This document shows, one piece after another, positions 1 through 64,000 of a DNA stretch of 64,000 bases. A program made the position numbers and the translations under genes. Source of the stretch: an uncultured Mycoplasma sp. (GTDB lineage Bacteria > Bacillota_I > Bacilli_A > RF39 > UBA660); assembly GCA_945947035.1 (NCBI GenBank), contig CAMEXD010000002.1, forward strand, positions 31,040-95,039, written 5' to 3'. Below the pieces are notes generated by a model. The model had not been told where the DNA came from and made no database searches. It was given only the letters and a program-made list of their open reading frames with translations. Position 1 is the first letter of the stretch; each line of letters opens with the position of its first letter.

Positions 1-1942
1 ATAAATCAATTTTATGTTTTTCAAATAAATAAAATTTTTCAAGTAATATTTTACATAAATACAGTTTAATAGTATTTATATAATCATTTATATTATAATT
101 ATTATCTGTCATTAAATTAATAATAATAGATAATATTTCTTTAGAACTTAATGTTTTGTTTCCAATTTTTATTTTTATAAGCATAACAGCAAAATCATAT
201 AATTTAGTTGTAATAATAGTTTCATCAAAATCTATTATGTATGGTTTGTTATTATTAAAAATAATATTTGATAAAGATAAATCACCATGATTTAAATATT
301 GCTCATTAAATAAACTTAAAAATTTTACTTTTTCATATTCATTAATAACAAAAATCTCATCTTGTTTTACCAAATCATTCTTATTAACTAAATTAATCAA
401 ATAATCATAATATTTATTACACTTTTCAATAATGTTAGCCTTTTTAGTAGTTTTTCTATCTAAATTTACCAGTTTAATTATAAAATCATCTTCTATTATA
501 CCAAATGTATTATCAATATAATTAAAAATATTATACTTATTATTATTTAATAAGACTATTTTTTTATTTATTGGACGTATAATATTTATATTATTATTCT
601 CATAAATATCATACAATTCATTACAAATATTAAAATTATAATCATATTTATACTTTTTTACTAAAAATTTACCTTTGTTAGTTGATATTATATATATAAT
701 GTTGGCCAAATTTTCTTCTAATCTTACAATACTTTTAATATTATCAATATTTATTACTTTATTTAATGCATCAATTATCTCAACTTCACTATAATTATTT
801 TTATTATAATCTAATATTGCCCTTCTATATACTTTTTTCATTTGCTTACATATGTAATCTTGATTACAATTTTTATGAACTATTTTTATATTATTATAAT
901 TAATATAATTTCTTTTTTCATTAAATAATTGTAAAACCTTAGCAGATAAATCATTTGAATCATTAGACTTAAACACATAATTATTCAAATTTACTAAATT
1001 CGCACTTCCAATATTATCACTACATACAATATGTTTTCCAGTAGCCATTGCTTCTAATATTGTATATGGATAATTATCAAATAAAGACGGAAATATTGCT
1101 ACATAAGCCATATTTAAATATAAGCTTACATCTTTATTGTCAACTTGTCCCACAAATTTAATTCTATTATGATATTTTTTATTTATTATATTTAACATAT
1201 AATCTTTTGTAGAAATGTTTTTTTTATTTCGAGTAGTATCTTTTCCAACTACATATAAATAATTATCACTAATATTTTCCATAATTTTATTTAATGCCTT
1301 GGCAAGAATTAAAACGCCCTTTCTCTCTTCTAAACTACCAACATATATTAAATTTAAATTTTTATTTTCTGAAGATGACGTAAAATCTATTTCATTATAT
1401 GGATTAGGAATAACTATAATATTTTTATTTATTTTATATTGTTTAAGAACCATATCTTTTAATAATTCAGAACATGAAGTTATAACGTCAGCTTTATTAA
1501 GCATCTCATTTTCCCATTTTAACATCAAACTTTTAGAAATACCAAAATAATTATTATTATAATTAAGCCATATTTTTAGTGGTGTATGTAATCTCACTAT
1601 AATTGGAATTTTTCTATATTTTTCAAAATATATAGTATTAGCACCCCAATCTGGTGTTTCAATGATTTCTATTTCGTTATTATCTTGAAGTTTTTTTAAT
1701 AATTTTGCTACCTTTCTTCTATATTGTTTAACTGAACTAATACTATTAACATTGTTAGATGAAGCAATTCTAAAAACATGTACATTATTTTCATAATATT
1801 CAATATTTTTTTTACCTCTAGTTACTACACAAACTTGATCGCCATGATTTGCATAATATTCGGCCATAATTTTTTGATAAGTAGCTATACCTCCAAAATT
1901 TGTTTCATTTGGATATTCTTCGTGAACAAAGCAAATTTTCAT
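1..1942 (-). CDS. GT4-family glycosyltransferase fused to a C-terminal CotS/aminoglycoside-phosphotransferase-like kinase domain; the 3' end runs off the window
   Basis: Absent from the ORF track because no stop codon lies inside the window. My translation from the ATG at 1942 stays open to position 1 (MKICFVHEEYPNETNFGGIATYQKIM...). GT4 signature FPSLFDNYPYTILEAMATGKHIVCS (codon phase checked at 1090). Kinase motif NHGDLSLSNIIFNNNKPYIIDFDE lies further on. Confidence 0.75.
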   Translation of the reverse strand, partial: MKICFVHEEYPNETNFGGIATYQKIMAEYYANHGDQVCVVTRGKKNIEYYENNVHVFRIASSNNVNSISSVKQYRRKVAKLLKKLQDNNEIEIIETPDWGANTIYFEKYRKIPIIVRLHTPLKIWLNYNNNYFGISKSLMLKWENEMLNKADVITSCSELLKDMVLKQYKINKNIIVIPNPYNEIDFTSSSENKNLNLIYVGSLEERKGVLILAKALNKIMENISDNYLYVVGKDTTRNKKNISTKDYMLNIINKKYHNRIKFVGQVDNKDVSLYLNMAYVAIFPSLFDNYPYTILEAMATGKHIVCSDNIGSANLVNLNNYVFKSNDSNDLSAKVLQLFNEKRNYINYNNIKIVHKNCNQDYICKQMKKVYRRAILDYNKNNYSEVEIIDALNKVINIDNIKSIVRLEENLANIIYIISTNKGKFLVKKYKYDYNFNICNELYDIYENNNINIIRPINKKIVLLNNNKYNIFNYIDNTFGIIEDDFIIKLVNLDRKTTKKANIIEKCNKYYDYLINLVNKNDLVKQDEIFVINEYEKVKFLSLFNEQYLNHGDLSLSNIIFNNNKPYIIDFDETIITTKLYDFAVMLIKIKIGNKTLSSKEILSIIINLMTDNNYNINDYINTIKLYLCKILLEKFYLFEKHKIDL

Positions 1943-2056
1943 AAATACACTTTAGTAGTTAATTCTACTTTCCTTTCTTCATAATTTTATTATATATTAA
2001 AAAACTGATTTATAAAACTTTATATAATTTTACAAATTATAATTGTTAACTCATAA

Positions 2057-2092
2057 AAAAGTGACAAAAACAAGTGTTTTTTTGTCACTTTT
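2057..2092. terminator. Rho-independent terminator hairpin, usable on either strand
   Basis: AAAAGTGACAAAAA / TTTTTGTCACTTTT 14-bp stem with A/T runs on both sides. It lies between the small ORF at 2241-2324 and the glycosyltransferase start. Confidence 0.7.
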
Positions 2093-2240
2093 ATACTATA
2101 AAAAATTTATTATAATTTGTTATATAAACGTTTTTCAAAAGATACTTATTTATATAATTTAAAAATTTTTTAAAATAAATATTAATCTCAAATATCTGAT
2201 TATTCATAACAAACAATGTCCTCTCAAATAAATTTAAATA

Positions 2241-2324
2241 TTATTTTATCAAATCACCATAATTTGTCAATAATAAAATGATAATTAATATTAGAAAACC
2301 GATTAGCAAATCTTTTTTCTTCAT
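2241..2324 (-). CDS. Possible 27-aa hydrophobic peptide MKKKDLLIGFLILIIILLLTNYGDLIK
   Basis: GGGAGG SD 9 nt upstream of the ATG. One predicted TM helix. The terminator at 2057-2092 lies downstream. It is below the ORF-track size cut-off. Confidence 0.35.
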   Translation of the reverse strand: MKKKDLLIGFLILIIILLLTNYGDLIK

Positions 2325-2444
2325 AATATCAAGCCTCCCTTCTTTAGAAGTTTGGCAAGTACTCAACAGTTAGTATTTCCTAGAGACCAATATACTACAT
2401 ATATATTTTTAATACAAGTAAATAAGTAACTTTTTATTTAATTA

Positions 2445-3224
2445 TCATATTTCCCTATAATATCCTAATTTTTTTCTTGTTTTTTCAAAAGAAACAAGAT
2501 TATTCTTTTCATTTTTAACATACGTATTAAAGTTTTGTTCTATAGATTCCAATTTTTCTTTAACAGAATCTAATAAAATCACATTACATTTAACATAATC
2601 TGCTAAAACAAAATCATATTTTTCAATAATATAAATTAAAAAATTATTAACTCCATAACTTTTAAACTCTTCATAATCATTAAAATATTCATGAACTAAA
2701 TCCTCTAAAAAATTAATTTTAAAAAATATTTCATTAATGAATTTCTTAGCAAAAAAATCCATAAGTACATAATTATCTTTATATTTAAATTTAATAAAAA
2801 TAAAGCTATAATCTACAATATCATTATCTTCTTTATAATTATTTATAAAATTCATTTCAATTTTATAAAAGGCTTCTCCCATTCTTTTAAAATAATAACT
2901 AAGAAAACTTCTTTCTTCATTTTTTAATAATTCATATGCTTTTACTAATACTTCTTTATAATTAATATCAATTATTCTATTATTTTGTAAGCAAAGATAA
3001 CTTACTGCTCCAACAAATAATTTATCATCAGAAAATTTATCTATTAAAAAGTTTACAAATTCATAGTTATTTTTGACTCTAGAACTACATAAATGATAAT
3101 AATTTTTATCATTTGTTATATCTATTACTTTCATCATAAATTTATAATCATCTTGTAATTGTTCTTTTATATCTATATCTATTTCATTATTTTTTATATA
3201 GTTAAATAAATATTCATCATTCAT
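2445..3224 (-). CDS. Hypothetical protein (259 aa)
   Basis: Long ORF co-oriented with the upstream two-component genes. I recognise no motif. Confidence 0.55.
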   Translation of the reverse strand: MNDEYLFNYIKNNEIDIDIKEQLQDDYKFMMKVIDITNDKNYYHLCSSRVKNNYEFVNFLIDKFSDDKLFVGAVSYLCLQNNRIIDINYKEVLVKAYELLKNEERSFLSYYFKRMGEAFYKIEMNFINNYKEDNDIVDYSFIFIKFKYKDNYVLMDFFAKKFINEIFFKINFLEDLVHEYFNDYEEFKSYGVNNFLIYIIEKYDFVLADYVKCNVILLDSVKEKLESIEQNFNTYVKNEKNNLVSFEKTRKKLGYYREI

Positions 3225-3261
3225 AAAACTTCACCATATTTTGATATTATACATTAAATTG

Positions 3262-4452
3262 TTAATTTGTCAAAGTGATTTTAAAGGTTGTCAAAGAATC
3301 TTTTGATGACGCTGTTATTTTACCACCATGATTTACTATAATACTTTTTGCAATAGCAAGTCCTAAACCATATCTATTATCGTTTCTATTTCTTGATTTA
3401 TCACCACGATAAAATCTTTCAAAAATCTTTTCTTCCTCACCTTTTTTTATCTCTTCTCCTTTATTTGTTACTTTTAAAGTAATATTATCTTTTACACTTT
3501 TTAAAGATACTTTTATAGAGCAATTTTTATAACTATGTTTTATAGCATTATCTAAAAGAATTGATAAAACTTCACTTATTTCCTTTTCGTTACAATTAAA
3601 CATTATATTATCTTGAACTACTGATTCTATCTTTAAATTATTTTCATAAGCCAATGATTCAAAAGTTAAAATAGTTTTATTAACTAGTTTTGATAAGTTA
3701 ATATTAGAAAATGATTCTTTATCAACTTCACTTTCTACTTTTGATAAATCTAATAAATCACAAACTAAACTATTCATTTTTTCTGTTTCTTGCTTAATAT
3801 TATCAAGATATTTAGTTTCATCTTTATTATTTTCTAAAGCATCAGCACTTGCCATAATAACCGCAAGTGGAGTTTTCAATTCATGTGAAGCATCAGCAAT
3901 AAAATTTTTCTGTTTTTCAAAACTTTCTATTACAGGTTTTGTTATCCAATTAGTTATTACTTTTGATAAATAAATAATTAAAACTTCAAGCAAAGCAAAT
4001 AAAATTAAAGAAAATTTTAAACATAATAATAAATATTTCTGTCCATTATAATTATCAATAATTGTCAAAAAAGAACCATTTTTTAAAATGTAAAAATACC
4101 TATTAAAATATAAATTATCACTTTTTAATCTATTATTTAAGATACTACTGGTAACATCAACTAAATTATTAGTATCTTCACTACCATCATAATTATGACT
4201 TATAATTTTTTTTATATTATTATTTTTATCAAGAATTATTGTGTAAACTTTATAATTAATAAAAATATTTTTATCTAAGGAAGTAATATTTTCTTCATTT
4301 GTGATTATATTTTTTATTTGATTTAAACTACTTTTTATGTTTTCTTTTTGATTATTATAAAGTTGACTATTATATATTACTAATAATATTAAAAGAAATA
4401 TAGTAAATATTGAAAGAATAGTATAGAAAACCTTATTAGTTAATTTTTTCAT
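3262..4452 (-). CDS. Sensor histidine kinase
   Basis: Two TM segments. H-box ADASHELKTPLAV, N-box LLDNAIKHS, G-box RYGLGLAIAKSIIVNHGG. Confidence 0.9.
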   Translation of the reverse strand: MKKLTNKVFYTILSIFTIFLLILLVIYNSQLYNNQKENIKSSLNQIKNIITNEENITSLDKNIFINYKVYTIILDKNNNIKKIISHNYDGSEDTNNLVDVTSSILNNRLKSDNLYFNRYFYILKNGSFLTIIDNYNGQKYLLLCLKFSLILFALLEVLIIYLSKVITNWITKPVIESFEKQKNFIADASHELKTPLAVIMASADALENNKDETKYLDNIKQETEKMNSLVCDLLDLSKVESEVDKESFSNINLSKLVNKTILTFESLAYENNLKIESVVQDNIMFNCNEKEISEVLSILLDNAIKHSYKNCSIKVSLKSVKDNITLKVTNKGEEIKKGEEEKIFERFYRGDKSRNRNDNRYGLGLAIAKSIIVNHGGKITASSKDSLTTFKITLTN

Positions 4453-4455
4453 AAT

Positions 4456-5130
4456 CTATACCTCCAACTTATAACCTAATCCTCTAACTGATTTTATATT
4501 AACTTTTGATCCAATTATTTTTATTTTTTTTCTAATAAATGAAAGATAAGCTTCAAGATTATTAGATTCTATTTCATTATCAATTCCCCATACTTTATCA
4601 TAAATTTGTTCCTTTGATATTATTTGATTTTTGTTATTCATTAAATATTCAAGAAGCAAAAATTCTTTACAAACTATATCAATAGATTCATTAGTTGTAG
4701 TACATAAAAGATTGGATTTTTTTATATTAAGTTTTAAATCCCCTGCTTCAATATAATCTTTAATTCCTTTTTCGTCATTTCTAAGCAAATTATTAACTCT
4801 AGCTGTTAATTCTTCTATATGAAATGGTTTTGTTACATAGTCATTTGCACCACTTTTTAAACCATTTAATTTATCTTCAATCATAGATTTTGCTGTTAAC
4901 ATGATAACCTTTGATGTTACTTCATTTTCTTTTATCTTTTTTAAAATAGTAAAACCATCCATACTAGGAAGCATTACATCTAGTATAATTAAATCATAAA
5001 CATTTGATAAAGCATTATATAAACCTTCTTCACCATCGCAAATTGTATCAACAATGTATTTTTCTTTTTCAAGTCTTTCTTTTACTAAATCTGCTAAAGA
5101 CATTTCATCTTCAATAATTAAAATGCGCAC
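4456..5130 (-). CDS. OmpR-family response regulator
   Basis: Receiver domain MRILIIEDE...LIILDVMLPSMDG...LTAK. Winged-helix C-terminus VRGLGYKLEV. It sits 3 nt upstream of the kinase. Confidence 0.9.
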   Translation of the reverse strand: MRILIIEDEMSLADLVKERLEKEKYIVDTICDGEEGLYNALSNVYDLIILDVMLPSMDGFTILKKIKENEVTSKVIMLTAKSMIEDKLNGLKSGANDYVTKPFHIEELTARVNNLLRNDEKGIKDYIEAGDLKLNIKKSNLLCTTTNESIDIVCKEFLLLEYLMNNKNQIISKEQIYDKVWGIDNEIESNNLEAYLSFIRKKIKIIGSKVNIKSVRGLGYKLEV

Positions 5131-5195
5131 TATACATCACCTTCTTTAAATATTATACACTAAAATATTAAAGAAATATTAAAAAAAATACTTCA

Positions 5196-6434
5196 TTAGA
5201 TAATGAAATACTTTTTTACAAATACAAATGCTCCAGTTAAAACTACTAAAACACATAAAACAATAGTTGTTATAGTCATACTTTTTTTAGTTTCTTCTTT
5301 AAATACCAAATCTTCTTTCATTGTAGTTTTTATAACTTCATATCTATCATCATTAAAATCTATTTGATACCCTGACTTTAAATAAATAGAAGGATCACTT
5401 GAATATCTACCACCACTTATAAATTTATCGTGAGTTGTTTTAAAACTAGATGAAAGATTAAAAACATCTTTTGAAGCACTTGATAAAAAGTTTCCTCCAG
5501 TTATATCAATGTTTGTTACTTTAGTATTAGTTGTATTTGCTAAATATTCATAAATAACATTACTATTTTGACTTCTTAAACTACCGCCATTTATTGTTAT
5601 ATCAATATCACCTGCATAACTACTATTAGATTCTATTTGAAGTGATGCTCCAGATGGATTAACACCATTACCATATCCTTCAGTTGGAGTATTATCAACA
5701 CCAGTACAATAAAGTGTTCCATCATTTATTATTAAAGTACCAGATTTTATTGCTATAGCAGAATCAATTCCTTCAATATAAGCACCATCTATAACAACTT
5801 TTGAATATCCTGCCATATATATTCCTGAACCTAAAGAAGTTATTTTAGAATTTTTGTTAATATTTACTACAGGATAATTAGTTTTATTTTTAACATTACC
5901 ATTTATATAAACTCCAAAACCTTTTCCTCCTGCAACATCTAAAACAGAATTTATCGATCCATCTATAGTTACATTAACACCATATGAAAGTTTTTCATTT
6001 TGATCAATAAAAATACCAGACCAACCTTCTAAAAAGACATCAGATCCTATATTTACATTACTATAATTAGTATCAGAAGGATTAGTTGAACCTTTAATAA
6101 CTATTGGAGCATAATAAGGATTAATCTCTTTTACTGTACCTTTACCTTTTAAAGTAAGGGAACCATTTTGAACTTTAAAAACAATAGATTCTCCTAAAAT
6201 ATTATGACCATTTAAATCAATTGTAATTGGTTTATTAATATTTTGTGTATCTTTTAAAGTAATACTTGATGTTAATACAATAACATCATTAGATCCTGCA
6301 GCATCAATTGCATCACTTAATAAATCATAGTAATTATTACCAATTCTTGCTACAATGCCATCACTTGCAAAAACATTTTTTGGTACTAATAATAAAACAA
6401 ACAAAATAAAAAATTTAATGAGTTTATTTTTCAT
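5196..6434 (-). CDS. Secreted, C-terminally membrane-anchored protein, probably a beta-helix repeat fold
   Basis: Signal peptide MKNKLIKFFILFVLLLVPKNVFA. G/N/S/T/I-rich repetitive strands. C-terminal TM ITTIVLCVLVVLTGAFVFV followed by KKYF. Confidence 0.6.
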   Translation of the reverse strand: MKNKLIKFFILFVLLLVPKNVFASDGIVARIGNNYYDLLSDAIDAAGSNDVIVLTSSITLKDTQNINKPITIDLNGHNILGESIVFKVQNGSLTLKGKGTVKEINPYYAPIVIKGSTNPSDTNYSNVNIGSDVFLEGWSGIFIDQNEKLSYGVNVTIDGSINSVLDVAGGKGFGVYINGNVKNKTNYPVVNINKNSKITSLGSGIYMAGYSKVVIDGAYIEGIDSAIAIKSGTLIINDGTLYCTGVDNTPTEGYGNGVNPSGASLQIESNSSYAGDIDITINGGSLRSQNSNVIYEYLANTTNTKVTNIDITGGNFLSSASKDVFNLSSSFKTTHDKFISGGRYSSDPSIYLKSGYQIDFNDDRYEVIKTTMKEDLVFKEETKKSMTITTIVLCVLVVLTGAFVFVKKYFII

Positions 6435-6469
6435 AGAATTTTCTCCTTGATAAAATAATATTCACTAAA

Positions 6470-7063
6470 TCATTTTTTAGAATTTAAAGAAGTTTTTTTA
6501 CTCAATATCTTATTGATTAAATAACTATTAATAATTATAACAATAAACGAATAGATTCCTTTTACAAAACCAAAGTAATAAATCCCAAAACACAAAATTA
6601 TAAAGTTAATAATAAAATTAGTTTTATATATCTTTATTTTAAAATACTTTTTTAAAATAACAGATAAAATATTTATTCCACCTTGAGAAAAACCTAATCT
6701 ATAAATATAACCACAAGTAACACCACAAATTATACTTGATATTATAACAAAAATTATTTCATAGTTATTAATATTAAAATTAATAAAACTAGTTAGTCTA
6801 ACAAGAAGTGGATAAACAAATGTAGCCACAACCGTTCCAAGTGTTGTTTCTTTAGATAAAAGAAAATAACTTAAGATAAGCATTATTATATTTATAATTA
6901 ATATTATAAAAGATGGTCTTAGATCAAAAATATGACTTAATAGTATAGCAAGACCTTGATTACCTCCAGTTGTTAAATTAAGTGGTTTTAAAATTATATT
7001 AAAGTTTAAAGCTGCGATAAAAAGCAAAAATAAAAGAAGTAAATATTTTTTTGGTTTTTCCAT
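6470..7063 (-). CDS. YitT-family (DUF161) membrane protein
   Basis: Polytopic membrane protein with the N-terminal motif LNLTTGGNQGLAILLSHIF, typical of YitT-like proteins. Confidence 0.6.
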   Translation of the reverse strand: MEKPKKYLLLLFLLFIAALNFNIILKPLNLTTGGNQGLAILLSHIFDLRPSFIILIINIIMLILSYFLLSKETTLGTVVATFVYPLLVRLTSFINFNINNYEIIFVIISSIICGVTCGYIYRLGFSQGGINILSVILKKYFKIKIYKTNFIINFIILCFGIYYFGFVKGIYSFIVIIINSYLINKILSKKTSLNSKK

Positions 7064-7124
7064 TATTAATCTCCTTTTATTATTATTAGAAAAAAAGTAA
7101 TATATTAAACATAAAAATTATTTT

Positions 7125-8288
7125 TTAATAATTTAATAAATATTTTAAATTATTTACTTCTTTATATAAATTATCATTTCCTTCTTTTATTAAAAATTCA
7201 TATCTAAAAATACTAAAACCACTATATTTAGAAACATTTCTACTTTCTATAATTTGATTTGTTATAATATCTGAATTAATAGTCCATTCTTTATTACCAC
7301 TACCTGCATATTTATCAACATTACCTGATTTATAAAGTGCTAAAGCAACAATTAGTTTAGTATCGTTATTTAAAATTAAATCATTCCAAACTTTTAAAGT
7401 TTTTATAAAAGGTAGTGTTTGATTATCAAAACCATAATATAGTTGAGGCATAACATAATCTAAATAATTATTATTTTTTAAAATAAAAGAAATATCTAAG
7501 TATTCATTATTTAAATTATTATTTATATTTCCCGCTGGTGATATTGAAAATTTAACATCTTTTTTTATACTTTTTATTGTTTCATAAGTCTTTTTTATTA
7601 GATTACTAATTATATTAATACGATATTCATCAATTGAAAGGTTTGTACCACTTTTTTTATATTCTTCTAAATCAATAGTTTTCGAAGGATAAAAATAATC
7701 ATCATATAAAATCCCATCTACATCATAATTAGAAACTATTTCTGATACACCATTTAAAATAAGATTTAAAACATCTTCTGATGCAGGATTTAGATATATT
7801 CCATCTTTTATTTCTATATTTCTAGTATTTAACCATGAATAAATAATACTATCTTTTGATATATCACTATAATCATTTGTATTTCTTACTCTATATGGAT
7901 TAATCCATGCATGTAATTCTATTTTATTTTCATGTGCTTTTTTAATAAAATAATCTAAAATATCAAGATCCAAATTATCACCTTCATGCTTTACTACAAC
8001 TTTAGAACTTGCAAAAATATTTGATTTATATATAGCATCACTAAATGGTCTAACTTGTAAAATAATAGCATTTAAGTTAAAACTTTTAATTACGTTTATC
8101 ATTTTTTCTATTATGTCTTTTTTTTCATTTATACTTTTTCCATTTAAAATAGAATAATCAATATATGATATAAAAACCGCTCTAATTTCATTATCTTCTT
8201 TTACTACTTCTTCTTTTTTATCTAAAATACAATAAATAAATGATGATGTAAAAACTACTATAACTAAAAAAATAATTAATTTTTTCAT
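7125..8288 (-). CDS. Glycosyl-hydrolase-like family 10 (YngK/YddW-like) exported protein
   Basis: N-terminal anchor. Motifs IRAVFISY, NAIILQVRPFSDAIY and ELHAWINPYRV resemble the GHL10/DUF187 family. Confidence 0.55.
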   Translation of the reverse strand: MKKLIIFLVIVVFTSSFIYCILDKKEEVVKEDNEIRAVFISYIDYSILNGKSINEKKDIIEKMINVIKSFNLNAIILQVRPFSDAIYKSNIFASSKVVVKHEGDNLDLDILDYFIKKAHENKIELHAWINPYRVRNTNDYSDISKDSIIYSWLNTRNIEIKDGIYLNPASEDVLNLILNGVSEIVSNYDVDGILYDDYFYPSKTIDLEEYKKSGTNLSIDEYRINIISNLIKKTYETIKSIKKDVKFSISPAGNINNNLNNEYLDISFILKNNNYLDYVMPQLYYGFDNQTLPFIKTLKVWNDLILNNDTKLIVALALYKSGNVDKYAGSGNKEWTINSDIITNQIIESRNVSKYSGFSIFRYEFLIKEGNDNLYKEVNNLKYLLNY

Positions 8289-9073
8289 ATACTTTCTCCA
8301 AAATGTTTTTTTAAATACTCTTTTTCTGTAACATAATTTTCATTTAATTTTATAACATGTTTTCTATCTCGATACATTTTTTTATAGTCTTTTATTACTT
8401 TATGTTTTTTAAAATTATAGTTATTTAAATATCTTTCTAATAAAAATTTATTATATATAAAATTTTGATTCTTTAAATATCTTGTTATTTCTACAAGTAA
8501 TAAAATAATCATTAATAAAAGATTATAATTTTTGTTAAATATTAAAATTATAATACTAAGTATGTATGATATTATAATAACTAGTTTATTACCGGATTTA
8601 TAGTTAAAAAAATAATTACAAACAAGATTAAAGATTTTTCCTCCATCTAAAGGATAAATTGGAAGTAAATTAAATAATAAAAGTGTATAGTTATAACTTT
8701 TTATAGCTAAGTAATCTTGATAAAATATTAATCCTTTATTAAAAAGAAAAGTTAAAAATAAAAAACCAATCATTTGAAATAAAGGACCACAAATTAATAT
8801 TAAAAATTCTTGATAAATTGGTTTATTTAAAGATTCACTAAACTTAACACATCCACCATAGGGATATATTTTTATTTTATCTATATTCCATTTAAATAAT
8901 TTTGCCATTAAAAAATGTCCTAATTCATGAATTATGATAAGAAAAAATATAATCATAAATTGTTTAAATAATCCAGTTAAAGTAACTATAATACATAAAA
9001 GTAAAAAAGTTTTATCAAAGTAAAATATTTTAGAAATATGTTTTATAATCAACAAAATTACCTTCTTTTTCAA
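8285..9073 (-). CDS. M50 site-2 metalloprotease (SpoIVFB-like)
   Basis: HELGH zinc motif inside a TM helix (IIIHELGHFLMAKLF). Second motif LLPIYPLDGGKI. Confidence 0.8.
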   Translation of the reverse strand: MKKKVILLIIKHISKIFYFDKTFLLLCIIVTLTGLFKQFMIIFFLIIIHELGHFLMAKLFKWNIDKIKIYPYGGCVKFSESLNKPIYQEFLILICGPLFQMIGFLFLTFLFNKGLIFYQDYLAIKSYNYTLLLFNLLPIYPLDGGKIFNLVCNYFFNYKSGNKLVIIISYILSIIILIFNKNYNLLLMIILLLVEITRYLKNQNFIYNKFLLERYLNNYNFKKHKVIKDYKKMYRDRKHVIKLNENYVTEKEYLKKHFGESI

Positions 9074-9647
9074 AAGCTAAATATAATGTAGTTCCATTTG
9101 TCATACCAAGAATTTCATTTTCTTTTACATAATCATATAAATTAACATTAGAACTTGTTATGTTACCATACCAAATATTTACCCCATTTTCTGTTTGAAT
9201 TACAATTGTATTTTTAAAATCTTCTTTTTCTCCAATAAAAATTACAATACCACTTGATAAAGTTGGAACCAAATAATTTTCATCTACTTCTAAAGCAATT
9301 CCATCTTTATATATACTTAAACTACTATATTTTAAACTATCATTAAATACAGCTGTTGTTTTACTATCTAAAACATTTTGAAAAGGTAAAATATCCCCAA
9401 AATGACTTTTAAAAAATTCATTAATTGTAGCGAATGAAAAATTGTCTTCATAAATAAATTTATAAATAGTCTTGCTATTATTTTTGTCATACTTTAATAC
9501 AATTAATCCTACAATTATAAGACAAATACACACTAAAACTTTTGAAAATAATTTTTTAATGAAACCACTAATATTATAATTTGTTTTTTTTCTATTTTTT
9601 TCTAAATACTTTGTTACTGATTTATATTCATTATTCATATTTTTCAC
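9030..9647 (-). CDS. Membrane-anchored LytM/M23-like domain protein (SpoIVFA-like position)
   Basis: Single N-terminal TM. The C-terminal segment GIVIFIGEKEDFKNTIVIQTENGVNIWYGNI resembles a degenerate M23 fold. Its position before the M50 protease mirrors spoIVFA-spoIVFB. Confidence 0.5.
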   Translation of the reverse strand: MKNMNNEYKSVTKYLEKNRKKTNYNISGFIKKLFSKVLVCICLIIVGLIVLKYDKNNSKTIYKFIYEDNFSFATINEFFKSHFGDILPFQNVLDSKTTAVFNDSLKYSSLSIYKDGIALEVDENYLVPTLSSGIVIFIGEKEDFKNTIVIQTENGVNIWYGNITSSNVNLYDYVKENEILGMTNGTTLYLAFEKEGNFVDYKTYF

Positions 9648-9670
9648 CCACTAAATAATATGTTATAGTT

Positions 9671-10156
9671 TTATATCTTTTTCCTTAAATAATCCGACTT
9701 ATTATTACAAAATAAATAATAAGATATAGTATTAAATATGATATTTAATAAAATACTATTTATAAAGTAATTCATAAAGTAATAAGGAGTATAATTATTA
9801 TTTAAATAGATAATAGATATTAAAAACATAATAAATGTATAAATAAAAATAATAAATATAGTAAGAAATAATACACTAAAAACATTTATTTTAAATAATT
9901 TAAAATAAATAATAACTATAAATGCTAAAAGAAGAAAAATAAAGATATGGTATGGCATATTATAATAAAGTATATCGTAAATAAATCCTATTATTAATGA
10001 TAATATTAGATACTTTTCATTATCTTTTAAAATGATATTTATTATTATTAAAGATGATACTACTAAATGTGGTACAAAAAAATTTAAATTATTGATATTA
10101 GTAAGTATATTATCTAGAAAAAATGTTACTATTACATATATGATAAGTTTAATCAT
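9671..10156 (-). CDS. mreD: Rod-shape protein MreD
   Basis: Small polytopic membrane protein that overlaps the mreC stop. Confidence 0.6.
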   Translation of the reverse strand: MIKLIIYVIVTFFLDNILTNINNLNFFVPHLVVSSLIIINIILKDNEKYLILSLIIGFIYDILYYNMPYHIFIFLLLAFIVIIYFKLFKINVFSVLFLTIFIIFIYTFIMFLISIIYLNNNYTPYYFMNYFINSILLNIIFNTISYYLFCNNKSDYLRKKI

Positions 10157-10922
10157 TTATTTTATTTCCTAATACTAAAACATATTTTAAATTATTTAAA
10201 TCTTCTATTTCCACATATAATAAATCATTATCTTTTTTTATTTTACCAACATATATTCCTTCAGGAAAAACACCATATCCTGTTGTATAAACATCGCTTT
10301 CTTCTTTAATCAAAGATATATCTTCTATTTCTAAAAATAATTTGTTATATTTATATTCTAAAATCATTCCATAATAAGTATTAACATCATCTACTATTTT
10401 TATTGAAATCTTATTATCTGATGTAATAAGTTTAACAAGTGATGTTTTATCCATTACTTCTTCTACTTTACCAATTAAACCATTACTAGATACAACTGCT
10501 GAATCTTTTAAGATACCATAGTCTTTTCCCTTGTCTATTATAATATAATTTAAAAAATAATCTTTATTTTTACTAATAACTGTAGCATTTATAAGATCAT
10601 AATTAGTGTAAATATTTTTTAAATCAAGTAGATTTTTTAAAATACTTATTTCTTCTTGTTCAATTTGGTATTTTTCTAGTTCTATTTTTAAATTTAAATT
10701 TTCTTTTAATAATTCATTATTTTCTTCAATTATTTTTTTATTTGAAGAAAAATTGTTAAAAAAATCACTAATATAAATATATGGATATGAGATATAAGTT
10801 AATATAGTAGACATATTATTTTTAAAAAGATAAAAACATAAACAGAATAAAACAACAAGACCTAGTAAAAAAAGGTAAAATCTATTTTTTGGTTTATTTT
10901 TTTTATAATTATATGCTTTCAT
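10149..10922 (-). CDS. mreC: Rod-shape protein MreC
   Basis: N-terminal TM. Coiled coil ENNELLKENLNLKIELEKYQIEQEE. Beta-rich C-terminal domain. Sits in the radC-mreC-mreD context. Confidence 0.75.
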   Translation of the reverse strand: MKAYNYKKNKPKNRFYLFLLGLVVLFCLCFYLFKNNMSTILTYISYPYIYISDFFNNFSSNKKIIEENNELLKENLNLKIELEKYQIEQEEISILKNLLDLKNIYTNYDLINATVISKNKDYFLNYIIIDKGKDYGILKDSAVVSSNGLIGKVEEVMDKTSLVKLITSDNKISIKIVDDVNTYYGMILEYKYNKLFLEIEDISLIKEESDVYTTGYGVFPEGIYVGKIKKDNDLLYVEIEDLNNLKYVLVLGNKIND

Positions 10923-11614
10923 TATATTTTTAATTTATTGTCCTCATAAAAACTATAATACCTATCATCTCCAAATATTATATGATCTATAATTGGTATT
11001 TTTTGAATATTTCCAATTTGAACTAGTGATTTAGTAAGAATAATATCATCAACACTTGGTGTTGGATCTCCTGATGGATGATTATGAATACAAACTACTC
11101 CTGATGCTGATGTAAGATAAGCTTCTTTAAATATTTCTCTTGGATGAACTAAGCTTTTATTTACTGTTCCCATAAATAACATTTTCCTTTCTATTACTTC
11201 TTTATTTGAATTTAAATAGATGCAATAAAAATACTCTTGTTTTATATCAATAAATAAATCTTTATTATCATTAAATATATCTTTAGCATTTAGATATCTT
11301 TTACTTTTCTTATAAGAATCATTTTTCACAAAAAGTCTTTTACCTAATTCTATAGCTGCTAAAAGTTCAACTGCTTTTACTATACCAATGCCTTTTTCTT
11401 TAATTAACATTTCTTTATTAATATTTTTTAAATTATTAAAACCATCTAATTTATTTATTAAATTATTTGAAATTTCTAACACATTTACATTTTTTGTTCC
11501 CGTTTTTAAAATAATTGATAGTATTTCTGAATTTGATAAAGACTCTGCTCCATATTTTAACAATCTTTCTCTTGGTCTTTCACTTTCTGCCATTTCTTTA
11601 ATCATTAGTGTCAT
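10922..11614 (-). CDS. radC: RadC-family JAB-domain protein
   Basis: ERPRERL N-terminus, HhH region, and JAMM motif HNHPSGDPTPSVDD. Confidence 0.9.
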   Translation of the reverse strand: MTLMIKEMAESERPRERLLKYGAESLSNSEILSIILKTGTKNVNVLEISNNLINKLDGFNNLKNINKEMLIKEKGIGIVKAVELLAAIELGKRLFVKNDSYKKSKRYLNAKDIFNDNKDLFIDIKQEYFYCIYLNSNKEVIERKMLFMGTVNKSLVHPREIFKEAYLTSASGVVCIHNHPSGDPTPSVDDIILTKSLVQIGNIQKIPIIDHIIFGDDRYYSFYEDNKLKI

Positions 11615-12062
11615 CTAATAAAACCATCTCCTTATAATTAGAGAAAATTATTTTTTGAACTGAAACTAAATCATCTTTTTTAGTTATTATAGATATTACC
11701 TTATCATATTCTTTTAATTGGACGATAAAGTTTTCATTATTAATATATTTTTCTCTTACATTAATATTATTAAATGAATCTTTGTAAAAATCCTTAATTT
11801 TATTAGCATTTTCTTTATTTTTTGTAATTCCAGCATAAACTTTATAACTATTACTTTCATAAACTATTAAATAATTGCTAACATCTTTTATTTTTTTTAC
11901 ATCATCATAAGAACTATATTCTCCAATTTCTATAAAATAAGTTTTTTCACCTTCATTAAAGGCATTAACTGTTGTATCTTCATAATTATTAATAATAACT
12001 CTTCCAAATAAAAAACCTACTAAAATAGAAAAAAATATTGGTATAATAACTTTAATATTCAT
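11598..12062 (-). CDS. Membrane-anchored SPOR-like domain protein
   Basis: N-terminal TM. The segment YFIEIGEYSSYDDVKKI...YKVYAGITKNKENANKI resembles a SPOR repeat. Confidence 0.45.
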   Translation of the reverse strand: MNIKVIIPIFFSILVGFLFGRVIINNYEDTTVNAFNEGEKTYFIEIGEYSSYDDVKKIKDVSNYLIVYESNSYKVYAGITKNKENANKIKDFYKDSFNNINVREKYINNENFIVQLKEYDKVISIITKKDDLVSVQKIIFSNYKEMVLLDDTND

Positions 12063-12134
12063 AGTACTTATCTCCTTTATTTATATTTTATAAAATATAA
12101 ATAAGATTTTTTGTCGAAAAAATGTTAGTAATAA

Positions 12135-12608
12135 TTAAATACTAACATTTAATAAGTTTAACTTTTCTTTTACTTTTTTAAGTTTTATTCCATAAATATA
12201 TTTACCAAATTCACTTAAAATTAAGATATCTTTTTTTATTAAATCATCTACATTAACATAAAAATTATTGTTATTATAATAGATATTTTTATATTTTTTT
12301 ATTAAAAAATAATCATCTAATTTTAAATAAACATCGCTATCATAAAAAACATTTAGTTTTAAATCGATTAAATCTGGGAAAAAATCAAAACTTTCTTTTT
12401 TTATAAATTCTATAATTAAACCAATTTTTTTATTTTCATAAATATTAACATTATACCTACCTGATATTTTATAACTATATATTTTTTTTATATTTAAAAC
12501 AAGTTCTTTTATGTATTCTTCTAAGTTTTCTTTATTAGTTATATCAAAATTTATATTTTCTTTATTTAAATAAACAACTATCTTATTGTCTTTAAAAACA
12601 TATTTCAT
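12135..12608 (-). CDS. Hypothetical protein (157 aa)
   Basis: ORF only. I recognise no motif. Confidence 0.5.
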   Translation of the reverse strand: MKYVFKDNKIVVYLNKENINFDITNKENLEEYIKELVLNIKKIYSYKISGRYNVNIYENKKIGLIIEFIKKESFDFFPDLIDLKLNVFYDSDVYLKLDDYFLIKKYKNIYYNNNNFYVNVDDLIKKDILILSEFGKYIYGIKLKKVKEKLNLLNVSI

Positions 12609-12643
12609 TAAAACCCACCTAAAATATTGTATGAAAAAAAGAC

Positions 12644-13267
12644 CTATAAGGTCTCTAAATTATCATTGTTATCTTGATTTAGTAATTCTTCAAGATGAGA
12701 TAATACTTTATCTTTTCCTTCTTTTGTTTCAGATGAAAAAGTTAAAAATAAATCTCCCATTTCAAGTTTTAAAGTATCAAGTATAAGTTTTTTACACTTT
12801 TCAACTTTACTTTTTGGTACTTTATCAAGTTTGGTTGCAATAACTGTTACTGGCAAGTTATAATATTTTAAAAATTTATACATTAAAACATCATCATTTG
12901 ATGGTTTATGTCTTAAGTCTACTATTAAAAATGTTCTTTTTAAAGTTTCTCTTTTTTCTAAGTATTCTTCAATCATAAGTCCAAATTTTCTTTGTTCTTT
13001 TTTACTTACACTTGCATAACCATATCCTGGAACATCAACAAAATAAAAGCTATTGTTGATTAAATAAAAATTTAAATTTCTTGTTTTTCCTGGAGTTGAT
13101 GATGTTCTAGCTAGTTTTTTTTGATTTGTTAAAGTATTTACAAAACTACTTTTTCCAACATTACTTCTTCCTAAAAGTAAAAATTCTTTTAATCCATCTT
13201 CGGGATATTGACTTCTTCTTACTGCACTAACAACAAGTTCAGTACTAGTTATTTTCATTATTTTCAC
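12644..13267 (-). CDS. engB: Ribosome-biogenesis GTPase EngB/YsxC
   Basis: G1 GRSNVGKSS, G3 DVPGYG, G4 TKLDK. Confidence 0.9.
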   Translation of the reverse strand: MKIMKITSTELVVSAVRRSQYPEDGLKEFLLLGRSNVGKSSFVNTLTNQKKLARTSSTPGKTRNLNFYLINNSFYFVDVPGYGYASVSKKEQRKFGLMIEEYLEKRETLKRTFLIVDLRHKPSNDDVLMYKFLKYYNLPVTVIATKLDKVPKSKVEKCKKLILDTLKLEMGDLFLTFSSETKEGKDKVLSHLEELLNQDNNDNLETL

Positions 13268-14225
13268 TTCCTTGATATTCTTTACAAACTTTATCTAAAT
13301 CTTCAATTAATGAATCAACTTCAATAAATGATTTTACTTTAGCGCCACTTGCTACTTTATGTCCCCCACCATTATATTTTTCAGCTATATGATTAATCGC
13401 AGGCCCACGGGACCTTATTGATACTCTGATATTACCATTTTTCTTATCTTCAACTGCTGATAACCAAACGATAAAATCTTCAACATTGTTAAATTCATTT
13501 ATCGCACCACCAGATGATGCACTATCTAAATGAAAGCTTTCCATAACATCACTTGTTACTTTAATATAACCCACACCATTTTTAGTTAACTTAATATTGT
13601 TTGCCATATAACCTTGTAATCTAAGTTCATTAATTGGTCTTTTATAAAGATTAAAATAAAGTTTTTCTATATCTAAATTATATTCATCAATTAAACTTGC
13701 AATAACTTTTAAAACAGATGATGAGGTATTTGAAAATAAAAATCTTCCTGTATCTGCAATTATTCCATAGAATAAATACTCTGCAACTTTTTTATTCATT
13801 TTAAGATTCGTTTCATTAATTAAATCATAAACCATTTCTGAAGCACTTGATTTTTTATCATTAATAAGTTCTAAATCACAATATTCTTCTAATTTTGGAT
13901 GATGATCAATTTTTATTTTATAAGAGAATCTATCTAAATCATCCAAATCAAGCAATCTTTTTACTGGTGTATCTAAAGTAATTAATAAACAATCAGAAAA
14001 GTCTTCATAATCTTTATCATGATCAAACTTTCCCATGTAATTAAATCTTGATGATGCAACTCCTGCTAAAAAAACAGATTTATCTGGAAAAGTTTCTTTT
14101 ATTGCTTCTTTTAGAGCAAAAGTACTTCCCATAGCATCAGGATCAGCATTGATATGTCTTGCTATTACAATGTTATCGTATTTTTTTATCAATTTATATA
14201 TTTTTTTATTCATTACTTTTTCCAT
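13245..14225 (-). CDS. nrnA: DHH-family phosphoesterase NrnA (oligoribonuclease / pAp phosphatase)
   Basis: Motifs HINADPDAMGS, KIDHHP and GGGHKVASGA. Confidence 0.85.
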   Translation of the reverse strand: MEKVMNKKIYKLIKKYDNIVIARHINADPDAMGSTFALKEAIKETFPDKSVFLAGVASSRFNYMGKFDHDKDYEDFSDCLLITLDTPVKRLLDLDDLDRFSYKIKIDHHPKLEEYCDLELINDKKSSASEMVYDLINETNLKMNKKVAEYLFYGIIADTGRFLFSNTSSSVLKVIASLIDEYNLDIEKLYFNLYKRPINELRLQGYMANNIKLTKNGVGYIKVTSDVMESFHLDSASSGGAINEFNNVEDFIVWLSAVEDKKNGNIRVSIRSRGPAINHIAEKYNGGGHKVASGAKVKSFIEVDSLIEDLDKVCKEYQGSENNENN

Positions 14226-14227
14226 TT

Positions 14228-15406
14228 CTATTTTACTAAATCATATGTATCTTTTGCTATCATTAATTCTTCATCTGTTGGAATTACCCATACTGGAATT
14301 TTAGAATCTTTTGTTGTTATGCAAACCTCTTTACCACGGCAATTATTAGCTTCGCTATCTAATTTTACTCCTAAAACTTCTAATTCTTGTAAAACTTCTG
14401 CTCTTGTTGCTATGCCATTTTCTCCAACTCCTGCGGTAAATACTATAGCATCACATCCACCAAGTTCAACATAGTATTTTGCAATATAATCAACAATTCT
14501 TCTAACATACATTTTATTAGCAAGAATACATCTTTTATTTCCTTCTTTTATTCCATTTTCAATATCACGAGCATCACTTGATACACCACTTATTCCAAGT
14601 AAACCTGATTTTTTATTTAAAATAGCATCCATTTCTTTTGGTGTAAGTCCTGCTTGTTCCATCATATAAGGTACTATAGTTGCATCAATATCACCACAAC
14701 GAGAACCCATAATAAGTCCTGCATTTGGAGTAAGTCCCATTGATGTATTAAGACATTTTCCATTTAATACTGCACTAATTGAAGCACCATTTCCAATATG
14801 ACAAGTAATAAGTTTAGTATCTTCTCTTCCTAAAATCTCATTTATTTTTAAAGTTACATATTTATGACTTGTACCATGAGCACCATATCTTCTAATTTTA
14901 TATTCACTTTCCCATTCATATGGTGTTGCATACATGTAATTATATTCTGGCATAGTTTGATGAAATGCTGTATCAAAAACAGTTGTTAAAGTAGCATCTT
15001 TAAATACTTCTTGTTCAGCACGAATACCTACAATAGCAGGTGGATTATGAAGTGGACCTAAAACACTTAATTCATCGATTTTTGAAATAACACTTTCTGT
15101 TGCTATAACACTTCTGTCAAAATAAGATCCTCCTTGAACAATACGATTTCCAATACCTTTAATATCTCTTAAACTATCAATTATTTTATTTTCTAAAAGT
15201 TCTTGTACTAAATATTGAAAAGCATCTTTATGATTTTCAAGATTAACTTCCTTTTTTATTTTTTCTCCATTCAATTTAATTGTATAAAAACTATCACTAA
15301 TTCCAATTCTTTCAAAAACTCCTGAAATTAGAACTTTTTCTTCAGGCATTTCAAATAATGTAAATTTTAAAGATGAACTACCTGCATTTACTGATAATAT
15401 TTTCAT
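14228..15406 (-). CDS. ackA: Acetate kinase
   Basis: MKILSVNAGSSSLKF N-terminus. Motifs RRYGAHGTSH and VFTAGVGEN. Confidence 0.95.
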   Translation of the reverse strand: MKILSVNAGSSSLKFTLFEMPEEKVLISGVFERIGISDSFYTIKLNGEKIKKEVNLENHKDAFQYLVQELLENKIIDSLRDIKGIGNRIVQGGSYFDRSVIATESVISKIDELSVLGPLHNPPAIVGIRAEQEVFKDATLTTVFDTAFHQTMPEYNYMYATPYEWESEYKIRRYGAHGTSHKYVTLKINEILGREDTKLITCHIGNGASISAVLNGKCLNTSMGLTPNAGLIMGSRCGDIDATIVPYMMEQAGLTPKEMDAILNKKSGLLGISGVSSDARDIENGIKEGNKRCILANKMYVRRIVDYIAKYYVELGGCDAIVFTAGVGENGIATRAEVLQELEVLGVKLDSEANNCRGKEVCITTKDSKIPVWVIPTDEELMIAKDTYDLVK

Positions 15407-15547
15407 ATATTGCCTCCTTCTTTATATACATAAATATTCTACCATAGTTTTACTTGTTTTGCTACAAATAATTGTTAATAAATAAAAATTAAAAAAAATA
15501 AAAATTAACCTTTAATTTATCTTTTTTTTATATGTTATAATAAAAAA

Positions 15548-15668
15548 GGAATACATTTGAAGTCGTTATCAAATGCTTTTCTATTAGTTTTTTACAAAAA
15601 GTATCTGAATTCAACAAATTATTTTAAAAAAATAAAGTAGAATTTAATACAACTACTTTATTTTTTTA
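15548..15668 (+). ncRNA. Predicted sRNA, copy 1 (conserved 5' hairpin with its own terminator)
   Basis: TGtTATAAT box at 15533-15541, 6 nt before GGAATAC. Hairpin CATTTGA/TCAAATG. Terminator AAAGTAG/CTACTTT plus T-run at 15634-15668. Confidence 0.45.
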
Positions 15669-15764
15669 TTATATTATAGATTATTTATTCTAAAATTAAC
15701 TTGAAATTATATTTTTTTTATGTTATTATGAATATGTCAAGGAAACCTTGAATATAATAAAAAA

Positions 15765-15853
15765 GGAATACATTTGAAGTCCTAATCAAATGCTTTTCCA
15801 TATTGTTGTAGAAGCATCTGAAATCAACATTAGTTACTTCAGATGCTTTTTTA
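15765..15853 (+). ncRNA. Predicted ~90-nt sRNA, copy 2, antisense to the 3' UTR of the 23-aa ORF
   Basis: TATAAT at 15753-15758, 6 nt before GGAATAC. The same 5' hairpin as copy 1. Ends in the stem-loop plus T-run at 15812-15852. Confidence 0.5.
15812..15852 (+). terminator. Rho-independent terminator of sRNA copy 2
   Basis: AAGCATCTGAA / TTCAGATGCTT 11-bp stem with a 15-nt loop, followed by T6. Confidence 0.75.
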
Positions 15854-15856
15854 TAT

Positions 15857-15928
15857 TCATAATAATTTTATTATTATAAAAAATAATAGTAGTATTATGA
15901 TAAATAAGATTTTTTCTCTTTGTGTCAT
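15857..15928 (-). CDS. 23-aa hydrophobic peptide MTQREKILFIIILLLFFIIIKLL (candidate type I toxin)
   Basis: AGGTGG SD 5 nt upstream of the ATG. A single TM-like segment. Convergent with sRNA copy 2. Below the ORF-track size cut-off. Confidence 0.45.
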   Translation of the reverse strand: MTQREKILFIIILLLFFIIIKLL

Positions 15929-15964
15929 AATAACCACCTGCCTTCCTTTTAAACTAAAAAGTAA

Positions 15965-15995
15965 GGAAAAGCATCTGACCTTTTCAAATGTATTC
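15965..15995 (-). repeat. Third, inverted copy of the conserved hairpin, located in the 5' leader of the 23-aa ORF
   Basis: The minus strand reads GAATACATTTGAAAAGGTCAGATGCTTTTCC. The stem is maintained by a U-A to U-G change relative to copies 1 and 2. Confidence 0.6.
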
Positions 15996-16046
15996 ATATA
16001 TATTATGCAATATTAATCAATAATTAACAAGAAAAAATTATAAAAT

Positions 16047-16466
16047 TTACATCTTTTCTAATATTTTTTCAATTGCCTTAACAGGAAGTAAGGCACAAGT
16101 TTTACGATTTGGTTGTAAATAAATATCATCGTAAACAATTAAGTCCTTTAAAACTTCTTTATCATAAGATAGTTCGTTTATCATATTTTTATAATTATCA
16201 ACGATTTCTTTTATCTCTTCTTTAGTTTTATTTAAAATAATCCTATTTATAATAGAAGTTGCACTTGTTGAAATAGCACAAGCTTCACCATCAAAATAAA
16301 CACCAACTATTTTATCATTTTCTACTTTAAAATAAATATCCAAATTATCAATACAACTTTCATTATTTGTATTAATCATAATATAACTATCATCATTTGG
16401 AACACCTTTATTAAAAGGATTATTATAATTGTCTAATATTATTTCTCTTTTTAATTCTTTATCCAT
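16047..16466 (-). CDS. sufU: SufU/IscU-type Fe-S scaffold / sulfur acceptor
   Basis: Motifs NPFNKG, GEACAISTS and RKTCALLP. It immediately follows sufS. Confidence 0.85.
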   Translation of the reverse strand: MDKELKREIILDNYNNPFNKGVPNDDSYIMINTNNESCIDNLDIYFKVENDKIVGVYFDGEACAISTSATSIINRIILNKTKEEIKEIVDNYKNMINELSYDKEVLKDLIVYDDIYLQPNRKTCALLPVKAIEKILEKM

Positions 16467-17660
16467 TTATATCACTTCTTTAAATATATTATAACTATTT
16501 TCTAACACTTTAACAAGTTCATCTATTTCTTCTTTAGTATTATAAAAATACAAACTAATACGGCAAGTATTTTTTATACCTAATTCATCTTTTAAGATTT
16601 TAGCACAATGATTTCCTGCCCTAACACAAATATTATGTTTATTTAAATATATAGCAGTATCTTGAGCAAAAATATTATCTAAATTAAATAATACTGTACC
16701 TGATATAGTATTTTTATTATATACTTTAACATTAGAAATATTAGAAAGTTTTTTTACTAAGTATTTTTTTAATTCTACTTCATGATCATGAATTTTATCC
16801 ATACCAATTTTTTCCAAATAAGATATTGCTTCACCTAAACCAACAACTCCAGCGATATTTTGAGTACCTGCTTCAAGTCTTGTTGGCAAAGTTTTAAGTT
16901 CGTAGGAACTATCTGTAAAACTACTATTCATACCTCCTCCTAAAACTAAAGGTTTAAGCTTATTTAAAAGTTCATATCTACCATATAAAATTCCAATTCC
17001 TGTTGGACCAAGCATCTTATGAGCAGAAAATGCCAAAAAATCGCAATTTAATTTTTTAACATCTGTTTTTAAATGTGGTACACTTTGGGCTCCATCTAAA
17101 ACAAAGTAAATATTATTTTCTTTACAAAACTTTCCTATTTCTACAACTGGTCTTACATCACCAATTGTATTTGTTATATGAGCAAGAGATATTACTTTGG
17201 TCTTTTTTGATACAACACTTTTTAAATTATCAAAAGTAAGCTCTAAATTTTCATTTAAAGGAATATATTTAATAACAATTCCTATTTCACTTTCAAGTTC
17301 TAACCAAGGAAGTATATTAGATGCATGTTCTGATTTTGAAAGTAATACTTCATCACCTTTTTTTAAATTATGTTTCATAAAGCCAAATACAATCATATTT
17401 AAACTTTCTGTTGTACCTTTTGTAAATACTATTTCACTAGTATTTGAAGCATTTATAAAGTTTTTAACTTGTTCTCTTACACCTTCATATTCTTTATCAA
17501 CTATTAAACTAATATCATAATCTCCCCTATGAGCATTTGATGTATAGTTACTATAATAAGATGTTGTTTTATCAATAACAGATTGTGGTTTAAAAGTTGT
17601 CGCACCATTGTCAAAATAAATAACATTATTTTTTAACATCGGGAAATCTTCTCTATTCAT
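16467..17660 (-). CDS. sufS: Cysteine desulfurase SufS (class II)
   Basis: YFDNGATT N-terminus. PLP lysine motif SAHKMLGPTGIG. Active-site RAGNHCA. Confidence 0.9.
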   Translation of the reverse strand: MNREDFPMLKNNVIYFDNGATTFKPQSVIDKTTSYYSNYTSNAHRGDYDISLIVDKEYEGVREQVKNFINASNTSEIVFTKGTTESLNMIVFGFMKHNLKKGDEVLLSKSEHASNILPWLELESEIGIVIKYIPLNENLELTFDNLKSVVSKKTKVISLAHITNTIGDVRPVVEIGKFCKENNIYFVLDGAQSVPHLKTDVKKLNCDFLAFSAHKMLGPTGIGILYGRYELLNKLKPLVLGGGMNSSFTDSSYELKTLPTRLEAGTQNIAGVVGLGEAISYLEKIGMDKIHDHEVELKKYLVKKLSNISNVKVYNKNTISGTVLFNLDNIFAQDTAIYLNKHNICVRAGNHCAKILKDELGIKNTCRISLYFYNTKEEIDELVKVLENSYNIFKEVI

Positions 17661-17663
17661 AAA

Positions 17664-18392
17664 TTACACCCCCCAAATTCTATCTAAATCATCTAAAATA
17701 AGATTAATTAATTCATCTATTTCCATATTACTAGTTAAAAATGATTTCGCAAGTAATTTTATTGCTTTATCATAACTAATTCCACGACTTTGCAAATAAA
17801 ATATTTCATTTGATTTAAAGTTACCAATATAAGCCGAATGACTTGAACTTATTTCATTGTTATCTATTATTAAATTAGGTTTTATAGAAGAATTACCATT
17901 CCTTTTTAAGATAATTTTACTATCTTGAATAGCATTTGAATTGATACTTTCTTTTTTTATATAACTATTAATTAAAAAATCAAGTTTTTTATCTGTAAAA
18001 TTAATTCCATAATTAACTACTTTACTAGTAGTATCCTTATCATTATGATATACATTTATTATATAATTATTATCATTAAGACTTATACAAGCATATTTAT
18101 ATAAAATATTTGATTTATAACTTAAATTTATATCAGTTTTAAAACTATTATCAAAAGAAAATCTATTAAGAGTTAGATTACTATTATTATCTAAATTATA
18201 AGTATTATAGCAACTACTATTAGTATAATATTCATAGATTTTAACATTGTTTTTTATATTAAAGTTATAATTACAATCGCTATCTTTATAGATAATAAAT
18301 ATGCTTTCATTTTCTAAATTAATATTAAAATCATCTATATCTAAAGGAAAATTACTACTTATTTTATTTTTTTCCACTACTATTTTATTCAT
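17664..18392 (-). CDS. sufD: Short SufB/SufD-family protein (242 aa)
   Basis: C-terminal motif SHSAYIGNF...IFYLQSRGISYDKAIKLL. It is much shorter than a typical SufD. Confidence 0.65.
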   Translation of the reverse strand: MNKIVVEKNKISSNFPLDIDDFNINLENESIFIIYKDSDCNYNFNIKNNVKIYEYYTNSSCYNTYNLDNNSNLTLNRFSFDNSFKTDINLSYKSNILYKYACISLNDNNYIINVYHNDKDTTSKVVNYGINFTDKKLDFLINSYIKKESINSNAIQDSKIILKRNGNSSIKPNLIIDNNEISSSHSAYIGNFKSNEIFYLQSRGISYDKAIKLLAKSFLTSNMEIDELINLILDDLDRIWGV

Positions 18393-18411
18393 AATTTTAC
18401 TCCTTGCTTAG

Positions 18412-19152
18412 TTATTTTGCCTCATATTCATTATAACCATACTGATCAATTTCTTTAGCTAAAGTAAAATCACCACTTTTTACTATTTTACCATCTTTTA
18501 AAACATGAACATAATCTGGTTTTATATAATCAAGAAGTCTTTGATAATGAGTTATCATTAAAACACTTACATCTTTATTTTCTTTTAAGTAATCGTTAAC
18601 ATTAGAACAAACAATTCTTAAACTATCAACATCAAGTCCAGAATCTAACTCATCTAAAATTATAAATTTAGGTTTTAACATTTTCATTTGTAAAATTTCA
18701 TTTTTATGTTTTTCTCCACCAGAAAAGTTTTCGTTAACACTTCGATGCATCATACTTTTATCAAGTGATAAATCATCATAATATTTATCTATTTCTTTTA
18801 TAAAATCATATAAAGGAACAACTTCACCTTTTATTTCATTAAGTGAAGTTCTAATAAATTCACTATTAGTTACACCTTCAATATCAATAGGATTTTGAAA
18901 TGATAAAAATATTCCAAGTTTTGCTCTTTCATCAGTTGTTAAAGAAAGAATTGATTTGTTATCACATAAAATATCACCTTTAGTAATATCATAATCACTA
19001 CTTCCTAAGATAACTTTAGAAAGAGTTGATTTACCAACACCATTAGGTCCCATTATAACATGAATAGTACCTTTTTCTATACTAAGATTAAAATCATTTA
19101 AAATATTTTTTTCACCTGCATTAACGCATAAATTTTTTATTTCTATATTCAT
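18412..19152 (-). CDS. sufC: Fe-S assembly ATPase SufC
   Basis: Walker A GPNGVGKST, signature FSGGEKHKNEI, Walker B ILDELDSGLD. I moved the start to MNIEIKNL (ATG at 19152), because the promoter at 19180-19208 lies inside the track's N-terminal extension. Confidence 0.9.
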   Translation of the reverse strand: MNIEIKNLCVNAGEKNILNDFNLSIEKGTIHVIMGPNGVGKSTLSKVILGSSDYDITKGDILCDNKSILSLTTDERAKLGIFLSFQNPIDIEGVTNSEFIRTSLNEIKGEVVPLYDFIKEIDKYYDDLSLDKSMMHRSVNENFSGGEKHKNEILQMKMLKPKFIILDELDSGLDVDSLRIVCSNVNDYLKENKDVSVLMITHYQRLLDYIKPDYVHVLKDGKIVKSGDFTLAKEIDQYGYNEYEAK

Positions 19153-19179
19153 AATAAATTCACTCTTTTCACTGCTCAT

Positions 19180-19208
19180 ATTATAACACTTTATTTTTTT
19201 AGACACAA
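19180..19208 (-). promoter_or_regulatory. Sigma-A-type promoter of the suf operon
   Basis: TTGTGT, 17-nt spacer, TGtTATAAT, read on the minus strand. Confidence 0.55.
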
Positions 19209-19245
19209 GAAAAACATGCCAAAATGACATGTTTATAAATTTTTA

Positions 19246-21102
19246 TTAATTATTTTTTACTAATTTATATATTTTAAATAAAACTGCTACAATAGAAAGT
19301 CCTAATAAAATTTTAACAAAAGTATAAATTCCTGTATTGATTCCTGTATATGGTGGATTTGGATATTCATAATCTGGTCCTCCAATATCATTTTCATATC
19401 CACATTCTTCAATTACATAATTTACTTTATTAACTTTCTTTGTTTCTTCTTTTAATACATCATATTTTAAATCATATTCATAAACAACTGATGTTGTTTT
19501 AACATAATAATCTAAACTAGCAGAAGATGCAAATATTTCCTTCATGAAATTAGAAATAATAACATATTTTGTTGTTTCTTCTTCTACAGATACTGTTGCA
19601 TTAACAACATAAGAGAATCCATAAATTGTTTTAACATAACTAAGTTCTACTTCTTCTGTTTCTTTATATTTGGTTCCACTTAAAACATAAGCAAATTTTG
19701 GAGTTGAATAACCTTCAATAAGATGTGAAATTTTATCACAAGTCATAACAATATTATTTCCTTCTTTAGTAAAGGTATATGTTCCCCAATTGTTTCCAAT
19801 AAATGATAAATCATGAGCTTTAAAGCCATTAATCCAAGTTATTTGACTCTTTGTAATATTTCTTGTTGAACCATCAAAATCATTAATATTATTGTATGTT
19901 CTTACAAAATTATCTTTTTCTGTTTCATTTAAAGCAAATTCAGTCCATACTGCTAAATTTCCACTACCTTGTTTAATTAAAATGTAATTAGTATCACTAT
20001 AAGAAAATTGATATCTAGTATTACTATCAAATTTTTCTCCTGTTTTAACTTCTCCTGTAATTCCTTTATAGATTTTTTCATAATCATAATCTACAGTATA
20101 TCCTAAATCTTTTAAACTTTTAACATAGTTTTCTAATTCTTCTAAAGTATTATAAGTACCACTAATTGTTTCTTCTTCACCTTTTACTGGAGTTATAACA
20201 GTAGTTAATTTTCCTAAAGAACTATCAATAGAATTTTCTTCTAACCATTTTTCAAGTTCACTTTGATTTTCAAATTTTAATGTTCCTCTTGTTGTTGTAT
20301 CATTATTATTTCTTACTTTTGATACGCTTCCATTATTAGTATTGTATTCTCTTTGAAATTCTTGTAATTTTTCATTTGCAAGTTCTTCAGTTTCAAACGT
20401 ATCATTATCATTTAAATCACTATAATTTAGTTCTTCTGTTATAGTAATTGTTTCTTCTTTTACTTCATTTTTAACAAATTCATATCCATCTAATGTTGGA
20501 GTATAATTTTCTGCAAAATCCTTTGCTTCTTTTTCTGTATCAAAATATACAGTTTCATTATTATTAGTATATTTAACATCTTTTAAATCTACACTAATAC
20601 TAGATTTAGCTGTAATATCATATACTAATTCTTGATTACTTGCTAATGATTTTTTTAGATTATCTATCTCACTAGCACAATCTAAAGTTAAACATACCAT
20701 GCTACTTTTAGCACCATCTGAAGTAGTAAGTATTTCTCTTTGTGAAATTACATATTCACCTTTTACATATGGTTTTTCTAATTTAATACCATCAAAATAA
20801 CTAATAGCATCAGCTTCTTTTTTAAATACTTCAGAAACTTCTACAGTTTCATAAAAAGATTTAGTTGTTTCTTCATTTGTTTCTATAACATTCATAACAT
20901 ATCTATGTGTATAATGTCCATAGCCATCTTTATTTAATTCTTCAACCTTTAATTTTAAACTATTTTCAAATTCATCCATAGATAAAACATCAACATCTTT
21001 TGTGCCACTTTCATATAATTTGCAAATTTGTTCTTCTTGGGCATTTACTACTAATGGCATAAATAATAATAAAGCTAATGTAAATAATTTAAATTTCTTC
21101 AT
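19246..21102 (-). CDS. Sortase-anchored surface protein with repeated acidic modules
   Basis: Signal peptide MKKFKLFTLALLLFMPLVVNA. C-terminus NPPYTG followed by a hydrophobic stretch and KLVKNN. It overlaps the sortase gene upstream. Confidence 0.75.
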   Translation of the reverse strand: MKKFKLFTLALLLFMPLVVNAQEEQICKLYESGTKDVDVLSMDEFENSLKLKVEELNKDGYGHYTHRYVMNVIETNEETTKSFYETVEVSEVFKKEADAISYFDGIKLEKPYVKGEYVISQREILTTSDGAKSSMVCLTLDCASEIDNLKKSLASNQELVYDITAKSSISVDLKDVKYTNNNETVYFDTEKEAKDFAENYTPTLDGYEFVKNEVKEETITITEELNYSDLNDNDTFETEELANEKLQEFQREYNTNNGSVSKVRNNNDTTTRGTLKFENQSELEKWLEENSIDSSLGKLTTVITPVKGEEETISGTYNTLEELENYVKSLKDLGYTVDYDYEKIYKGITGEVKTGEKFDSNTRYQFSYSDTNYILIKQGSGNLAVWTEFALNETEKDNFVRTYNNINDFDGSTRNITKSQITWINGFKAHDLSFIGNNWGTYTFTKEGNNIVMTCDKISHLIEGYSTPKFAYVLSGTKYKETEEVELSYVKTIYGFSYVVNATVSVEEETTKYVIISNFMKEIFASSASLDYYVKTTSVVYEYDLKYDVLKEETKKVNKVNYVIEECGYENDIGGPDYEYPNPPYTGINTGIYTFVKILLGLSIVAVLFKIYKLVKNN

Positions 21103-21919
21103 TTAAAACCCTCCTTAATATTATAAGTAAATATTTTTTTTGATAATTACGATATGCTTTATTTGTACTACAAGTTTGAAGTATAAGTATTTCATCATTA
21201 CTAGATAACTCTACATCACTATCATATATAGATCTATATTTTAATTTTTCTAGATGATTTAGGTAATCTTCTTCATTATCAAAATCTAGATTCATATAAG
21301 AAAAATCAATAGTTTCTACATAAACAGAAAACACTTCATAAACTTTTCTTGTAGTACTTGTTGTAAGTTCAACAATTTTATTCCTCTCGTAAAAATCTCT
21401 ATCATCAAATTCTTCTAAAACATTAAATGGTGCTTTAATGTTAGAAGAACCATGACCAAAAATAATTAATTTTTTGCTAGAGTCTATGTCTACTCTATAA
21501 TCTAGAAAAACAGCTCCAGCAATACTTCTATTACCATACAAATTATGATTTGTATAATAATCATTATCACTACTTTGAACAACTGGTATAGAAAAATTTG
21601 CATTTTCTAATTTTAATAAACCAACAATGTCCTCATTATTATATTTTTCTTTCAACTTATCTATAATTTTTTTATTACTAATTACATCATTTAAATCATT
21701 AATTACTATATTAGTCATTATTTCTTCATCAAAATCAATATTTTTATAATCATTATTTAGATATTTATTAATTAAATATAAAAGTATCAACAAAATAACT
21801 AATATAAAAATAAGTATTATAATTTTAAATATCTTTTTTTTCTTATATTCATCCATAAGCCCCACCACAGATTCATTTAAGTAATTAGTTATTCTAATCA
21901 TAATTATCTGTTTTGTCAA
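21089..21919 (-). CDS. Sortase (class B-like)
   Basis: N-terminal TM. Catalytic His in LIIFGHGSS, Cys in ILILQTCST, Arg in LIILRRV. The start codon is uncertain; MDEYKKKK is a possible start. Confidence 0.8.
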   Translation of the reverse strand: MTKQIIMIRITNYLNESVVGLMDEYKKKKIFKIIILIFILVILLILLYLINKYLNNDYKNIDFDEEIMTNIVINDLNDVISNKKIIDKLKEKYNNEDIVGLLKLENANFSIPVVQSSDNDYYTNHNLYGNRSIAGAVFLDYRVDIDSSKKLIIFGHGSSNIKAPFNVLEEFDDRDFYERNKIVELTTSTTRKVYEVFSVYVETIDFSYMNLDFDNEEDYLNHLEKLKYRSIYDSDVELSSNDEILILQTCSTNKAYRNYQKKYLLIILRRVLNEEI

Positions 21920-22061
21920 GTTTTTTTTAACTAATAATTATAATTAATTTTTTATAATATTCTAATAATATTCTATGCATTATATTATCGTTAATTATTC
22001 TTTGCATAGTTTGTATTTTAACTTTATCATTACAATAACTATAAATTTGTCGAAATCTATA

Positions 22062-22100
22062 ACAAAATAAAAAAATAGATACATTTTTATTGCATCTATT
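22062..22100 (-). terminator. Rho-independent terminator after the 754-aa gene
   Basis: The minus strand reads AATAGATGC-loop-GTATCTATT followed by TTTTTATTTT. Confidence 0.6.
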
Positions 22101-22126
22101 TTTTACACATACTTAATTTGATTTAT

Positions 22127-24376
22127 TTAACAATATTTATATTGTCCACAATATCTAACTCTATAAATTTCATAATTACCACTAGCTGATGTATAGCACC
22201 AACTATATTGTATAGATGATGTACTTTTTGGATCTGGATCATCAATTGGTATACTAGTACTACATCCGCTCCATGCATTCCATTTAGCACAACCACACAC
22301 TTTACCACTAGTAGTACCATCAGAACCATTAGAATTAGAATTACTATCATCATCTCCACCAATAATTATAGTGTTACCTCCACCAGAAGATGAAGAACCA
22401 CCACCACTACTAATAGAAGAATTTTTCTTAGCAATAGCATATAAAGTTATATTAGAAGATAAAGTTATTGAATCCCCTGCTTTATAAGAAGCAGTTGTTG
22501 CAGAAGAAGATGTATTCCAACCAAGTGCACTATAGCCACTTATAGCAGCAACAGAAGGAGCAGTAATATTACAAGACTTATTAGTACCAGAAGTAGTACA
22601 TGATAATGAAGTAGCTCCTATATTAGAAATACCTGTTGTAGTTTTAAATGTAGCAGTAAAGGTTTGTGATACAGAACCAGTTCCTGCAACAGTATGAGTG
22701 CAATTAATAGAATTACCAGCCCAATCAGTAATAGTCATCTTTTTAACATAAGTATATGAATTAATATCAAATGTAAAAGTTTGATTTCCATCAATTTTAG
22801 TTCCTACAACTGAAGATGATTTGTCTGTTCCATCTGGTTTAAGAACATAACGAACACCAGAAGTATCATCACTCCAAGTAAATTTAACAGATTGAGAAGT
22901 GGCAGTATTAGTTAAAGGAGTAATAGTACATCTTGGTTGAATTTTATCAACAATAACTTTAGATCCATCTGTTGTTTTAGTAATTTCTGCTCCAGTATTT
23001 CCTGCTTTATCTTTATAAGAACTTATCAAAAAACTTACTTCCCCTTCTGGTGTTGTATTAACTACTTTACCAACTGCTTTACAAGTTTGACCATCGCAAG
23101 TTGTTGTTACTGCACTACCACCAATTTTAACAGATGGTTTTGTTCCAAGTTGTTCATTCACTACAAATTCAAGTGTTATCTTATCATCTTTTTTTGCATA
23201 TGTTTTATATTGATTATTACTATATATTTTTACACTTGTTATTTTTGGTGCAGTAGTATCTTTAGAAGGTGTTGTTGGATTTGAGGGATTAGTTGAAGTT
23301 GATTTGTTGTTAACAGTAACATCTATTAAAACGCTAAAATTTCCATCTTCAGTCGTTCCCTTAACAATTGCTTTTCCTTTTCCTACTCCAGTTATCTTTC
23401 CTGAACTTGAAACTGTTGCAACCCCACTATTACTAGTTTGCCATTTAATATTTTTATTAGTTGCATTACTTGGTTCTATAGTAGTTTTTAATTGTTCACT
23501 ACTTCCAACTGTTAAAACTACCTTTGTCTTGTTTACTTTTAATCCTTTAACTGCAACCAAATCTGTTCCAACATTAACTGTTTTTGTAATTTCTTTACCA
23601 TCACTTGTAAAAGTTATAGTTGTAGTTCCCTTTTTTAATCCTACTAAATTACCATTATTATCTATTTTTACAATCTCAGTATCTGCTATTTTATACTGTA
23701 AATCATTAAAGCACTCGTCGTCATCACCTAAGTCTATATTTAATTTTATTGGTTTATCAATAACAGCAGTTAACTCATCACTATTAAATGATTCATCAGA
23801 TAATCTTCTACAAATTACTATTTCTTTTTCAACACCTGGAAGTTTTACATCTTCAAGTTGTCCTGATACTTCTAAAACAAATCTTCCTGTTGTTATTGGA
23901 ATTAATTCATTTGTAGCAGTTTTACCTTTTACATATCCTTTTGCTTTTACTTCAACAATACTATTATTTGACGTATCAAATTTATAAACAGCATTTTTTA
24001 AGTTTCCACTACCAGTTGCTTTAACTGTTACATTTTCTTTTTCACCAACATAAATAATATCTGGTGCTGTAAGTTTTATTTCTTTTAATGTTCCATTTGT
24101 TAAAACACAACCTCTAACTAATAAAACTATTAAAAGTAAAAGAATAAGAAATCCAATCAAACCATAAAATAACATTTTATTTTTATTTATTTCTTTTGGT
24201 TCTTCTTCATCAAATACTTCTTCTTCAAATTCTTCGCCATCACCATATTCTATTGTAGCATCGTTAAATTCATTTGTTTTTAAATCTTCATTATAGGAAA
24301 AATTTCCTTCATCTTCATATTCGTTATAATTATCATCATTTTTCTTGTTCTTTTTGTTAAACATATTACCAAACAC
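22127..24376 (-). CDS. Type II-anchored large surface protein: Big_2 Ig-like domain, Ig-like repeats, Listeria/Bacteroides-type repeat, Cys-rich C-terminal module
   Basis: Acidic N-terminus then TM MLFYGLIGFLILLLLIVLLV. Big_2-like LKVNKTKVVLTVGSSEQLKTTIEPSNATNKNIKWQTSNSGVATV. GYSALGWNTS...ITLYAIAKK repeat. The C-terminus has 6 Cys. The likely start is the GTG at 24376, 6 nt after GGGAGGG; the track uses a TTG that lies inside that SD. Confidence 0.8.
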   Translation of the reverse strand: MFGNMFNKKNKKNDDNYNEYEDEGNFSYNEDLKTNEFNDATIEYGDGEEFEEEVFDEEEPKEINKNKMLFYGLIGFLILLLLIVLLVRGCVLTNGTLKEIKLTAPDIIYVGEKENVTVKATGSGNLKNAVYKFDTSNNSIVEVKAKGYVKGKTATNELIPITTGRFVLEVSGQLEDVKLPGVEKEIVICRRLSDESFNSDELTAVIDKPIKLNIDLGDDDECFNDLQYKIADTEIVKIDNNGNLVGLKKGTTTITFTSDGKEITKTVNVGTDLVAVKGLKVNKTKVVLTVGSSEQLKTTIEPSNATNKNIKWQTSNSGVATVSSSGKITGVGKGKAIVKGTTEDGNFSVLIDVTVNNKSTSTNPSNPTTPSKDTTAPKITSVKIYSNNQYKTYAKKDDKITLEFVVNEQLGTKPSVKIGGSAVTTTCDGQTCKAVGKVVNTTPEGEVSFLISSYKDKAGNTGAEITKTTDGSKVIVDKIQPRCTITPLTNTATSQSVKFTWSDDTSGVRYVLKPDGTDKSSSVVGTKIDGNQTFTFDINSYTYVKKMTITDWAGNSINCTHTVAGTGSVSQTFTATFKTTTGISNIGATSLSCTTSGTNKSCNITAPSVAAISGYSALGWNTSSSATTASYKAGDSITLSSNITLYAIAKKNSSISSGGGSSSSGGGNTIIIGGDDDSNSNSNGSDGTTSGKVCGCAKWNAWSGCSTSIPIDDPDPKSTSSIQYSWCYTSASGNYEIYRVRYCGQYKYC

Positions 24377-24439
24377 AATAATCCCTCCCAATTATTATCT
24401 AAAACTAGTATATATTTTTTTAATTTTTTAGTCAAGGAA

Positions 24440-24470
24440 TAATTTAAAAAGTAGCATTTTTTTGCTACTT
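24440..24470 (-). terminator. Probable terminator after proS
   Basis: AAGTAGCA / TGCTACTT stem directly after the TAA stop. The U-tract is short. Confidence 0.5.
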
Positions 24471-25886
24471 TTAATATTGAATTCCCCAAATAACTAATTC
24501 TTTAGCAGGCTTGCCACAAACAACGCAACAATCATCAATTTTCTCATCATCTATAATACAACGTGATTTTATACCTTTTATCTCTTTCATTTTTTCTTCG
24601 CAGCAAGTATCTCCACACCACATTGCTTTAATAAATCCAGGTTGAGTATTAATTATTTTTTCTACTTCAGATAAATTATGCGCAACAAAAGTTAAATCAT
24701 CACGTCTTTTTTTAGCTTTTTCAAATAAATCATTTTGGATAATTTCAAGTAATTTATTAACTACTTCTACTATATCATTATCTATATCAACTTTAATTTT
24801 TTCATAATTATCACGTCTTGATAATGTTATTTTATTTTCTTTTAAATCTCTTTCTCCAACTTCAATTCTTAATGGAATACCATTTACTTCAGCTTCAGCA
24901 AATTTATATCCTGGAGTTTTTTCACTTTCATCTATTTCTACTCTAATACCAGAACATTTTAACTTATTATAAATTTCATATGCTTTGTCTTTAGCATTAC
25001 CAATTGGTATAACAACAACTTGAATTGGTGCAATTTTTGGAGGTAAAATAAGTCCATTATCATCCCCATGAACCATTATTAAGGCTCCAATCATACGAGT
25101 TGTTACTCCCCAAGATGTTTGATAAACATATTCATATTTATTTTCTCTATTTAAGAATTTAATATCATATGCTTTAGAAAATTTTTGTCCAAAATAGTGA
25201 CTTGTTCCAGATTGAAGAGCAATACCATTATACATAAGAGATTCTATAGTTAAGGTATATTCAGCTCCAGCAAATTTTTCTTTTTCAGTTTTTCTTCCTG
25301 TTATAACTGGAATTGCAAGATATTCCTCAAAGAAATTTTTATAAATGTCAAGAATCATTCTTGTTTCATTTTCTGCTTCTTCTTTGGTTTCATGAATTGT
25401 ATGACCTTCTTGCCATAAAAATTCTCTACTTCTTAAAAATGGTCTTGTTTCTTTTTCCCATCTAAGTACATTACACCATTGATTATATTTTAATGGCAAA
25501 TCTCTATATGATTTTACAATAGTACTATAATAATCACTAAATAATGTTTCGCTAGTTGGTCTTATACACATTCTTTCATCAAGTTTTTTACTTCCACCTT
25601 CAGTTACCCAAGCAACTTCTGGTGCAAAACCTTTTATTAAATCACTTTCTTTTTTCAAAAGATTTTCAGGAATAAGCATTGGCATACTTACATTTTTATG
25701 ACCAGTTTCTTTAAATTTTTTATCTAAAACTTGTTGCATATTTTCCCATATTGCATAACCATTTGGTTCTATAACTATACAACCTTTAGTATTAGAATAA
25801 CTTGCAAGATGAGACATTCTTACAACATCTGTATACCACTTTGCAAAATCTACATCACGAGATGTAATTGAATCATTTTTAATCAT
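24471..25886 (-). CDS. proS: Prolyl-tRNA synthetase (archaeal/eukaryote-like short type)
   Basis: N-terminus SRDVDFAKWYTDVV. Class II motifs. C-terminal zinc-like CGDTCCE...CCVCGK, ending in Y. Confidence 0.9.
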   Translation of the reverse strand: MIKNDSITSRDVDFAKWYTDVVRMSHLASYSNTKGCIVIEPNGYAIWENMQQVLDKKFKETGHKNVSMPMLIPENLLKKESDLIKGFAPEVAWVTEGGSKKLDERMCIRPTSETLFSDYYSTIVKSYRDLPLKYNQWCNVLRWEKETRPFLRSREFLWQEGHTIHETKEEAENETRMILDIYKNFFEEYLAIPVITGRKTEKEKFAGAEYTLTIESLMYNGIALQSGTSHYFGQKFSKAYDIKFLNRENKYEYVYQTSWGVTTRMIGALIMVHGDDNGLILPPKIAPIQVVVIPIGNAKDKAYEIYNKLKCSGIRVEIDESEKTPGYKFAEAEVNGIPLRIEVGERDLKENKITLSRRDNYEKIKVDIDNDIVEVVNKLLEIIQNDLFEKAKKRRDDLTFVAHNLSEVEKIINTQPGFIKAMWCGDTCCEEKMKEIKGIKSRCIIDDEKIDDCCVVCGKPAKELVIWGIQY

Positions 25887-25972
25887 AAATAACCACCTAT
25901 ATATATATTAACACAAAATTATTATAACTGACATATTTTTTATTAAAAAAGAACTACATAGTTTGTAATTCT

Positions 25973-27784
25973 TTATTTCATTTCTTTTCCTGCTTGTCTA
26001 AATCTTTCTTTATCATCAAGAATTTTTTTTCTAAGTCTAATCGCATCAGGAGTAAGTTCTACATATTCATCATCTTCAATAAATTCTAATGCTTCTTCTA
26101 AAGTGAATTTTTTTGGAGTGATAAGTGTTAATGCTTCATCTGAACCAGAAGCACGAGTATTAGTTAAATTTTTATTTTTACAAGGATTAACATTTAAATC
26201 ATTATCTCTATTATGAATACCTATAATCATTCCTTTATAAACTTCTGTTGCTGGTTCTATTATTAAAGTACCACGATCACTTAAATTGAATAAAGAAAAT
26301 GCCATTGCCTTTCCATCTTCCATAGAAACAAGTACACCATTTTTTCTTCTTCTTACTTCTCCAACGTATGGTTTATAGTTTTCATAACTTCTTACCATGA
26401 TACCTTCACCTTTAGTATTAGTAATAAAGTTAGAACGATATCCGATTAAACCTCTTGTTGGACAAGAAAATTCTAATTTTGTATAGCTTTCATCATTTGT
26501 TATTGAAAGAAGATTACCTTTTCTTTCATTTAAATCATTTATTATTGTTCCAGCATAATCGTTTGGACATGAAATAAGTACTCTTTCAAATGGTTCACAT
26601 TTTACTCCATCAATTTCTTTAAATAAAACAACTGGTTTTGATACTGAAAGTTCGTATCCTTCTCTTCTCATTTCTTCAAGCAAAATTGATAAATGAAGTT
26701 CACCACGACCAGATACTTTATACCCATCTGCTCCATTTAAACTTTCAACACGAAGTCCAACATTTGTTTCAAGTTCACGATCTAATCTTTCTTTAATATG
26801 ACGATTAGTTAAAAACTTACCTGAACGTCCTGCGAATGGACTAGAGTTTACTAAGAAATTCATTGACATAGTTGGTTCTTCTATTTCAATTGGTGGAAGT
26901 GGATCAATATTATTTAAATCACAAATTGTATCTCCAATTGATATATCAGAAACAGTTTGAACTGTAACAATTTCACCATAATAAGCTTCTTTTACTTCAC
27001 GACGTTCTATTCCTTCGTTAACAAAGATTTTTCCAACTCTTTGATTTTCAATTTTACCATCATTTTTAGATACAGCAACCATTGCGCCACTTTTTAATAC
27101 TCCTTTTGTTATTCTACCAACTCCAAGTCTTCCTAAATAATCATCATAAGACAAACTTGATATTTGAAGTTGTAAAGGATCATTTTCGCTTCCAGCATAT
27201 ACAGGAGTATGTTTTAAAATAGTTTCTAAAAGTGGCGTCATATCAGTTGAAGAATCATCTACTTCATATTTTGCTATACCATCTCTTGCTGTACCATAAA
27301 TAATAGGAAAATCTAGTTGTTTGTCATTAGCACCAAGTTCTACAAATAAATCAAATGTCATATTAACTACATCATCAATACGAGCATCTTTTTTATCAAT
27401 TTTGTTAATAAACAAAATAGGATTTAAATTTTGTTTTAAAGCTTGTTCTAGAACAAATCTAGTTTGTGGCATAACTCCTTCTTTACTATCAACAAGAAGA
27501 ATTACTGTATCAACAGTTTTTATAATACGTTCTACTTCTGAAGAAAAATCAGCATGTCCTGGAGTATCTACTATATTTATTTTATAATCCTTATATCTTA
27601 TTGAACAATTCTTGGAATAAATAGTAATTCCTCTTTCTCTTTCAAGATCATTACTATCCATAATTTGTGTCCCAACATTACTGGCATCACGAAAAGCCCC
27701 ATTTTGTTTAAGTAGTGCATCTACTAAAGTAGATTTACCAACATCGACGTGTGCAACAACCGCAATATTTATTATTTTATCCAT
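25973..27784 (-). CDS. typA: Translational GTPase TypA/BipA
   Basis: G motifs AHVDVGKSTL, DTPGHADF and NKIDK. EF-G-like domain order. Confidence 0.9.
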   Translation of the reverse strand: MDKIINIAVVAHVDVGKSTLVDALLKQNGAFRDASNVGTQIMDSNDLERERGITIYSKNCSIRYKDYKINIVDTPGHADFSSEVERIIKTVDTVILLVDSKEGVMPQTRFVLEQALKQNLNPILFINKIDKKDARIDDVVNMTFDLFVELGANDKQLDFPIIYGTARDGIAKYEVDDSSTDMTPLLETILKHTPVYAGSENDPLQLQISSLSYDDYLGRLGVGRITKGVLKSGAMVAVSKNDGKIENQRVGKIFVNEGIERREVKEAYYGEIVTVQTVSDISIGDTICDLNNIDPLPPIEIEEPTMSMNFLVNSSPFAGRSGKFLTNRHIKERLDRELETNVGLRVESLNGADGYKVSGRGELHLSILLEEMRREGYELSVSKPVVLFKEIDGVKCEPFERVLISCPNDYAGTIINDLNERKGNLLSITNDESYTKLEFSCPTRGLIGYRSNFITNTKGEGIMVRSYENYKPYVGEVRRRKNGVLVSMEDGKAMAFSLFNLSDRGTLIIEPATEVYKGMIIGIHNRDNDLNVNPCKNKNLTNTRASGSDEALTLITPKKFTLEEALEFIEDDEYVELTPDAIRLRKKILDDKERFRQAGKEMK

Positions 27785-27872
27785 ATTTTTCTACACCCTC
27801 TTTTTTTGAAAATCTCTAAAATTATACTACAAAATTAGACAAATTACAATAGGAATATGGCAAAAACTACTT

Positions 27873-29204
27873 TTAATTGTTACTTTTAATAGTTTCCAAA
27901 GCCAAATCAATAAGTTTAGGTAAATATTCAATCATAAATAATGGTACATTAAGTAAATTACCATCTAAGCTTAAATTTTTCATTGAAAGTCTTATTCTCA
28001 ACTTAGGATTATATTTTTCATTATATTTAGTTAAACTAATATTATTTATATTCTTTCCAGATTTAACTTCAATAGGTATAATTTCGTTTTTTGTTTGAAG
28101 AACATAATCAATTTCAAAGTTATCAAATGTATAATAAGAAATACAATTGCCATAAATATTTTTTAACATATTTAAAATATAATTTTCTGTTAATGATCCT
28201 TTATATTCGCCATATATATCATCTTTTGCTATTGCTATTTTGCTATCAATATTTGTTTTACTTCTTAATAGACCAACATCATTTAAATAAATTTTAAAAG
28301 ATGTTAAATCATGGTAAGCTGAAAGTGGAAGTTCAGGTTTAGTAACATTATTTATTTTTAATACTATATCAGCATCTTTTAACCAATTAATTGCATCTTC
28401 ATATTCTCTAGCTCTTGCGCCTTCTTTTATAACTTGATATAAAAATTTCTTATTATTTTTTGCAAGTTGAGATGGGATACTATTCCATACTAATGATATT
28501 TTATTACTTTCACTATTAGTAGTATGTTTTGAAAAATCATTTTCATATGATCTTATAATACTGTCCTGAAGTCTATTTACCTCTTCAATATCTTTATTTA
28601 ATACCCAACTATCAACAACTTCCGGCATACCACCAATTATAAAATAAGCCTTAAGTTTTTCTTCAAGCGGTACAAAAAAAAGATCAGGTATAGCTTCAAT
28701 TTTATTAATTGATGAAAGATATTCTAACAAATTACCACAATTATCTGCTTTTAAAAATTCTGTAAATGTCATAGGAGTCATATCTAAAAAATCAACTTTC
28801 CCAACAGGAAATCCACTTTTTGATAGTTTTATACCAAGTAAACTACCAGCACAAACAATATGATAACTACTAGCATTTTCACAGAAATATTTTAAACTAT
28901 TTAAGGCATTGGGACACTCTTGAATTTCATCAAAAAATATTAATGTTTTTTCTTCACTTATTTTTTTTCCACAATAAAGTAATAAATTTTCAATTATTCT
29001 TTTTGGATCTTTAGTGTATTCAAAAATATTATATAAATTTTCATCATTGTCAAAGTTAAAATAAGCAATTGTTTCATAATTTTCTTTACCAAATTCATTC
29101 AATATATAAGTTTTTCCAACTTGTCTTGCTCCCCTTAAAATTAAAGGTTTTCTATTTTTTCTTAATTTCCACTTCAAAAGTTCATCCATAATTTTTCTTT
29201 CCAT
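27873..29204 (-). CDS. AAA-family ATPase with DUF4143-like C-terminus
   Basis: Walker A GARQVGKTY, Walker B LIFFDEIQ. The start is moved to MERKIM (ATG at 29204, SD AGAGGTG). Confidence 0.75.
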   Translation of the reverse strand: MERKIMDELLKWKLRKNRKPLILRGARQVGKTYILNEFGKENYETIAYFNFDNDENLYNIFEYTKDPKRIIENLLLYCGKKISEEKTLIFFDEIQECPNALNSLKYFCENASSYHIVCAGSLLGIKLSKSGFPVGKVDFLDMTPMTFTEFLKADNCGNLLEYLSSINKIEAIPDLFFVPLEEKLKAYFIIGGMPEVVDSWVLNKDIEEVNRLQDSIIRSYENDFSKHTTNSESNKISLVWNSIPSQLAKNNKKFLYQVIKEGARAREYEDAINWLKDADIVLKINNVTKPELPLSAYHDLTSFKIYLNDVGLLRSKTNIDSKIAIAKDDIYGEYKGSLTENYILNMLKNIYGNCISYYTFDNFEIDYVLQTKNEIIPIEVKSGKNINNISLTKYNEKYNPKLRIRLSMKNLSLDGNLLNVPLFMIEYLPKLIDLALETIKSNN

Positions 29205-29250
29205 AAGCTCTTCACCTCTTGTTACTATTATACAATAAAAAATGGCGAAA

Positions 29251-29325
29251 ATCACACTTTTTTGCCATTTTTATTTGAAAAAATCACATTTTTTCAAGTT
29301 TTTTTTATAAAATTATCACATTTTA
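29251..29325. repeat. Three phased copies of ATCACA(C/T)TTTT (candidate operator array)
   Basis: Copies start at 29251, 29283 and 29315, exactly 32 bp apart. Each is embedded in an A-run/T-run inverted repeat, for example GAAAAAAT-CAC-ATTTTTTC. Confidence 0.5.
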
Positions 29326-30864
29326 GTCATAAATAATACTATTTAATGACTCTTTATAATAATTTATCTTATCTTTTAATTCACTATTTTCAGATTCTAA
29401 TTCATTTATTCTTTCTTCTAAATTGCTATTATTATAATAATTTTCTTCTAGTTCTTCTTGTAATTCATTAATTCTATTTTCATAATATTCTACATTTTCA
29501 TCATAGCGAATTTTATTTAAATTATTATCTAAAGTTTTCATATTTTCACCTGATGTTATTACTTTAACTTTAATTGTAGTTAAAACATAATAATTATGAA
29601 TATTTTTAGTTTTTAAATCAGTTAAAACCATATTATATAAATATTTTGAAGAAATACTATTTGTTACACTATTATCTACATAAATATTGTTATTTGACAT
29701 TTTTATTTCTACTTTATTAAATTTATCATAATAATACACTTCTACTTTAACTGTATCTTTTAAAGTATCATCAATTTCATAATCAGTATTAAAAGATGGA
29801 TAAAAAACAAGTTTATCATTCATTTTAAATGTCTTTTCTATTTTTTCTTCCTTAGCGATACTTGATACATTATTAGTAAAATTAGTATTTGCTATTTCAA
29901 TAGCACTAATACCTACTCCAATTCCAAATAAAACAAGAGAAGACAAAATAACAATTAATGATTTTTTAACATCAATTTTTTTATTAAAAATAAAATAATA
30001 AACCATGTAAAGAAATACTAAATTAAGAAATAATGATGAAATTATTACTAAAAATATTCCAAAATATGTTACACCACTAAAAAGTAAAATAATAGATATA
30101 ATAAGAAGCATTCCTAAAGTTACTAAAGTAATAACAAAAGGAATTGATACAAATAAAATAAATAGTTTTACAAAAAACATAAAAACACTACCTAAAATAT
30201 CTAAAAATTTAAATGATTTTTCATGTTTTATAACAACTTTTTCTTCTTTTTTTAAATTTTTTTCTTCTTTAACATTATCTACTACATCATTTTTATCTTC
30301 TACTTTTTCTATCTTTTCTATTTTTTCATATCTATCTAAATATCTTATTTTATAAATATAAACAAATATAATAACTGATAATATTATATAAATAATTTCA
30401 AGAAGAGCATTCCAAATATTGCATATTATTCCAGATGCTTTACCCAAATAGATAAAAATATTTTCTCCTAAATAATAAAGATAATCAACTATATTATGAA
30501 ATATTACTAAAGCAATTATTACAAGTAACATTTCTAATATGCATCCTAAAATATTTTTAAAAGTCATTTTCTTTAACATTTCATAACTTCTTTTTATTAA
30601 ATCTAATAAACTGTAAACCAAGTTGCTAATATTTCCTTTTTCTTTTTCTTTTGATGTAATTGTTTTAACATCATCATTAGTTAAATCATCTAAAGTACAT
30701 TTAAATATCTTTGATAATTCTATTAATTTATCCATTTCTGGATAAGTTTGGCCAGATTCCCATTTTGATACTGACTGTCTTGATACATCAAGCATATCTG
30801 CCAATTGTTCTTGGGAAAGTTTTTTTGCTTTTCTTAAAGTTTGTAATTTTTCACTAAACTTCAT
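29323..30864 (-). CDS. Membrane-bound XRE-family HTH regulator with an extracytoplasmic domain and a C-terminal coiled coil
   Basis: HTH LSQEQLADMLDVSRQSVSKWESGQTYP. Several TM helices. Coiled coil NRINELQEELEE...ERINELESENSELKDKI. The start is moved to MKFSEKL (ATG at 30864) after GAGGTG. Confidence 0.8.
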   Translation of the reverse strand: MKFSEKLQTLRKAKKLSQEQLADMLDVSRQSVSKWESGQTYPEMDKLIELSKIFKCTLDDLTNDDVKTITSKEKEKGNISNLVYSLLDLIKRSYEMLKKMTFKNILGCILEMLLVIIALVIFHNIVDYLYYLGENIFIYLGKASGIICNIWNALLEIIYIILSVIIFVYIYKIRYLDRYEKIEKIEKVEDKNDVVDNVKEEKNLKKEEKVVIKHEKSFKFLDILGSVFMFFVKLFILFVSIPFVITLVTLGMLLIISIILLFSGVTYFGIFLVIISSLFLNLVFLYMVYYFIFNKKIDVKKSLIVILSSLVLFGIGVGISAIEIANTNFTNNVSSIAKEEKIEKTFKMNDKLVFYPSFNTDYEIDDTLKDTVKVEVYYYDKFNKVEIKMSNNNIYVDNSVTNSISSKYLYNMVLTDLKTKNIHNYYVLTTIKVKVITSGENMKTLDNNLNKIRYDENVEYYENRINELQEELEENYYNNSNLEERINELESENSELKDKINYYKESLNSIIYD

Positions 30865-30888
30865 TTTTCTCACCTCAAAACCAATTTT

Positions 30889-30916
30889 ATTATATCACAC
30901 TTTTACATTCTACCAA
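30889..30916 (-). promoter_or_regulatory. Promoter of the XRE regulator, overlapped by the ATCACACTTTT motif
   Basis: TTGGTA, 16-nt spacer, TGaTATAAT on the minus strand. The 11-mer at 30894-30904 is identical to the one at 29251-29261. Confidence 0.5.
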
Positions 30917-31205
30917 TTTATAGTTGATTTTTTGTAAAGTTTGAGTTGCAATTTGAAATTTTCAACTAAATTTTTAAATTTTTTACTAGTTTTAAAGAAA
31001 AAATAAGAAAGAAAAATTTTTCCAAATTTTAGATATTTTTTTTATAAAAATTTTAAAAAAGCAATTGACTAGAAATAAATTTATGAAATATTTTTGATAT
31101 GAAATCATCTAAAATTGATGAAAAATATAGACTTTTAAAGGTTTTTATTATATAATTATATCGGTTGATTCTTTTATAAATATTTAAAAAAGGAGGAAAA
31201 TTATA

Positions 31206-32888
31206 ATGTTTAAGTTTAAACCAGATAAGACTTATGTCTTTGCGTTAGGTGGTTTAGGCGAAGTTGGTAAAAATATGTATTGTATAATGCATAACAATGA
31301 GATAATAATAATCGATGCTGGTGTTTTATTTCCAGATGAAGAACTACATGGCATTGATTATGTTTTACCTGATTTTGATTTTTTAAAGAAAAACGAAAAG
31401 AAGATTAAAACTTTAATAATTACTCATGGTCATGAAGATCACATTGGTGGTATTCCATTTTTATTACAAAATGTTCATATTCCATCAATCTTCGCACCAA
31501 ATCAAGCTTACGCATTAATTAAGAAAAAATTAGAAGAAAAAAATATTAACTATAATGGATTACGTGTTTATACAAGTAACGATAAGTTAAAATTTAGAAA
31601 TTTTGAGGTATCATTTTTTAGAACAACCCACTCTGTTCCAGATTCACATGGAATATATATTAAAACACCAAACGGAAATATTGTTCAAACTGGAGATTTT
31701 AAAATGGATTTAACACCAATTGGCCCAGTTGCAGATTTTCCTAAGATGGCTGAAATATCAAAAGAAGGTGTAACACTTCTTATGGCAGATTCAACTAATG
31801 CTTTGGATGAAGGATTTTCCCTATCTGAATCTAAGGTTGACGAAGCAGTTCATGAAGTTTTTGCAAAGCATACTAATAACAGATTAATTATTGCAACCTT
31901 TGCATCAAATATTTATAGATTAAAACATATTATTGAAACATCTAAAGAATATAATCGAAAAGTATGTATTTTTGGTAGAAGTATGGAAAATAATATCAAT
32001 ATTTCTATGGAAGGTGGATATATTGATGCAAAAGATGTTATTATATCACCTGAAGTTGCTAATACATTAAAGCCAAACGAAGTAGTTCTTTTATGTACTG
32101 GAACTCAAGGAGAACCTTTAGCAGCGCTTTCTCGTATTGCTGATGGAATTCATAAACAGATATCTCTAAGACCAGATGATGTTGTTATTTTTTCAAGTTC
32201 TGCTATACCAGGTAATGCCAATGCTATTGCAAGAACAATAAATAATCTTTATTTAAAAGGAGTAAAAGTTTATACAACATCTAATGAAAGAGAAATTCAC
32301 GCATCAGGTCATGCTATGAGTGATGAATTAAAATTAATGATAAGATTAATTAGACCAAAATATCTTATGCCTATTCATGGTGAATATAGAATGCTTAAAA
32401 AACATGCTAAATGGGGAATGGAATGTAATATTCCAAAAGAAAACACCTTTATACTAGATAATGGAGATATTCTAGAATTAGATAATGGAAATGTTAATCA
32501 TGTTGGATCTATAGATGTTAATGAATCATATGTTGATGGAAGTAGAATTGGTGAAGTATCAGGTGCTGTACTTAACGATAGAAAAATTATGGCTAATGAT
32601 GGTATATTAGTAATAATTGCTAATATAAATATGGAAAATAAAAAATTACTTACAAAACCAATGATTACAACTCGTGGATTTATTCTTATAAATGAAAATG
32701 AAGAATTGATAAATAAAATTGAAAAAGTATCTATAAAATCAATTAATAAAAGTTTTAAAAATCCAAAATATACTTATCAAGATATAAAACAAGAATTAAC
32801 TAAAGATGTTTCTAATTTTATTAAAATGGAAACAGGAAGAAAACCAATAGTTCTTCCAATAATATCTAATATAAAAACTAACCAATAA
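31206..32888 (+). CDS. rnj: Ribonuclease J
   Basis: Metallo-beta-lactamase motif THGHEDHIGG, beta-CASP region, and strong SD AAGGAGGA. Confidence 0.9.
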   Translation: MFKFKPDKTYVFALGGLGEVGKNMYCIMHNNEIIIIDAGVLFPDEELHGIDYVLPDFDFLKKNEKKIKTLIITHGHEDHIGGIPFLLQNVHIPSIFAPNQAYALIKKKLEEKNINYNGLRVYTSNDKLKFRNFEVSFFRTTHSVPDSHGIYIKTPNGNIVQTGDFKMDLTPIGPVADFPKMAEISKEGVTLLMADSTNALDEGFSLSESKVDEAVHEVFAKHTNNRLIIATFASNIYRLKHIIETSKEYNRKVCIFGRSMENNINISMEGGYIDAKDVIISPEVANTLKPNEVVLLCTGTQGEPLAALSRIADGIHKQISLRPDDVVIFSSSAIPGNANAIARTINNLYLKGVKVYTTSNEREIHASGHAMSDELKLMIRLIRPKYLMPIHGEYRMLKKHAKWGMECNIPKENTFILDNGDILELDNGNVNHVGSIDVNESYVDGSRIGEVSGAVLNDRKIMANDGILVIIANINMENKKLLTKPMITTRGFILINENEELINKIEKVSIKSINKSFKNPKYTYQDIKQELTKDVSNFIKMETGRKPIVLPIISNIKTNQ

Positions 32889-32902
32889 TTTTGGTTAGTT
32901 TT

Positions 32903-33409
32903 TTAGTCTTCTAAATAATTTTCTCCTTTATGGGGTTCTGTTTTTAGTAAATCTCTGTAATCTTGTTGTCTTAATACTTCATATGTTACTGTTGCAACGC
33001 AATTTGATAAATTAAGAGCTCTAACATCTTTTGTCATAGGTATTCTCATACAATTATTTAAATTATCTTTTAAAATTTCTTTTGGAATACCAGTTGATTC
33101 TTTACCAAAAATTAAATAAATATTTTCATCTTTATTACTATAATCAAATGATGTATGTGGCTTTTTACCATATCTTGTAAAATAATAAAAGGTTCCTTTA
33201 TTTTTACTTAAAAAATCTTCATATGATGGATAAACATAATATTTTAATTTATCGATATAATTAACTCCACATCTTTTAATAGTTTTATCATTAAGTAAAA
33301 AACCAAGTGGTTCAATTAAATGAAGTACTGCACCTGTTGCTACACAAGTACGCATAATATTTCCTGTATTTTGAGGTATTTCTGGTTCATATAAAACTAT
33401 ATTAATCAT
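32903..33409 (-). CDS. trmL: tRNA (cytidine/uridine-34 2'-O)-methyltransferase TrmL (SpoU family)
   Basis: LYEPEIPQNTGNIMRTC N-terminus and the SPOUT knot region LIFGKESTGIP. Confidence 0.85.
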   Translation of the reverse strand: MINIVLYEPEIPQNTGNIMRTCVATGAVLHLIEPLGFLLNDKTIKRCGVNYIDKLKYYVYPSYEDFLSKNKGTFYYFTRYGKKPHTSFDYSNKDENIYLIFGKESTGIPKEILKDNLNNCMRIPMTKDVRALNLSNCVATVTYEVLRQQDYRDLLKTEPHKGENYLED

Positions 33410-33908
33410 TTATATCATATCCTTCCAAAAATTCTTTTACTATTTCCATATTATAATTACTAGATATTGTTAAAAAATCAACCATTTTTCCATTATTAAA
33501 TATCGCAATTGTAGGATAATTAGTTATTTTTTTAATCAAATATTCATTTTTATATTTATTATATAATTTATTTAACAGATTATTTTCAACATTTCTATAT
33601 CCAAGATTAAGGTATAAAATATTATCTGTTAAATCTTGTTCCTTAATAAAGGTTGAAAAATTTTGCTCAAAATTTCTGCAAGATAATTCATAAGTTGTGC
33701 ACATATAAACTACAACAACTTCATTTTCTTTTAAGAAATTATCTAAATTATCATATTTTATTTCTTTTAAAGTATTAGTAATAACGGGTTCACCTAATTT
33801 TGCTTCATTATATTGCTTAATCCATGAAAAAAGATAAATACAAATTACAAAAGTAATTATAAATATACCTAAAAGTATTAAATAGTTTTTAATGGTTTTA
33901 TTTTTCAT
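33402..33908 (-). CDS. Membrane-anchored thioredoxin-fold-like protein without an obvious CxxC
   Basis: N-terminal TM, then the Trx-like pattern VVVYMCTTYELSCRNF...YPTIAIFNNGK. Confidence 0.5.
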   Translation of the reverse strand: MKNKTIKNYLILLGIFIITFVICIYLFSWIKQYNEAKLGEPVITNTLKEIKYDNLDNFLKENEVVVVYMCTTYELSCRNFEQNFSTFIKEQDLTDNILYLNLGYRNVENNLLNKLYNKYKNEYLIKKITNYPTIAIFNNGKMVDFLTISSNYNMEIVKEFLEGYDIND

Positions 33909-34011
33909 AAATCATCCTCTTTTTTCCTTATACTTATATAATAACACAAAAATCATTTTATAGTAAATATTATGTTTAGAAAAATAAAAAAAGCAAATAA
34001 ACTAATACTTG

Positions 34012-35763
34012 CTATTTTTTATTATCAATAACATCTTTTAAATAAGTAATAAATTCATTTATATTAGCAGTTACCTTATCTTCACTACCATATTTTCTGT
34101 AAGTTATTAGATCTTGTTCTTTTTCATTATCTCCTAAAACTAAGGTATATGGTATTTTTTTAGTTACAGATTCACGCATACGATATCCTAGTTTTTCTTC
34201 TCTATCATCAATTTGTACTCTTATATTATTAAGTTCTAATAATTTTTTAACTTCATTAGCATAATCTAAATGATAATTATTATTAACAGGTAAAATATTT
34301 ACTTGAACTGGTGCAAGCCATGTTTTTAATGCACCTTTAGTATTTTCAAGTAAGTAAGCAACAAATCTATCAATTGAACCTAATATAGCACGGTGAAGTA
34401 CTACAGGTCTTCTTTTAAATCTATCAGAATCAACATATGTTAAATCAAATCTTTCTGGAAGTAAGAAGTCAAGTTGACAAGTTGAAAGTGTAAGTTCATG
34501 CCCTATTGCACTTTTTACTTGAACATCTAATTTTGGCCCATAAAAGGCTGCTTCACCTTCTGCTTCAACAAAGTCAATTTTTAAATCAGTTAGAACTTTT
34601 CTTAACATACTTTCTGCTTTTTCCCACATTTCATCATCATCAAAGTATTTTTCTTTATTATTTTTATCTCTTAATGATAATCTAAATGAAGTTGGTGTTA
34701 TATCAAAATCTTTATAAACATCTAAAATTAAATTTACAACTCTACCAAATTCTTCTTCTATTTGGTCAGGTCTTACAAAGATATGGGCATCATTTTGACA
34801 GAATGTTCTAACTCTTTCAAGACCACATACTGCACCACTTGCTTCAAACCTAAAATCATGAGCAAGTTCACCAATTCTAATTGGTAAATCTTTATAAGAA
34901 TGTAAAGTATTTTTATATATTAACATATGGTGTGGACAATTCATTGGACGAAGTACAAATTCTTCTCCATCTCTTTCCATTAAAGGGAACATATCATCAC
35001 GATAGTGATCCCAGTGACCACTTATTTTATAAAGATTTGAAGTTGCTAAAACTGGAGTATAAACATGACTATAACCTAATTTAACTTCTTTTTCTCTTAT
35101 ATATTCTTCAAGTTCATGAAAGATAAAAGCACCATTTGGAAGCCAAAGTGGAAGTCCTGATCCTACTAACTCATGAGTCATAAAAATATCTAAATCTTTA
35201 CCTATTTTTCTATGATCTCTTTGCTTTAATTCATCTAAATAAGCTAGATAATTATTAAGATCCTCTTCTGTTTCAAAACATACTCCATAGATTCTTTGAA
35301 GCATTTTATTTTTAGAATCTCCTTTATAGTAAGCACCACTCACCTTTAATAGTTTAAAATACTTCATAGATTTAGTACTTGGCATATGTGGACCACGACA
35401 AAGATCAGTAAAATCATCTTGTTTATAAGCACTAATTACTTCATCATCACTCATGTTATTAATTAAATCAACTTTATAAGGATCATCTTTAAACATTTCC
35501 AATGCTTCAGCTTTTGTTAATTCTATTCTTTTTATTAATTTATCAGATTTAGCTATCTTTTTCATTTCTTTTTCAATTTCTACTAAATCTTCTTCTTTTA
35601 GAACATTATCTCCTAAATCAATATCGTAATAAAATCCATTTTCAATTACTGGACCAACCCAAAACTTTGCATCATTATATAAATGTTTTACAGCATGTGC
35701 AAGTAAATGAGCACAACTATGGTTTAAAATATTTAAATTATTATCTTCTTTTATATTAATCAT
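34012..35763 (-). CDS. thrS: Threonyl-tRNA synthetase lacking the N-terminal TGS domain
   Basis: It starts directly at the editing/SAD region (HSCAHLLAHAVKHLY...GPVIENGFYYD). Class II motifs RDHRKIG and FRLSLRD. It lies downstream of a Thr T-box. Confidence 0.9.
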   Translation of the reverse strand: MINIKEDNNLNILNHSCAHLLAHAVKHLYNDAKFWVGPVIENGFYYDIDLGDNVLKEEDLVEIEKEMKKIAKSDKLIKRIELTKAEALEMFKDDPYKVDLINNMSDDEVISAYKQDDFTDLCRGPHMPSTKSMKYFKLLKVSGAYYKGDSKNKMLQRIYGVCFETEEDLNNYLAYLDELKQRDHRKIGKDLDIFMTHELVGSGLPLWLPNGAFIFHELEEYIREKEVKLGYSHVYTPVLATSNLYKISGHWDHYRDDMFPLMERDGEEFVLRPMNCPHHMLIYKNTLHSYKDLPIRIGELAHDFRFEASGAVCGLERVRTFCQNDAHIFVRPDQIEEEFGRVVNLILDVYKDFDITPTSFRLSLRDKNNKEKYFDDDEMWEKAESMLRKVLTDLKIDFVEAEGEAAFYGPKLDVQVKSAIGHELTLSTCQLDFLLPERFDLTYVDSDRFKRRPVVLHRAILGSIDRFVAYLLENTKGALKTWLAPVQVNILPVNNNYHLDYANEVKKLLELNNIRVQIDDREEKLGYRMRESVTKKIPYTLVLGDNEKEQDLITYRKYGSEDKVTANINEFITYLKDVIDNKK

Positions 35764-36250
35764 TTTCTATCTCTCCTTTTAATTTTTCTATTATTTTTTT
35801 CTTTTTTCCAGGTCCTTTTATTCCTCTTTCTTCAATTTCTTTTTTTAATAATCTACACATTTTGTATTTATGATTTTTCTTAGTTGCTAAATATTCAAGT
35901 TTTAATTCATAATCTGTTAATTCATTTAGATCTTTTATTTCTTTCTCATTTATTTTTTTTACAGGTTGTTCTATTTCATTTAAATCACTTGTCTCAATAT
36001 CTAAATACCTTAAAGGATTATAATATGGTATAACATATCCTTTTGGATCTTTAACTAAAATGATATCTCCATCGTAAAGAAGTGATAAGTCTTTTTTTAA
36101 CTCACAAAATGAATATCTTTTTAAATTAGGCAAAAGCATTTTTATATCCTCATGAGTTATAATAAAAATTTTTGAATCTTCAATACCCATATAGTTATAT
36201 AAAAATTCTGCCATAGAAATTGTCATTTCATCAAATATTTTTTTATCCAT
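35756..36250 (-). CDS. Hypothetical 164-aa protein, first gene of the T-box-controlled thrS operon
   Basis: The ATG at 36250 lies just after the T-box terminator. Its stop overlaps the thrS start by 8 nt. The C-terminus is Lys/Glu-rich. I recognise no motif. Confidence 0.55.
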   Translation of the reverse strand: MDKKIFDEMTISMAEFLYNYMGIEDSKIFIITHEDIKMLLPNLKRYSFCELKKDLSLLYDGDIILVKDPKGYVIPYYNPLRYLDIETSDLNEIEQPVKKINEKEIKDLNELTDYELKLEYLATKKNHKYKMCRLLKKEIEERGIKGPGKKKKIIEKLKGEIEND

Positions 36251-36261
36251 ATGCCCCCCCA

Positions 36262-36475
36262 AGAAAATAAAAGACACTCCTTAAATTAAGGAGCGTCTTT
36301 TTACGCGGTACCATCCTACCTTATAACTTTATTATTAATAACGGAATAACCCGGATTATCTATTTCTAGTTCTGCTTTAAGGTAGTAATTATTATATTAC
36401 TTATTAGTTTACACCAACCACTAACTCTCTTTTTAAATAAATATAATAATCGTGTCCTTATTCATCGCATTTACA
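36262..36475 (-). promoter_or_regulatory. T-box leader with a Thr specifier
   Basis: The minus strand has TGCGATGA (GA motif), the AGAGAG box, and stem I with a perfect 11-bp ATTATTATATT/AATATAATAAT helix. The specifier loop reads ..UU ACU A CC (ACU at 36386-36384). T-box sequence GGTAGGATGGTACCGCG (36320-36304). Terminator AAAGACGCTCC/GGAGTGTCTTT followed by a U-run. Confidence 0.9.
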
Positions 36476-36481
36476 AAATTT

Positions 36482-36510
36482 ACTTTATCACAAGTTTTTA
36501 TAAACGTCAA
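36482..36510 (-). promoter_or_regulatory. Promoter of the T-box/thrS operon
   Basis: TTGACG, 17-nt spacer, TGaTAAAGT on the minus strand. Confidence 0.55.
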
Positions 36511-36514
36511 GCAC

Positions 36515-39433
36515 TTATGATAACCAACAAGCTGAATAAGTTTCACAGGTTGATGTATCACGACAAGTTGTTGTACAACTTTGATTATATCTTAAACAAC
36601 TACATGATGAACAACTCTTATAAGCACCACAATATTTAGTTGCATCTCTACAACAATATGGTGAGGATGGATCATCTTCATAACATTTTCCAGAAGTACA
36701 TACTGTTTTATAGCAACCATAGGCATTACATGTTTGTGAAGTACTTCCTGTTGAACTATTATAATAACTACCATATACCCAAGTTGAATTATATGAAGCA
36801 CATCCACAAGCAGCACAAGTATCATACTGAGCACAAGTTGTATCTCTACATGTTTCAGTACAACTTTGTTTATATGCCGAACAACTACAATTACTATTTC
36901 TTGATAAACTTAAAGATACACTTGAATAACCTGTATTACCATTAGCATCTTTTGCATGAACGTAATATGTTCCTGCGCTTGTTTTAGTAAATGATGCTGT
37001 TGTTGATGGTGTGCTTGAAATTGATGTCCAAGATGTTGGTGTTGCAGTCGAAGTTGTAATTGCATAACCTACTACTCCAGTATTATCAGCAATTGTTGCA
37101 TTTATTGTTGCACTTCCATTTCCTCCTGTTTTTGATAAAGTAACCGTTGGAGCTTCAGTATCAAGTCCTGTTACTGTTATAGAACATGATCCAACATTAT
37201 CTGCAGTATCTTTTACATATCCGGTATAAGAACCATTTACTGTAATATCTTTAGTATTTGTTGTACTATAGTTTGAATTATCAAATGAATATGGAGCATC
37301 AGCCAAATCAGTATCAGTTGATGTAATTGTTAAAGTCTTAATTGATGATTGTCCCTCAGGTGTTGCTGTAATCGTACAAGTTGGTGGAATTGTATCTTTT
37401 CCTACTAAGAAATAGGCACTAACATTACCAACATTATCTTTTACAAATATATAATAAGCATTTGATGATATGTATTCAACATTAGTAATGACGTTCTCTT
37501 CACTTGTACTAACCCAACCATCAGAATTAGCACTTGGAGTTGTTGAATCAAGTGAAACATAATAACCACTAAGTCCTGAACCTACATCACTAGCAGTATA
37601 GCTTAAATATTGAGTTCCTTCCTGATCAGTGTATGATGCTGAACTTATGACAGGAGAAGTTGTATCTATTTTAGAAACTGTTGTTGTACAACTACCAACA
37701 TTACCTAAATTATCTTTAACATAAGCAGTATAAGTACCATTTGCTGTTATATATTTTGCAACAACAGATGAATAATTAGTTCCATCAAATGAATATCCAT
37801 TAGGATCAATACCACTTGTTTCATCAGTAGCATTTACTGTAATGGTTTTTGTTGTTGTCCAAATATTTTCTTGAGATTGACTAATTGTACAACTTGGACT
37901 AGTTGTATCAAGTGTAATTGAATCAGCTCCTACACTATCATTGTCAAAATAAACATAAACCTCTTTAAGACCATCATTACTATCTAAAGTATAGTTTTTT
38001 GAAGTACTATAAGTTTCCCAATTAGAATTTCCACTACTACAATCAATATCTTTATTACTTGATAATGAAACACACATATTTTCTGCACCATCTACATTTA
38101 TAGTTAAAGTAACACTTGTGCTACTAGTATAACTATCTCCATTATTAACTAAAACAGCATTTTTTAATTTTGTTAAATTTGAAACAGTTAAAGTGCTTGA
38201 TTCTTCTGATGTTTCATTACCATTTCCACTATAATCTTTTACTATATTTCTTTTTGCTTTTAAAGTTGTTGTTCCATTTACATTTCTAGCAGTCAAACTA
38301 AAGGTATATTTAAAGCCATATCTATCTGTTAATTCTTCTTTTACTGGATTACTTATTTGAACAATATTTGAATCTGATAAAATAATATCACTTGCGGTTA
38401 CATCAGTATCAACCCAATCACCAGCATCACTGTCAACACAAGTTAAAACAAATTTAGCAGTTTCACCACTTGTTATATTATTAATATCAGGCCCTGTAAA
38501 AGTACAAACTGGAACACTAACATCAACATCTGTAACTTCAACTGTTGCAACATCACTAATATTACTATTACCATCTTTTACCCATACGTAATAAGTACCA
38601 TTTTCATAAATACTATCACTTGCATAACTTAAAGATGTACTTGTTTGCCAATTTTCTGTAAGTGTTGGAGTTTCATTTACATTTTTTATAATATAACCAG
38701 TTATACCAATATTATCTGTTGCTGTAACATAAATCTGCTTTCTAGTTCTTGTTATTCCATCAGTTGATGTAACACTAGTTATAATAGGTTTTTCTGTATC
38801 TTCTTCATAAGTTAAATTATCAACATTAACTTTAAAACCAAAAGTTCTATCTTTTATTGTTCCTGTTTGTGTATTACCATCTAGCTCATAATTTATATCA
38901 TTATCTTCATAATTTTCATCTATCCAAATTCTTAATCTATATTTTTGAGTGTTATTACCTGTATCTGTTGGAGTAATTGTTGTTGTATATAAAAGATATG
39001 AATTTGTATCATTTGGATACCTCATTAAATTACTAACTGAAGTTGGCATAACAATTTCATTGTCATCTTGATCTGTTAAATAAACTTTTATATATTTTTG
39101 ATCAATGTTATTACCATCTAATTCTTTTAAATAGATATTATAAGTAATTCCATAATTATAATCATTTTCTATATATATATTAAAGTCAAAATAATTGCTT
39201 TGTGTTTTTCCTTCTTCATCACTAATAAAAGAAGTATTAGTAATTGCAATTGCTTGACTTTCTTCAGTATATCTAAATACTAATCCCCTTAAATCTATTA
39301 TATTTTCCTTAGTACCAATAAAATTCGCACTAAAAAATGCAAACGACACACCTATTACTAGTAAAAATCCAATAAGTGCATAATAAAATAATCTAGATTT
39401 TTTTGTTTTTTTTAATTCCTTTTTATTTTTCAT
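36515..39433 (-). CDS. 972-aa secreted multi-Ig-like-repeat protein with a 127-aa C-terminal module containing 22 Cys
   Basis: N-terminus KKSRLFYYALIGFLLVIGVSFAFFSANF (TasA/SipW-type-like signal). At least five ~100-aa repeats delimited by D(T/V)xxPxCT. The C-terminus starts NSNCSCSAYKQSCTETCRD. Confidence 0.85.
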   Translation of the reverse strand: MKNKKELKKTKKSRLFYYALIGFLLVIGVSFAFFSANFIGTKENIIDLRGLVFRYTEESQAIAITNTSFISDEEGKTQSNYFDFNIYIENDYNYGITYNIYLKELDGNNIDQKYIKVYLTDQDDNEIVMPTSVSNLMRYPNDTNSYLLYTTTITPTDTGNNTQKYRLRIWIDENYEDNDINYELDGNTQTGTIKDRTFGFKVNVDNLTYEEDTEKPIITSVTSTDGITRTRKQIYVTATDNIGITGYIIKNVNETPTLTENWQTSTSLSYASDSIYENGTYYVWVKDGNSNISDVATVEVTDVDVSVPVCTFTGPDINNITSGETAKFVLTCVDSDAGDWVDTDVTASDIILSDSNIVQISNPVKEELTDRYGFKYTFSLTARNVNGTTTLKAKRNIVKDYSGNGNETSEESSTLTVSNLTKLKNAVLVNNGDSYTSSTSVTLTINVDGAENMCVSLSSNKDIDCSSGNSNWETYSTSKNYTLDSNDGLKEVYVYFDNDSVGADSITLDTTSPSCTISQSQENIWTTTKTITVNATDETSGIDPNGYSFDGTNYSSVVAKYITANGTYTAYVKDNLGNVGSCTTTVSKIDTTSPVISSASYTDQEGTQYLSYTASDVGSGLSGYYVSLDSTTPSANSDGWVSTSEENVITNVEYISSNAYYIFVKDNVGNVSAYFLVGKDTIPPTCTITATPEGQSSIKTLTITSTDTDLADAPYSFDNSNYSTTNTKDITVNGSYTGYVKDTADNVGSCSITVTGLDTEAPTVTLSKTGGNGSATINATIADNTGVVGYAITTSTATPTSWTSISSTPSTTASFTKTSAGTYYVHAKDANGNTGYSSVSLSLSRNSNCSCSAYKQSCTETCRDTTCAQYDTCAACGCASYNSTWVYGSYYNSSTGSTSQTCNAYGCYKTVCTSGKCYEDDPSSPYCCRDATKYCGAYKSCSSCSCLRYNQSCTTTCRDTSTCETYSACWLS

Positions 39434-39623
39434 AAATATCTTCTCCTACACTATAAAAATACCGTATTATACATAAATAATCTTATCATAATTTAAAAAT
39501 GAAGTAAAGGTCTTTTTGTTTTATATATCATGTTTTGAAATAAATTAATTTTTTATTTTATAGGCAAACACTATATCCCATTCTTATTTAAGATAATATA
39601 ATATATTGAAAGGAGAGACATAT

Positions 39624-39779
39624 ATGTACGGATACGGAGGATACGGAGGATGCGGCTGTGGTTATGGCTACGGTGGCGGAGGAGAATGGCTTTGGATTAT
39701 AATTGTAGTAATTATTGTAATTTGCCTATTTAATAATAGATGCGATTGTCATGATCACGATCGTAGAGACTGTCGCTAA
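39624..39779 (+). CDS. 51-aa mini-protein MYGYGGYGGCGCGYGYGGGGEWLWIIIVVIIVICLFNNRCDCHDHDRRDCR
   Basis: SD AAAGGAGAG 7 nt upstream of the ATG. A terminator follows immediately. Locally GC-rich codons in a very AT-rich genome argue for selection on the coding sequence. Below the ORF-track size cut-off. Confidence 0.65.
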   Translation: MYGYGGYGGCGCGYGYGGGGEWLWIIIVVIIVICLFNNRCDCHDHDRRDCR

Positions 39780-39784
39780 TTATA

Positions 39785-39816
39785 AATGACACATGATTAT
39801 ATGTGTCATTTTTTTA
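39785..39816 (+). terminator. Rho-independent terminator of the 51-aa ORF
   Basis: AATGACACAT / ATGTGTCATT 10-bp stem followed by T6. Confidence 0.8.
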
Positions 39817-39876
39817 TATTATATAATAACTATTAATCTCCGTAATAAATTTAATTGATAATTTATATAATTTAAT

Positions 39877-40239
39877 ATGGAAACAAACGAAAAAATAAAC
39901 GAGATAAATAGACTGAATTTTGAAGATTTTCTATGGATTATTTTTGCAATTCTTTGCTTTCTTAATGTATATGGAGACTATAACGAAAAAGAATATTTAA
40001 AGACAAATAGTAATATTTTTAAAAATAAATCAAATTATATATTTGAATTAACTATAACTGTAACGTTATTCATTTATATATATTTTTTTATAAGAAATTA
40101 TAAATTTTATCAAAAATCTGAGGATAAAAATCTTTATTCTGTAAAAGTATTCGGAAGTATTTTTTTAATCGTAGGAATTATCTGTCTTCTTTATTTTCAA
40201 AATAAACAAACTTCTTTTATTGGATCTCCTGGACTATAA
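39877..40239 (+). CDS. Small membrane protein (120 aa, three predicted TM helices)
   Basis: ORF with hydrophobic segments. I recognise no motif. Confidence 0.5.
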   Translation: METNEKINEINRLNFEDFLWIIFAILCFLNVYGDYNEKEYLKTNSNIFKNKSNYIFELTITVTLFIYIYFFIRNYKFYQKSEDKNLYSVKVFGSIFLIVGIICLLYFQNKQTSFIGSPGL

Positions 40240-40848
40240 TTTATTTACTTTTATAAACTCTTTTTTAAATAACTCTTTATCTTTTAAAAGCTTATCTATT
40301 TCTTGTAAAAACCTCTCATACTCCATATCTTTTATATAACTTTTAGCATAGCCACATGATCCATATTTATCTTTAGTATGGTTGTAGCACTCTTGTATAA
40401 TATCGTCAATTGAAAGATTTTTATTATATTTTATTGTATAACTATAACATCTTTTAAGAAATAAGTTAACATCTGTTTCTCTATCTGATGTTGATATAAC
40501 TTTTCCATAAATACTCCTTGGAATATTATTATTAGATGCTCGATGATCCTCAATTGCTTCTTTAATTATTATTCTTTCTTTTTCACTAAAAAATTTTTTC
40601 ATATTTTTATCGTTATAAAAAAATTCAGCAGATAAAATTTCATGTTTTTTTCTATCAATATGATGACAAATATCATGATAACAAGCTATAGTATAAGAAA
40701 TATTAAAATCTAAATTTAATTTTTTAGAAAAATATAAACTTCTTCTTATAACATAATTTATATGTTCTATTCCATGACCACTTTCATTTTTTTTATATAT
40801 TGGAAAAATATTATCTTCTATATACTTTTTTAAATTTTTATCTGTCAT
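40234..40848 (-). CDS. HD-domain phosphohydrolase
   Basis: H..HD pattern: GHGIEHINYV ... ACYHDICHHIDRKKHE. Confidence 0.65.
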   Translation of the reverse strand: MTDKNLKKYIEDNIFPIYKKNESGHGIEHINYVIRRSLYFSKKLNLDFNISYTIACYHDICHHIDRKKHEILSAEFFYNDKNMKKFFSEKERIIIKEAIEDHRASNNNIPRSIYGKVISTSDRETDVNLFLKRCYSYTIKYNKNLSIDDIIQECYNHTKDKYGSCGYAKSYIKDMEYERFLQEIDKLLKDKELFKKEFIKVNKL

Positions 40849-40849
40849 A

Positions 40850-41278
40850 TTAACTTAAAACCCTATAAAACTCTTCTTCTTCATAATTATCATAATAATT
40901 ATAATAATTCTCATATGAGATAAAATCATTTATAAATGAAGATACATCTTTAAAATAAGAAATATTATTTTTTACTACTTCTTGATAATTAAAATTATCA
41001 TTTATATAAACCATATTATCTAACACCGAATAATAACTCTTTATATTTTTTTCATCATTCAAAATGGAAATAACGCTTTGTAATTCTTCTAGGTATTTAG
41101 AAACACTTTTTGTTTTTATATTAATCAAGTTTAAATATTTTTTATTTTCTTTACAAGATTCTAGATAAGTAATAAATAAAGATAAATCAAGTTCTAATAT
41201 ATTTCTTGATACTAAAATTGCAAAAAATAATGACATAAAATCAGTAATGTTAATTTGTTCTTTTTTCATATAAATCAC
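40850..41278 (-). CDS. Hypothetical protein (142 aa)
   Basis: ORF only. It lies 1 nt upstream of the HD-domain gene. Confidence 0.5.
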   Translation of the reverse strand: MIYMKKEQINITDFMSLFFAILVSRNILELDLSLFITYLESCKENKKYLNLINIKTKSVSKYLEELQSVISILNDEKNIKSYYSVLDNMVYINDNFNYQEVVKNNISYFKDVSSFINDFISYENYYNYYDNYEEEEFYRVLS

Positions 41279-41405
41279 CTTTATTAAATATTATACATCA
41301 AAATTTTAATTAGTCGTTAAATATTAGACATTTTTTTTATTATTCAATTCATTAATTAGTTTTTAATAATAATTTATAATAACAAAAAAAGAAACTAAGT
41401 TCTTT

Positions 41406-42227
41406 TTAATTATTAAAGTTTACAAAAATACTTCCAATGCCACCATTTATATTTATAATATTATAACCTGTTCCATAAACAATATTATCTTCCATATTAT
41501 TACCATTAAGTTTTGCACTGCCAATACCTTTATCTAAACTTACTCTATAGTTTGAAAAACTATCTAAAATGTTTAAATTTAATTTTCCAATTCCAGAATC
41601 AATATAACTACTACCTTTTATGATAGAACTTAAATTAACACTTCCAACTCCAACTTCTAGTTTAAGGTTATTAATTACTCCACCATTTATATCGATACTA
41701 CCAACTCCACCATCTAAAGTTGCATTATTTAAAACATTTAAGTTGTTAATAACAGATTTACCTGCTCCTAAATCAAGTTCTAATTCTCTTGATGTTAGAT
41801 CAAAAATATCTAAATTACCTGCTCCCATTTCTATATCAACTTTATTAAATATATAATCTTTTGGAACATGAATGGTTAAATTACCACCATTATTTTTTAG
41901 TAAACTATTATTTTTTTCTTTAATTGTTAAAGTGTTTCCTTTTTGAGTTACTTTAATATTTTTATTTGTAGTTTCTGCTTTTAGATTATTTCCTTCTTTT
42001 ATAGTTAAATTAGATGCTTTAAGATCAATATCTAGTTCATAAATATTTAAAACTGGAACATTTAAATCAACTACATCTTTATTGTCTGTATTTTCTTTAT
42101 TATCATTTGATATAAAAGCATTAGATAAAGAATTAATTCCAAGTAAAATTGATGATATAATCAAAACAATCAAAGAAAATGCAAAAGCAAGAGCACAATA
42201 TTTTATTATTTTTTGGATACCACTCAT
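41406..42227 (-). CDS. DUF4097/LiaG-like beta-solenoid protein, membrane-anchored
   Basis: N-terminal TM, then repeated G(A/V)G(S/N)hxh units (GAGNLDI, GAGKSVI, GVGSIDI, GVGSVNL, GIGKLNL, GIGSAKL, GIGSIFV). The start is moved to MSGIQKII, which forms an ATGA overlap with the upstream stop. Confidence 0.7.
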   Translation of the reverse strand: MSGIQKIIKYCALAFAFSLIVLIISSILLGINSLSNAFISNDNKENTDNKDVVDLNVPVLNIYELDIDLKASNLTIKEGNNLKAETTNKNIKVTQKGNTLTIKEKNNSLLKNNGGNLTIHVPKDYIFNKVDIEMGAGNLDIFDLTSRELELDLGAGKSVINNLNVLNNATLDGGVGSIDINGGVINNLKLEVGVGSVNLSSIIKGSSYIDSGIGKLNLNILDSFSNYRVSLDKGIGSAKLNGNNMEDNIVYGTGYNIININGGIGSIFVNFNN

Positions 42228-42937
42228 TTTAATGAAACACCTCCGAATACACAAGTTGCATTAATATAAATTGTCTTTGTCTTTTTTTCGGTTGTTTCTT
42301 TTTTACTTTTACGTCTTTCATCTTCAACTCCACCGAAAATTGGTGTCGAATTAATTTTTATTTTAACATCATCTGGTGCAATAATTGTTATTCCTCCGAA
42401 TACACTTGTTGCGTTAATAACTACATCTTTTTTTATTTTAGCATTTTTTAAATCAAGTTTTACTCCTCCGAAAATTGCATCGATATTACAACCTGTAAAT
42501 TCTTCTTCATCAAAACATGCATTATTTTCACCAAAAGTTGCACAATATTCTGGTGTTTTACCATTTTCTTTTTCAAGTTTTTTTATGATATTTTTTACTT
42601 TAGCATTATTTTTAAATATTAATGATAAACCTACGACTATTAAAATAATTGGCAATAGTAATTTTAATAAAATATCAAAACTAAATAAATCATAACAACT
42701 AAGTAATAATAATATTCCAATTATTAATCCTATAATATCAAAAACTTTGTCTTTATCATAAAATAAATCAATAAAGCAAGGTATTATAATAAATAAAGTC
42801 CACCATCCTTTAAAAAATAAATTAATATTCGTAATTCCAAGTGAATTAAGTCCTATAATAAGACCAATAATTATCAAAATTAAACCCCATAATAAATTTT
42901 TAAATTGTTTCATAAAATTTCCTCCATTTTTATACAA
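42224..42937 (-). CDS. LiaF-like (DUF2154) membrane protein
   Basis: Four N-terminal TM helices. The C-terminal repeats FGGVKLDL, VFGGITIIAP, IFGGVEDE and VFGGVSLK are typical of the LiaF domain. Confidence 0.7.
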   Translation of the reverse strand: MYKNGGNFMKQFKNLLWGLILIIIGLIIGLNSLGITNINLFFKGWWTLFIIIPCFIDLFYDKDKVFDIIGLIIGILLLLSCYDLFSFDILLKLLLPIILIVVGLSLIFKNNAKVKNIIKKLEKENGKTPEYCATFGENNACFDEEEFTGCNIDAIFGGVKLDLKNAKIKKDVVINATSVFGGITIIAPDDVKIKINSTPIFGGVEDERRKSKKETTEKKTKTIYINATCVFGGVSLK

Positions 42938-42997
42938 TAATTATAACAAAAACGCCAAAAAAAAGAAACAAAAAATTGCTTCTTTTTATTAATGTTA

Positions 42998-43321
42998 TTA
43001 ATCTACAAGTTCATTACCATCTGCATCAGTCATATTTCCCATAAGAATTTGTATTCCTTCAACAAATCCCCATATAGCAGAAATAAAAGATAATAATCCC
43101 AAACTTAATACAGTAAGTAAAAGTTGAGTTGTACCTTTACTATTATAACCTAAATAAAAATTATGAACGCCAAGGTACCCAAAAAATATTCCAAGTAAAC
43201 CAGCTAAAATTTTTGACTTACCATTTCTTTGAATATTACCTTTTTTAATTACTTTTCCACAATGTAAACATACATCTGCGCCTTCATTTAATTCTTTTCC
43301 ACAATTTGGACAGTATTTCAT
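42998..43321 (-). CDS. Zinc-ribbon + TM2-domain membrane protein
   Basis: MKYCPNCGKELNEGADVCLHCGK followed by the TM2 motif GIFFGYLGVHNFYLGY. The start is moved to the ATG at 43321 after GGAGGA. Confidence 0.75.
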   Translation of the reverse strand: MKYCPNCGKELNEGADVCLHCGKVIKKGNIQRNGKSKILAGLLGIFFGYLGVHNFYLGYNSKGTTQLLLTVLSLGLLSFISAIWGFVEGIQILMGNMTDADGNELVD

Positions 43322-43331
43322 AAATTCCTCC

Positions 43332-43922
43332 TTATACTCCACAAGAACTACATGATAAATTGTTAATATCAATCATATATAATCTTAATTTTTCTTTTAA
43401 ACTATCAATTTTAGAAGAAGTCCAATACTCTTCTGGTGTTATATCTTCTGTTATAACTGAAGTTTCATTATCGTGTCCAATAATTTCACCATTTAATATA
43501 AATGTAACATCCGGAACAAAAACTCTTTCATTTCCTTCTTCATCATATAACATATAATCACTTAAAAGAGATACAATTTTTTTATAAGTTTCAGTATTAT
43601 TTTTTCTATCTTCTAAAATATTAAAATAATAGATTTTTTCTATTCCTTCTTCTTTAGCCACCTCATTTAAATACTTAACATAAGCACAACACCAAGGACA
43701 TTCAGGAAATCCTAAATAAACAACTCCAGTTCCATTTTCAAGTATTCTAATTATTTCAGAACCAGTTCTATATACAAAAACATTATCTTCTTCTATACCA
43801 TATTCTTTAGCAAATTTTTTATTATCAGTTTCTTCTTTATTTAAGAAAAAATATAAACCTATTCCTACTAAAACTAGTAAAAGTACAAAACCTAATAAAA
43901 ACATTAAATTCTTTTTTTTCAT
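43332..43922 (-). CDS. Membrane-anchored exported thioredoxin-fold protein (CPWC)
   Basis: N-terminal TM, then VVYLGFPECPWCCAYVKYLNE. It resembles Bta-type bacteriocin-accessory thioredoxins. Confidence 0.65.
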   Translation of the reverse strand: MKKKNLMFLLGFVLLLVLVGIGLYFFLNKEETDNKKFAKEYGIEEDNVFVYRTGSEIIRILENGTGVVYLGFPECPWCCAYVKYLNEVAKEEGIEKIYYFNILEDRKNNTETYKKIVSLLSDYMLYDEEGNERVFVPDVTFILNGEIIGHDNETSVITEDITPEEYWTSSKIDSLKEKLRLYMIDINNLSCSSCGV

Positions 43923-43978
43923 TACTTCTCACCTACATATATATAATAATATAATTTTAATAAATTTACAAATAATTT

Positions 43979-45166
43979 TTATTGAAAATAAATATTTGTC
44001 ACTTCCGTTGAATAATAAAAATCCGCTCCACCAGAAGTAATAGCTATACAATAATTTCCAGAAATACTTGAAATATCAAATAAATAAGTTGTAGTTGATG
44101 TACTATTAACTTTTTTATAGGATGTAAATTTATTTGTTCCTGGAGCATCAGAATAATATGCATAAGGAAGGTACCCAACAATTCCTCCTAAATAATCTCC
44201 ACCATTTAACATCCGCGCGGATATTATTAATGATGAATAATTTGTAAAATTATAACCTACAGATGATGTAAAACATAATATAATATAACCTTCATACATA
44301 CGTGTTGAAGTTCCATTTCCTGAAGCTGATATATAAGAACTACCAATACTACCAGTATAATCGACTGATTTAACACCCCAATATAATCCTGCATATCCAT
44401 TTTTATAAATAATTCTTTTATTAGCACTATATGTTGTATTTTTAGTTATAGTACTAGTGGTAAGAACAAATGAATCTGAAAGTAAAACATCATACCTATT
44501 TCCATAAAGAAGATAACTTCCATTTATACTAAAATTACCATTATTATAACTACTATTAACAAAATCATTCCAAGTCATTCCTTGATCAAAATGATATTCA
44601 TATGTTGCTCCATTTGATTGTAAATAAAATATTTTATATGATGTTACAATAACATTATCACTTACATTAGATTCTTTATTATAATTACCATTTATATCTT
44701 GGATTACATTTTCTTTTAACTTTATATTTCCTATTGTATCAATATCTCCTGAAGTTATTTCTATTATATATTTATAACCATTAGTTATTTGTTCTTTTTC
44801 TATATTACTTATTGTTATATCTCCTGTTATCGTAAAATTATCGCTTGTTAAAGTAGAAGAGACAACACCAAATTTATCAGTACAATTCATAATATAATTG
44901 GCATTACTATTTATTCCTATTTCTGATGCATCAGGTCCTTCTATTACACAAGTTGGTCCTATTAAATCACTATAAACTATTTTTATATTACTTTCTTGTT
45001 CTATTTCATAACTAAATAATGCATAGGATGTTAGTCCTACACATGATAGTATTACAAGTATTATCGCTATTAATAAATATTTATTTATTATTTTTACATC
45101 GGTTAAGAAAAAGTTTTTTAGTTTTTTTATCTGCTCATCTATTAATAAACTTTTTTTATCTTTCAT
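43979..45166 (-). CDS. Secreted protein sharing its N-terminal domain with the 972-aa protein
   Basis: Signal/anchor ending GLTSYALFSYE. The domain GPTCVIEGPDASEI...NCTD...GYKYIIEIT...IQDINGNYN aligns by eye with VPVCTFTGPDINNI...TCVD...GFKYTFSLT...VKDYSGNGN. The start is moved to MKDKK (ATG at 45166) after GGAGGC. Confidence 0.7.
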   Translation of the reverse strand: MKDKKSLLIDEQIKKLKNFFLTDVKIINKYLLIAIILVILSCVGLTSYALFSYEIEQESNIKIVYSDLIGPTCVIEGPDASEIGINSNANYIMNCTDKFGVVSSTLTSDNFTITGDITISNIEKEQITNGYKYIIEITSGDIDTIGNIKLKENVIQDINGNYNKESNVSDNVIVTSYKIFYLQSNGATYEYHFDQGMTWNDFVNSSYNNGNFSINGSYLLYGNRYDVLLSDSFVLTTSTITKNTTYSANKRIIYKNGYAGLYWGVKSVDYTGSIGSSYISASGNGTSTRMYEGYIILCFTSSVGYNFTNYSSLIISARMLNGGDYLGGIVGYLPYAYYSDAPGTNKFTSYKKVNSTSTTTYLFDISSISGNYCIAITSGGADFYYSTEVTNIYFQ

Positions 45167-45267
45167 TTTAGCCTCCATTTAAAAATAAAAACGTGTTATA
45201 TTATACGGGTTAATAATAACACATTTTGGTAATTTTTCAAATATTTATTAATTTAAAATTTTAAAAT

Positions 45268-45894
45268 CTACTCTATTTTTCCTTTTGCTAATCTAATAAT
45301 TTTATCACTATACAATTCTAAACTTTTATCATGAGTTGATAATATAATTGTAGTTTTATATTTTTTATTTATTTCTTTTAAAAAATCCATAATCTTGATT
45401 GCATTTTTACTATCTAAAGATTTTGTTGGTTCATCAAGAATTATAACATCTTTTGTTTTTACAAGACATCTTGCTATTGCAATTTTTTGCATTTCTCCAC
45501 CAGATAACTCAAAAATATTTTTATCTTTGTATTTTAATAAGTCAAGTTCTTCCATTATCTTTATAATCTCTTTTTTTGATGATTTTAAATTACCTATTTT
45601 TATATTTTCATAAACATTTAAATTTGGAAAAAGATTAAGGTCTTGAAATACAATTCCAAAATACTTTTTATTTTTTCTTAGTTTAAAACCATTATAATAT
45701 ATATCACCACTTGATATATTATCAATATTTGATATTACATTTAAAAGTGTTGTTTTACCACTTCCACTTTCTCCTTCTATAATAGTTATAGAAGATTTTT
45801 TTATACTTAAATTAATATTATCCAACAAATAATAAATGTTATTGTTCAACTTATATTTTTTATAAATATTAACAAGTTCTATTATATTCTCCAT
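45268..45894 (-). CDS. ABC transporter ATP-binding protein (second NBD of the locus)
   Basis: Walker A GESGSGKTT, signature LSGGEMQKIAIAR, Walker B IILDEPT. Confidence 0.85.
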   Translation of the reverse strand: MENIIELVNIYKKYKLNNNIYYLLDNINLSIKKSSITIIEGESGSGKTTLLNVISNIDNISSGDIYYNGFKLRKNKKYFGIVFQDLNLFPNLNVYENIKIGNLKSSKKEIIKIMEELDLLKYKDKNIFELSGGEMQKIAIARCLVKTKDVIILDEPTKSLDSKNAIKIMDFLKEINKKYKTTIILSTHDKSLELYSDKIIRLAKGKIE

Positions 45895-45899
45895 TAAAA

Positions 45900-48353
45900 T
45901 CACGTCCTTAATATTTCTTCCATAGATATTTTATTTATTTTTCTTTTTGACAAACTTATTGCAATAAAATAGCAAATTAAAAATAAAATTAAACCTATTA
46001 TTATTTTAAATATATTTAATTTAAACGATAAATTTATATCTAGATAACTTGATAAATATTTCATTATCTTAGTTAACATTATTTTTGCTAATGGTATAGA
46101 CAATAGATAAAATATAATTAAAACTTTAGTATAAACATTTAAAATAACTTTATATATTTCTTTATTGGTATAACCAAAAACTTTCATAAGAAAAATAATT
46201 GTTATATTTTCATCTACTAAAATATTTGTAAGAATTGCTATAACAATAAAAACGATAATAAGACAAAATAAAACGATAATATAAGTAAAATTATTATAAA
46301 AACTAAGACTATTTATGATATTTTGTTTTAAAACATCAAGTGAATATATTTCATTTATATTAGATAATTCTTCATTTGTTAAATTTAATTTTTCATATTT
46401 ATCATCATTTGAATAAGTTACATTGTATATGTTTTTAGAAAAACCTAAACTACTTGCTAAATCTTTATTTTTAACATAACAACTATTATCTAAGTTATTT
46501 AAATAAACTCCAACCACTTCAAAAGATATTTCTTTATTATTTATTTTAAAGTATATGTAATCTCCTATATCTAAATTTAAATCTTGTTTTGTTTTAGAAC
46601 TAATTATAATTGTCTTATCCGCTAAAAGATTTAAGAGGTTTTTATTGTTATTTCTTAATAAAATAAATTTTAAATCATCTGTTACTCCATTTAATATAAT
46701 AGATTTATTATCTTTTAAATTTTTATCATTTTTATTTTTATCTGTTATTTTTAAAGTATCACTACTTATAGTTAAAACATTATCACTTTTAGAATCACTA
46801 TCAACAGATATTAAATTATTATAAGTAATCATATAAGAAAAACTATATTTAGAAAAATTAGTATCTATTATTTTATTAAATAAATTAAACCAAGTAAAAA
46901 TAATTGTGATTAAAAAACCTACTACTACACTTATTAAAATTACAATAAATAATTTTTTTAAAGACTTTGTTAAAAGTGAATATCTTATTTTTTTCAAAAA
47001 ATCTTTTTTGGTGTTTGTTTTATTTATAAAATTTAATAAAAAATTTATCTTATAATCTTTATCATTTTTTATTAAATTTATTATATTTTTTCTAAGTAAA
47101 AACATAATAAAAATAAAACTTAAAACACTTAAAAATATAAGAGGAATAAAAATACAATTAATTAAGTCTTTTACATAAAAATTATTCTTTAATACTTCTA
47201 TGTTAAAGCTTCTTAAATAAATATTTTTAATAAAACGACTTAAAATAAAACCTGATAAAAATCCTAAAAGCCCTCCTGTAATAGATGTTATAACAGGATA
47301 AACTAAATAACTTAAAGCTATTCTTATTTTACTATAACCAAATGATTTTAAAATACCAATAAATGGCTTTTCAATATCTATTTTTTTCTTAATAATAACA
47401 AGAAGTAATATAAATGTTATTGTTAAAAAAAGATATAAAAATGTATTTTGAAAAACTTTTAAAACTATTAAATCTTCTTTTAAAGTATTTAAAGATGTTT
47501 CCATTAATAAAGTTTTATCAGTTTTAACTATATCATGTTCTAATTTAAATAAATCATAAGTAGTGCTATTAAATTTTAAAACATAGACTTTATTTGAAAT
47601 ACCTTTTAGATTATTAAAAGTATCATAGGTTGTAAAAACTATATTATTTTTCTTATAATCAAAAATAGGATTACTATTTGAAAATGTTGGATAAATATCA
47701 CTTGTTGAATAAGTATATCCTGTTATGATAAAATTTTTATTATCTAAATTATAATTATCATAAATATTTAAATTATTATAAGATGAAAACAAAGGTAAAA
47801 CAGTTATTTCATTATCATTTTTTGGAAAATTTCCTTTTACCAAACAAGGTATATTTATTTTATAATCTTTATATGGAATAACTTTTATAGTATTTTTTAA
47901 GTTACTTACTATTTTTGTTTCATAGATTTCATAAATAAAATCGTATTTGTCTTTTAAATTTTCTAATCTTTCTTGTTCATAAATATCTTTTAATTTATAT
48001 TTACTAAAGATATTTTCTATTTCATATAAAACATTTTTACTACAGTTTTTATTTTCTTTACAAGTTAAGAATTCATCTAATATAATTTGTTCATTCTTAG
48101 TTATTTTTTTGTTTTTAAAATATGAATTTATTTTATCATTAGTAAAATCATTTTCATAATTAATGTTTATTTCAAAAGCAATATCAAAAACATTATATTT
48201 TTTTAAATATTTGTTATAACTTTCATCTACTGAATTAATCATTGTATTAAAAGATGTATATATTGTAGTTGATAAAAGTATTAAAAAGGTAATTAATATT
48301 ATTTTTAATTTATTACTTCTTAAACTTTTTAAAGCATTAACAAATAAAATCAT
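45900..48353 (-). CDS. FtsX-family ABC permease (817 aa, two FtsX modules)
   Basis: N-terminal TM followed by a large extracytoplasmic region, then TM clusters twice. The start abuts the upstream stop with no gap. Confidence 0.8.
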   Translation of the reverse strand: MILFVNALKSLRSNKLKIILITFLILLSTTIYTSFNTMINSVDESYNKYLKKYNVFDIAFEININYENDFTNDKINSYFKNKKITKNEQIILDEFLTCKENKNCSKNVLYEIENIFSKYKLKDIYEQERLENLKDKYDFIYEIYETKIVSNLKNTIKVIPYKDYKINIPCLVKGNFPKNDNEITVLPLFSSYNNLNIYDNYNLDNKNFIITGYTYSTSDIYPTFSNSNPIFDYKKNNIVFTTYDTFNNLKGISNKVYVLKFNSTTYDLFKLEHDIVKTDKTLLMETSLNTLKEDLIVLKVFQNTFLYLFLTITFILLLVIIKKKIDIEKPFIGILKSFGYSKIRIALSYLVYPVITSITGGLLGFLSGFILSRFIKNIYLRSFNIEVLKNNFYVKDLINCIFIPLIFLSVLSFIFIMFLLRKNIINLIKNDKDYKINFLLNFINKTNTKKDFLKKIRYSLLTKSLKKLFIVILISVVVGFLITIIFTWFNLFNKIIDTNFSKYSFSYMITYNNLISVDSDSKSDNVLTISSDTLKITDKNKNDKNLKDNKSIILNGVTDDLKFILLRNNNKNLLNLLADKTIIISSKTKQDLNLDIGDYIYFKINNKEISFEVVGVYLNNLDNSCYVKNKDLASSLGFSKNIYNVTYSNDDKYEKLNLTNEELSNINEIYSLDVLKQNIINSLSFYNNFTYIIVLFCLIIVFIVIAILTNILVDENITIIFLMKVFGYTNKEIYKVILNVYTKVLIIFYLLSIPLAKIMLTKIMKYLSSYLDINLSFKLNIFKIIIGLILFLICYFIAISLSKRKINKISMEEILRT

Positions 48354-49055
48354 TTAAACTTCTAAGGATGAAATATCTTTTTTATCCTTGTTAATTATTT
48401 TTTTTATTATTTTACCATTATTTAATACAATTATCATATCTGCCATATCTTTTATTTTAGAATTATGAGTTATAAAAACTATTGTTGTTTGATATTTGTT
48501 ATTTATTATATTTAAAAGTTCTAGAATCTTTTTAGTAGAATCTTTATCAAGAGAACCTGTTGGTTCATCAAGAAATAATATTTTTGGATTTTTAACTATT
48601 GCTCTTGCAATTGCAACTTTTTGCATTTCTCCTCCAGATAAATTTTTAGGATATTTATACTTTAAATGATCAAGATTAGTTAGCTTTATTATTTCATTTA
48701 TATCAATAGGATTATTTGATAAATAACTTCCCATTTCTATATTTTGATAGACATTTAAATATGAAATTAAATTAGGTTTTTGAAAAACAAATGACACATT
48801 ATCTCTTCTAAATTTGGTAAGTTCCTCTTTATTTTTGTTATCAATTCTTATGCCGTCTATTGTTATTTCTCCAGATGATGGTGGAATAATTCCTGATAAC
48901 ATATTTATAAGAGTTGTTTTACCACTTCCAACATCTCCTAAAACAACAACTATCATGCTTTTTTTTATTTTTAAACTTACATTATTTATAACATTTATTA
49001 TATTTTTCTTTTTTGTATAAGACTTACTAACATTTTTAACATCAATTATATTCAA
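48354..49055 (-). CDS. ABC transporter ATP-binding protein (first NBD of the locus)
   Basis: Walker A GDVGSGKTT, signature LSGGEMQKVAIAR, Walker B LFLDEPT. There is a 4-nt overlap with the sortase stop. Confidence 0.85.
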   Translation of the reverse strand: MNIIDVKNVSKSYTKKKNIINVINNVSLKIKKSMIVVVLGDVGSGKTTLINMLSGIIPPSSGEITIDGIRIDNKNKEELTKFRRDNVSFVFQKPNLISYLNVYQNIEMGSYLSNNPIDINEIIKLTNLDHLKYKYPKNLSGGEMQKVAIARAIVKNPKILFLDEPTGSLDKDSTKKILELLNIINNKYQTTIVFITHNSKIKDMADMIIVLNNGKIIKKIINKDKKDISSLEV

Positions 49056-49618
49056 TTTATCACTCTCCCTAAAACTATGAATCTTTTATCTTTACTATAA
49101 CAAGTAATAAGAGTTAATATTTTAGAATCATCATAAGTTTTAAAGTAAAAATAGTTATCAGAATCTATAATATCTATTTTAAATACTTTAAAAGTATAAG
49201 TTTTTATATGACTTATTATGTTTATTTCATCGCCTATTTTTATTTTTAAAAGTTTAGCAAATACATATTTATTATTATGACCCGCTAAAATAAGGTTGCC
49301 ATAAGAATCATCTAGTAATATAGATGATTTATGAAGTCCTACAACATTCTTATTTAATACATCATCAGTTGTTCCATAACTAATCAACTTTTTAATGCCA
49401 AGTCTTTTTATTTCAATATAACCTAGATAAGGCTTTGTTAAAATAATTTCTTCTTCTTTTTTTTTATTTTCTTTTGGTTCATCATCACTTATTTTTAGTT
49501 CTTCTATTTTTTCTATTTCAATATTTTCTGTTTTTTTTATAGTAAATATTTTATATATTTCATAACAAGAAATAGTTAAGAATAAGACAAGTAAAAATAA
49601 AATAATTTTATTTTTCAT
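49052..49618 (-). CDS. Sortase
   Basis: N-terminal TM. His in LILAGHNNK, Cys in LTLITCYS, Arg in RFIVLGRV. Confidence 0.8.
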   Translation of the reverse strand: MKNKIILFLLVLFLTISCYEIYKIFTIKKTENIEIEKIEELKISDDEPKENKKKEEEIILTKPYLGYIEIKRLGIKKLISYGTTDDVLNKNVVGLHKSSILLDDSYGNLILAGHNNKYVFAKLLKIKIGDEINIISHIKTYTFKVFKIDIIDSDNYFYFKTYDDSKILTLITCYSKDKRFIVLGRVIN

Positions 49619-51641
49619 GTTTTTTAAAGTTTATTATCCTAGTTAAAATAAGTAAAGCAAAAGATATAATAATTATTGTTAAATAATCATAAGAAACAAA
49701 GGTATTAGGCATTTCTATTTTTTCATTTTCCATTGTTATTTCTACAACTTCTTGATCATCTATTATTGAAAAAGTAATAGGTTCTTTATTTAATATATAA
49801 CCATATGGTGCAGTTACTTCTTCAATTTTATAATTTCCTGCGGTAATATTTTCTAATATTATTAAACCTGATTCATCAGTTTTTCCTAAAAATAATACTT
49901 CATCAGTATCTAAATAAGTTATTTTAATTAAGGCATCTTGTAATGGTAGTTTACTTTTACTATCTAATTTTAAAAATTTTAAAGTGCCAGTATTTCTTTC
50001 ATTAGTTATAGTAAGTTTTATAAATTTTCCATTATCTTTTACTTCAAAATATACTTTTTCAGTATTTAATTTATAATATTTAGAAGCTTCTTTTTCTTTT
50101 ATATAGTACTTACCTATTTCTAAATTTTCTACTAATAAAATACCTAAAGAATCTGTTTTACCTTCATAAATTAATTTATCATCAATTGTATAGATTTCAA
50201 AGGTTGTATCTTTTATTGGATTATTTGATGAATAATCAAGTTTTGTTATTTGTAAAGCTGATTTTTTGATATTTTTAAGTTCATATTTATATTCTTTTTG
50301 TTCAGTAATTGACACATAAAAATCATCAATATAAGAATATCCTTCACTTCCTTTTACTTGTTTTACTAAATAAGTTCCATAGTCTAAAGTTATTTTAGCA
50401 ATACCATTTTTATCAGTTGTAATTGTATCAATTAAAATATCATCTTTATAGATTTCAAACTTTGCATCAGCTTCTTTTATAAATTCTTCAGATAAACCAC
50501 CTTTATATTTTTCTAAAATAAGTTCCCCTTTTATTTTAGAATTTGGTATAACTATAGATATTTCTTTGTTGTTATCATCAATAGTAAATTCATATTTTTT
50601 CTCATTTAAGTTATATGATAAAGAAGAAGAAATTTCTTTTAAATAATAATTACCATAAGGAAGTTCAATTGTTTCTTTTTCATTCTGTATTTCTATTTCT
50701 TTTATTAAATTATCATTATTATCATAAAGATTAAATAAAGTTCCATTTAAATTTTCATTGTACTTATTATCTTCACTATCAACTTTTAAAATAGTTAATT
50801 CTCCGCTTGTAATTTTTAATTTTATGGTAAAACTTGGATTATCAACATTACCACGAGTTACAACATTTTGAACAGTGCTACTTTTAAACAATCTAAAATC
50901 ATAATTTGCTTTAGGCTTGGTAAATGTTATTTTGGCTTCACCATCTTTTAATCCTGTTATCAATAAGGTATTATCTTTTATTTCTAGTTTTGCAATATCA
51001 TTACTTGAATAATTAAAACTACTTAGTACATTATTAATATCAACAAGTTCTAAAACTTCGCCTTGTTTTAAAGAAAAAGAATTATTAGCAAAACTTGGTA
51101 CTTTATTATGATTACTAACTAAAGTTTCTAGTTCATTTACTTCATTTTTGTATAAATTGTAATCTATATTGCCATATCTTGATGTTTTAAATACATAAGT
51201 AACATCAGGTCTTACTGTACCCCAAATTAAAGTTTGAGTTATACCATACCATTTTTTTGAAGTATGATCTACTTTGTTATCTTTATATAGATAACCATAA
51301 TAAGAAAGTAAACTTACTCTGTCATAATTTTTATCAGTTAAACGACATTGTTTTATAATAGTTGTTTTACCTTCATAAATGGTATGAGAGTTATAAGATG
51401 CTTCACTATATAATGGCATTTTAACTTCTGGTTCAATGCAATAATATACTTCATTATCAGCACTTGATTTTACTAAAATACCATTATAGTCAAGAGAATG
51501 ATATCTTTCATCACTAGCAAAGACATTAACCTGAGCTTCTTGATAATACTGCTCATAAATTTTACCACTATTTGTTAAAGCATTTACCTTAACTGCGTAT
51601 ATTGCAACTAATGCAATAAAAAAATAAATTAATTTTTTCAT
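49608..51641 (-). CDS. Thioester-domain (TQxxIW) adhesin with Cna-B/SpaA-type repeats and an atypical sorting signal
   Basis: Signal peptide. Thioester Cys context VYYCIEPEV and Gln context YGITQTLIWG. Four repeats of the type G(N/K)YxhKE..ap.GY.l. C-terminus EMPNTF, a hydrophobic stretch, then KKHEK. The start is moved to MKKLIYFF (ATG at 51641) after GAGGTGAG. Confidence 0.8.
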   Translation of the reverse strand: MKKLIYFFIALVAIYAVKVNALTNSGKIYEQYYQEAQVNVFASDERYHSLDYNGILVKSSADNEVYYCIEPEVKMPLYSEASYNSHTIYEGKTTIIKQCRLTDKNYDRVSLLSYYGYLYKDNKVDHTSKKWYGITQTLIWGTVRPDVTYVFKTSRYGNIDYNLYKNEVNELETLVSNHNKVPSFANNSFSLKQGEVLELVDINNVLSSFNYSSNDIAKLEIKDNTLLITGLKDGEAKITFTKPKANYDFRLFKSSTVQNVVTRGNVDNPSFTIKLKITSGELTILKVDSEDNKYNENLNGTLFNLYDNNDNLIKEIEIQNEKETIELPYGNYYLKEISSSLSYNLNEKKYEFTIDDNNKEISIVIPNSKIKGELILEKYKGGLSEEFIKEADAKFEIYKDDILIDTITTDKNGIAKITLDYGTYLVKQVKGSEGYSYIDDFYVSITEQKEYKYELKNIKKSALQITKLDYSSNNPIKDTTFEIYTIDDKLIYEGKTDSLGILLVENLEIGKYYIKEKEASKYYKLNTEKVYFEVKDNGKFIKLTITNERNTGTLKFLKLDSKSKLPLQDALIKITYLDTDEVLFLGKTDESGLIILENITAGNYKIEEVTAPYGYILNKEPITFSIIDDQEVVEITMENEKIEMPNTFVSYDYLTIIIISFALLILTRIINFKKHEK

Positions 51642-51918
51642 AATTTTTCTCACCTCGGCAAAATAAGATAGCACATGAAAAAATAACTTGCAAATTTATA
51701 AAATGTAAAATTTAACTAAAAAATCGCTTAAAAAACTAAAATTCCCCTAGAGCAAAAATTAAAATTCAAGAAAAAAAGTGCTTCAAATTTTAAAAATTAC
51801 CCCTTTTTTTATAAAATTTAAGAAATTTCCGACAAATATCGATATTTTAAGACAAATTTTGACACATTTTTAGTACTTTTTCTTAAAACAAAAATAAAAA
51901 GCAAGCAATTTTATAAAA

Positions 51919-54435
51919 TTACTCACTTCTTAATGACTCTACTGGATCTTTTTTACTAGCCATAGTTGCTGGAATAAGACCTGCGATTACTGTTAATAAA
52001 ACACTTATTAAAATTAGAATTAAAGCACCAACAATTGGTAAACTACTGATATTTCCTACACCTGCGATATTAGAGATAATTAAATTTATTGGAATATTTA
52101 ATAAAATAGTAATTAAAATACCAAAGATACCTGATGCTAAACCTATTATTAATGTTTCAGCATTAAACACACGAGAAACATCTTTTTTACTTGCACCTAT
52201 TGCTCTTAATATACCTATTTCTTTTGTTCTTTCTAAGACAGAAATATAAGTAATAATTCCAATCATAATACTAGATACAACAAGTGAAATTGATACAAAT
52301 CCTATTAATACATAACTAATAATATCAACAATATTAGTAACACTAGACATTAAAACACCAACTAGATCACTATAGTTTATTATATCTTCTTCAGCTTGAT
52401 TATTATTATATTCTGTAATTATATCTTTTATTTTTTCTTTTGATTCAAAGTCTTTTGGATAAATATAAATAATAGATGGTTCTTCTTTTTGTTTTGCTCC
52501 TAAAAGTTCTAGAGTACTTTCATAAGTCATATTTGCTCTTTCTTCATATTTATTGATTAAATCAGCAAGTTCAGAAGCTGGAAGACTTGTTAAATACATT
52601 TGTTGTTCTTTACTAAGTTTAGAAAAATCAAATTCTTCATTACTAAATTCTAAACCAGTTAAAACAGATTTTTCTTTATTTTTCTTTTGATCTTTTACTA
52701 TATCAGTTTTATTTATTTCATCAACTACATATTCTTCTAAAGCATTTGTATATAATATTTCTCCTATAGTTGTTGATTTTACTGTTGCATTCTCATTTGG
52801 TTTTATTATACCAACTACTTTTAAGGTTAAACCATTTTTTATTATATTTTTTAAATAATCTTCATCACCTGATTTATCTACATAAATTCCGTTTACTTTT
52901 TCATAATAGTCAGTATTTAAAACAAGTTTAAAAGTTAATCCTAAAATATCTTGATAAGAATAACTAACATCAGTTGGTGTTATTTCATCACCTTTTACAA
53001 CACTATTATATAATTCTTTTAATTCGCTTTGATCTTTTAATCCTAAAGCATATAATGTATAATCAGATATTCTATTTGATGAATCAACCATTAAAACTAC
53101 TTCATCATATTTTTCTGGAAATCTTCCTTCAACTACTTCATACATAGATTTAGTAAAATCTTCATCATTAAACATTTTAGAAAATACGCTACTAGATATA
53201 ATATTTTGACTATTCATACCAATACTTTCAAAAACAGTATTAGGATTTACTTTTACAATTTCATCAGTATCATCTTTATAAATTTGTAAATCTAAATTAT
53301 AACCATAATCTATCATTGTAGAATAATTTTTGATTTCTTCATTATCACTTAAAAATTCTTTAAATTTAGATAAGTTATTTGATGAAACCTTACTACTCAT
53401 AACTGATAAAGTATCTCCTATTACATTATTTGAATGAATTTTATCATCATCTACTATTTCTTCTTTATTTTTATTTTGTTGTTCTAACATCAGTGAAGTT
53501 AAATCAATATTTTCTTTTTCAATTGTAATTGGATATGATATTAAAGTTTCTTCTTGCACTTTCTTAATATAATTATTAACGCCACTTGAAAGTGATAAAA
53601 TAAGAGCAATACCAATTATCCCTATTGAACCTGCAAAAGCAGTAAGAATAGTTCTTCCTTTTTTAGTCATAAGATTATTCAAACTCAAATTAAATGCTGT
53701 TTTAAATGATAAGTTTTTCTTTTTCTTAATTTTAATGTCACTACTTTTTTCTTGTTCTAAATAAGGATTACTATCACTTTTTATAACGCCATCTCTTAAT
53801 TCTATTATTCTATTTGAATATTCATTAGCTAAATCTGCATTATGTGTTACCATGATAACTAGTCTATCTTTAGCTACTTCTTTTAACAAATCCATAATTT
53901 GTGTACTTGTTTTAGAATCTAATGCTCCAGTTGGTTCATCTGCAAGTAAAATATCTGGATTATTAACTAAAGCTCTTGCTATTGCAACTCTTTGTTTTTC
54001 TCCACCAGATAATTGATTTGGTTTTTTATTAATGTGCTTTTCTAATCCAACTTTTGATAAAGCATCAATTGCTTTTTTTCTTATATCTTTTTTTGATGTT
54101 CCTGATAAAGTCAAAGCTAAAGAAACATTTTCTAAAATAGTTTGATGAGGTATTAAATTATAACTTTGAAAAACAAAACCAATGCAATTATTTCTATAAG
54201 AATCCCAGGCCTTATCATCATATTTTTTAGTACTTATGCCATTAATAATTAAATCTCCTGAAGTATAATTATCTAAACCTCCGATTATATTTAAAAGTGT
54301 TGTTTTACCACTTCCTGATGGTCCAAGAATAGAAACAAATTCATTCTTTCTAAATTTTAAGTTTATATCATCAAGAGCCTTTTGATTAAAACTTTCTGTT
54401 TTATAAACCTTACTAATATGTTTTAATTCTAACAT
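51919..54435 (-). CDS. MacB-type fused ABC ATPase-permease
   Basis: N-terminal NBD (GPSGSGKTT, LSGGEKQRVAIAR, LLADEPT), then a TM, a large extracytoplasmic domain and a C-terminal FtsX 3-TM bundle. Confidence 0.85.
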   Translation of the reverse strand: MLELKHISKVYKTESFNQKALDDINLKFRKNEFVSILGPSGSGKTTLLNIIGGLDNYTSGDLIINGISTKKYDDKAWDSYRNNCIGFVFQSYNLIPHQTILENVSLALTLSGTSKKDIRKKAIDALSKVGLEKHINKKPNQLSGGEKQRVAIARALVNNPDILLADEPTGALDSKTSTQIMDLLKEVAKDRLVIMVTHNADLANEYSNRIIELRDGVIKSDSNPYLEQEKSSDIKIKKKKNLSFKTAFNLSLNNLMTKKGRTILTAFAGSIGIIGIALILSLSSGVNNYIKKVQEETLISYPITIEKENIDLTSLMLEQQNKNKEEIVDDDKIHSNNVIGDTLSVMSSKVSSNNLSKFKEFLSDNEEIKNYSTMIDYGYNLDLQIYKDDTDEIVKVNPNTVFESIGMNSQNIISSSVFSKMFNDEDFTKSMYEVVEGRFPEKYDEVVLMVDSSNRISDYTLYALGLKDQSELKELYNSVVKGDEITPTDVSYSYQDILGLTFKLVLNTDYYEKVNGIYVDKSGDEDYLKNIIKNGLTLKVVGIIKPNENATVKSTTIGEILYTNALEEYVVDEINKTDIVKDQKKNKEKSVLTGLEFSNEEFDFSKLSKEQQMYLTSLPASELADLINKYEERANMTYESTLELLGAKQKEEPSIIYIYPKDFESKEKIKDIITEYNNNQAEEDIINYSDLVGVLMSSVTNIVDIISYVLIGFVSISLVVSSIMIGIITYISVLERTKEIGILRAIGASKKDVSRVFNAETLIIGLASGIFGILITILLNIPINLIISNIAGVGNISSLPIVGALILILISVLLTVIAGLIPATMASKKDPVESLRSE

Positions 54436-54447
54436 ATAATTCCTCCT

Positions 54448-55152
54448 TTATCTTTTATATTTTAAAAGTAAATATTTATCAATCTTACTTACTCTATAAC
54501 TATCACGACATTTACTAATCATTTTATTTATAGTAAATTTATTTAAATGATTGTTATCTAAATATTTTAGAGTTTCATCTTTTCTTTTTATAAATAGTTC
54601 ACATAAAAGCCAAGCATTTATCATATTAACATAGTATTCTTGTTCATTTGTTAAACTATCTATTATAGAAAATATTTCTTTGACATAGTTATCATAATCA
54701 ATATACTTAAATAAAATTCTAAGAGCTATTCTTCTTTTAAAAGTGTTTTTATCTTTTAGATATTCTTTTATAAGATAAAGATATTCTTCCTCATGACATT
54801 TTATGTTTACACTTAATAAATCACATAAACCCCAGTTATCAACATTATCACTATAAATATCTAAATAATATTTAAAAGTATCAAAATCTTTTATCTTACT
54901 TATAATAAACCCATTTATAGCATAACTATCATAAGTAGAATATATTTTTAAATCTAAAAATGATTTATAATTTCCTTTTGAAATTTCTTTGGCTATTTTT
55001 TTTATCTGTTCTGTTTTAATTGCTAAACAAGTTAAATTTGTATTAAGTAAATTTTTTGTCCAAAGCATTCTACTTTCGTTTTTCATAGTTAATAAATATT
55101 CTTCAAAAATCTTAATATCACTTTTTAACCATTTTTCTTTTATTAATTCCAT
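54448..55152 (-). CDS. DNA alkylation repair (AlkD-like HEAT-repeat) protein
   Basis: All-helical ~230-aa protein with VDNWGLCDLL and EYYVNMINAWLL, which resemble the AlkD/DNA alkylation repair family. The start is moved to MELIKEKW. Confidence 0.55.
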   Translation of the reverse strand: MELIKEKWLKSDIKIFEEYLLTMKNESRMLWTKNLLNTNLTCLAIKTEQIKKIAKEISKGNYKSFLDLKIYSTYDSYAINGFIISKIKDFDTFKYYLDIYSDNVDNWGLCDLLSVNIKCHEEEYLYLIKEYLKDKNTFKRRIALRILFKYIDYDNYVKEIFSIIDSLTNEQEYYVNMINAWLLCELFIKRKDETLKYLDNNHLNKFTINKMISKCRDSYRVSKIDKYLLLKYKR

Positions 55153-55200
55153 AACTATCACCAAATATAATAATATTATAACATCTATTATTAAATAAAA

Positions 55201-55230
55201 ATTAAAAAAGTAATCATAAAATGACTACTT
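55201..55230 (-). terminator. Terminator of the 18-aa ORF and the redox operon
   Basis: The minus strand reads AAGTAGTCAT-TTT-ATGATTACTT followed by TTTTTT. The stem begins inside the stop codon. Confidence 0.65.
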
Positions 55231-55285
55231 ATTTAGTTTTAGGATCTTTTTGATCTTTATTACATTTTTTCTTACAACAAGGCAT
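55229..55285 (-). CDS. 18-aa Cys/Lys-rich peptide MPCCKKKCNKDQKDPKTK
   Basis: Consensus SD GGAGGTG 6 nt upstream of the ATG. TATAAT box at 55311-55306. Terminator directly after the stop. Below the ORF-track size cut-off. Confidence 0.5.
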   Translation of the reverse strand: MPCCKKKCNKDQKDPKTK

Positions 55286-55332
55286 TTCTTGCACCTCCTA
55301 ATTATATTATACAATGAAAAATTAAAAATAGA

Positions 55333-56487
55333 TTAAAAATTAAACATAACCCACTCTGGTTTTACAAGTAATAGTAAACCAATTATAAGCATAAGTATTC
55401 CTCCAATTAATTTACTATACTTACTATATTTATTTGATATACCTGTAACTTTAAGTGTAAACATAGCTATTAAAAATACTATTAAATCATCAAGTAAGAA
55501 AAATAATATATAAACAAGTGTATACAAAAATGCAGTAAAGCCTGTAACATTATTAACTGCTAAAATACTAGAAAATAGTACTGGCAATCCTAAAGAACAA
55601 GCAAGTTCTACAAAATTGACACTTATAGCAAGTGTTATAACTCCAATAAGAGATATAATTAAACTTTTTTCTGTAGTAAATTTTTTTATTTTATAAAATG
55701 TTTTTTTACGATTTTCATTTTTTACAACGGTACAACCTGCTTCTTTTTGATTAAGATAACCTTTTAAATTAATTAATCCCGCAACTAATGCAAGTATAGC
55801 TATTATGCTTCTTACTACAATAGTTGATGTTATATTTACAACAATATTTAACCAAGACATCATGATAAGTAAATACATTAAAGCTGATGTTAGTAAAAAA
55901 GTAATTCCTATAATCCATCTTCTTTTTTTATCAGATATACCAATTAAAGAGCTAATTAATAAAATTAATACCCACATAGCACAAGGATTAAAACCATCAA
56001 CTAAACCTAAAACAATAGAAATAAGAACAAGTGAGGTATCTTTTACATTTATTTTGCCAAGAATAGGTATTACTTCTTCATTTTCATTGTTTTCTTTATT
56101 ATCATTATTATTTTCTTCATAGCTGATTTTTTCTAATCCTAATGCTTCTCTTATCATGTTTTCAATTTTTTCATTGTAAATTTCACTATAACCATAAACA
56201 TAAGAATCTCCAACAACAGTAAATGGAACACCCATTCCAGTTACATATAACTTTTGTTTATATGTATTCATTAAATCTTTATTTTCACTATTATTATAAA
56301 CTTCATATCTTTTTATTTCTAAATCAGGATATTTAACTTCCATTTCTTTTAAAAATTCTTTTTCTTTAGCGCAATGAGGACAACCTTCTCCATAGAAAAA
56401 ATGCATTGTTGCATCTTTTGCTTCTACTAAAGTGATTGATGTAAAAAACAAAATAAATAAAAATAAATATTTTATAATTTTTTTCAT
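55333..56487 (-). CDS. Exported thioredoxin/glutaredoxin-like domain (CPHC) fused to a CcdA/DsbD-like transmembrane electron-transfer domain
   Basis: Signal peptide, then FFYGEGCPHCAKEKEFL. TM cysteines in VDGFNPCAMWVL and VELACSLGLPVLF. Confidence 0.7.
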   Translation of the reverse strand: MKKIIKYLFLFILFFTSITLVEAKDATMHFFYGEGCPHCAKEKEFLKEMEVKYPDLEIKRYEVYNNSENKDLMNTYKQKLYVTGMGVPFTVVGDSYVYGYSEIYNEKIENMIREALGLEKISYEENNNDNKENNENEEVIPILGKINVKDTSLVLISIVLGLVDGFNPCAMWVLILLISSLIGISDKKRRWIIGITFLLTSALMYLLIMMSWLNIVVNITSTIVVRSIIAILALVAGLINLKGYLNQKEAGCTVVKNENRKKTFYKIKKFTTEKSLIISLIGVITLAISVNFVELACSLGLPVLFSSILAVNNVTGFTAFLYTLVYILFFLLDDLIVFLIAMFTLKVTGISNKYSKYSKLIGGILMLIIGLLLLVKPEWVMFNF

Positions 56488-56738
56488 GATAATTCCTCCA
56501 TCACGTTTTTTAACTCTTTTATGGAATGCTCTCCTACTAATCTTTTTATTTCTTTATCATCTTTAAGAAAGATAAAAACAGGTAAAATATCTCCAACATT
56601 ATATTTTTCTATATCATCAAAGTCATAATCAAGATTTATTGTTTCAATATTTCTTTCTTTTAATACTTCATTCCATCTATTATTCATAATAAGACAACTA
56701 CTACACCATAAAGCTGTTATTTTTATTACTTTCATCAT
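56484..56738 (-). CDS. Small cytoplasmic thioredoxin-like protein (WCSSC)
   Basis: 84 aa. ITALWCSSCLIM active-site-like motif. There are 4-nt overlaps with both neighbours. Confidence 0.7.
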   Translation of the reverse strand: MMKVIKITALWCSSCLIMNNRWNEVLKERNIETINLDYDFDDIEKYNVGDILPVFIFLKDDKEIKRLVGEHSIKELKNVMEELS

Positions 56739-57850
56739 TTTAACTCCCCTATTTTTTTTGTTAATACTTTTAAAAAGGTATCAATTTCTTCTTTAGTTGT
56801 TAAATATGACAAACTTATTCTAATACTATGACTTGCATAATCTTCATTTTTTGTAAGTTCATAAACTGCAATAGATTTTTTTGATGTTGAACAAGCAGTA
56901 TTTGTTGAAACATAAATATCTTCTTCTTCTAGAGCATGTTGCATTGTTTCTGGTTTTATATTTTTAATACTTATATTTAAAATATGTGGTATAGCAGAAG
57001 TAGGACTATTGATGTTGATATCTTCATTATCTTTTAGTTTTTCTCTTAAATAATTGTTTAATTCAAGTACATGATTATATTTATCATCAAAATCTTCATA
57101 AACTAATCTTAATGCTTTAGCACATGAACAAATTAAGTTTGTAAAAGGTGTACCACTTCTATAAATTGTTGTTGATTTACCACCATGAATAAGTGGTTCA
57201 ATAACAATATTTTCACGTTTTATTAAACAACCAATTCCTTTAAAGCAATAAAACTTTTGAGCAGAAAAACTTGCTAAATCAACAAAACTTAAGTCTATTT
57301 TTTCTTTACCAATACTTTGGGTTATATCACTATGAAAATAAGCATTAGAATTTTCTTTTATTATTTTACCTATTTTATTTATATCTTGACTGATTCCAAT
57401 TTCACTATTAACACTTGAAATTGAAACTAAAATAGTATCTTTTCTAAGTAATGATTTTAAATTATCTAAATCAATTTTACCATTTGAATCTATATCAACA
57501 AAAGAAACTTCAAAACCTAAATTTTGCAAATAAGAAATAGGAGCGGTAACAGATGAATGTTCTAATCTTGTTGTTATAATATGTTTTCCTCTATTTTGAT
57601 ACTTTAAACATATTCCTTTTATAGCAGTATTATTTGATTCACTTGCTCCACTTGTATAAATTATTTCTGTTTCTTTGATATTTAAAATATTAGCAATCTG
57701 TTTAGTTGAAGCGTCAATTAATTTTTTGGCATCAAGTCCTAATTTATGAAGTGAATTAGGATTGCCAAAATAATCAGTTGTAGCTTTTATAAATGTATCT
57801 AACACGCTCTTATTAACTGGTGTTGTCGCAGAATAATCTAAATAAATCAT
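56735..57850 (-). CDS. Class I (NifS/IscS-like) cysteine desulfurase
   Basis: MIYLDYSATTP N-terminus, TSGASESNN, PLP-lysine region FSAQKFYCFKGIG, and an active-site loop containing TACSTS. Confidence 0.8.
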   Translation of the reverse strand: MIYLDYSATTPVNKSVLDTFIKATTDYFGNPNSLHKLGLDAKKLIDASTKQIANILNIKETEIIYTSGASESNNTAIKGICLKYQNRGKHIITTRLEHSSVTAPISYLQNLGFEVSFVDIDSNGKIDLDNLKSLLRKDTILVSISSVNSEIGISQDINKIGKIIKENSNAYFHSDITQSIGKEKIDLSFVDLASFSAQKFYCFKGIGCLIKRENIVIEPLIHGGKSTTIYRSGTPFTNLICSCAKALRLVYEDFDDKYNHVLELNNYLREKLKDNEDININSPTSAIPHILNISIKNIKPETMQHALEEEDIYVSTNTACSTSKKSIAVYELTKNEDYASHSIRISLSYLTTKEEIDTFLKVLTKKIGELK

Positions 57851-57946
57851 AATATCACTTCTTTCACAAGAACAATTATATCAAAAATTGTTATAAAAAA
57901 AAAGAAATTACTTCATCATTATATTAACAAAGTAATCTTTTAATTT

Positions 57947-59086
57947 TTATTGTATTTCACTTAAATAAATAACAATATTTTCTCCACTAATACTAACATT
58001 TCCATTTTTTAAATTGGCTGTTTCGTTTTTAATGGTAAAACTTGTATTTGGCTCAATATTTAAATTATCAAAAGTAACTGTTACTGTTGCATTAGTTCGT
58101 TTTCCTAAAAATGTTACAGTTTGTCTATAAAGTACTCCATCAACATCCAAAACAGAATTAATACTATTAGTTGCTCCTGTTCCACTTGAATAAGTAAGTG
58201 TTACTTCTATTTTAGAAATTACTTTATTTGTTAAATTTATACCACCAACTTCACTATTTAAAAAATCACTTACATTAATTGGGTTTGAAGAACTAATATC
58301 ACTAACAGGCAAATTAAATTCATTTCCATCACCTTGAATTGGCAAATCCATGTTGATAAAACAATTAATAGTTAAATCAGAAGTCACGTTATTTACAGTT
58401 AAAATACCATTACTATAACTATAATCATTTGGTTCTAATTCTAAAACTTGTACAGCTGAAGGTATTACATCAACAAAAGTAATAGTCAAGTTTTCTCCAT
58501 CTAATACTTCACTAGGATAATTACTATAATCATCAATTCCAACATAATTTATATGATGAAAGTCTTTAAAAAAAAAATTTAAATATGAATTAAGAATATT
58601 ATTATCTGCTAAAACTTGATTTAAATAAGAAAAAGTAATATCAAAAGTTACACTATCATTTATCTGTAATCTATCTCCATTCTTTAATCCATTAAGTGAA
58701 AAAACTATACTCTCATTATCATAAAATTCAGAATCATATTTAACACTATCAAAAATTTGAACACTATTAGAATTATTAACAATAGTTATTGTATATGTAA
58801 CAATTGATGATGCATCTGTTTCTGATAAAACAGTTTTACTACTAAGCATTGTTTGATAATAATTATTAATATTAGATAAATCAACGTCAACTCCTGAACT
58901 TTTTATAGAAACATCAGAAATATATATTCCTGTTTCTACTTTAGATGCTAAATTTCCTAATATATTTAAAGTTATTGAATTAACAGAAGCATATCCAATG
59001 GACATTAATAAAGTAGCAATTACGAATATAAAAGAAAAAATTTTATTAGAAGATACTAATTTCTTTTTTTTATTTTTCTTTAACAT
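57947..59086 (-). CDS. Secreted protein (379 aa) with a TasA/SipW-type-like N-terminus
   Basis: KKKKLVSSNKIFSFIFVIATLLMSIGYASVNS, then a beta-rich, N/S/T-rich sequence. Confidence 0.65.
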   Translation of the reverse strand: MLKKNKKKKLVSSNKIFSFIFVIATLLMSIGYASVNSITLNILGNLASKVETGIYISDVSIKSSGVDVDLSNINNYYQTMLSSKTVLSETDASSIVTYTITIVNNSNSVQIFDSVKYDSEFYDNESIVFSLNGLKNGDRLQINDSVTFDITFSYLNQVLADNNILNSYLNFFFKDFHHINYVGIDDYSNYPSEVLDGENLTITFVDVIPSAVQVLELEPNDYSYSNGILTVNNVTSDLTINCFINMDLPIQGDGNEFNLPVSDISSSNPINVSDFLNSEVGGINLTNKVISKIEVTLTYSSGTGATNSINSVLDVDGVLYRQTVTFLGKRTNATVTVTFDNLNIEPNTSFTIKNETANLKNGNVSISGENIVIYLSEIQ

Positions 59087-59237
59087 AATTATCCTCCATC
59101 ATCATAGTAATTTAAAAGTAGATTTATGTCAAGTTTATAAACATTATTTATTTATAAATTTATTTCATTAACCTAAATATTTATTTAAAAAAACCCCACA
59201 TATTTTTAAATGTGAGGAGATAATAAATTTACTATTT

Positions 59238-59540
59238 TTATCTTGCTCTAAATAAATAATTAACCAAATAGATTAAAAACCAAACAAAAAATATTATTAA
59301 AATCCAAGATAAAACATCATAAAATAAGCCACTGGAATATTTTGCAAGTATATCAAATATTGAATCAGGTAAATTATTATTAACAAAACTTGCAACTTCA
59401 GGTATTCCCAAATGATTTGCTATATAATGTACTAATCTTAAAAATATTTCAATTATTCCTATTAAATAAGTAACCCATTTGATATCTCTTAATAAAAATA
59501 CAACAAGTGCCAATAAAAGCAAGAATATAATTAAATCCAT
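59238..59540 (-). CDS. Small membrane protein (100 aa)
   Basis: Three hydrophobic segments. SD GGAGG upstream of the start. Confidence 0.55.
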   Translation of the reverse strand: MDLIIFLLLLALVVFLLRDIKWVTYLIGIIEIFLRLVHYIANHLGIPEVASFVNNNLPDSIFDILAKYSSGLFYDVLSWILIIFFVWFLIYLVNYLFRAR

Positions 59541-59603
59541 AAATTTTTACCTCCTAGTATAAAGTAATTATATCATTATTATTAAAAGATTAAAAGTTTT
59601 TTT

Positions 59604-59638
59604 TATAAAATAAAAATCAGAAAAAGATATTTCTGATT
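59604..59638 (-). terminator. Rho-independent terminator after tRNA-Glu
   Basis: The minus strand reads AATCAGAAA-TATCTT-TTTCTGATT followed by TTTATTTT. Confidence 0.75.
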
Positions 59639-59650
59639 AACTTTAAAATT

Positions 59651-59727
59651 TGGTGATCCGTATGGGGTTCGGACCCATGAATATTGCCTTGAGAGGGCAA
59701 CGTGTTAAACCACTTCACCAACGGACC
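59651..59727 (-). tRNA. tRNA-Glu (anticodon CUC), CCA encoded
   Basis: Hand-folded. Acceptor stem GGTCCGT/ACGGATC. Anticodon arm TTGCC-CTCTCAA-GGCAA. T arm ATGGG-TCCGAAC-CCCAT. Discriminator A, then CCA. Confidence 0.8.
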
Positions 59728-59734
59728 AGGAAAA

Positions 59735-61375
59735 TTATAATGCTTTACTAAACATCATAATTCTATTTTTAATACTATTATTATCTAATACTTTTAATAT
59801 TTCATACAAGTCAGGTGTTGTAGTAAGAGAAGTTATTGCAACTCTTATAAGTTCACAAACATCTCCAACATGTCCTTTGTAATTATCAGGATTTTCTTTA
59901 TATAGTTTTACTTCTTTTGCAAAACCATATTTTTCTGCGACAAGTTTAATCTTTTCAAACCATTCATCTTTAGAATCATTACTATCATAATAATTTGAGA
60001 AATAATCATTTAAAATTTCAACATCGTAATAATCCTTTTTTTCTATTTCTTTATAAGCATCACTATTAAATAATTCATCAAACATATACCAAGTATATTT
60101 TCTAACATCACTGTAACTTGCTATATCTTTTCTTGGTCTTTTTATATATTTTTCTATATTTAAAATAGAAATTAATTTATCTTTATTATTATTCGCTATT
60201 TCATAAAATTCTTCATCATAAGTTTTTAAATAAGGCAATAACTTTGAAACAATATCTTCTCCACTTTGTCTTGAAAAATATATTTTTGATATGTTCATTA
60301 ATTTATCAATGTCAAATAAAGATCCCCCAATTGGCATTTTATTAAAAGTAAAAGTAAAATCATCAATTGTTTTATCAGTATTACTATTATACCATTCTTC
60401 AAAATTTGAATTATTAATTGTTGCTAAATAGAGATTTATTACTTCACTTGGAATACCTAATTTAGCATAATAACTTATTGCGGCTTCTTTATCTTTTCTT
60501 TTACTAAGTTTTCTTATTGTATTTCCTTCTTTAATAGTAATTGGTGCAATATGAGCATATTTTGGAAGTTCAAAACCTAACATTTTAAATAATTGTTCAT
60601 GAATTGGATAACTTGCAACCCATTCATCACCACGAAAAACATGAGTAGTTCTCATTAAATGATCATCGACTGCATGAGCAAAGTGATATGTAGGAAGTCC
60701 ATCACCTTTTATTATTACAATATCAAGATCATTTTCAGGCATTTCTATTTTACCTTTTATCAAATCATTTAAAACTATTTTATTTAAAAAACTGCCATTA
60801 GATTTTAAACGGATAATGTATTTTTCTCCATTTTTTACTTTTTCGATAACTTGTTCTCTTGTTAAGTTTCTACATTTTGCATAATTACCATAATAACCTA
60901 TTCTATCTTTTGAAACTTCTTGAAGTGTTCTTATTTCATTTAAATCATCTTCAGTACAAAAACAAGGATAAGCTTTGTCTTCTTCAATTAATTTTTTAGC
61001 AAATGCTTTATAGATATCTTGTCTTTCGCTTTGAACATAAGGGGCATATAATCCACCTTTTATAGGATCTTCATCAAATGATATATCAAGACTTTTAAAA
61101 TCATCAAGAATTCCTTCAATTCCATTTGAAACTGTTCTTTTACCATCAGTATCTTCTATTCTTAAATAACAAACACCACCAGTTTGTTTTGCAAATCTAA
61201 GATCTGAAAAAGATGTATACAAACTTCCCATATGAACAAAACCTGTTGGTGATGGTGCAAATCTTGTAACCATTGCCCCTTCTTTTAAGTTTCTTTTTGG
61301 ATATTTATCTTCATAGTATAAATAATCATGAGATACATTTGGAATTAAAAAATCGCTATATTCTTTATCAGTCAT
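59735..61375 (-). CDS. gltX: Glutamyl-tRNA synthetase (long Clostridia-type GluRS)
   Basis: RFAPSPTGFVHMGSL (HIGH region), YLRIEDTDGKR, KLSKRK (KMSKS). The start is moved to MTDKEYSDF (ATG at 61375, SD GGAGG). The track's N-terminal extension reads through tRNA-Gln. Confidence 0.9.
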   Translation of the reverse strand: MTDKEYSDFLIPNVSHDYLYYEDKYPKRNLKEGAMVTRFAPSPTGFVHMGSLYTSFSDLRFAKQTGGVCYLRIEDTDGKRTVSNGIEGILDDFKSLDISFDEDPIKGGLYAPYVQSERQDIYKAFAKKLIEEDKAYPCFCTEDDLNEIRTLQEVSKDRIGYYGNYAKCRNLTREQVIEKVKNGEKYIIRLKSNGSFLNKIVLNDLIKGKIEMPENDLDIVIIKGDGLPTYHFAHAVDDHLMRTTHVFRGDEWVASYPIHEQLFKMLGFELPKYAHIAPITIKEGNTIRKLSKRKDKEAAISYYAKLGIPSEVINLYLATINNSNFEEWYNSNTDKTIDDFTFTFNKMPIGGSLFDIDKLMNISKIYFSRQSGEDIVSKLLPYLKTYDEEFYEIANNNKDKLISILNIEKYIKRPRKDIASYSDVRKYTWYMFDELFNSDAYKEIEKKDYYDVEILNDYFSNYYDSNDSKDEWFEKIKLVAEKYGFAKEVKLYKENPDNYKGHVGDVCELIRVAITSLTTTPDLYEILKVLDNNSIKNRIMMFSKAL

Positions 61376-61391
61376 AAATACCTCCTTATTT

Positions 61392-61467
61392 TGGCTGCCC
61401 AGGTGGGATTCGAACCTACGAAATCTCGGAGTCAGAGTCCGATGCCTTACCGCTTGGCTACTGGGCA
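61392..61467 (-). tRNA. tRNA-Gln (anticodon CUG), CCA encoded
   Basis: Hand-folded. U1-A72 acceptor stem TGCCCAG/CTGGGCA. D loop AGCGGTAA. Anticodon arm TCGGA-CTCTGAC-TCCGA. T loop TTCGAAT. Confidence 0.85.
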
Positions 61468-61522
61468 ACAAAAACTAACGCATTTAGTATACCACAAATT
61501 ATAAAATTAAAAAACTATATTT

Positions 61523-62263
61523 TTATTTTTTTCTTACAAATTTATTTTCATAATCACTACAAATAGGCATAATATAATACCCTTTTAAATCATCAAATGT
61601 CTCCCAAGTATCTTTTAGAGTTAAAACATTTATTATAAATGACTTTGACTCTTTACTATACATAAGAGAATTAACACACTTTTTAGATTTAATTGATACA
61701 TCATTTTTATTATCAATTAAAATACATACCTGATTTTTATTTCCTATTAATTTTCTAAAATTAGTTATAAAAACTTCAAGATCTAGATAAGGAATTTTTA
61801 CATTCTTTAAGTCACCCTTAAAATTTCCTGTTTCTAAATAATAATGATATTCTTCCTTATAAAAATTTTTGGTATTTTTTAACTCTTCTAAAAGTTTATC
61901 TAAATCATTAATAGATATAGTTTTATCGTATAAAAAATAATTATTAATCTTATCTAAAAAAGTTTTACTATCTAATTTATTAAATAAATCCTCATGTTTT
62001 AATTTTCCAAGTAAAGCAATAGCTATACTAAAACCAAGATATTCACTACAAATCGTGTTTAAAGTAACATTATCAAATGACTTTTTTACTTCTTTTTTAG
62101 GTAATCCAAAATCATCAACATAGACAATAATAGGAACATTGCTATTACAAACAATTTTACTATCACTAGAAATCTTTTTAGCTATTTCTGTTTTAAAATT
62201 ATCGTCATCAAAATAGATAAAACTATTTATATCATTATAAAACATATTATTCATACACTCCAA
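61523..62263 (-). CDS. Hypothetical protein (~243 aa); start uncertain (TTG at 62263 or ATG at 62254)
   Basis: ORF with GGAGGA upstream. I recognise no motif. Confidence 0.5.
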   Translation of the reverse strand: MECMNNMFYNDINSFIYFDDDNFKTEIAKKISSDSKIVCNSNVPIIVYVDDFGLPKKEVKKSFDNVTLNTICSEYLGFSIAIALLGKLKHEDLFNKLDSKTFLDKINNYFLYDKTISINDLDKLLEELKNTKNFYKEEYHYYLETGNFKGDLKNVKIPYLDLEVFITNFRKLIGNKNQVCILIDNKNDVSIKSKKCVNSLMYSKESKSFIINVLTLKDTWETFDDLKGYYIMPICSDYENKFVRKK

Positions 62264-62339
62264 ATCCTCCTAAATATAATTATATTATACTATATATATA
62301 ATATTTTTGTTAATAAAAATTAGTAAGTAAAATTACCTA

Positions 62340-62819
62340 CTAATACATTTTTTTATTATTTATTTTATTAAATTCATCAAATACTTTTTTAGCATCATCA
62401 TTTTCAATATGATGTAGTTTTAAAAGATTTTTATCTTCACCTTTTAAATAAGAGTAAATAATATCATCTCTAAAACCTATTTCATCTGCATCTTTTTTTG
62501 TATTACAATAATATACTTCTTTAATATTTGACCATATAATAGCAGATAAACACATTGGACATGGTTCAGCACTTGTATATAAAATACAATTACTTAAATC
62601 ATGAGTATTTAAAATTTTTGAAGCTGTTCTTATTGCATTAATTTCAGCATGTGCTGTTGCATCATGATTTTCAACAACAGTATTGTGACAACTACAAATA
62701 ATTTTTCCATTACAAACTATAACTGCTCCAAAAGGACCTCCATTATTATAATTATTTTTTAAATTATATCTTGATTCTTCAATCGCTTTTTCTATTGCTA
62801 TATTATCTATTTCATTCAT
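62340..62819 (-). CDS. guaD: Guanine deaminase (CDA-fold, GuaD-like)
   Basis: GGPFGAVIV, DATAHAEINAIR and EPCPMCLSAIIWS are collinear with B. subtilis GuaD as I recall it. It ends KKMY, compared with KKEY in GuaD. Confidence 0.75.
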   Translation of the reverse strand: MNEIDNIAIEKAIEESRYNLKNNYNNGGPFGAVIVCNGKIICSCHNTVVENHDATAHAEINAIRTASKILNTHDLSNCILYTSAEPCPMCLSAIIWSNIKEVYYCNTKKDADEIGFRDDIIYSYLKGEDKNLLKLHHIENDDAKKVFDEFNKINNKKMY

Positions 62820-63229
62820 AAATTTACCTCTTTTTAATTATTAAATTATTGTTTCTTCATCTATCATTTTACTAATGTTAGGTTCATCAAAATAAATAGT
62901 TTCTACATCTTCTGTTGTTTCTACTAGAGAAGTTTTATTTTGATTATTTTTCTCTATATCAATAGTTTTTATTCTTAATAAATAATGTCATTATTATTTT
63001 TTGAATCTAATGAAATATATTATTTATGGTAAGTAAAACTACAAATTTATATTCAAAATTACCACATTTTCATTGAGTAATAGTAACAAATAGAATTTAA
63101 TAGCAATACAGCTATCATTAAAAGACTTATTATCTTAGACTATTTGTAACTTAAGTATAACAGATAAGGCATCAAATGAAAATAGTTTTTTTTAACATTT
63201 GATGAATTTAATTATGATCTTTTTGTAGT

Positions 63230-63260
63230 AATAAACAAAAAAAGTTCCATAACGGAACTT
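63230..63260 (-). terminator. Rho-independent terminator after the glutamate-synthase-like gene
   Basis: The minus strand reads AAGTTCC-GTTAT-GGAACTT followed by TTTTTTGTTT. Confidence 0.75.
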
Positions 63261-64000
63261 CTAAACATGATAAATGTTAGTATATTCAGATATTTCTCTA
63301 TTTGTAGTTACAATATCATTATTATTTAAATCATGAATATCATTATGACCAGTAATTCTTGCAAATGTTTTTAATTCATCATTTACTACTTTTAAATAAT
63401 TATAAAGTCTTTCTGATGATATATCAATTTTAAGTCTATTTTCAAGAGTTTGTTCTTGAGTTGCTACTCCTACTGGACATTTGCCTGTTTCACAAATTCT
63501 ATATTGTTGACAAGCAATAGACATCATTGCAGCAGTACCAATAGCAACAGCAGTTGCACCCATTGCTAAAGCTTTAGCAATATCACTAGATACCCTAAAA
63601 CCGCCAGTTATAACCAAATCAATATCTAAATTATGATCATTTAAATATTTTTTAGCACGATATAAAGCGTAAATAGTTGGAACAGAAGTAGCATCTTTTA
63701 TTATTTTTGGACTTGCTCCAGTTGCGCCACCTCGACCATCTATAGTTATAAAATCAGGATTAGCATAAGTAATATATTCCAAATCTTGTTCAATATGACC
63801 TGCAGCTATTTTTACGCCAATTGGTCTTCCTTTGCTTCTTGTCCTTAATTCATCAACAAAGTTTTTTAAGTCTTCCTTGCTATTAATATTAGAAAACTTA
63901 GAAGGACTAATAATATCTTCTCCGACTTTTTTACCACGAATTTTTGCTATTTCTTCAGTGACTTTAATTCCAGGCAAATGTCCTCCCATACCAGGTTTTG
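63261..64000 (-). CDS. FMN-binding glutamate-synthase-domain-2-like protein; the 5' end lies outside the window
   Basis: GGHLPGIKV, PIGVKIAAG, IDGRGGATGASP and ITGGFR. The frame stays open to the window edge. Confidence 0.75.
   Translation of the reverse strand, partial: KPGMGGHLPGIKVTEEIAKIRGKKVGEDIISPSKFSNINSKEDLKNFVDELRTRSKGRPIGVKIAAGHIEQDLEYITYANPDFITIDGRGGATGASPKIIKDATSVPTIYALYRAKKYLNDHNLDIDLVITGGFRVSSDIAKALAMGATAVAIGTAAMMSIACQQYRICETGKCPVGVATQEQTLENRLKIDISSERLYNYLKVVNDELKTFARITGHNDIHDLNNNDIVTTNREISEYTNIYHV

What the first reader, a model, noticed from the sequence alone, without database searches (positions are those of the whole stretch)
15530..16010. Convergent sRNA / 23-aa hydrophobic peptide cassette built on a three-copy hairpin: candidate type I toxin-antitoxin locus
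About 640 nt of non-coding DNA between ackA (start 15406) and sufU (stop 16047) is highly organised.

1. The 46-nt block TATAATAAAAAAGGAATACATTTGAAGTCnnnATCAAATGCTTTTC occurs twice on the plus strand (15536-15581 and 15753-15798) with 2 mismatches. It begins with a -10 box placed 6 nt before GGAATAC. The transcribed part folds as GGAA-UA-CAUUUGA-loop-UCAAAUG-CUU-UUCC.
2. A third copy lies inverted on the minus strand (15995-15965). It keeps the stem through a U-A to U-G change (TCAAATG to TCAGATG).
3. Copy 2 ends in an 11-bp stem plus T6 (15812-15852), which predicts a ~90-nt sRNA. Copy 1 carries a diverged version of the same body and a different terminator (15634-15668).
4. Downstream of copy 3 on the minus strand come an AGGTGG SD and the ORF MTQREKILFIIILLLFFIIIKLL (15928-15857). 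This ORF runs head-on into sRNA copy 2, so its 3' UTR would be perfectly antisense to that sRNA. The reverse complement of the copy-2 hairpin followed by T6 would terminate it.
5. AAGCATCTGA is a direct repeat on the plus strand (15812 and 15969). The sRNA can therefore also pair with UCAGAUGCUU in the 5' hairpin of the peptide mRNA. CCUUACUUUU/AAAAGGAAGG can additionally fold over the region just 5' of the SD.

This combination defines par/Fst (RNA I-RNA II) and the 3'-overlapping Bacillus systems txpA/RatA and bsrG/SR4. The elements are convergent transcription, a tiny hydrophobic peptide, a shared terminator region and a second pairing site near the 5' end. The peptide does not obviously belong to those families.
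Basis: partly seen in the sequence, partly recalled or inferred. Interest (0 to 1): 0.7.

Follow-up and report, generated by a model that had tools for sequence, protein, structure and literature searches.

The report
Candidate new type I toxin-antitoxin module

Summary

The core cassette (window 15701-16030) recurs as a unit in four other MAG species labelled Bacilli or Tenericutes, each time between different housekeeping genes. It is 70-76% identical in DNA, while flanking proteins are only 35-49% identical.

- **Peptide:** it is conserved (MT[KQ]RE plus an 18-19-residue hydrophobic helix). pS exceeds pN in every pair (dN/dS 0.11-0.74), and both within-species ORF changes are synonymous.
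- **Regulatory elements:** both convergent promoters, five RNA helices and the sRNA terminator persist, some with compensatory changes.
- **Decay and variability:** two copies have decayed in toxin and sRNA together. Relatives with 76-93% identical SufU lack the cassette at this site.
- **Family membership:** no Pfam, NCBIfam or Rfam family matches.

The sRNA probably starts about 29 nt further upstream, at a conserved extended -10 promoter. The inverted third copy makes the mRNA's two ends complementary. The second pairing site is only weakly supported.

Verdict: a well-supported candidate for a new type I TA family. Transcripts and toxicity remain untested.

The parts
15533..15541 (+). Extended -10 promoter (TGtTATAAT) of the orphan sRNA copy 1
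   Evidence: Read from the sequence. Relative to copy 2 it is a fusion that removes the 29-nt hp0 segment.
15548..15667 (+). Orphan sRNA paralogue (copy 1). It has the same 5' hairpin (15548-15581) and a diverged body with AAGTATCTGAATTCAACA, plus its own A/T-rich terminator (15625-15667). No toxin ORF is attached.
   Evidence: Fold z = -3.8. CM hit of 41 bits, E = 4.5e-5. Retained in the same-species MAGs L115, L129 and L130. An analogous orphan copy with its own terminator exists in L030 at 4572-4681.
15701..15729 (+). Promoter P1 of the antitoxin sRNA (copy 2): TTGAAA-17 bp-TG-extended TATTAT
   Evidence: 10 of 12 plus TG. Conserved with the same spacing, 6-7 nt before hp0, in L056, L052 and L030B.
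15736..15852 (+). Candidate antitoxin sRNA (about 118 nt). It comprises hp0 (15737-15751), an A-rich linker, hp1 (15765-15799), and a terminator stem (15810-15848) whose 3' end runs into the T6 tract (15847-15852).
   Evidence: CM hit 15736-15853, 105.7 bits. Folds. RNAalifold finds 25 pairs, 3 with compensatory changes. The hp0 stem differs in sequence between lineages but always folds.
15857..15928 (-). Candidate toxin ORF, 23 aa: MTQREKILFIIILLLFFIIIKLL (stop TGA)
   Evidence: Homologues of 25 aa occur in L056, L052 and L030. dN/dS is 0.11-0.74 and control frames show no such signal. Only synonymous variation is seen within the species cluster. Hydrophobic core GRAVY is about 3.4.
15934..15939 (-). 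Shine-Dalgarno AGGTGG, 5 nt before the ATG
   Evidence: GGTGG or GGAGTGA is conserved in relatives. It is predicted to pair with codons ~10-13 (P unpaired 0.02-0.22).
15941..15966 (-). mRNA 5'-UTR hairpin hpB (CCUUACUUUU...AAAAGGAAGG), which abuts the SD
   Evidence: It folds in every locus although the sequences differ. Compensatory pairs appear.
Its 3' arm UCAGAUGCUU is complementary to AAGCAUCUGA of the sRNA. The whole element is complementary to the mRNA's own 3' end.
16002..16030 (-). Toxin mRNA promoter TTGTTA-17 bp-CATAAT, with the start near G15995
   Evidence: 9 of 12. The same 17-bp spacing and 6-7-nt distance to hpA are seen in L056, L052 and L030B (4 nt in L058). It is degenerate in the decayed copy L030A.
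15755..15856 (-). Inferred 3' UTR of the toxin mRNA, antisense to about 95 nt of the sRNA. It ends at the reverse complement of hp1 followed by U6 (the complement of A-run 15759-15764).
   Evidence: On this strand the first hairpin has no U-run and the second has U6-7 in all loci. The 3' end itself is inferred, not measured.

Best explanation
This is a chromosomal type I toxin-antitoxin-like cassette of a family not yet described.

Toxin side. A moderately strong promoter (16030-16002, minus strand) makes a roughly 240-nt mRNA. Its 5' end is buried in a hairpin (hpA). A second hairpin (hpB) abuts the SD. The SD and start codon pair with codons ~10-13. The mRNA encodes a 23-aa peptide with a charged MTQRE head and a single hydrophobic helix. 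Translation is therefore intrinsically poor.

mRNA 3' end. The mRNA reads through the antisense of the sRNA terminator. It stops at the reverse complement of the sRNA's hp1 followed by U6. Because hpA and hp1 form an inverted repeat, the two ends of the finished mRNA can pair. This would close the molecule and hide its 5' end.

Antitoxin side. A stronger, extended -10 promoter (15701-15729, plus strand) makes a roughly 118-nt sRNA. It is perfectly complementary to about 95 nt of the mRNA 3' UTR and ends about 4 nt before the stop codon. It also has an 8-10-nt match to hpA.

Proposed mechanism. Duplex formation at the 3' ends would trigger RNase III-type cleavage and decay and/or keep the mRNA untranslated, as in B. 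subtilis txpA/RatA and bsrG/SR4. If the sRNA falls, the peptide is made and inserts into the membrane. Copy 1 is an extra, orphan sRNA paralogue with its own promoter and terminator.

Shown here: all sequence elements, their conservation, purifying selection on the peptide, the predicted folds, and the mobility and decay pattern. Inferred: transcript ends, the order of pairing events, the nuclease involved, and toxicity.
For: - Chance excluded: the repeat architecture is real and not expected by chance.
- Recurs as a unit: the cassette is present in L115, L129, L130, L135 and L136 (same species cluster) and in four other MAG species (L056, L052, L030 with two copies, L058) at 70-76% DNA identity.
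- Context varies: it sits after sufU in the window, between whiA and clpP in L052, after an M50 peptidase gene in L030, upstream of the M23-like gene in L056, and next to an endonuclease gene in L058.
- More conserved than its host: flanking proteins of L030 are only 35-49% identical to the window's.
- Peptide family: MT[KQ]RE plus a hydrophobic helix. pS exceeds pN in all divergent pairs, dN/dS is 0.11-0.74, and control frames lack the signal. Both within-species ORF variants are synonymous.
- Promoters: both are conserved with 17-bp spacers, and the sRNA promoter is the stronger (10-11 of 12 plus TG, against 7-9 of 12).
- Helices: all five fold in every lineage, and compensatory changes are seen.
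- Fold stability: sRNA z = -5.1, mRNA z = -6.1.
- SD: predicted paired, P(unpaired) 0.02-0.22.
- mRNA closure: the 5'-3' pairing is in the MFE of all four lineages. It is worth -10 to -14 kcal/mol, with pairing probability 0.99-1.0, in the three lineages quantified.
- Co-decay: L058 is frameshifted and its sRNA has collapsed to one hairpin. L030A has an ATA start, a degenerate SD and degenerate promoters.
- Presence/absence: relatives with 76-93% identical SufU lack the cassette after sufU.
- Geometry: it matches the Gram-positive 3'-side antisense class (PMC8594479; PMC6562991).
Against: - There is no expression, end-mapping or toxicity data of any kind. All genomes are MAGs from gut metagenomes.
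- Only about four independent lineages are available, so covariation statistics are weak: 3 of 25 pairs for the sRNA and 7 of 72 for the mRNA show compensatory changes.
- In a 23% GC genome, I/L/F/K-rich ORFs arise easily. A second stop-free frame exists on the same strand, and long open frames exist on the sRNA strand.
- The peptide matches no known toxin family.
- The extra 5' pairing site is short, lies upstream of the SD, and is not clearly better than shuffles in relatives (z about -1.1 to -1.8). It carries a mismatch in L030B.
- The mRNA 3' end, and so the 5'-3' closure, is inferred. In L115 one pair of that helix is broken.
- No further copies occur in the 64-kb window.
Confidence: 0.7

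Rival explanations
1. The cassette encodes a non-toxic small membrane protein, for example a regulatory or accessory subunit of a membrane complex. Its expression is tuned by a cis-antisense sRNA. The cassette is an ordinary small gene and not an addiction or stress module.
For: Purifying selection shows only that the peptide matters, not that it is toxic. The cassette sits among housekeeping genes and was not found on plasmids or phages. The only weak HMM similarities are to small membrane proteins: the Ecr family at E = 0.02 and SecE at E = 0.25, both far below cut-off.
Against: - The chromosomal position differs in every lineage, and the cassette is absent from close relatives.
- L030 carries tandem duplication plus orphan sRNA copies.
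- Toxin ORF, SD, promoter and sRNA decay together in L030A and L058.
- Translation is silenced at several layers.
- The antisense promoter is the stronger one.

These traits are typical of selfish or toxic type I loci and not of housekeeping small proteins.
Confidence: 0.17
2. The hairpin blocks are merely intrinsic terminators or insulators. Read on the minus strand, each plus-strand block is a hairpin followed by T6, which could terminate the suf operon and shield ackA. On this view the ORF and the 'sRNA' are by-products of AT-rich sequence.
For: The reverse complements of copies 1 and 2 are hairpin-plus-U6 structures on the strand of sufU and ackA. The third copy lies 50 nt after the sufU stop codon. 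AT-rich DNA yields hydrophobic ORFs and -10-like boxes by chance: 9 promoter-like sites were found against 7.5 expected.
Against: - The whole 330-bp unit, including ORF, SD and both 17-bp-spaced promoters, moves together to unrelated contexts.
- The ORF shows frame-specific purifying selection.
- Relatives terminate sufU with a simple unrelated hairpin (L133) or have no gap at all.

The terminator function is probably real, but as part of the cassette.
Confidence: 0.05
3. The two plus-strand RNAs are trans-acting regulatory sRNAs whose main targets lie elsewhere in the genome. Their overlap with the small ORF is secondary.
For: Copy 1, and the orphan copy in L030, exist without an adjacent ORF and have their own terminators. 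The hp1 stem arms (ACAUUUGA / UCARAUG) are conserved well beyond what stem formation alone requires.
Against: In every full-length locus the sRNA gene is physically coupled, tail to tail, with the peptide gene, and the two decay together. No other matching sites occur in the 64-kb window. The rest of the genome could not be searched.
Confidence: 0.06

Closest known systems
par/Fst-RNA II of Enterococcus faecalis pAD1 and its staphylococcal relative SprA1/SprA1as (PMC7472228; PMC8594479)
   Same: - The promoters are convergent.
- The antisense RNA lies on the 3' side and overlaps only the 3' UTR, not the ORF.
- The terminator stem-loops are complementary.
- A DNA direct repeat transcribed in opposite directions (AAGCATCTGA) gives a second complementary site.
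- An intramolecular structure hides the SD, as the 5'-SL does.
- The extreme 5' end of the toxin mRNA is buried in a helix, as with the 5'-UH.
   Different: - The peptide has no PXXXG motif and no charged C-terminal tail. Its charges sit at the N-terminus, and the Fst HMMs do not match.
- The sRNA does not match the Rfam antitoxin models.
- The repeat lies in the 5' hairpin about 30 nt upstream of the SD and does not cover the SD or start codon.
- The antisense of the sRNA terminator has no U-run, so the terminator is not bidirectional. The mRNA seems to use the antisense of the sRNA's 5' hairpin instead.
Bacillus subtilis txpA/RatA, bsrG/SR4, bsrE/SR5 and yonT/SR6 (PMC6562991)
   Same: These are chromosomal systems with tail-to-tail genes and a long perfect 3' duplex, about 95 nt here. 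That predicts RNase III-initiated decay. The SD is partly sequestered in the toxin mRNA, and the antitoxin promoter is stronger than the toxin promoter.
   Different: In those families the antisense RNA also overlaps the 3' end of the ORF. Here it stops about 4 nt short of the stop codon. Those toxins are 38-59 aa long and unrelated in sequence, and most lie on prophage or prophage-like elements. No HMM or Rfam match was found.
hok/Sok and aapA/IsoA, which use a 5'-3' long-distance interaction in the full-length toxin mRNA (PMC6733600)
   Same: The full-length mRNA is predicted to close by pairing its 5' end with its 3' end. This appears in the MFE of all four lineages. The gain is -10 to -14 kcal/mol and the pairing probability 0.99 or more in the three lineages quantified.
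   Different: In hok and aapA the interaction sequesters the SD, and 3' trimming activates translation. Here the SD stays paired with a local anti-SD whether or not the last 48 nt are removed in silico. The closure would therefore affect stability or sRNA access and not translation. Those systems are proteobacterial, and their antisense RNA lies inside or 5' of the ORF.
dinQ/agrA-agrB of E. coli, where a homologous second sRNA gene sits in the locus (mentioned in PMC8594479)
   Same: The locus carries a paralogous second sRNA gene (copy 1 in the window, and the orphan copy in L030) next to the cognate antitoxin.
   Different: The geometry differs: in dinQ the sRNAs are 5'-side and non-overlapping. 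The peptide is unrelated. Whether copy 1 acts on the toxin mRNA is unknown.

Membership tests
Type I toxin-antitoxin systems (general class) | Small (20-60 aa) hydrophobic peptide encoded on a short mRNA (150-400 nt) | tested here: met
   The ORF encodes 23-25 aa with a hydrophobic core (GRAVY 2.7-3.6) and is under purifying selection. The inferred mRNA is about 240 nt. The size criteria come from PMC8594479.
Type I toxin-antitoxin systems (general class) | An antisense RNA gene with its own promoter and terminator, complementary to the toxin mRNA | tested here: met
   At the sequence level only. The promoter is conserved (10-11 of 12 plus TG), a terminator with a T-run is conserved, and about 95 nt overlap on the opposite strand. 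Transcription itself was not observed.
Type I toxin-antitoxin systems (general class) | The peptide is toxic when over-expressed and the RNA neutralises it | not testable with these tools
   This needs expression experiments. The only indirect hints are the co-decay of toxin and sRNA in L058 and L030A and the presence/absence polymorphism.
Fst/Ldr (par) family | Fst-type peptide: hydrophobic domain with a PXXXG motif and a charged C-terminal tail (PMC7472228) | tested here: not met
   None of the five peptides has PXXXG. The C-terminus is 0-1 charged residue, and the charged residues are N-terminal. No Pfam or NCBIfam hit at E <= 10.
Fst/Ldr (par) family | RNA II-type antitoxin | tested here: not met
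   No type I antitoxin family of Rfam 15 appears at E <= 10 in the window locus or in L052, and none at gathering score in the whole window.
Fst/Ldr (par) family | Convergent promoters and a shared bidirectional intrinsic terminator | tested here: inconclusive
   Convergent promoters are present. The sRNA terminator hairpin has no U-run on the mRNA strand in any locus. The mRNA probably terminates one hairpin further on.
Fst/Ldr (par) family | Direct repeats (DRa/DRb) transcribed in both directions, whose pairing covers the SD and start codon | tested here: not met
   A single 8-10-nt repeat (AAGCATCTGA, 15812 and 15969) exists. It lies in the 5' hairpin upstream of the SD. Its duplex energy is not clearly above shuffles in relatives.
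TxpA/RatA and BsrG/SR4-type families | Toxin peptide of the TxpA/BsrG families, and an antisense RNA that overlaps the 3' part of the ORF | tested here: not met
   No HMM hit. The sRNA T-run ends at 15852 and the stop codon is at 15857-15859. The weak Rfam hit to Bacillus ncr1015 (21 bits against a 60-bit gathering score, E = 5) is noise.
hok/Sok and aapA/IsoA | A 5'-3' long-distance interaction that sequesters the SD and is released by 3' processing | tested here: inconclusive
   A 5'-3' closure is predicted in all lineages. It does not involve the SD, and in-silico 3' truncation does not free the SD. The peptides and RNAs match no Hok model in Pfam or NCBIfam, and no Sok or other type I antitoxin model in Rfam.

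The most novel reading that the evidence does not exclude
One inverted repeat does three jobs in this cassette. It forms the 5' hairpin of the antitoxin sRNA. Read backwards, it forms the terminator of the toxin mRNA. Together with its partner at the mRNA 5' end, it forms a hok-like 5'-3' lock on the full-length toxin mRNA. sRNA binding would have to compete with that lock.

This would be the first fold-back-locked type I toxin mRNA in a Firmicute-type, 3'-overlapping system. The cassette would also be a horizontally moving element among distantly related gut Bacilli and Tenericutes-like lineages. Its DNA is 70-76% conserved where housekeeping proteins are 35-49% identical.
Probability: 0.3. 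Interest if true: 0.6.

Novelty: new member of a known kind. Interest (0 to 1): 0.5.

Why it matters
[quoted passage not shown] The peptides fall below gene-calling thresholds, and known families have been reported from only a few phyla (PMC12390103).

This cassette has no Pfam, NCBIfam or Rfam match. It comes from uncultured, extremely AT-rich gut bacteria that have no genetics.

If confirmed, it adds a toxin family and an antitoxin RNA family that could be modelled and searched for. It would also give a compact example in which promoter, terminator and RNA-RNA pairing functions are folded into the same repeated hairpin.

The spot downstream of sufU is a variable site in this lineage, and a relative carries an Abi_2 gene there. 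That is relevant to how small selfish or defence modules settle in reduced genomes.

Tried and rejected
- **Rfam.** Searches at gathering score (whole window) and at E <= 10 (the locus, and L052) gave only noise, such as snoRNA models and ncr1015 at 21 of 60 bits.
- **Genome-contig scan.** The first hairpin pattern was too loose. Only six loci were real (L115, L056, L052, L030, L058).
- **Metagenome and viral scans.** A tighter pattern found only chance matches inside a coding sequence.
- **Plasmid and phage collections.** blastn gave no hit in plasmids and only a 37-nt chance hit in Lak phages.
- **Exact SufU look-up.** It failed. The SufU homologue route yielded same-species copies and empty sites, but no new divergent cassettes.
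- **Genetic code 4.** TGA as Trp would lengthen the peptide to 25 aa. This was rejected because TGA ends 7 of 52 long ORFs and never occurs in frame.
- **Upstream ATG (46-aa ORF, 15997).** Rejected because it is absent or out of frame in relatives.
- **Antisense 57-80-aa open frames on the sRNA strand.** Starts and ends are not conserved, and the frame is broken in L030B.
- **Leader-peptide or attenuator for ackA.** Rejected because the downstream genes differ in every locus.
- **RNAduplex on the second pairing site.** The result was inconclusive.
Full report
**1. The observation**

The window is about 23% GC throughout. It uses the standard bacterial code: TGA ends 7 of 52 long ORFs and never occurs in frame.

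The 640-nt gap lies between an acetate kinase gene (14228-15406, minus strand) and a NifU_N/SufU-type gene (16047-16466, minus strand). The latter closes a sufC-sufBD-sufS-sufU operon.

- The 49-nt direct repeat spans 15536-15584 and 15753-15801 at 94% identity.
- The third, inverted copy lies at 15966-15993 with a U-G replacement. A looser pattern finds exactly these three copies, and shuffles give none.
- The two different terminators fold as described.
- The SD plus 23-aa ORF are in place.
- AAGCATCTGA lies at 15812 and 15969, with AAGTATCTGA at 15599.
- The predicted sRNA (z = -5.1) and mRNA (z = -6.1) fold far better than shuffles.
- No Rfam family matches.

**2. Relatives**

The single genome-collection scan was too permissive. 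A blastn of its 119 loci against the window nevertheless picked out real homologues.
- L115 is the same species (94.5% identity over 8 kb).
- Four other MAG species are labelled 'uncultured Bacilli' or 'uncultured Tenericutes' and come from rabbit, human (Hadza) and other samples: L056, L052, L030 (two tandem copies plus an orphan sRNA) and L058.

The homology covers window 15714-16006, that is sRNA copy 2 plus the ORF plus the third hairpin. Identity is 70-76%. L030's flanking proteins are only 35-49% identical to the window's.

The neighbours differ each time.
- In the window the cassette follows sufU.
- In L052 it lies between whiA and clpP.
- In L030 it follows an M50-peptidase gene of the radC-mreCD cluster.
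- In L056 it lies upstream of an M23-like gene.
- In L058 it lies next to a nuclease gene and spoVAC.

SufU homologues led to more contigs.
- The cassette is present after sufU in L129, L130, L135 and L136, where SufU is 94-95% identical.
- It is absent in L133 and L134 (93%), where a simple terminator and an LRR protein follow sufU.
- It is absent in L137 (87%), where an Abi_2 gene follows.
- It is absent in L125-L128 (81%), where PFOR follows.
- It is absent in L131 (76%), where sufB follows.

The cassette is therefore an autonomous, patchily distributed unit.

**3. The peptide is a real gene**

On the strand opposite the sRNA, every full copy has an SD (GGTGG or GGAGTGA) 5-6 nt before an ATG and a 23-25-codon ORF.

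| Locus | Peptide | State |
|---|---|---|
| window, L115 | MTQREKILFIIILLLFFIIIKLL | intact |
| L056 | MTKREFSLFTIILLLFLVVIILLLK | intact |
| L052 | MPKREFPLFIIILLLFLVVIILLLK | intact |
| L030B | MTKREFFLYVIIFLLIIENLIFLFN | intact |
| L030A | ITKREYFLCLVILILFIEAFILLFK | ATA start, weak SD |
| L058 | frameshifted | decayed |

- L056 and L052 differ at 10 codons, 7 of them synonymously, including CGA/AGA and CTC/TTA.
- pS exceeds pN in all 14 divergent pairs (dN/dS 0.11-0.74). The other two frames of the same strand do not show this.
- Within the species cluster the only two variable ORF sites are synonymous.
- The upstream ATG that would give 46 aa is not conserved.
- Long open frames on the sRNA strand are not conserved in extent.
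- Pfam and NCBIfam give nothing at E <= 10 apart from sub-threshold noise.

**4. The RNAs**

*Antitoxin sRNA.* A promoter with a -35 box, a 17-bp spacer and a TG-extended -10 sits 6-7 nt before a small hairpin (hp0) in the window (15701-15729), L056, L052 and L030B. It scores 8-11 of 12 plus TG.

The sRNA is therefore most likely about 118 nt (15736-15852). In copy 1, a 29-nt deletion has placed the extended -10 directly in front of the A-run.

*Toxin mRNA.* Its promoter is TTGnTn-17-TAtAAT at 7-9 of 12 and lies 6-7 nt before GGAUAC or GAAUAC in the four full-length lineages (4 nt in L058). It is degenerate in the decayed copy L030A.

*Structure conservation.* All five helices fold in every lineage despite sequence change: sRNA hp0, hp1 and terminator, and mRNA hpA and hpB. 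Examples are UCAAGG/CCUUGA versus AUGAAG/CUUCAU in hp0, GGAA/UUCC versus GGAU/AUCC in hp1, and three different versions of hpB. The sample is small, about four lineages, so this is supportive and not statistically strong.

**5. How the pieces fit**

On the mRNA strand the antisense of the sRNA terminator has no U-run in any locus. The antisense of hp1 is followed by U6-7, which is the invariant A-run of the sRNA strand. I therefore place the mRNA 3' end near 15757. This gives a roughly 240-nt mRNA whose 3' UTR is antisense to about 95 nt of the sRNA. The sRNA ends about 4 nt short of the stop codon.

Because hpA (copy 3) and hp1 (copy 2) form an inverted repeat, the mRNA 5' end (GGAUACAUUUGA...UCAGAUGCUUUUCC) is complementary to its own 3' end.
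- This closure is in the MFE of all four lineages.
- Where quantified (window, L056, L052), it is worth -10 to -14 kcal/mol over local-only folding and has pairing probability 0.99-1.0.
- The window-specific GAAUAC variant occurs in both copies, which keeps one pair. L115 breaks one pair.

The SD and AUG are paired with codons ~10-13 (P unpaired 0.02-0.22). They stay paired when the last 48 nt are removed in silico. The closure would therefore act on 5'-end protection or sRNA access and not on SD exposure.

The extra 8-10-nt complementarity between the sRNA (AAGCAUCUGA) and hpA exists in all loci, with one mismatch in L030B. Taken as a whole-duplex energy, it is not clearly better than shuffles in relatives.

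**6. Mechanism proposed**

Shown: the sequence elements, their conservation, selection on the peptide, and the predicted folds.

Inferred:
- The toxin mRNA is made at a low level and is translationally silent.
- The more strongly transcribed sRNA pairs with the 3' UTR, probably starting loop to loop at the complementary terminator hairpins.
- This leads to RNase III-type cleavage and decay and/or maintained repression, as in txpA/RatA and bsrG/SR4 (PMC6562991).
- Loss of the sRNA lets the peptide be made and inserted into the membrane.
- Copy 1, and the orphan copy in L030 (4572-4681), are extra sRNA paralogues with their own terminators. Copy 1 keeps G-U-compatible complementarity to hpA. This recalls agrA/agrB at dinQ.

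**7. Comparison with known systems**

In geometry the cassette belongs to the Gram-positive class, in which the antisense RNA lies on the 3' side. Like Fst/RNA II and SprA1/SprA1as, and unlike TxpA, BsrG and YonT, it does not overlap the ORF (PMC8594479).

It is not a member of the Fst family (PMC7472228).
- The peptide has no PXXXG motif and no charged C-tail.
- No RNA II match was found.
- The repeat does not cover the SD or start codon.
- The terminator is not bidirectional.

The predicted 5'-3' closure resembles hok and aapA mRNAs (PMC6733600), but it does not sequester the SD.

Type I systems have been reported from Proteobacteria, Firmicutes and Tenericutes, and in 2025 from a cyanobacterium (PMC12390103). 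A new family in gut Bacilli or Tenericutes-like MAGs is therefore an extension and not a surprise.

**8. Verdict**

- I put 0.7 on a type I TA-like cassette: a membrane peptide under cis-antisense RNA control that is probably toxic.
- I put about 0.17 on a non-toxic small membrane protein with the same regulation.
- Small weights go to 'terminators only' and to 'trans-acting sRNAs'.
- Novelty: a new member (a new peptide family and a new RNA family) of a known kind.
- Interest: 0.5.

Noticed in passing
window 16047-19230; L131 2923-4230; L125 2996-5423; L137 673-1602; L133 2096-3418: The site immediately downstream of sufU is variable among close relatives. It holds this cassette plus ackA in the window, sufB in L131, PFOR in L125-L128, an Abi_2 (abortive-infection) gene in L137 and an LRR protein in L133. 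The window's suf operon has no full-length sufB after sufU. It has only a 242-aa SUFBD_core protein at 17664-18392.
   Followed up: partly
L030 about 5962-6078 (minus strand): A second, unrelated small hydrophobic ORF lies about 600 nt from the cassettes: MLILFLLILLLVLVLFIICSLILGKEYDNNTFNQKIKIK, 39 aa. It has a strong GGGAGG SD and a clean terminator. Its layout is an N-terminal helix plus a polar tail, as in many type I toxins. No antisense partner was looked for.
   Followed up: no
L030 4572-4681 (minus strand): A third, orphan sRNA-like copy (hp0, hp1 and half of the terminator arm, then a new terminator AAAAACACTA...TAGTGTTTTTT) lies next to the two tandem cassettes. It mirrors the orphan copy 1 of the window. 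Orphan antitoxin-like copies therefore arose at least twice.
   Followed up: partly
window 15714-16006 versus L030, L056 and L052: The cassette DNA (70-76% identical) is much better conserved than the housekeeping proteins of the same MAGs (35-49% amino-acid identity for radC, mreC and the M23-like and M50-like genes). This suggests horizontal spread or unusually strong constraint on nearly every base.
   Followed up: partly
window 15800-15812 versus L115, L129, L135 and L136: The window strain differs from all other members of its species cluster in the sRNA linker (CCATATTGTTGT------AGAAGC against CTATATTTGTTTTTTACAAAAAGC). The version in the other strains resembles copy 1 of the same locus, which hints at gene conversion between the two sRNA copies.
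   Followed up: no
L058 2141-2491: One MAG carrying a (decayed) cassette encodes SpoVAC/SpoVAEB. At least part of the host range therefore consists of spore-forming Firmicutes and not of wall-less Mollicutes, despite the 'Tenericutes' label of L052.
   Followed up: no
window 15843-16016 (+); L052 5318-5548 (+): Stop-free frames of 57-80 codons run on the sRNA strand across the antisense of the toxin ORF in several loci. Their starts and ends are not conserved and the frame is broken in L030B, so they are probably a by-product of the composition.
   Followed up: yes

Follow-up and report, generated by a model that had tools for sequence, protein, structure and literature searches.

A 972-aa surface protein encoded by an uncultured Mycoplasma sp. 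closes with a cysteine-dense end-piece, which raises the question of what such a module does at the far end of a large protein and whether other proteins carry it. The DNA that we analysed (the window) is a stretch of 64,000 nucleotides. A preliminary description of it had regarded the end-piece as the sole candidate C-terminal element for targeting, anchoring or binding. It is indeed the only recognisable C-terminal element, but anchoring and sorting in particular found no support, and a folded, disulfide-paired and rapidly diversifying distal module fits the evidence better than such a role. Our main reading, to which we give a probability of about one half, is that rod-like surface proteins made of Ig/FN3 repeats carry the module at their distal, C-terminal end as a lineage-restricted end-piece that is hypervariable and locked by disulfides.

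Anatomy of the module and its carrier

The gene and the parts of its product that are referred to below are the following.

36515..39433 (-), open reading frame of the 972-aa surface protein: N-terminal signal/TM, N-terminal domain, Ig/FN3-like repeats and Cys-rich tail
39320..39400 (-), Lys-rich segment and hydrophobic helix ending GVSFAFFSANF, N-terminal in the 972-aa protein, read from the sequence
36518..36898 (-), C-terminal module of 127 aa with 22 Cys (aa 846-972)
36809..36892 (-), flanking unit 1 (aa 848-875, 6 Cys), NCSCSAYKQSCTETCRDTTCAQYDTCAA, homologous to unit 2
36611..36808 (-), module core (aa 876-941, 10 Cys), CGCASY...YCGAYKSC
36635-36796 (-), hypervariable stretch within the core (aa 880-933)
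36518..36610 (-), flanking unit 2 (aa 942-972, 6 Cys), with CWLS as its last residues (36518-36529)

The 127 residues and 22 cysteines that had been counted earlier were borne out at 36518-36898. Cysteine makes up 17% of the module against 1.16% in the long ORFs of the genome (binomial P about 2e-19), alongside 31% Ser+Thr, 11% Tyr and about 0 His. The module consists of two homologous 6-Cys units around a 10-Cys core. A Smith-Waterman comparison of the two units scored 96, where shuffled sequences averaged 33 (z=10.1, p<2e-4), and their DNA is 78% identical across 51 nt, in agreement with the earlier proposal that two related units bracket a core. The spurious reading frames that the module had been said to create in two other frames were likewise located, at 36592..36834 (-) and 36640..36945 (+). 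AlphaFold2 did not yield a usable model for the tail, with a pLDDT of 32 from the tail alignment and of about 25 for the tail within a model of a 355-aa paralogue.

Outside the module the 972-aa protein, which has orthologues of 969 aa (P0001) and 974 aa (P0003), contains eight cysteines that form four within-domain pairs (310/332, 454/465, 515/582 and 686/750). Its N-terminus, GVSFAFFS, resembles by eye the signal peptides of the SipW type (TasA class); N-termini of the form G[ST][SY][FY]A[FYI] are common to many of its paralogues, and the genome encodes five archaeal-type (SipW-like, TIGR02228) signal peptidases, all scoring over the cut-off. The N-terminus had no NCBIfam HMM match to the SipW signal class (TIGR04088), HMM searches detected no TasA/camelysin domain in the protein, and neither the class III signal peptide motif (G|F-x-x-x-E) nor a match to N_methyl was found at its N-terminus. 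Regular-expression searches for LPxT[GAS], NPxT[GN] and [SP]PxTG gave 0 matches in this protein and in a second surface protein of 754 aa, and both end in polar, Cys-rich sequence, which agrees with the earlier statement that neither has an LPxTG signal or a C-terminal TM.

Distribution of the module and the tail of the 754-aa protein

The module matched no family in Pfam or NCBIfam at E<=1, whether the tail alone or the whole protein was searched, and a PDB sequence search with it found no match. Nor did the HMM searches return a metallothionein-like family for the module, or a SCIFF, ranthipeptide or lanthipeptide precursor family for the module or the other tails. Only three proteins were matched when a profile was run against 1.84 billion cluster representatives, and among 41 related genomes the module is present in two species of one genus. 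It is thus not a described domain, as had been supposed; it is lineage-restricted and confined to a few closely related species of one genus of gut-type bacteria. For six further tails of this class hmmscan returned no Pfam or NCBIfam match at E<=10, and PDB sequences yielded none either.

According to the preliminary description the 754-aa protein closes with the same landmarks in the same order. Its relevant features are listed here.

22127..24391 (-), gene of the 754-aa protein: N-terminal TM, Big_2, HL_N-beta, Flg_new, Gly/Ser/Asp linker and 6-Cys tail
22298..22411 (-), Gly/Ser/Asp-rich linker (aa 661-698) ahead of the variable tail slot
22130..22297 (-), 56-aa, 6-Cys tail (CGCAKWNAWSGCS...YRVRYCGQYKYC), strain-specific

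We rejected this tail as a copy of the 972-aa protein's module. BLASTP aligned only 10 residues (E=0.022 in a single comparison), composition-preserving shuffles gave z=1.3-1.9 and p=0.05-0.12, and an HMM built from five true module copies (profile A1) did not match the tail even at E<=10 and with every filter disabled (hmmsearch --max). Unit 2 compared with the end of the 754-aa protein gave z=-0.6. The claimed correspondence therefore did not survive a significance test. A search of 5.8 billion clusters with the 754 tail found only the 754-aa protein itself, and the syntenic orthologues of this protein in relatives end in unrelated Cys-rich tails or have no tail. Judged from these sequences, the 754 tail is a different, strain-specific 6-Cys sequence that occupies the same hypervariable slot.

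Exchange of the module between proteins

The claim that a second surface protein shares the module holds for other proteins than the one first named: the 355-aa paralogue of this genome and a protein of a sister strain carry copies, the window's 754-aa tail does not. The copy that ends the 355-aa pilin-like protein (G000:C18:18710-19102; hereafter C18-355) is 93% identical in amino acids and 93.6% in nucleotides, and the 90% nucleotide identity between its gene and that of the 972-aa protein is confined to the last 478 nt. In the sister strain the syntenic orthologue of the 754-aa protein (P0002) ends in the module core (89% identical in amino acids, 90.7% in nucleotides) and received this core without the rest of the module. 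The sequences thus support use of the module in more than one protein architecture.

The boundaries of such a replacement can be read directly in an orthologue of the 754-aa gene (L001). Its DNA is 85% identical to that of the window on either side of the tail; the similarity ends at the Gly/Ser/Asp linker and returns past the stop codon. Between these points lies a tail that has no relation to the window's 754 tail and shares 90.7% identity with the 972 tail. The tail of a 754-type orthologue has been replaced as a cassette. In another genome (G005) a type-B core lies in the 972-type gene and a type-A core in the 355-type gene. We found no silent cassettes: when the complete assembly was searched for the tail with blastn and tblastn, only the two full copies came back.

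Stalk proteins with Cys-rich tails have N-termini that are either type IV pilin-like or SipW-like. AlphaFold2 modelled C18-355 as a long N-terminal helix (residues 8-60) followed by two confident beta-sandwiches (pLDDT 86-94), which match Ig/FN3 tandems such as those of SiiE, the lambda tail tip and fibronectin. Neighbouring paralogues on contig C15 match N_methyl (PF07963; E 2e-5 to 4e-7), and at E<=0.01 neither C18-355 (KGFAVTT, without Glu5) nor a 364-aa ORF of C15 did so. The genome encodes a prepilin peptidase.

Variability, selection and cysteine parity

Across the genus, Ig/FN3-like stalk proteins bear differing Cys-rich tails, and the turnover of tail sequence between species is extreme; a search of 5.8 billion clusters with the tail of a 376-aa protein (C18-376) found only its own protein. 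Between the window's 972-aa protein and P0003 identity is 39% in the core, 75% in the body and 96% in unit 2, which makes unit 2 the best-conserved part of the protein. It also shows significant similarity to the ends of tails that otherwise diverge (C18-376, z=5.6; G001-525, z=4.6; G004-992, z=2.9; C15-372, z=2.5), and C[WY]LS terminates four divergent tails in this genome as well as others in G001, G004 and G005. Among four close alleles the dN/dS of the module is 0.26-0.52: the module is coding and under purifying selection.

The cysteines of the module are invariant or altered in compensating pairs. Type-A and type-B cores both give 22 Cys though one Cys position is shifted; P0005 has lost six, and P0002 retains 14. 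The joint loss in P0005 suggests that the third Cys of unit 1 may be bonded to the fourth Cys of unit 2, and that the four core Cys lost with them may pair with one another. Each of the 16 distinct tails examined across the genus contains an even number of cysteines (6, 8, 10, 12, 14, 16, 18, 20 or 22), though these tails share part of their ancestry; most of these numbers are not multiples of 4, and His is almost absent from the tails. There is no genome-wide bias towards even numbers, the even fraction being 0.40 for exported and 0.43 for cytoplasmic proteins under a crude prediction of export.

Thioredoxin-fold proteins encoded in the window

Three proteins encoded in the window are, by their sequence features, candidate helpers in disulfide formation.

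55333..56487 (-), exported CPHC glutaredoxin-like domain with a multi-TM domain containing FNPC; weak glutaredoxin matches
43332..43922 (-), membrane-anchored CPWC thioredoxin-fold protein, weakly PedC/BrcD-like (TIGR01295 E=1.7e-5, below cut-off)
33402..33908 (-), membrane-anchored DUF6568/PedC-like thioredoxin-fold protein (Pfam PF20207 E=8.6e-26)

The last of these genes lies three genes downstream of the 972-aa gene, and its position is kept in relatives. Neither VKOR nor DsbB was found in this assembly, which is 71% complete. A cysteine desulfurase gene and thiol-redox genes are also encoded in the window.

Discussion

The module is real, maintained and swapped between surface and pilus proteins, and it is therefore probably a disulfide-locked, fast-changing binding tip. 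From the sequences we infer its disulfide bonding, its location at the surface or tip, and a function in binding or variation, and the following course of events would account for them. Two homologous 6-Cys units, which would act as clasps, flank the 10-Cys core; about 54 residues in the middle of the core diversify quickly, and constancy is kept in the arrangement of the cysteines and in the closing unit (...C-x-x-Y-x-x-C-[W/Y]-L-S-COOH). Carriers would leave the cell by two export routes, a SipW-like signal peptide for the 972-aa protein and a type IV pilin-like N-terminus for the 355-aa paralogue, which would then display the module much as a modular pilin presents the module grafted onto it. 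After export all cysteines of the module would pair as intramolecular disulfides, possibly aided by the CPHC and CPWC thioredoxin-fold proteins encoded nearby. The paired module would form a compact, protease-resistant knob with variable loops that may bind an external ligand, evade recognition, or both. Recombination among paralogues and strains would swap the tail, or the core alone, giving rise to strain-specific tips.

A more specific reading, which we hold only tentatively, is that of cassette-based surface variation, where a hypervariable core sits on a disulfide-clasped scaffold of two conserved 6-Cys units, with C[WY]LS at the end, and gene conversion moves this core among surface proteins of the pilin type, the SipW type and the TM-anchored type. 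Gram-positive bacteria would then have their own analogue of the antigenic variation of the pilin D-region, on a new disulfide-rich fold. The D-region of type IVa pilins is a disulfide-bounded, hypervariable C-terminal segment of about 20-30 residues with 2 Cys, and its variation is cassette-driven in Neisseria (pilE/pilS). The module resembles it as a Cys-closed C-terminal segment that varies more than any other part of its protein and that recombination replaces with sequence from other gene copies, but it has 22 Cys in 127 residues and shares no sequence similarity with the D-region, and no silent cassettes were found in the assembly.

That the tails instead cross-link proteins, with disulfides between subunits or with Cys-rich surface proteins polymerising or tethering proteins that have no anchor, we consider unlikely. 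The module does lie at the extreme C-terminus of proteins lacking LPxTG or a C-terminal TM, SipW-type cleavage would leave no anchor if it removed the N-terminal helix, and compatible tails occur on several different proteins of the same cell; its high Cys, Ser+Thr and Tyr content (17%, 31% and 11%) moreover resembles that of cross-linking matrix proteins. Keratin-associated proteins are linked through their cysteines in such a way. Yet even counts in 16 of 16 tails and compensated cysteine moves are what entirely intramolecular pairing predicts, whereas intermolecular links tolerate or favour odd numbers, and hypervariability of the core is hard to square with a conserved surface for self-recognition. 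The C-terminal cystine-knot (CTCK) of mucins and von Willebrand factor and the Cys-rich spore-surface proteins (PMC7333573) offer a comparison: these too are large extracellular proteins that end in a Cys-dense module, but no sequence match exists, the Cys spacing differs, and cross-linking by the module of the 972-aa protein is hypothetical.

A partly disordered, low-complexity tail rich in Cys, Ser, Thr and Tyr that has no specific fold, drifts quickly and does little would explain the pLDDT of 25-32 and the extreme turnover between species. It is decidedly improbable in view of a dN/dS below 0.55, invariant Cys columns with parity kept, 96% conservation of unit 2 and a duplicated 6-Cys unit that retains its spacing.

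We give still less weight to a metal-binding cluster, with C-x-C, CC and C-x3-C motifs as ligands of Zn, Cu or Fe-S in the manner of metallothioneins or zinc knuckles. C-x-C and CC motifs are plentiful in the module and the window also contains the cysteine desulfurase and thiol-redox genes, but His is near-absent, the Cys counts of the tails are mostly not multiples of 4 (6, 10, 14, 18, 22), the predicted location is extracytoplasmic and no metal-binding family was matched. Tyr at 11% is also untypical of metallothioneins.

Fainter again is the chance that the terminal C-[W/Y]-L-S serves as a CaaX-like tag for a membrane protease or transferase, the Cys-rich region being a mere spacer. The recurrence of this ending on divergent tails, the conservation of the terminal unit above all other parts and the presence of one CPBP/Rce1-like protease gene in the genome would suit such a tag. 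The motif is however missing from many tails of the same class (P0002, win754, G003, G006), the CPBP gene (C22) is unlinked to any tail-bearing gene, and conservation spans about 30 residues with four to six Cys, beyond what a tag needs. To our knowledge no bacterial system prenylates protein cysteines in exported proteins.

Thioether cross-linking of the tail of the lanthionine or sactionine type by a radical-SAM/SPASM or Lan-type enzyme could draw on its Ser+Thr (31%) and Cys (17%) and on three SPASM-domain proteins encoded in the genome, but it is extremely improbable, given that the SPASM genes (C20, C19, C4) lie away from the tail-bearing genes on C2, C18 and C15, a MiaB/RimO-type enzyme (UPF0004+Radical_SAM) is what the radical-SAM gene beside the C15 pilin cluster encodes, the searches matched no precursor family of SCIFF or RiPP peptides, and the even-Cys rule is not something that thioether formation would predict.

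Among known systems, modular pilins that present grafted binding modules have been described, including type IV pilins of Streptococcus sanguinis in which PilB carries a vWA module and PilC a lectin (PMC8179133). Like them, C18-355, C18-376 and C15-372 appear to have a pilin-like N-terminal helix followed by grafted non-pilin modules; unlike theirs, the end module of the proteins studied here belongs to no known fold or family, and the 972-aa carrier has a SipW-like rather than a pilin N-terminus. With the TasA/SipW class the 972-aa protein seems, by eye, to share an N-terminus ending in G-x-S-F-A-F-F-S, in a genome with five SipW-type peptidases, but the rest of the protein consists of Ig/FN3-like repeats and a Cys tail. 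Several tails show a likeness, at the level of motifs only, to TSP_1 (PF00090), with W-x-x-W-[ST]...C...C...R-x-R and about 6 Cys (WNAWSGCS...YRVRYC in win754; WSAWSTTACNAGPNC...YQTRTR in G003; WSSW...YRTRR in C3-259), and it may be that some of the tail types are Trp/Arg-ladder (TSR-like) modules, either convergent or very remote. As TSRs these tails found no support from PF00090: hmmscan of the tails gave no match to it at E<=10, a six-frame search of eight genomes of the genus returned one irrelevant match only (E=3), and PDB sequence searches were empty. The module of the 972-aa protein itself lacks the WxxW/RxR pattern.

The practical reach of these observations is limited because the module is restricted to few species of one genus. 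If our main reading were correct the module would represent a new class of disulfide-rich domain among bacterial adhesins, and it would be unusual evidence of extensive extracytoplasmic disulfide chemistry in a lineage for which this 71%-complete assembly yielded neither DsbB nor VKOR. Uncultured low-GC monoderms with tiny (~1-Mb) genomes would then devote a sizeable share of their surface proteome to strain-specific, disulfide-rich tips mounted on pili and stalks and shuffled between genes. Such tips would be the molecules that decide what these bacteria stick to or evade.

Anatomy of the cysteine-rich tail

The 972-aa surface protein ends in a cysteine-rich module that is real, undescribed and narrowly distributed. 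The window is C2:31040-95039 of an assembly of 1.17 Mb (24.7% GC, 42 contigs, 71% complete).

Features of the 972-aa gene and its C-terminal module
36515 to 39433, minus strand: 972-aa ORF
36518-36898, minus strand: C-terminal module, aa 846-972, 127 residues, 22 Cys
36809-36892: unit 1, aa 848-875, 6 Cys, NCSCSAYKQSCTETCRDTTCAQYDTCAA
36611-36808: core, aa 876-941, 10 Cys, CGCASY...YCGAYKSC
36518-36610: unit 2, aa 942-972, 6 Cys, SSCSCLRYNQSCTTTCRDTSTCETYSACWLS

Cysteine makes up 17% of the module; in the genome's long ORFs the share is 1.16% (binomial P about 2e-19). The preliminary description had reported a 127-aa, 22-Cys module with an internal repeat and this was borne out, as units 1 and 2 are homologous (Smith-Waterman score 96, with shuffled sequences averaging 33; z=10.1, p<2e-4) and their duplication is detectable in the DNA too, with 78% identity over 51 nt. 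The spurious ORFs that it had placed in two further frames were also found, at 36592 to 36834 (minus strand) and 36640 to 36945 (plus strand), because the codon mix of TGT, TAT, TCA, AGT and ACT keeps both frames open. At the other end of the gene, the first 15 codons contain A8 and A7 homopolymers (39398-39413; ATGAAAAATAAAAAGGAATTAAAAAAAACAAAAAAATCT), a possible site of slipped-strand phase variation. A small ORF at 39624-39779 (plus strand) is divergent from the gene, and at the same relative position in a related locus a 47-aa gene is called (L005:9640-9783).

Distribution of the module

Searches of Pfam and NCBIfam gave no match to the module at E<=1, and a profile built from five true copies retrieved only noise from PDB sequences (E about 0.5), in keeping with the earlier view that this is not a described domain. 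AlphaFold2 fails on the tail (pLDDT 32). The profile search that had been proposed did recover a few relatives: three proteins among all 1.84 billion cluster representatives (the 972-type orthologue P0001 and the further module-bearing proteins P0004 and P0005), and a search of 5.8 billion clusters also gave three (P0001, a second 972-type orthologue P0003, and P0002, a 754-type orthologue from a sister strain). Among the genome of the window and 40 relatives the module occurs in only two species of one genus, G000 (the source assembly) and G005, and in a contig-database search the sole matching GTDB species was 'MAG: bacterium isolate SUG1322'.

Sharing of the module between proteins

The module had been said to be shared with the second surface protein of the window, of 754 aa, whose tail (22130-22297) contains 6 Cys. 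As a second copy this tail fails significance. BLASTP aligned 10 residues (E=0.022 in a single comparison), shuffling gave p=0.05-0.12, hmmsearch with all filters off returned no match of the module profile at E<=10, and unit 2 scored z=-0.6 against the end of the tail, which has no relatives except itself among the 5.8 billion clusters. The claim of sharing is therefore wrong for the protein named and right across the pan-genome, where two other proteins carry the module or its core. The first is a 355-aa paralogue on contig C18 (18710-19774) with a pilin-like N-terminus (MKNNKGFAVTTVVY...), which ends in a copy 93% identical in protein and 93.6% in nucleotides; 90% nucleotide identity between its gene and the 972-aa gene is confined to the last 478 nt. 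The second is P0002 (759 aa), orthologous to the 754-aa protein and in synteny with it (77% identity overall), with proS upstream and 255-aa and 618-aa genes downstream as at the 754-aa locus, and its C-terminus is the core of the 972 module. The DNA of the 754-aa gene and its orthologue on L001, the sister-strain locus, is 85% identical up to a Gly/Ser/Asp linker and again past the stop codon, with mutually unrelated tails in between. The tail on L001 matches that of the 972-aa protein at 90.7% identity, a clean cassette replacement.

The two genes downstream of the 754-aa gene (19246-21919, minus strand), with which it forms a trio syntenic in relatives, encode a membrane protein of 276 aa bearing a sortase-like '...LILQTCS' motif, without a Pfam Sortase match, and a 618-aa protein whose end (NPPYTG, a hydrophobic segment and KLVKNN) resembles a sorting signal. 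The interval from the thrS block to proS and the 754-aa gene differs in content (24391-32903 in the window, L001:2527-9909 in the sister strain), and in the latter RNase J, an HTH protein and BipA are directly adjacent.

Cysteine-rich tails in the genus

In other species of the genus 754-type orthologues have the same linker followed by different tails: those of G005 (12 Cys), G004 and G003 carry unrelated Cys-rich tails and those of G006 and G001 none. A search of the genus with the Ig-like stretch that precedes the tail revealed many proteins of equal build: the N-terminus either resembles that of type IV pilins (KGFTLVE...) or is of the G-x-S-[FY]-A-[FY] kind, Ig-like repeats come next, and a different Cys-rich tail closes the protein. 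Many tails end in C[WY]LS, among them those of the 972-aa protein and of paralogues C18-355, C18-376 and C15-372 in the source assembly, and others in G005, G004 and G001; the ending in G006 is GW[IKD]L. Significant relatedness to unit 2 is seen at the tail ends of C18-376 (z=5.6), G001-525 (z=4.6), G004-992 (z=2.9) and C15-372 (z=2.5). Beyond the genus proteins of this build are rare, some with Cys-rich ends; in one Ig-like repeat homologue from another genus (L072, G083:C2) a C-terminal TM anchor and basic tail replace the Cys-rich tail.

Thrombospondin-repeat-like tails (WSSW..C..C...YRTRR, WSAWSTTACNAGPNCKTTTGYQTRTRS, CSWSAWTTTACSGNNCQTRTVYRTR) occur on pilin-like or 754-type proteins at G000:C3:28287-29066 (minus strand) and at L029 and L046 of G003. 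A thrombospondin type-1 repeat reading of such WxxW...RxR tails, that of the 754-aa protein included, finds no support from profile PF00090, which does not match them.

Carriers and export

For the 355-aa paralogue, its tail excepted, AlphaFold2 gives a long helix at the N-terminus and a pair of confidently predicted beta-sandwiches (pLDDT 86-94) that match Ig/FN3 tandems, for example those of SiiE, fibronectin and the lambda tail tip. Neighbouring paralogues match N_methyl, and the genome encodes a prepilin peptidase as well as five SipW-like (archaeal-type, TIGR02228) signal peptidase genes in about 1 Mb (C5:60262, C1:25943, C13:26441, C16:13512 and C13:12388). Exported proteins whose N-termini carry G[ST][SY][FY]A[FYI] form a large family as well. 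Candidate folding helpers in the window are a protein that joins an exported CPHC glutaredoxin-like domain to a multi-TM one, a CPWC thioredoxin-fold protein and a DUF6568/PedC-like protein; VKOR and DsbB were not found in the 71%-complete assembly.

Three tandem paralogues on contig C15 (L004:6396-8129, 8217-10007 and 10095-11876) join the N_methyl N-terminus of a type IV pilin to a Cys-rich linker and a pretoxin-HINT domain (PF07591, E about 1e-18), with merely a 23-26-aa Cys-containing peptide past the HINT 'VHN'. They are pilin-HINT fusions with putative self-cleavage.

Probable cysteine pairing and a proposed role of the tail

Cysteine counts are even in 16 of the 16 distinct tails examined. 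In type-B cores, one of two core variants, the 'CC' pair has lost its second Cys and one is gained elsewhere, so the total is still 22; P0005 has lost exactly six and P0002 retains 14. The body of the 972-aa protein has 8 Cys of its own, which fall into four pairs, each within one domain. From this bookkeeping we infer complete intramolecular disulfide pairing in the tails; a crude genome-wide test saw no even-Cys bias in exported proteins. That the cysteines instead cross-link between molecules is unlikely. A drifting, disordered tail is quite unlikely: four type-A alleles have dN/dS values of 0.26-0.52, and in the one pair compared by region (the 972-aa protein and P0003) identity is 75% in the body, 76% in unit 1, 39% in the variable core and 96% in unit 2. 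A metal-binding domain seems improbable, the counts being mostly not multiples of four and His nearly absent. It is distinctly improbable that the terminal C[WY]LS is a processing signal, as the genome has one CPBP gene but this is unlinked. Thioether modification of the tail is scarcely credible, since none of the SPASM genes is linked to a tail-bearing gene and the neighbouring radical-SAM gene belongs to the MiaB type.

The display of grafted binding modules by modular pilins is well established (PMC8179133). The 972-type module is akin to a known kind, that of modular adhesins and pilins whose C-terminal regions are variable and bounded by Cys. We favour, with a probability of roughly 0.5, the reading that the module would be a hypervariable distal part of stalk and pilus proteins, locked by disulfides and diversifying through the exchange of cassettes.
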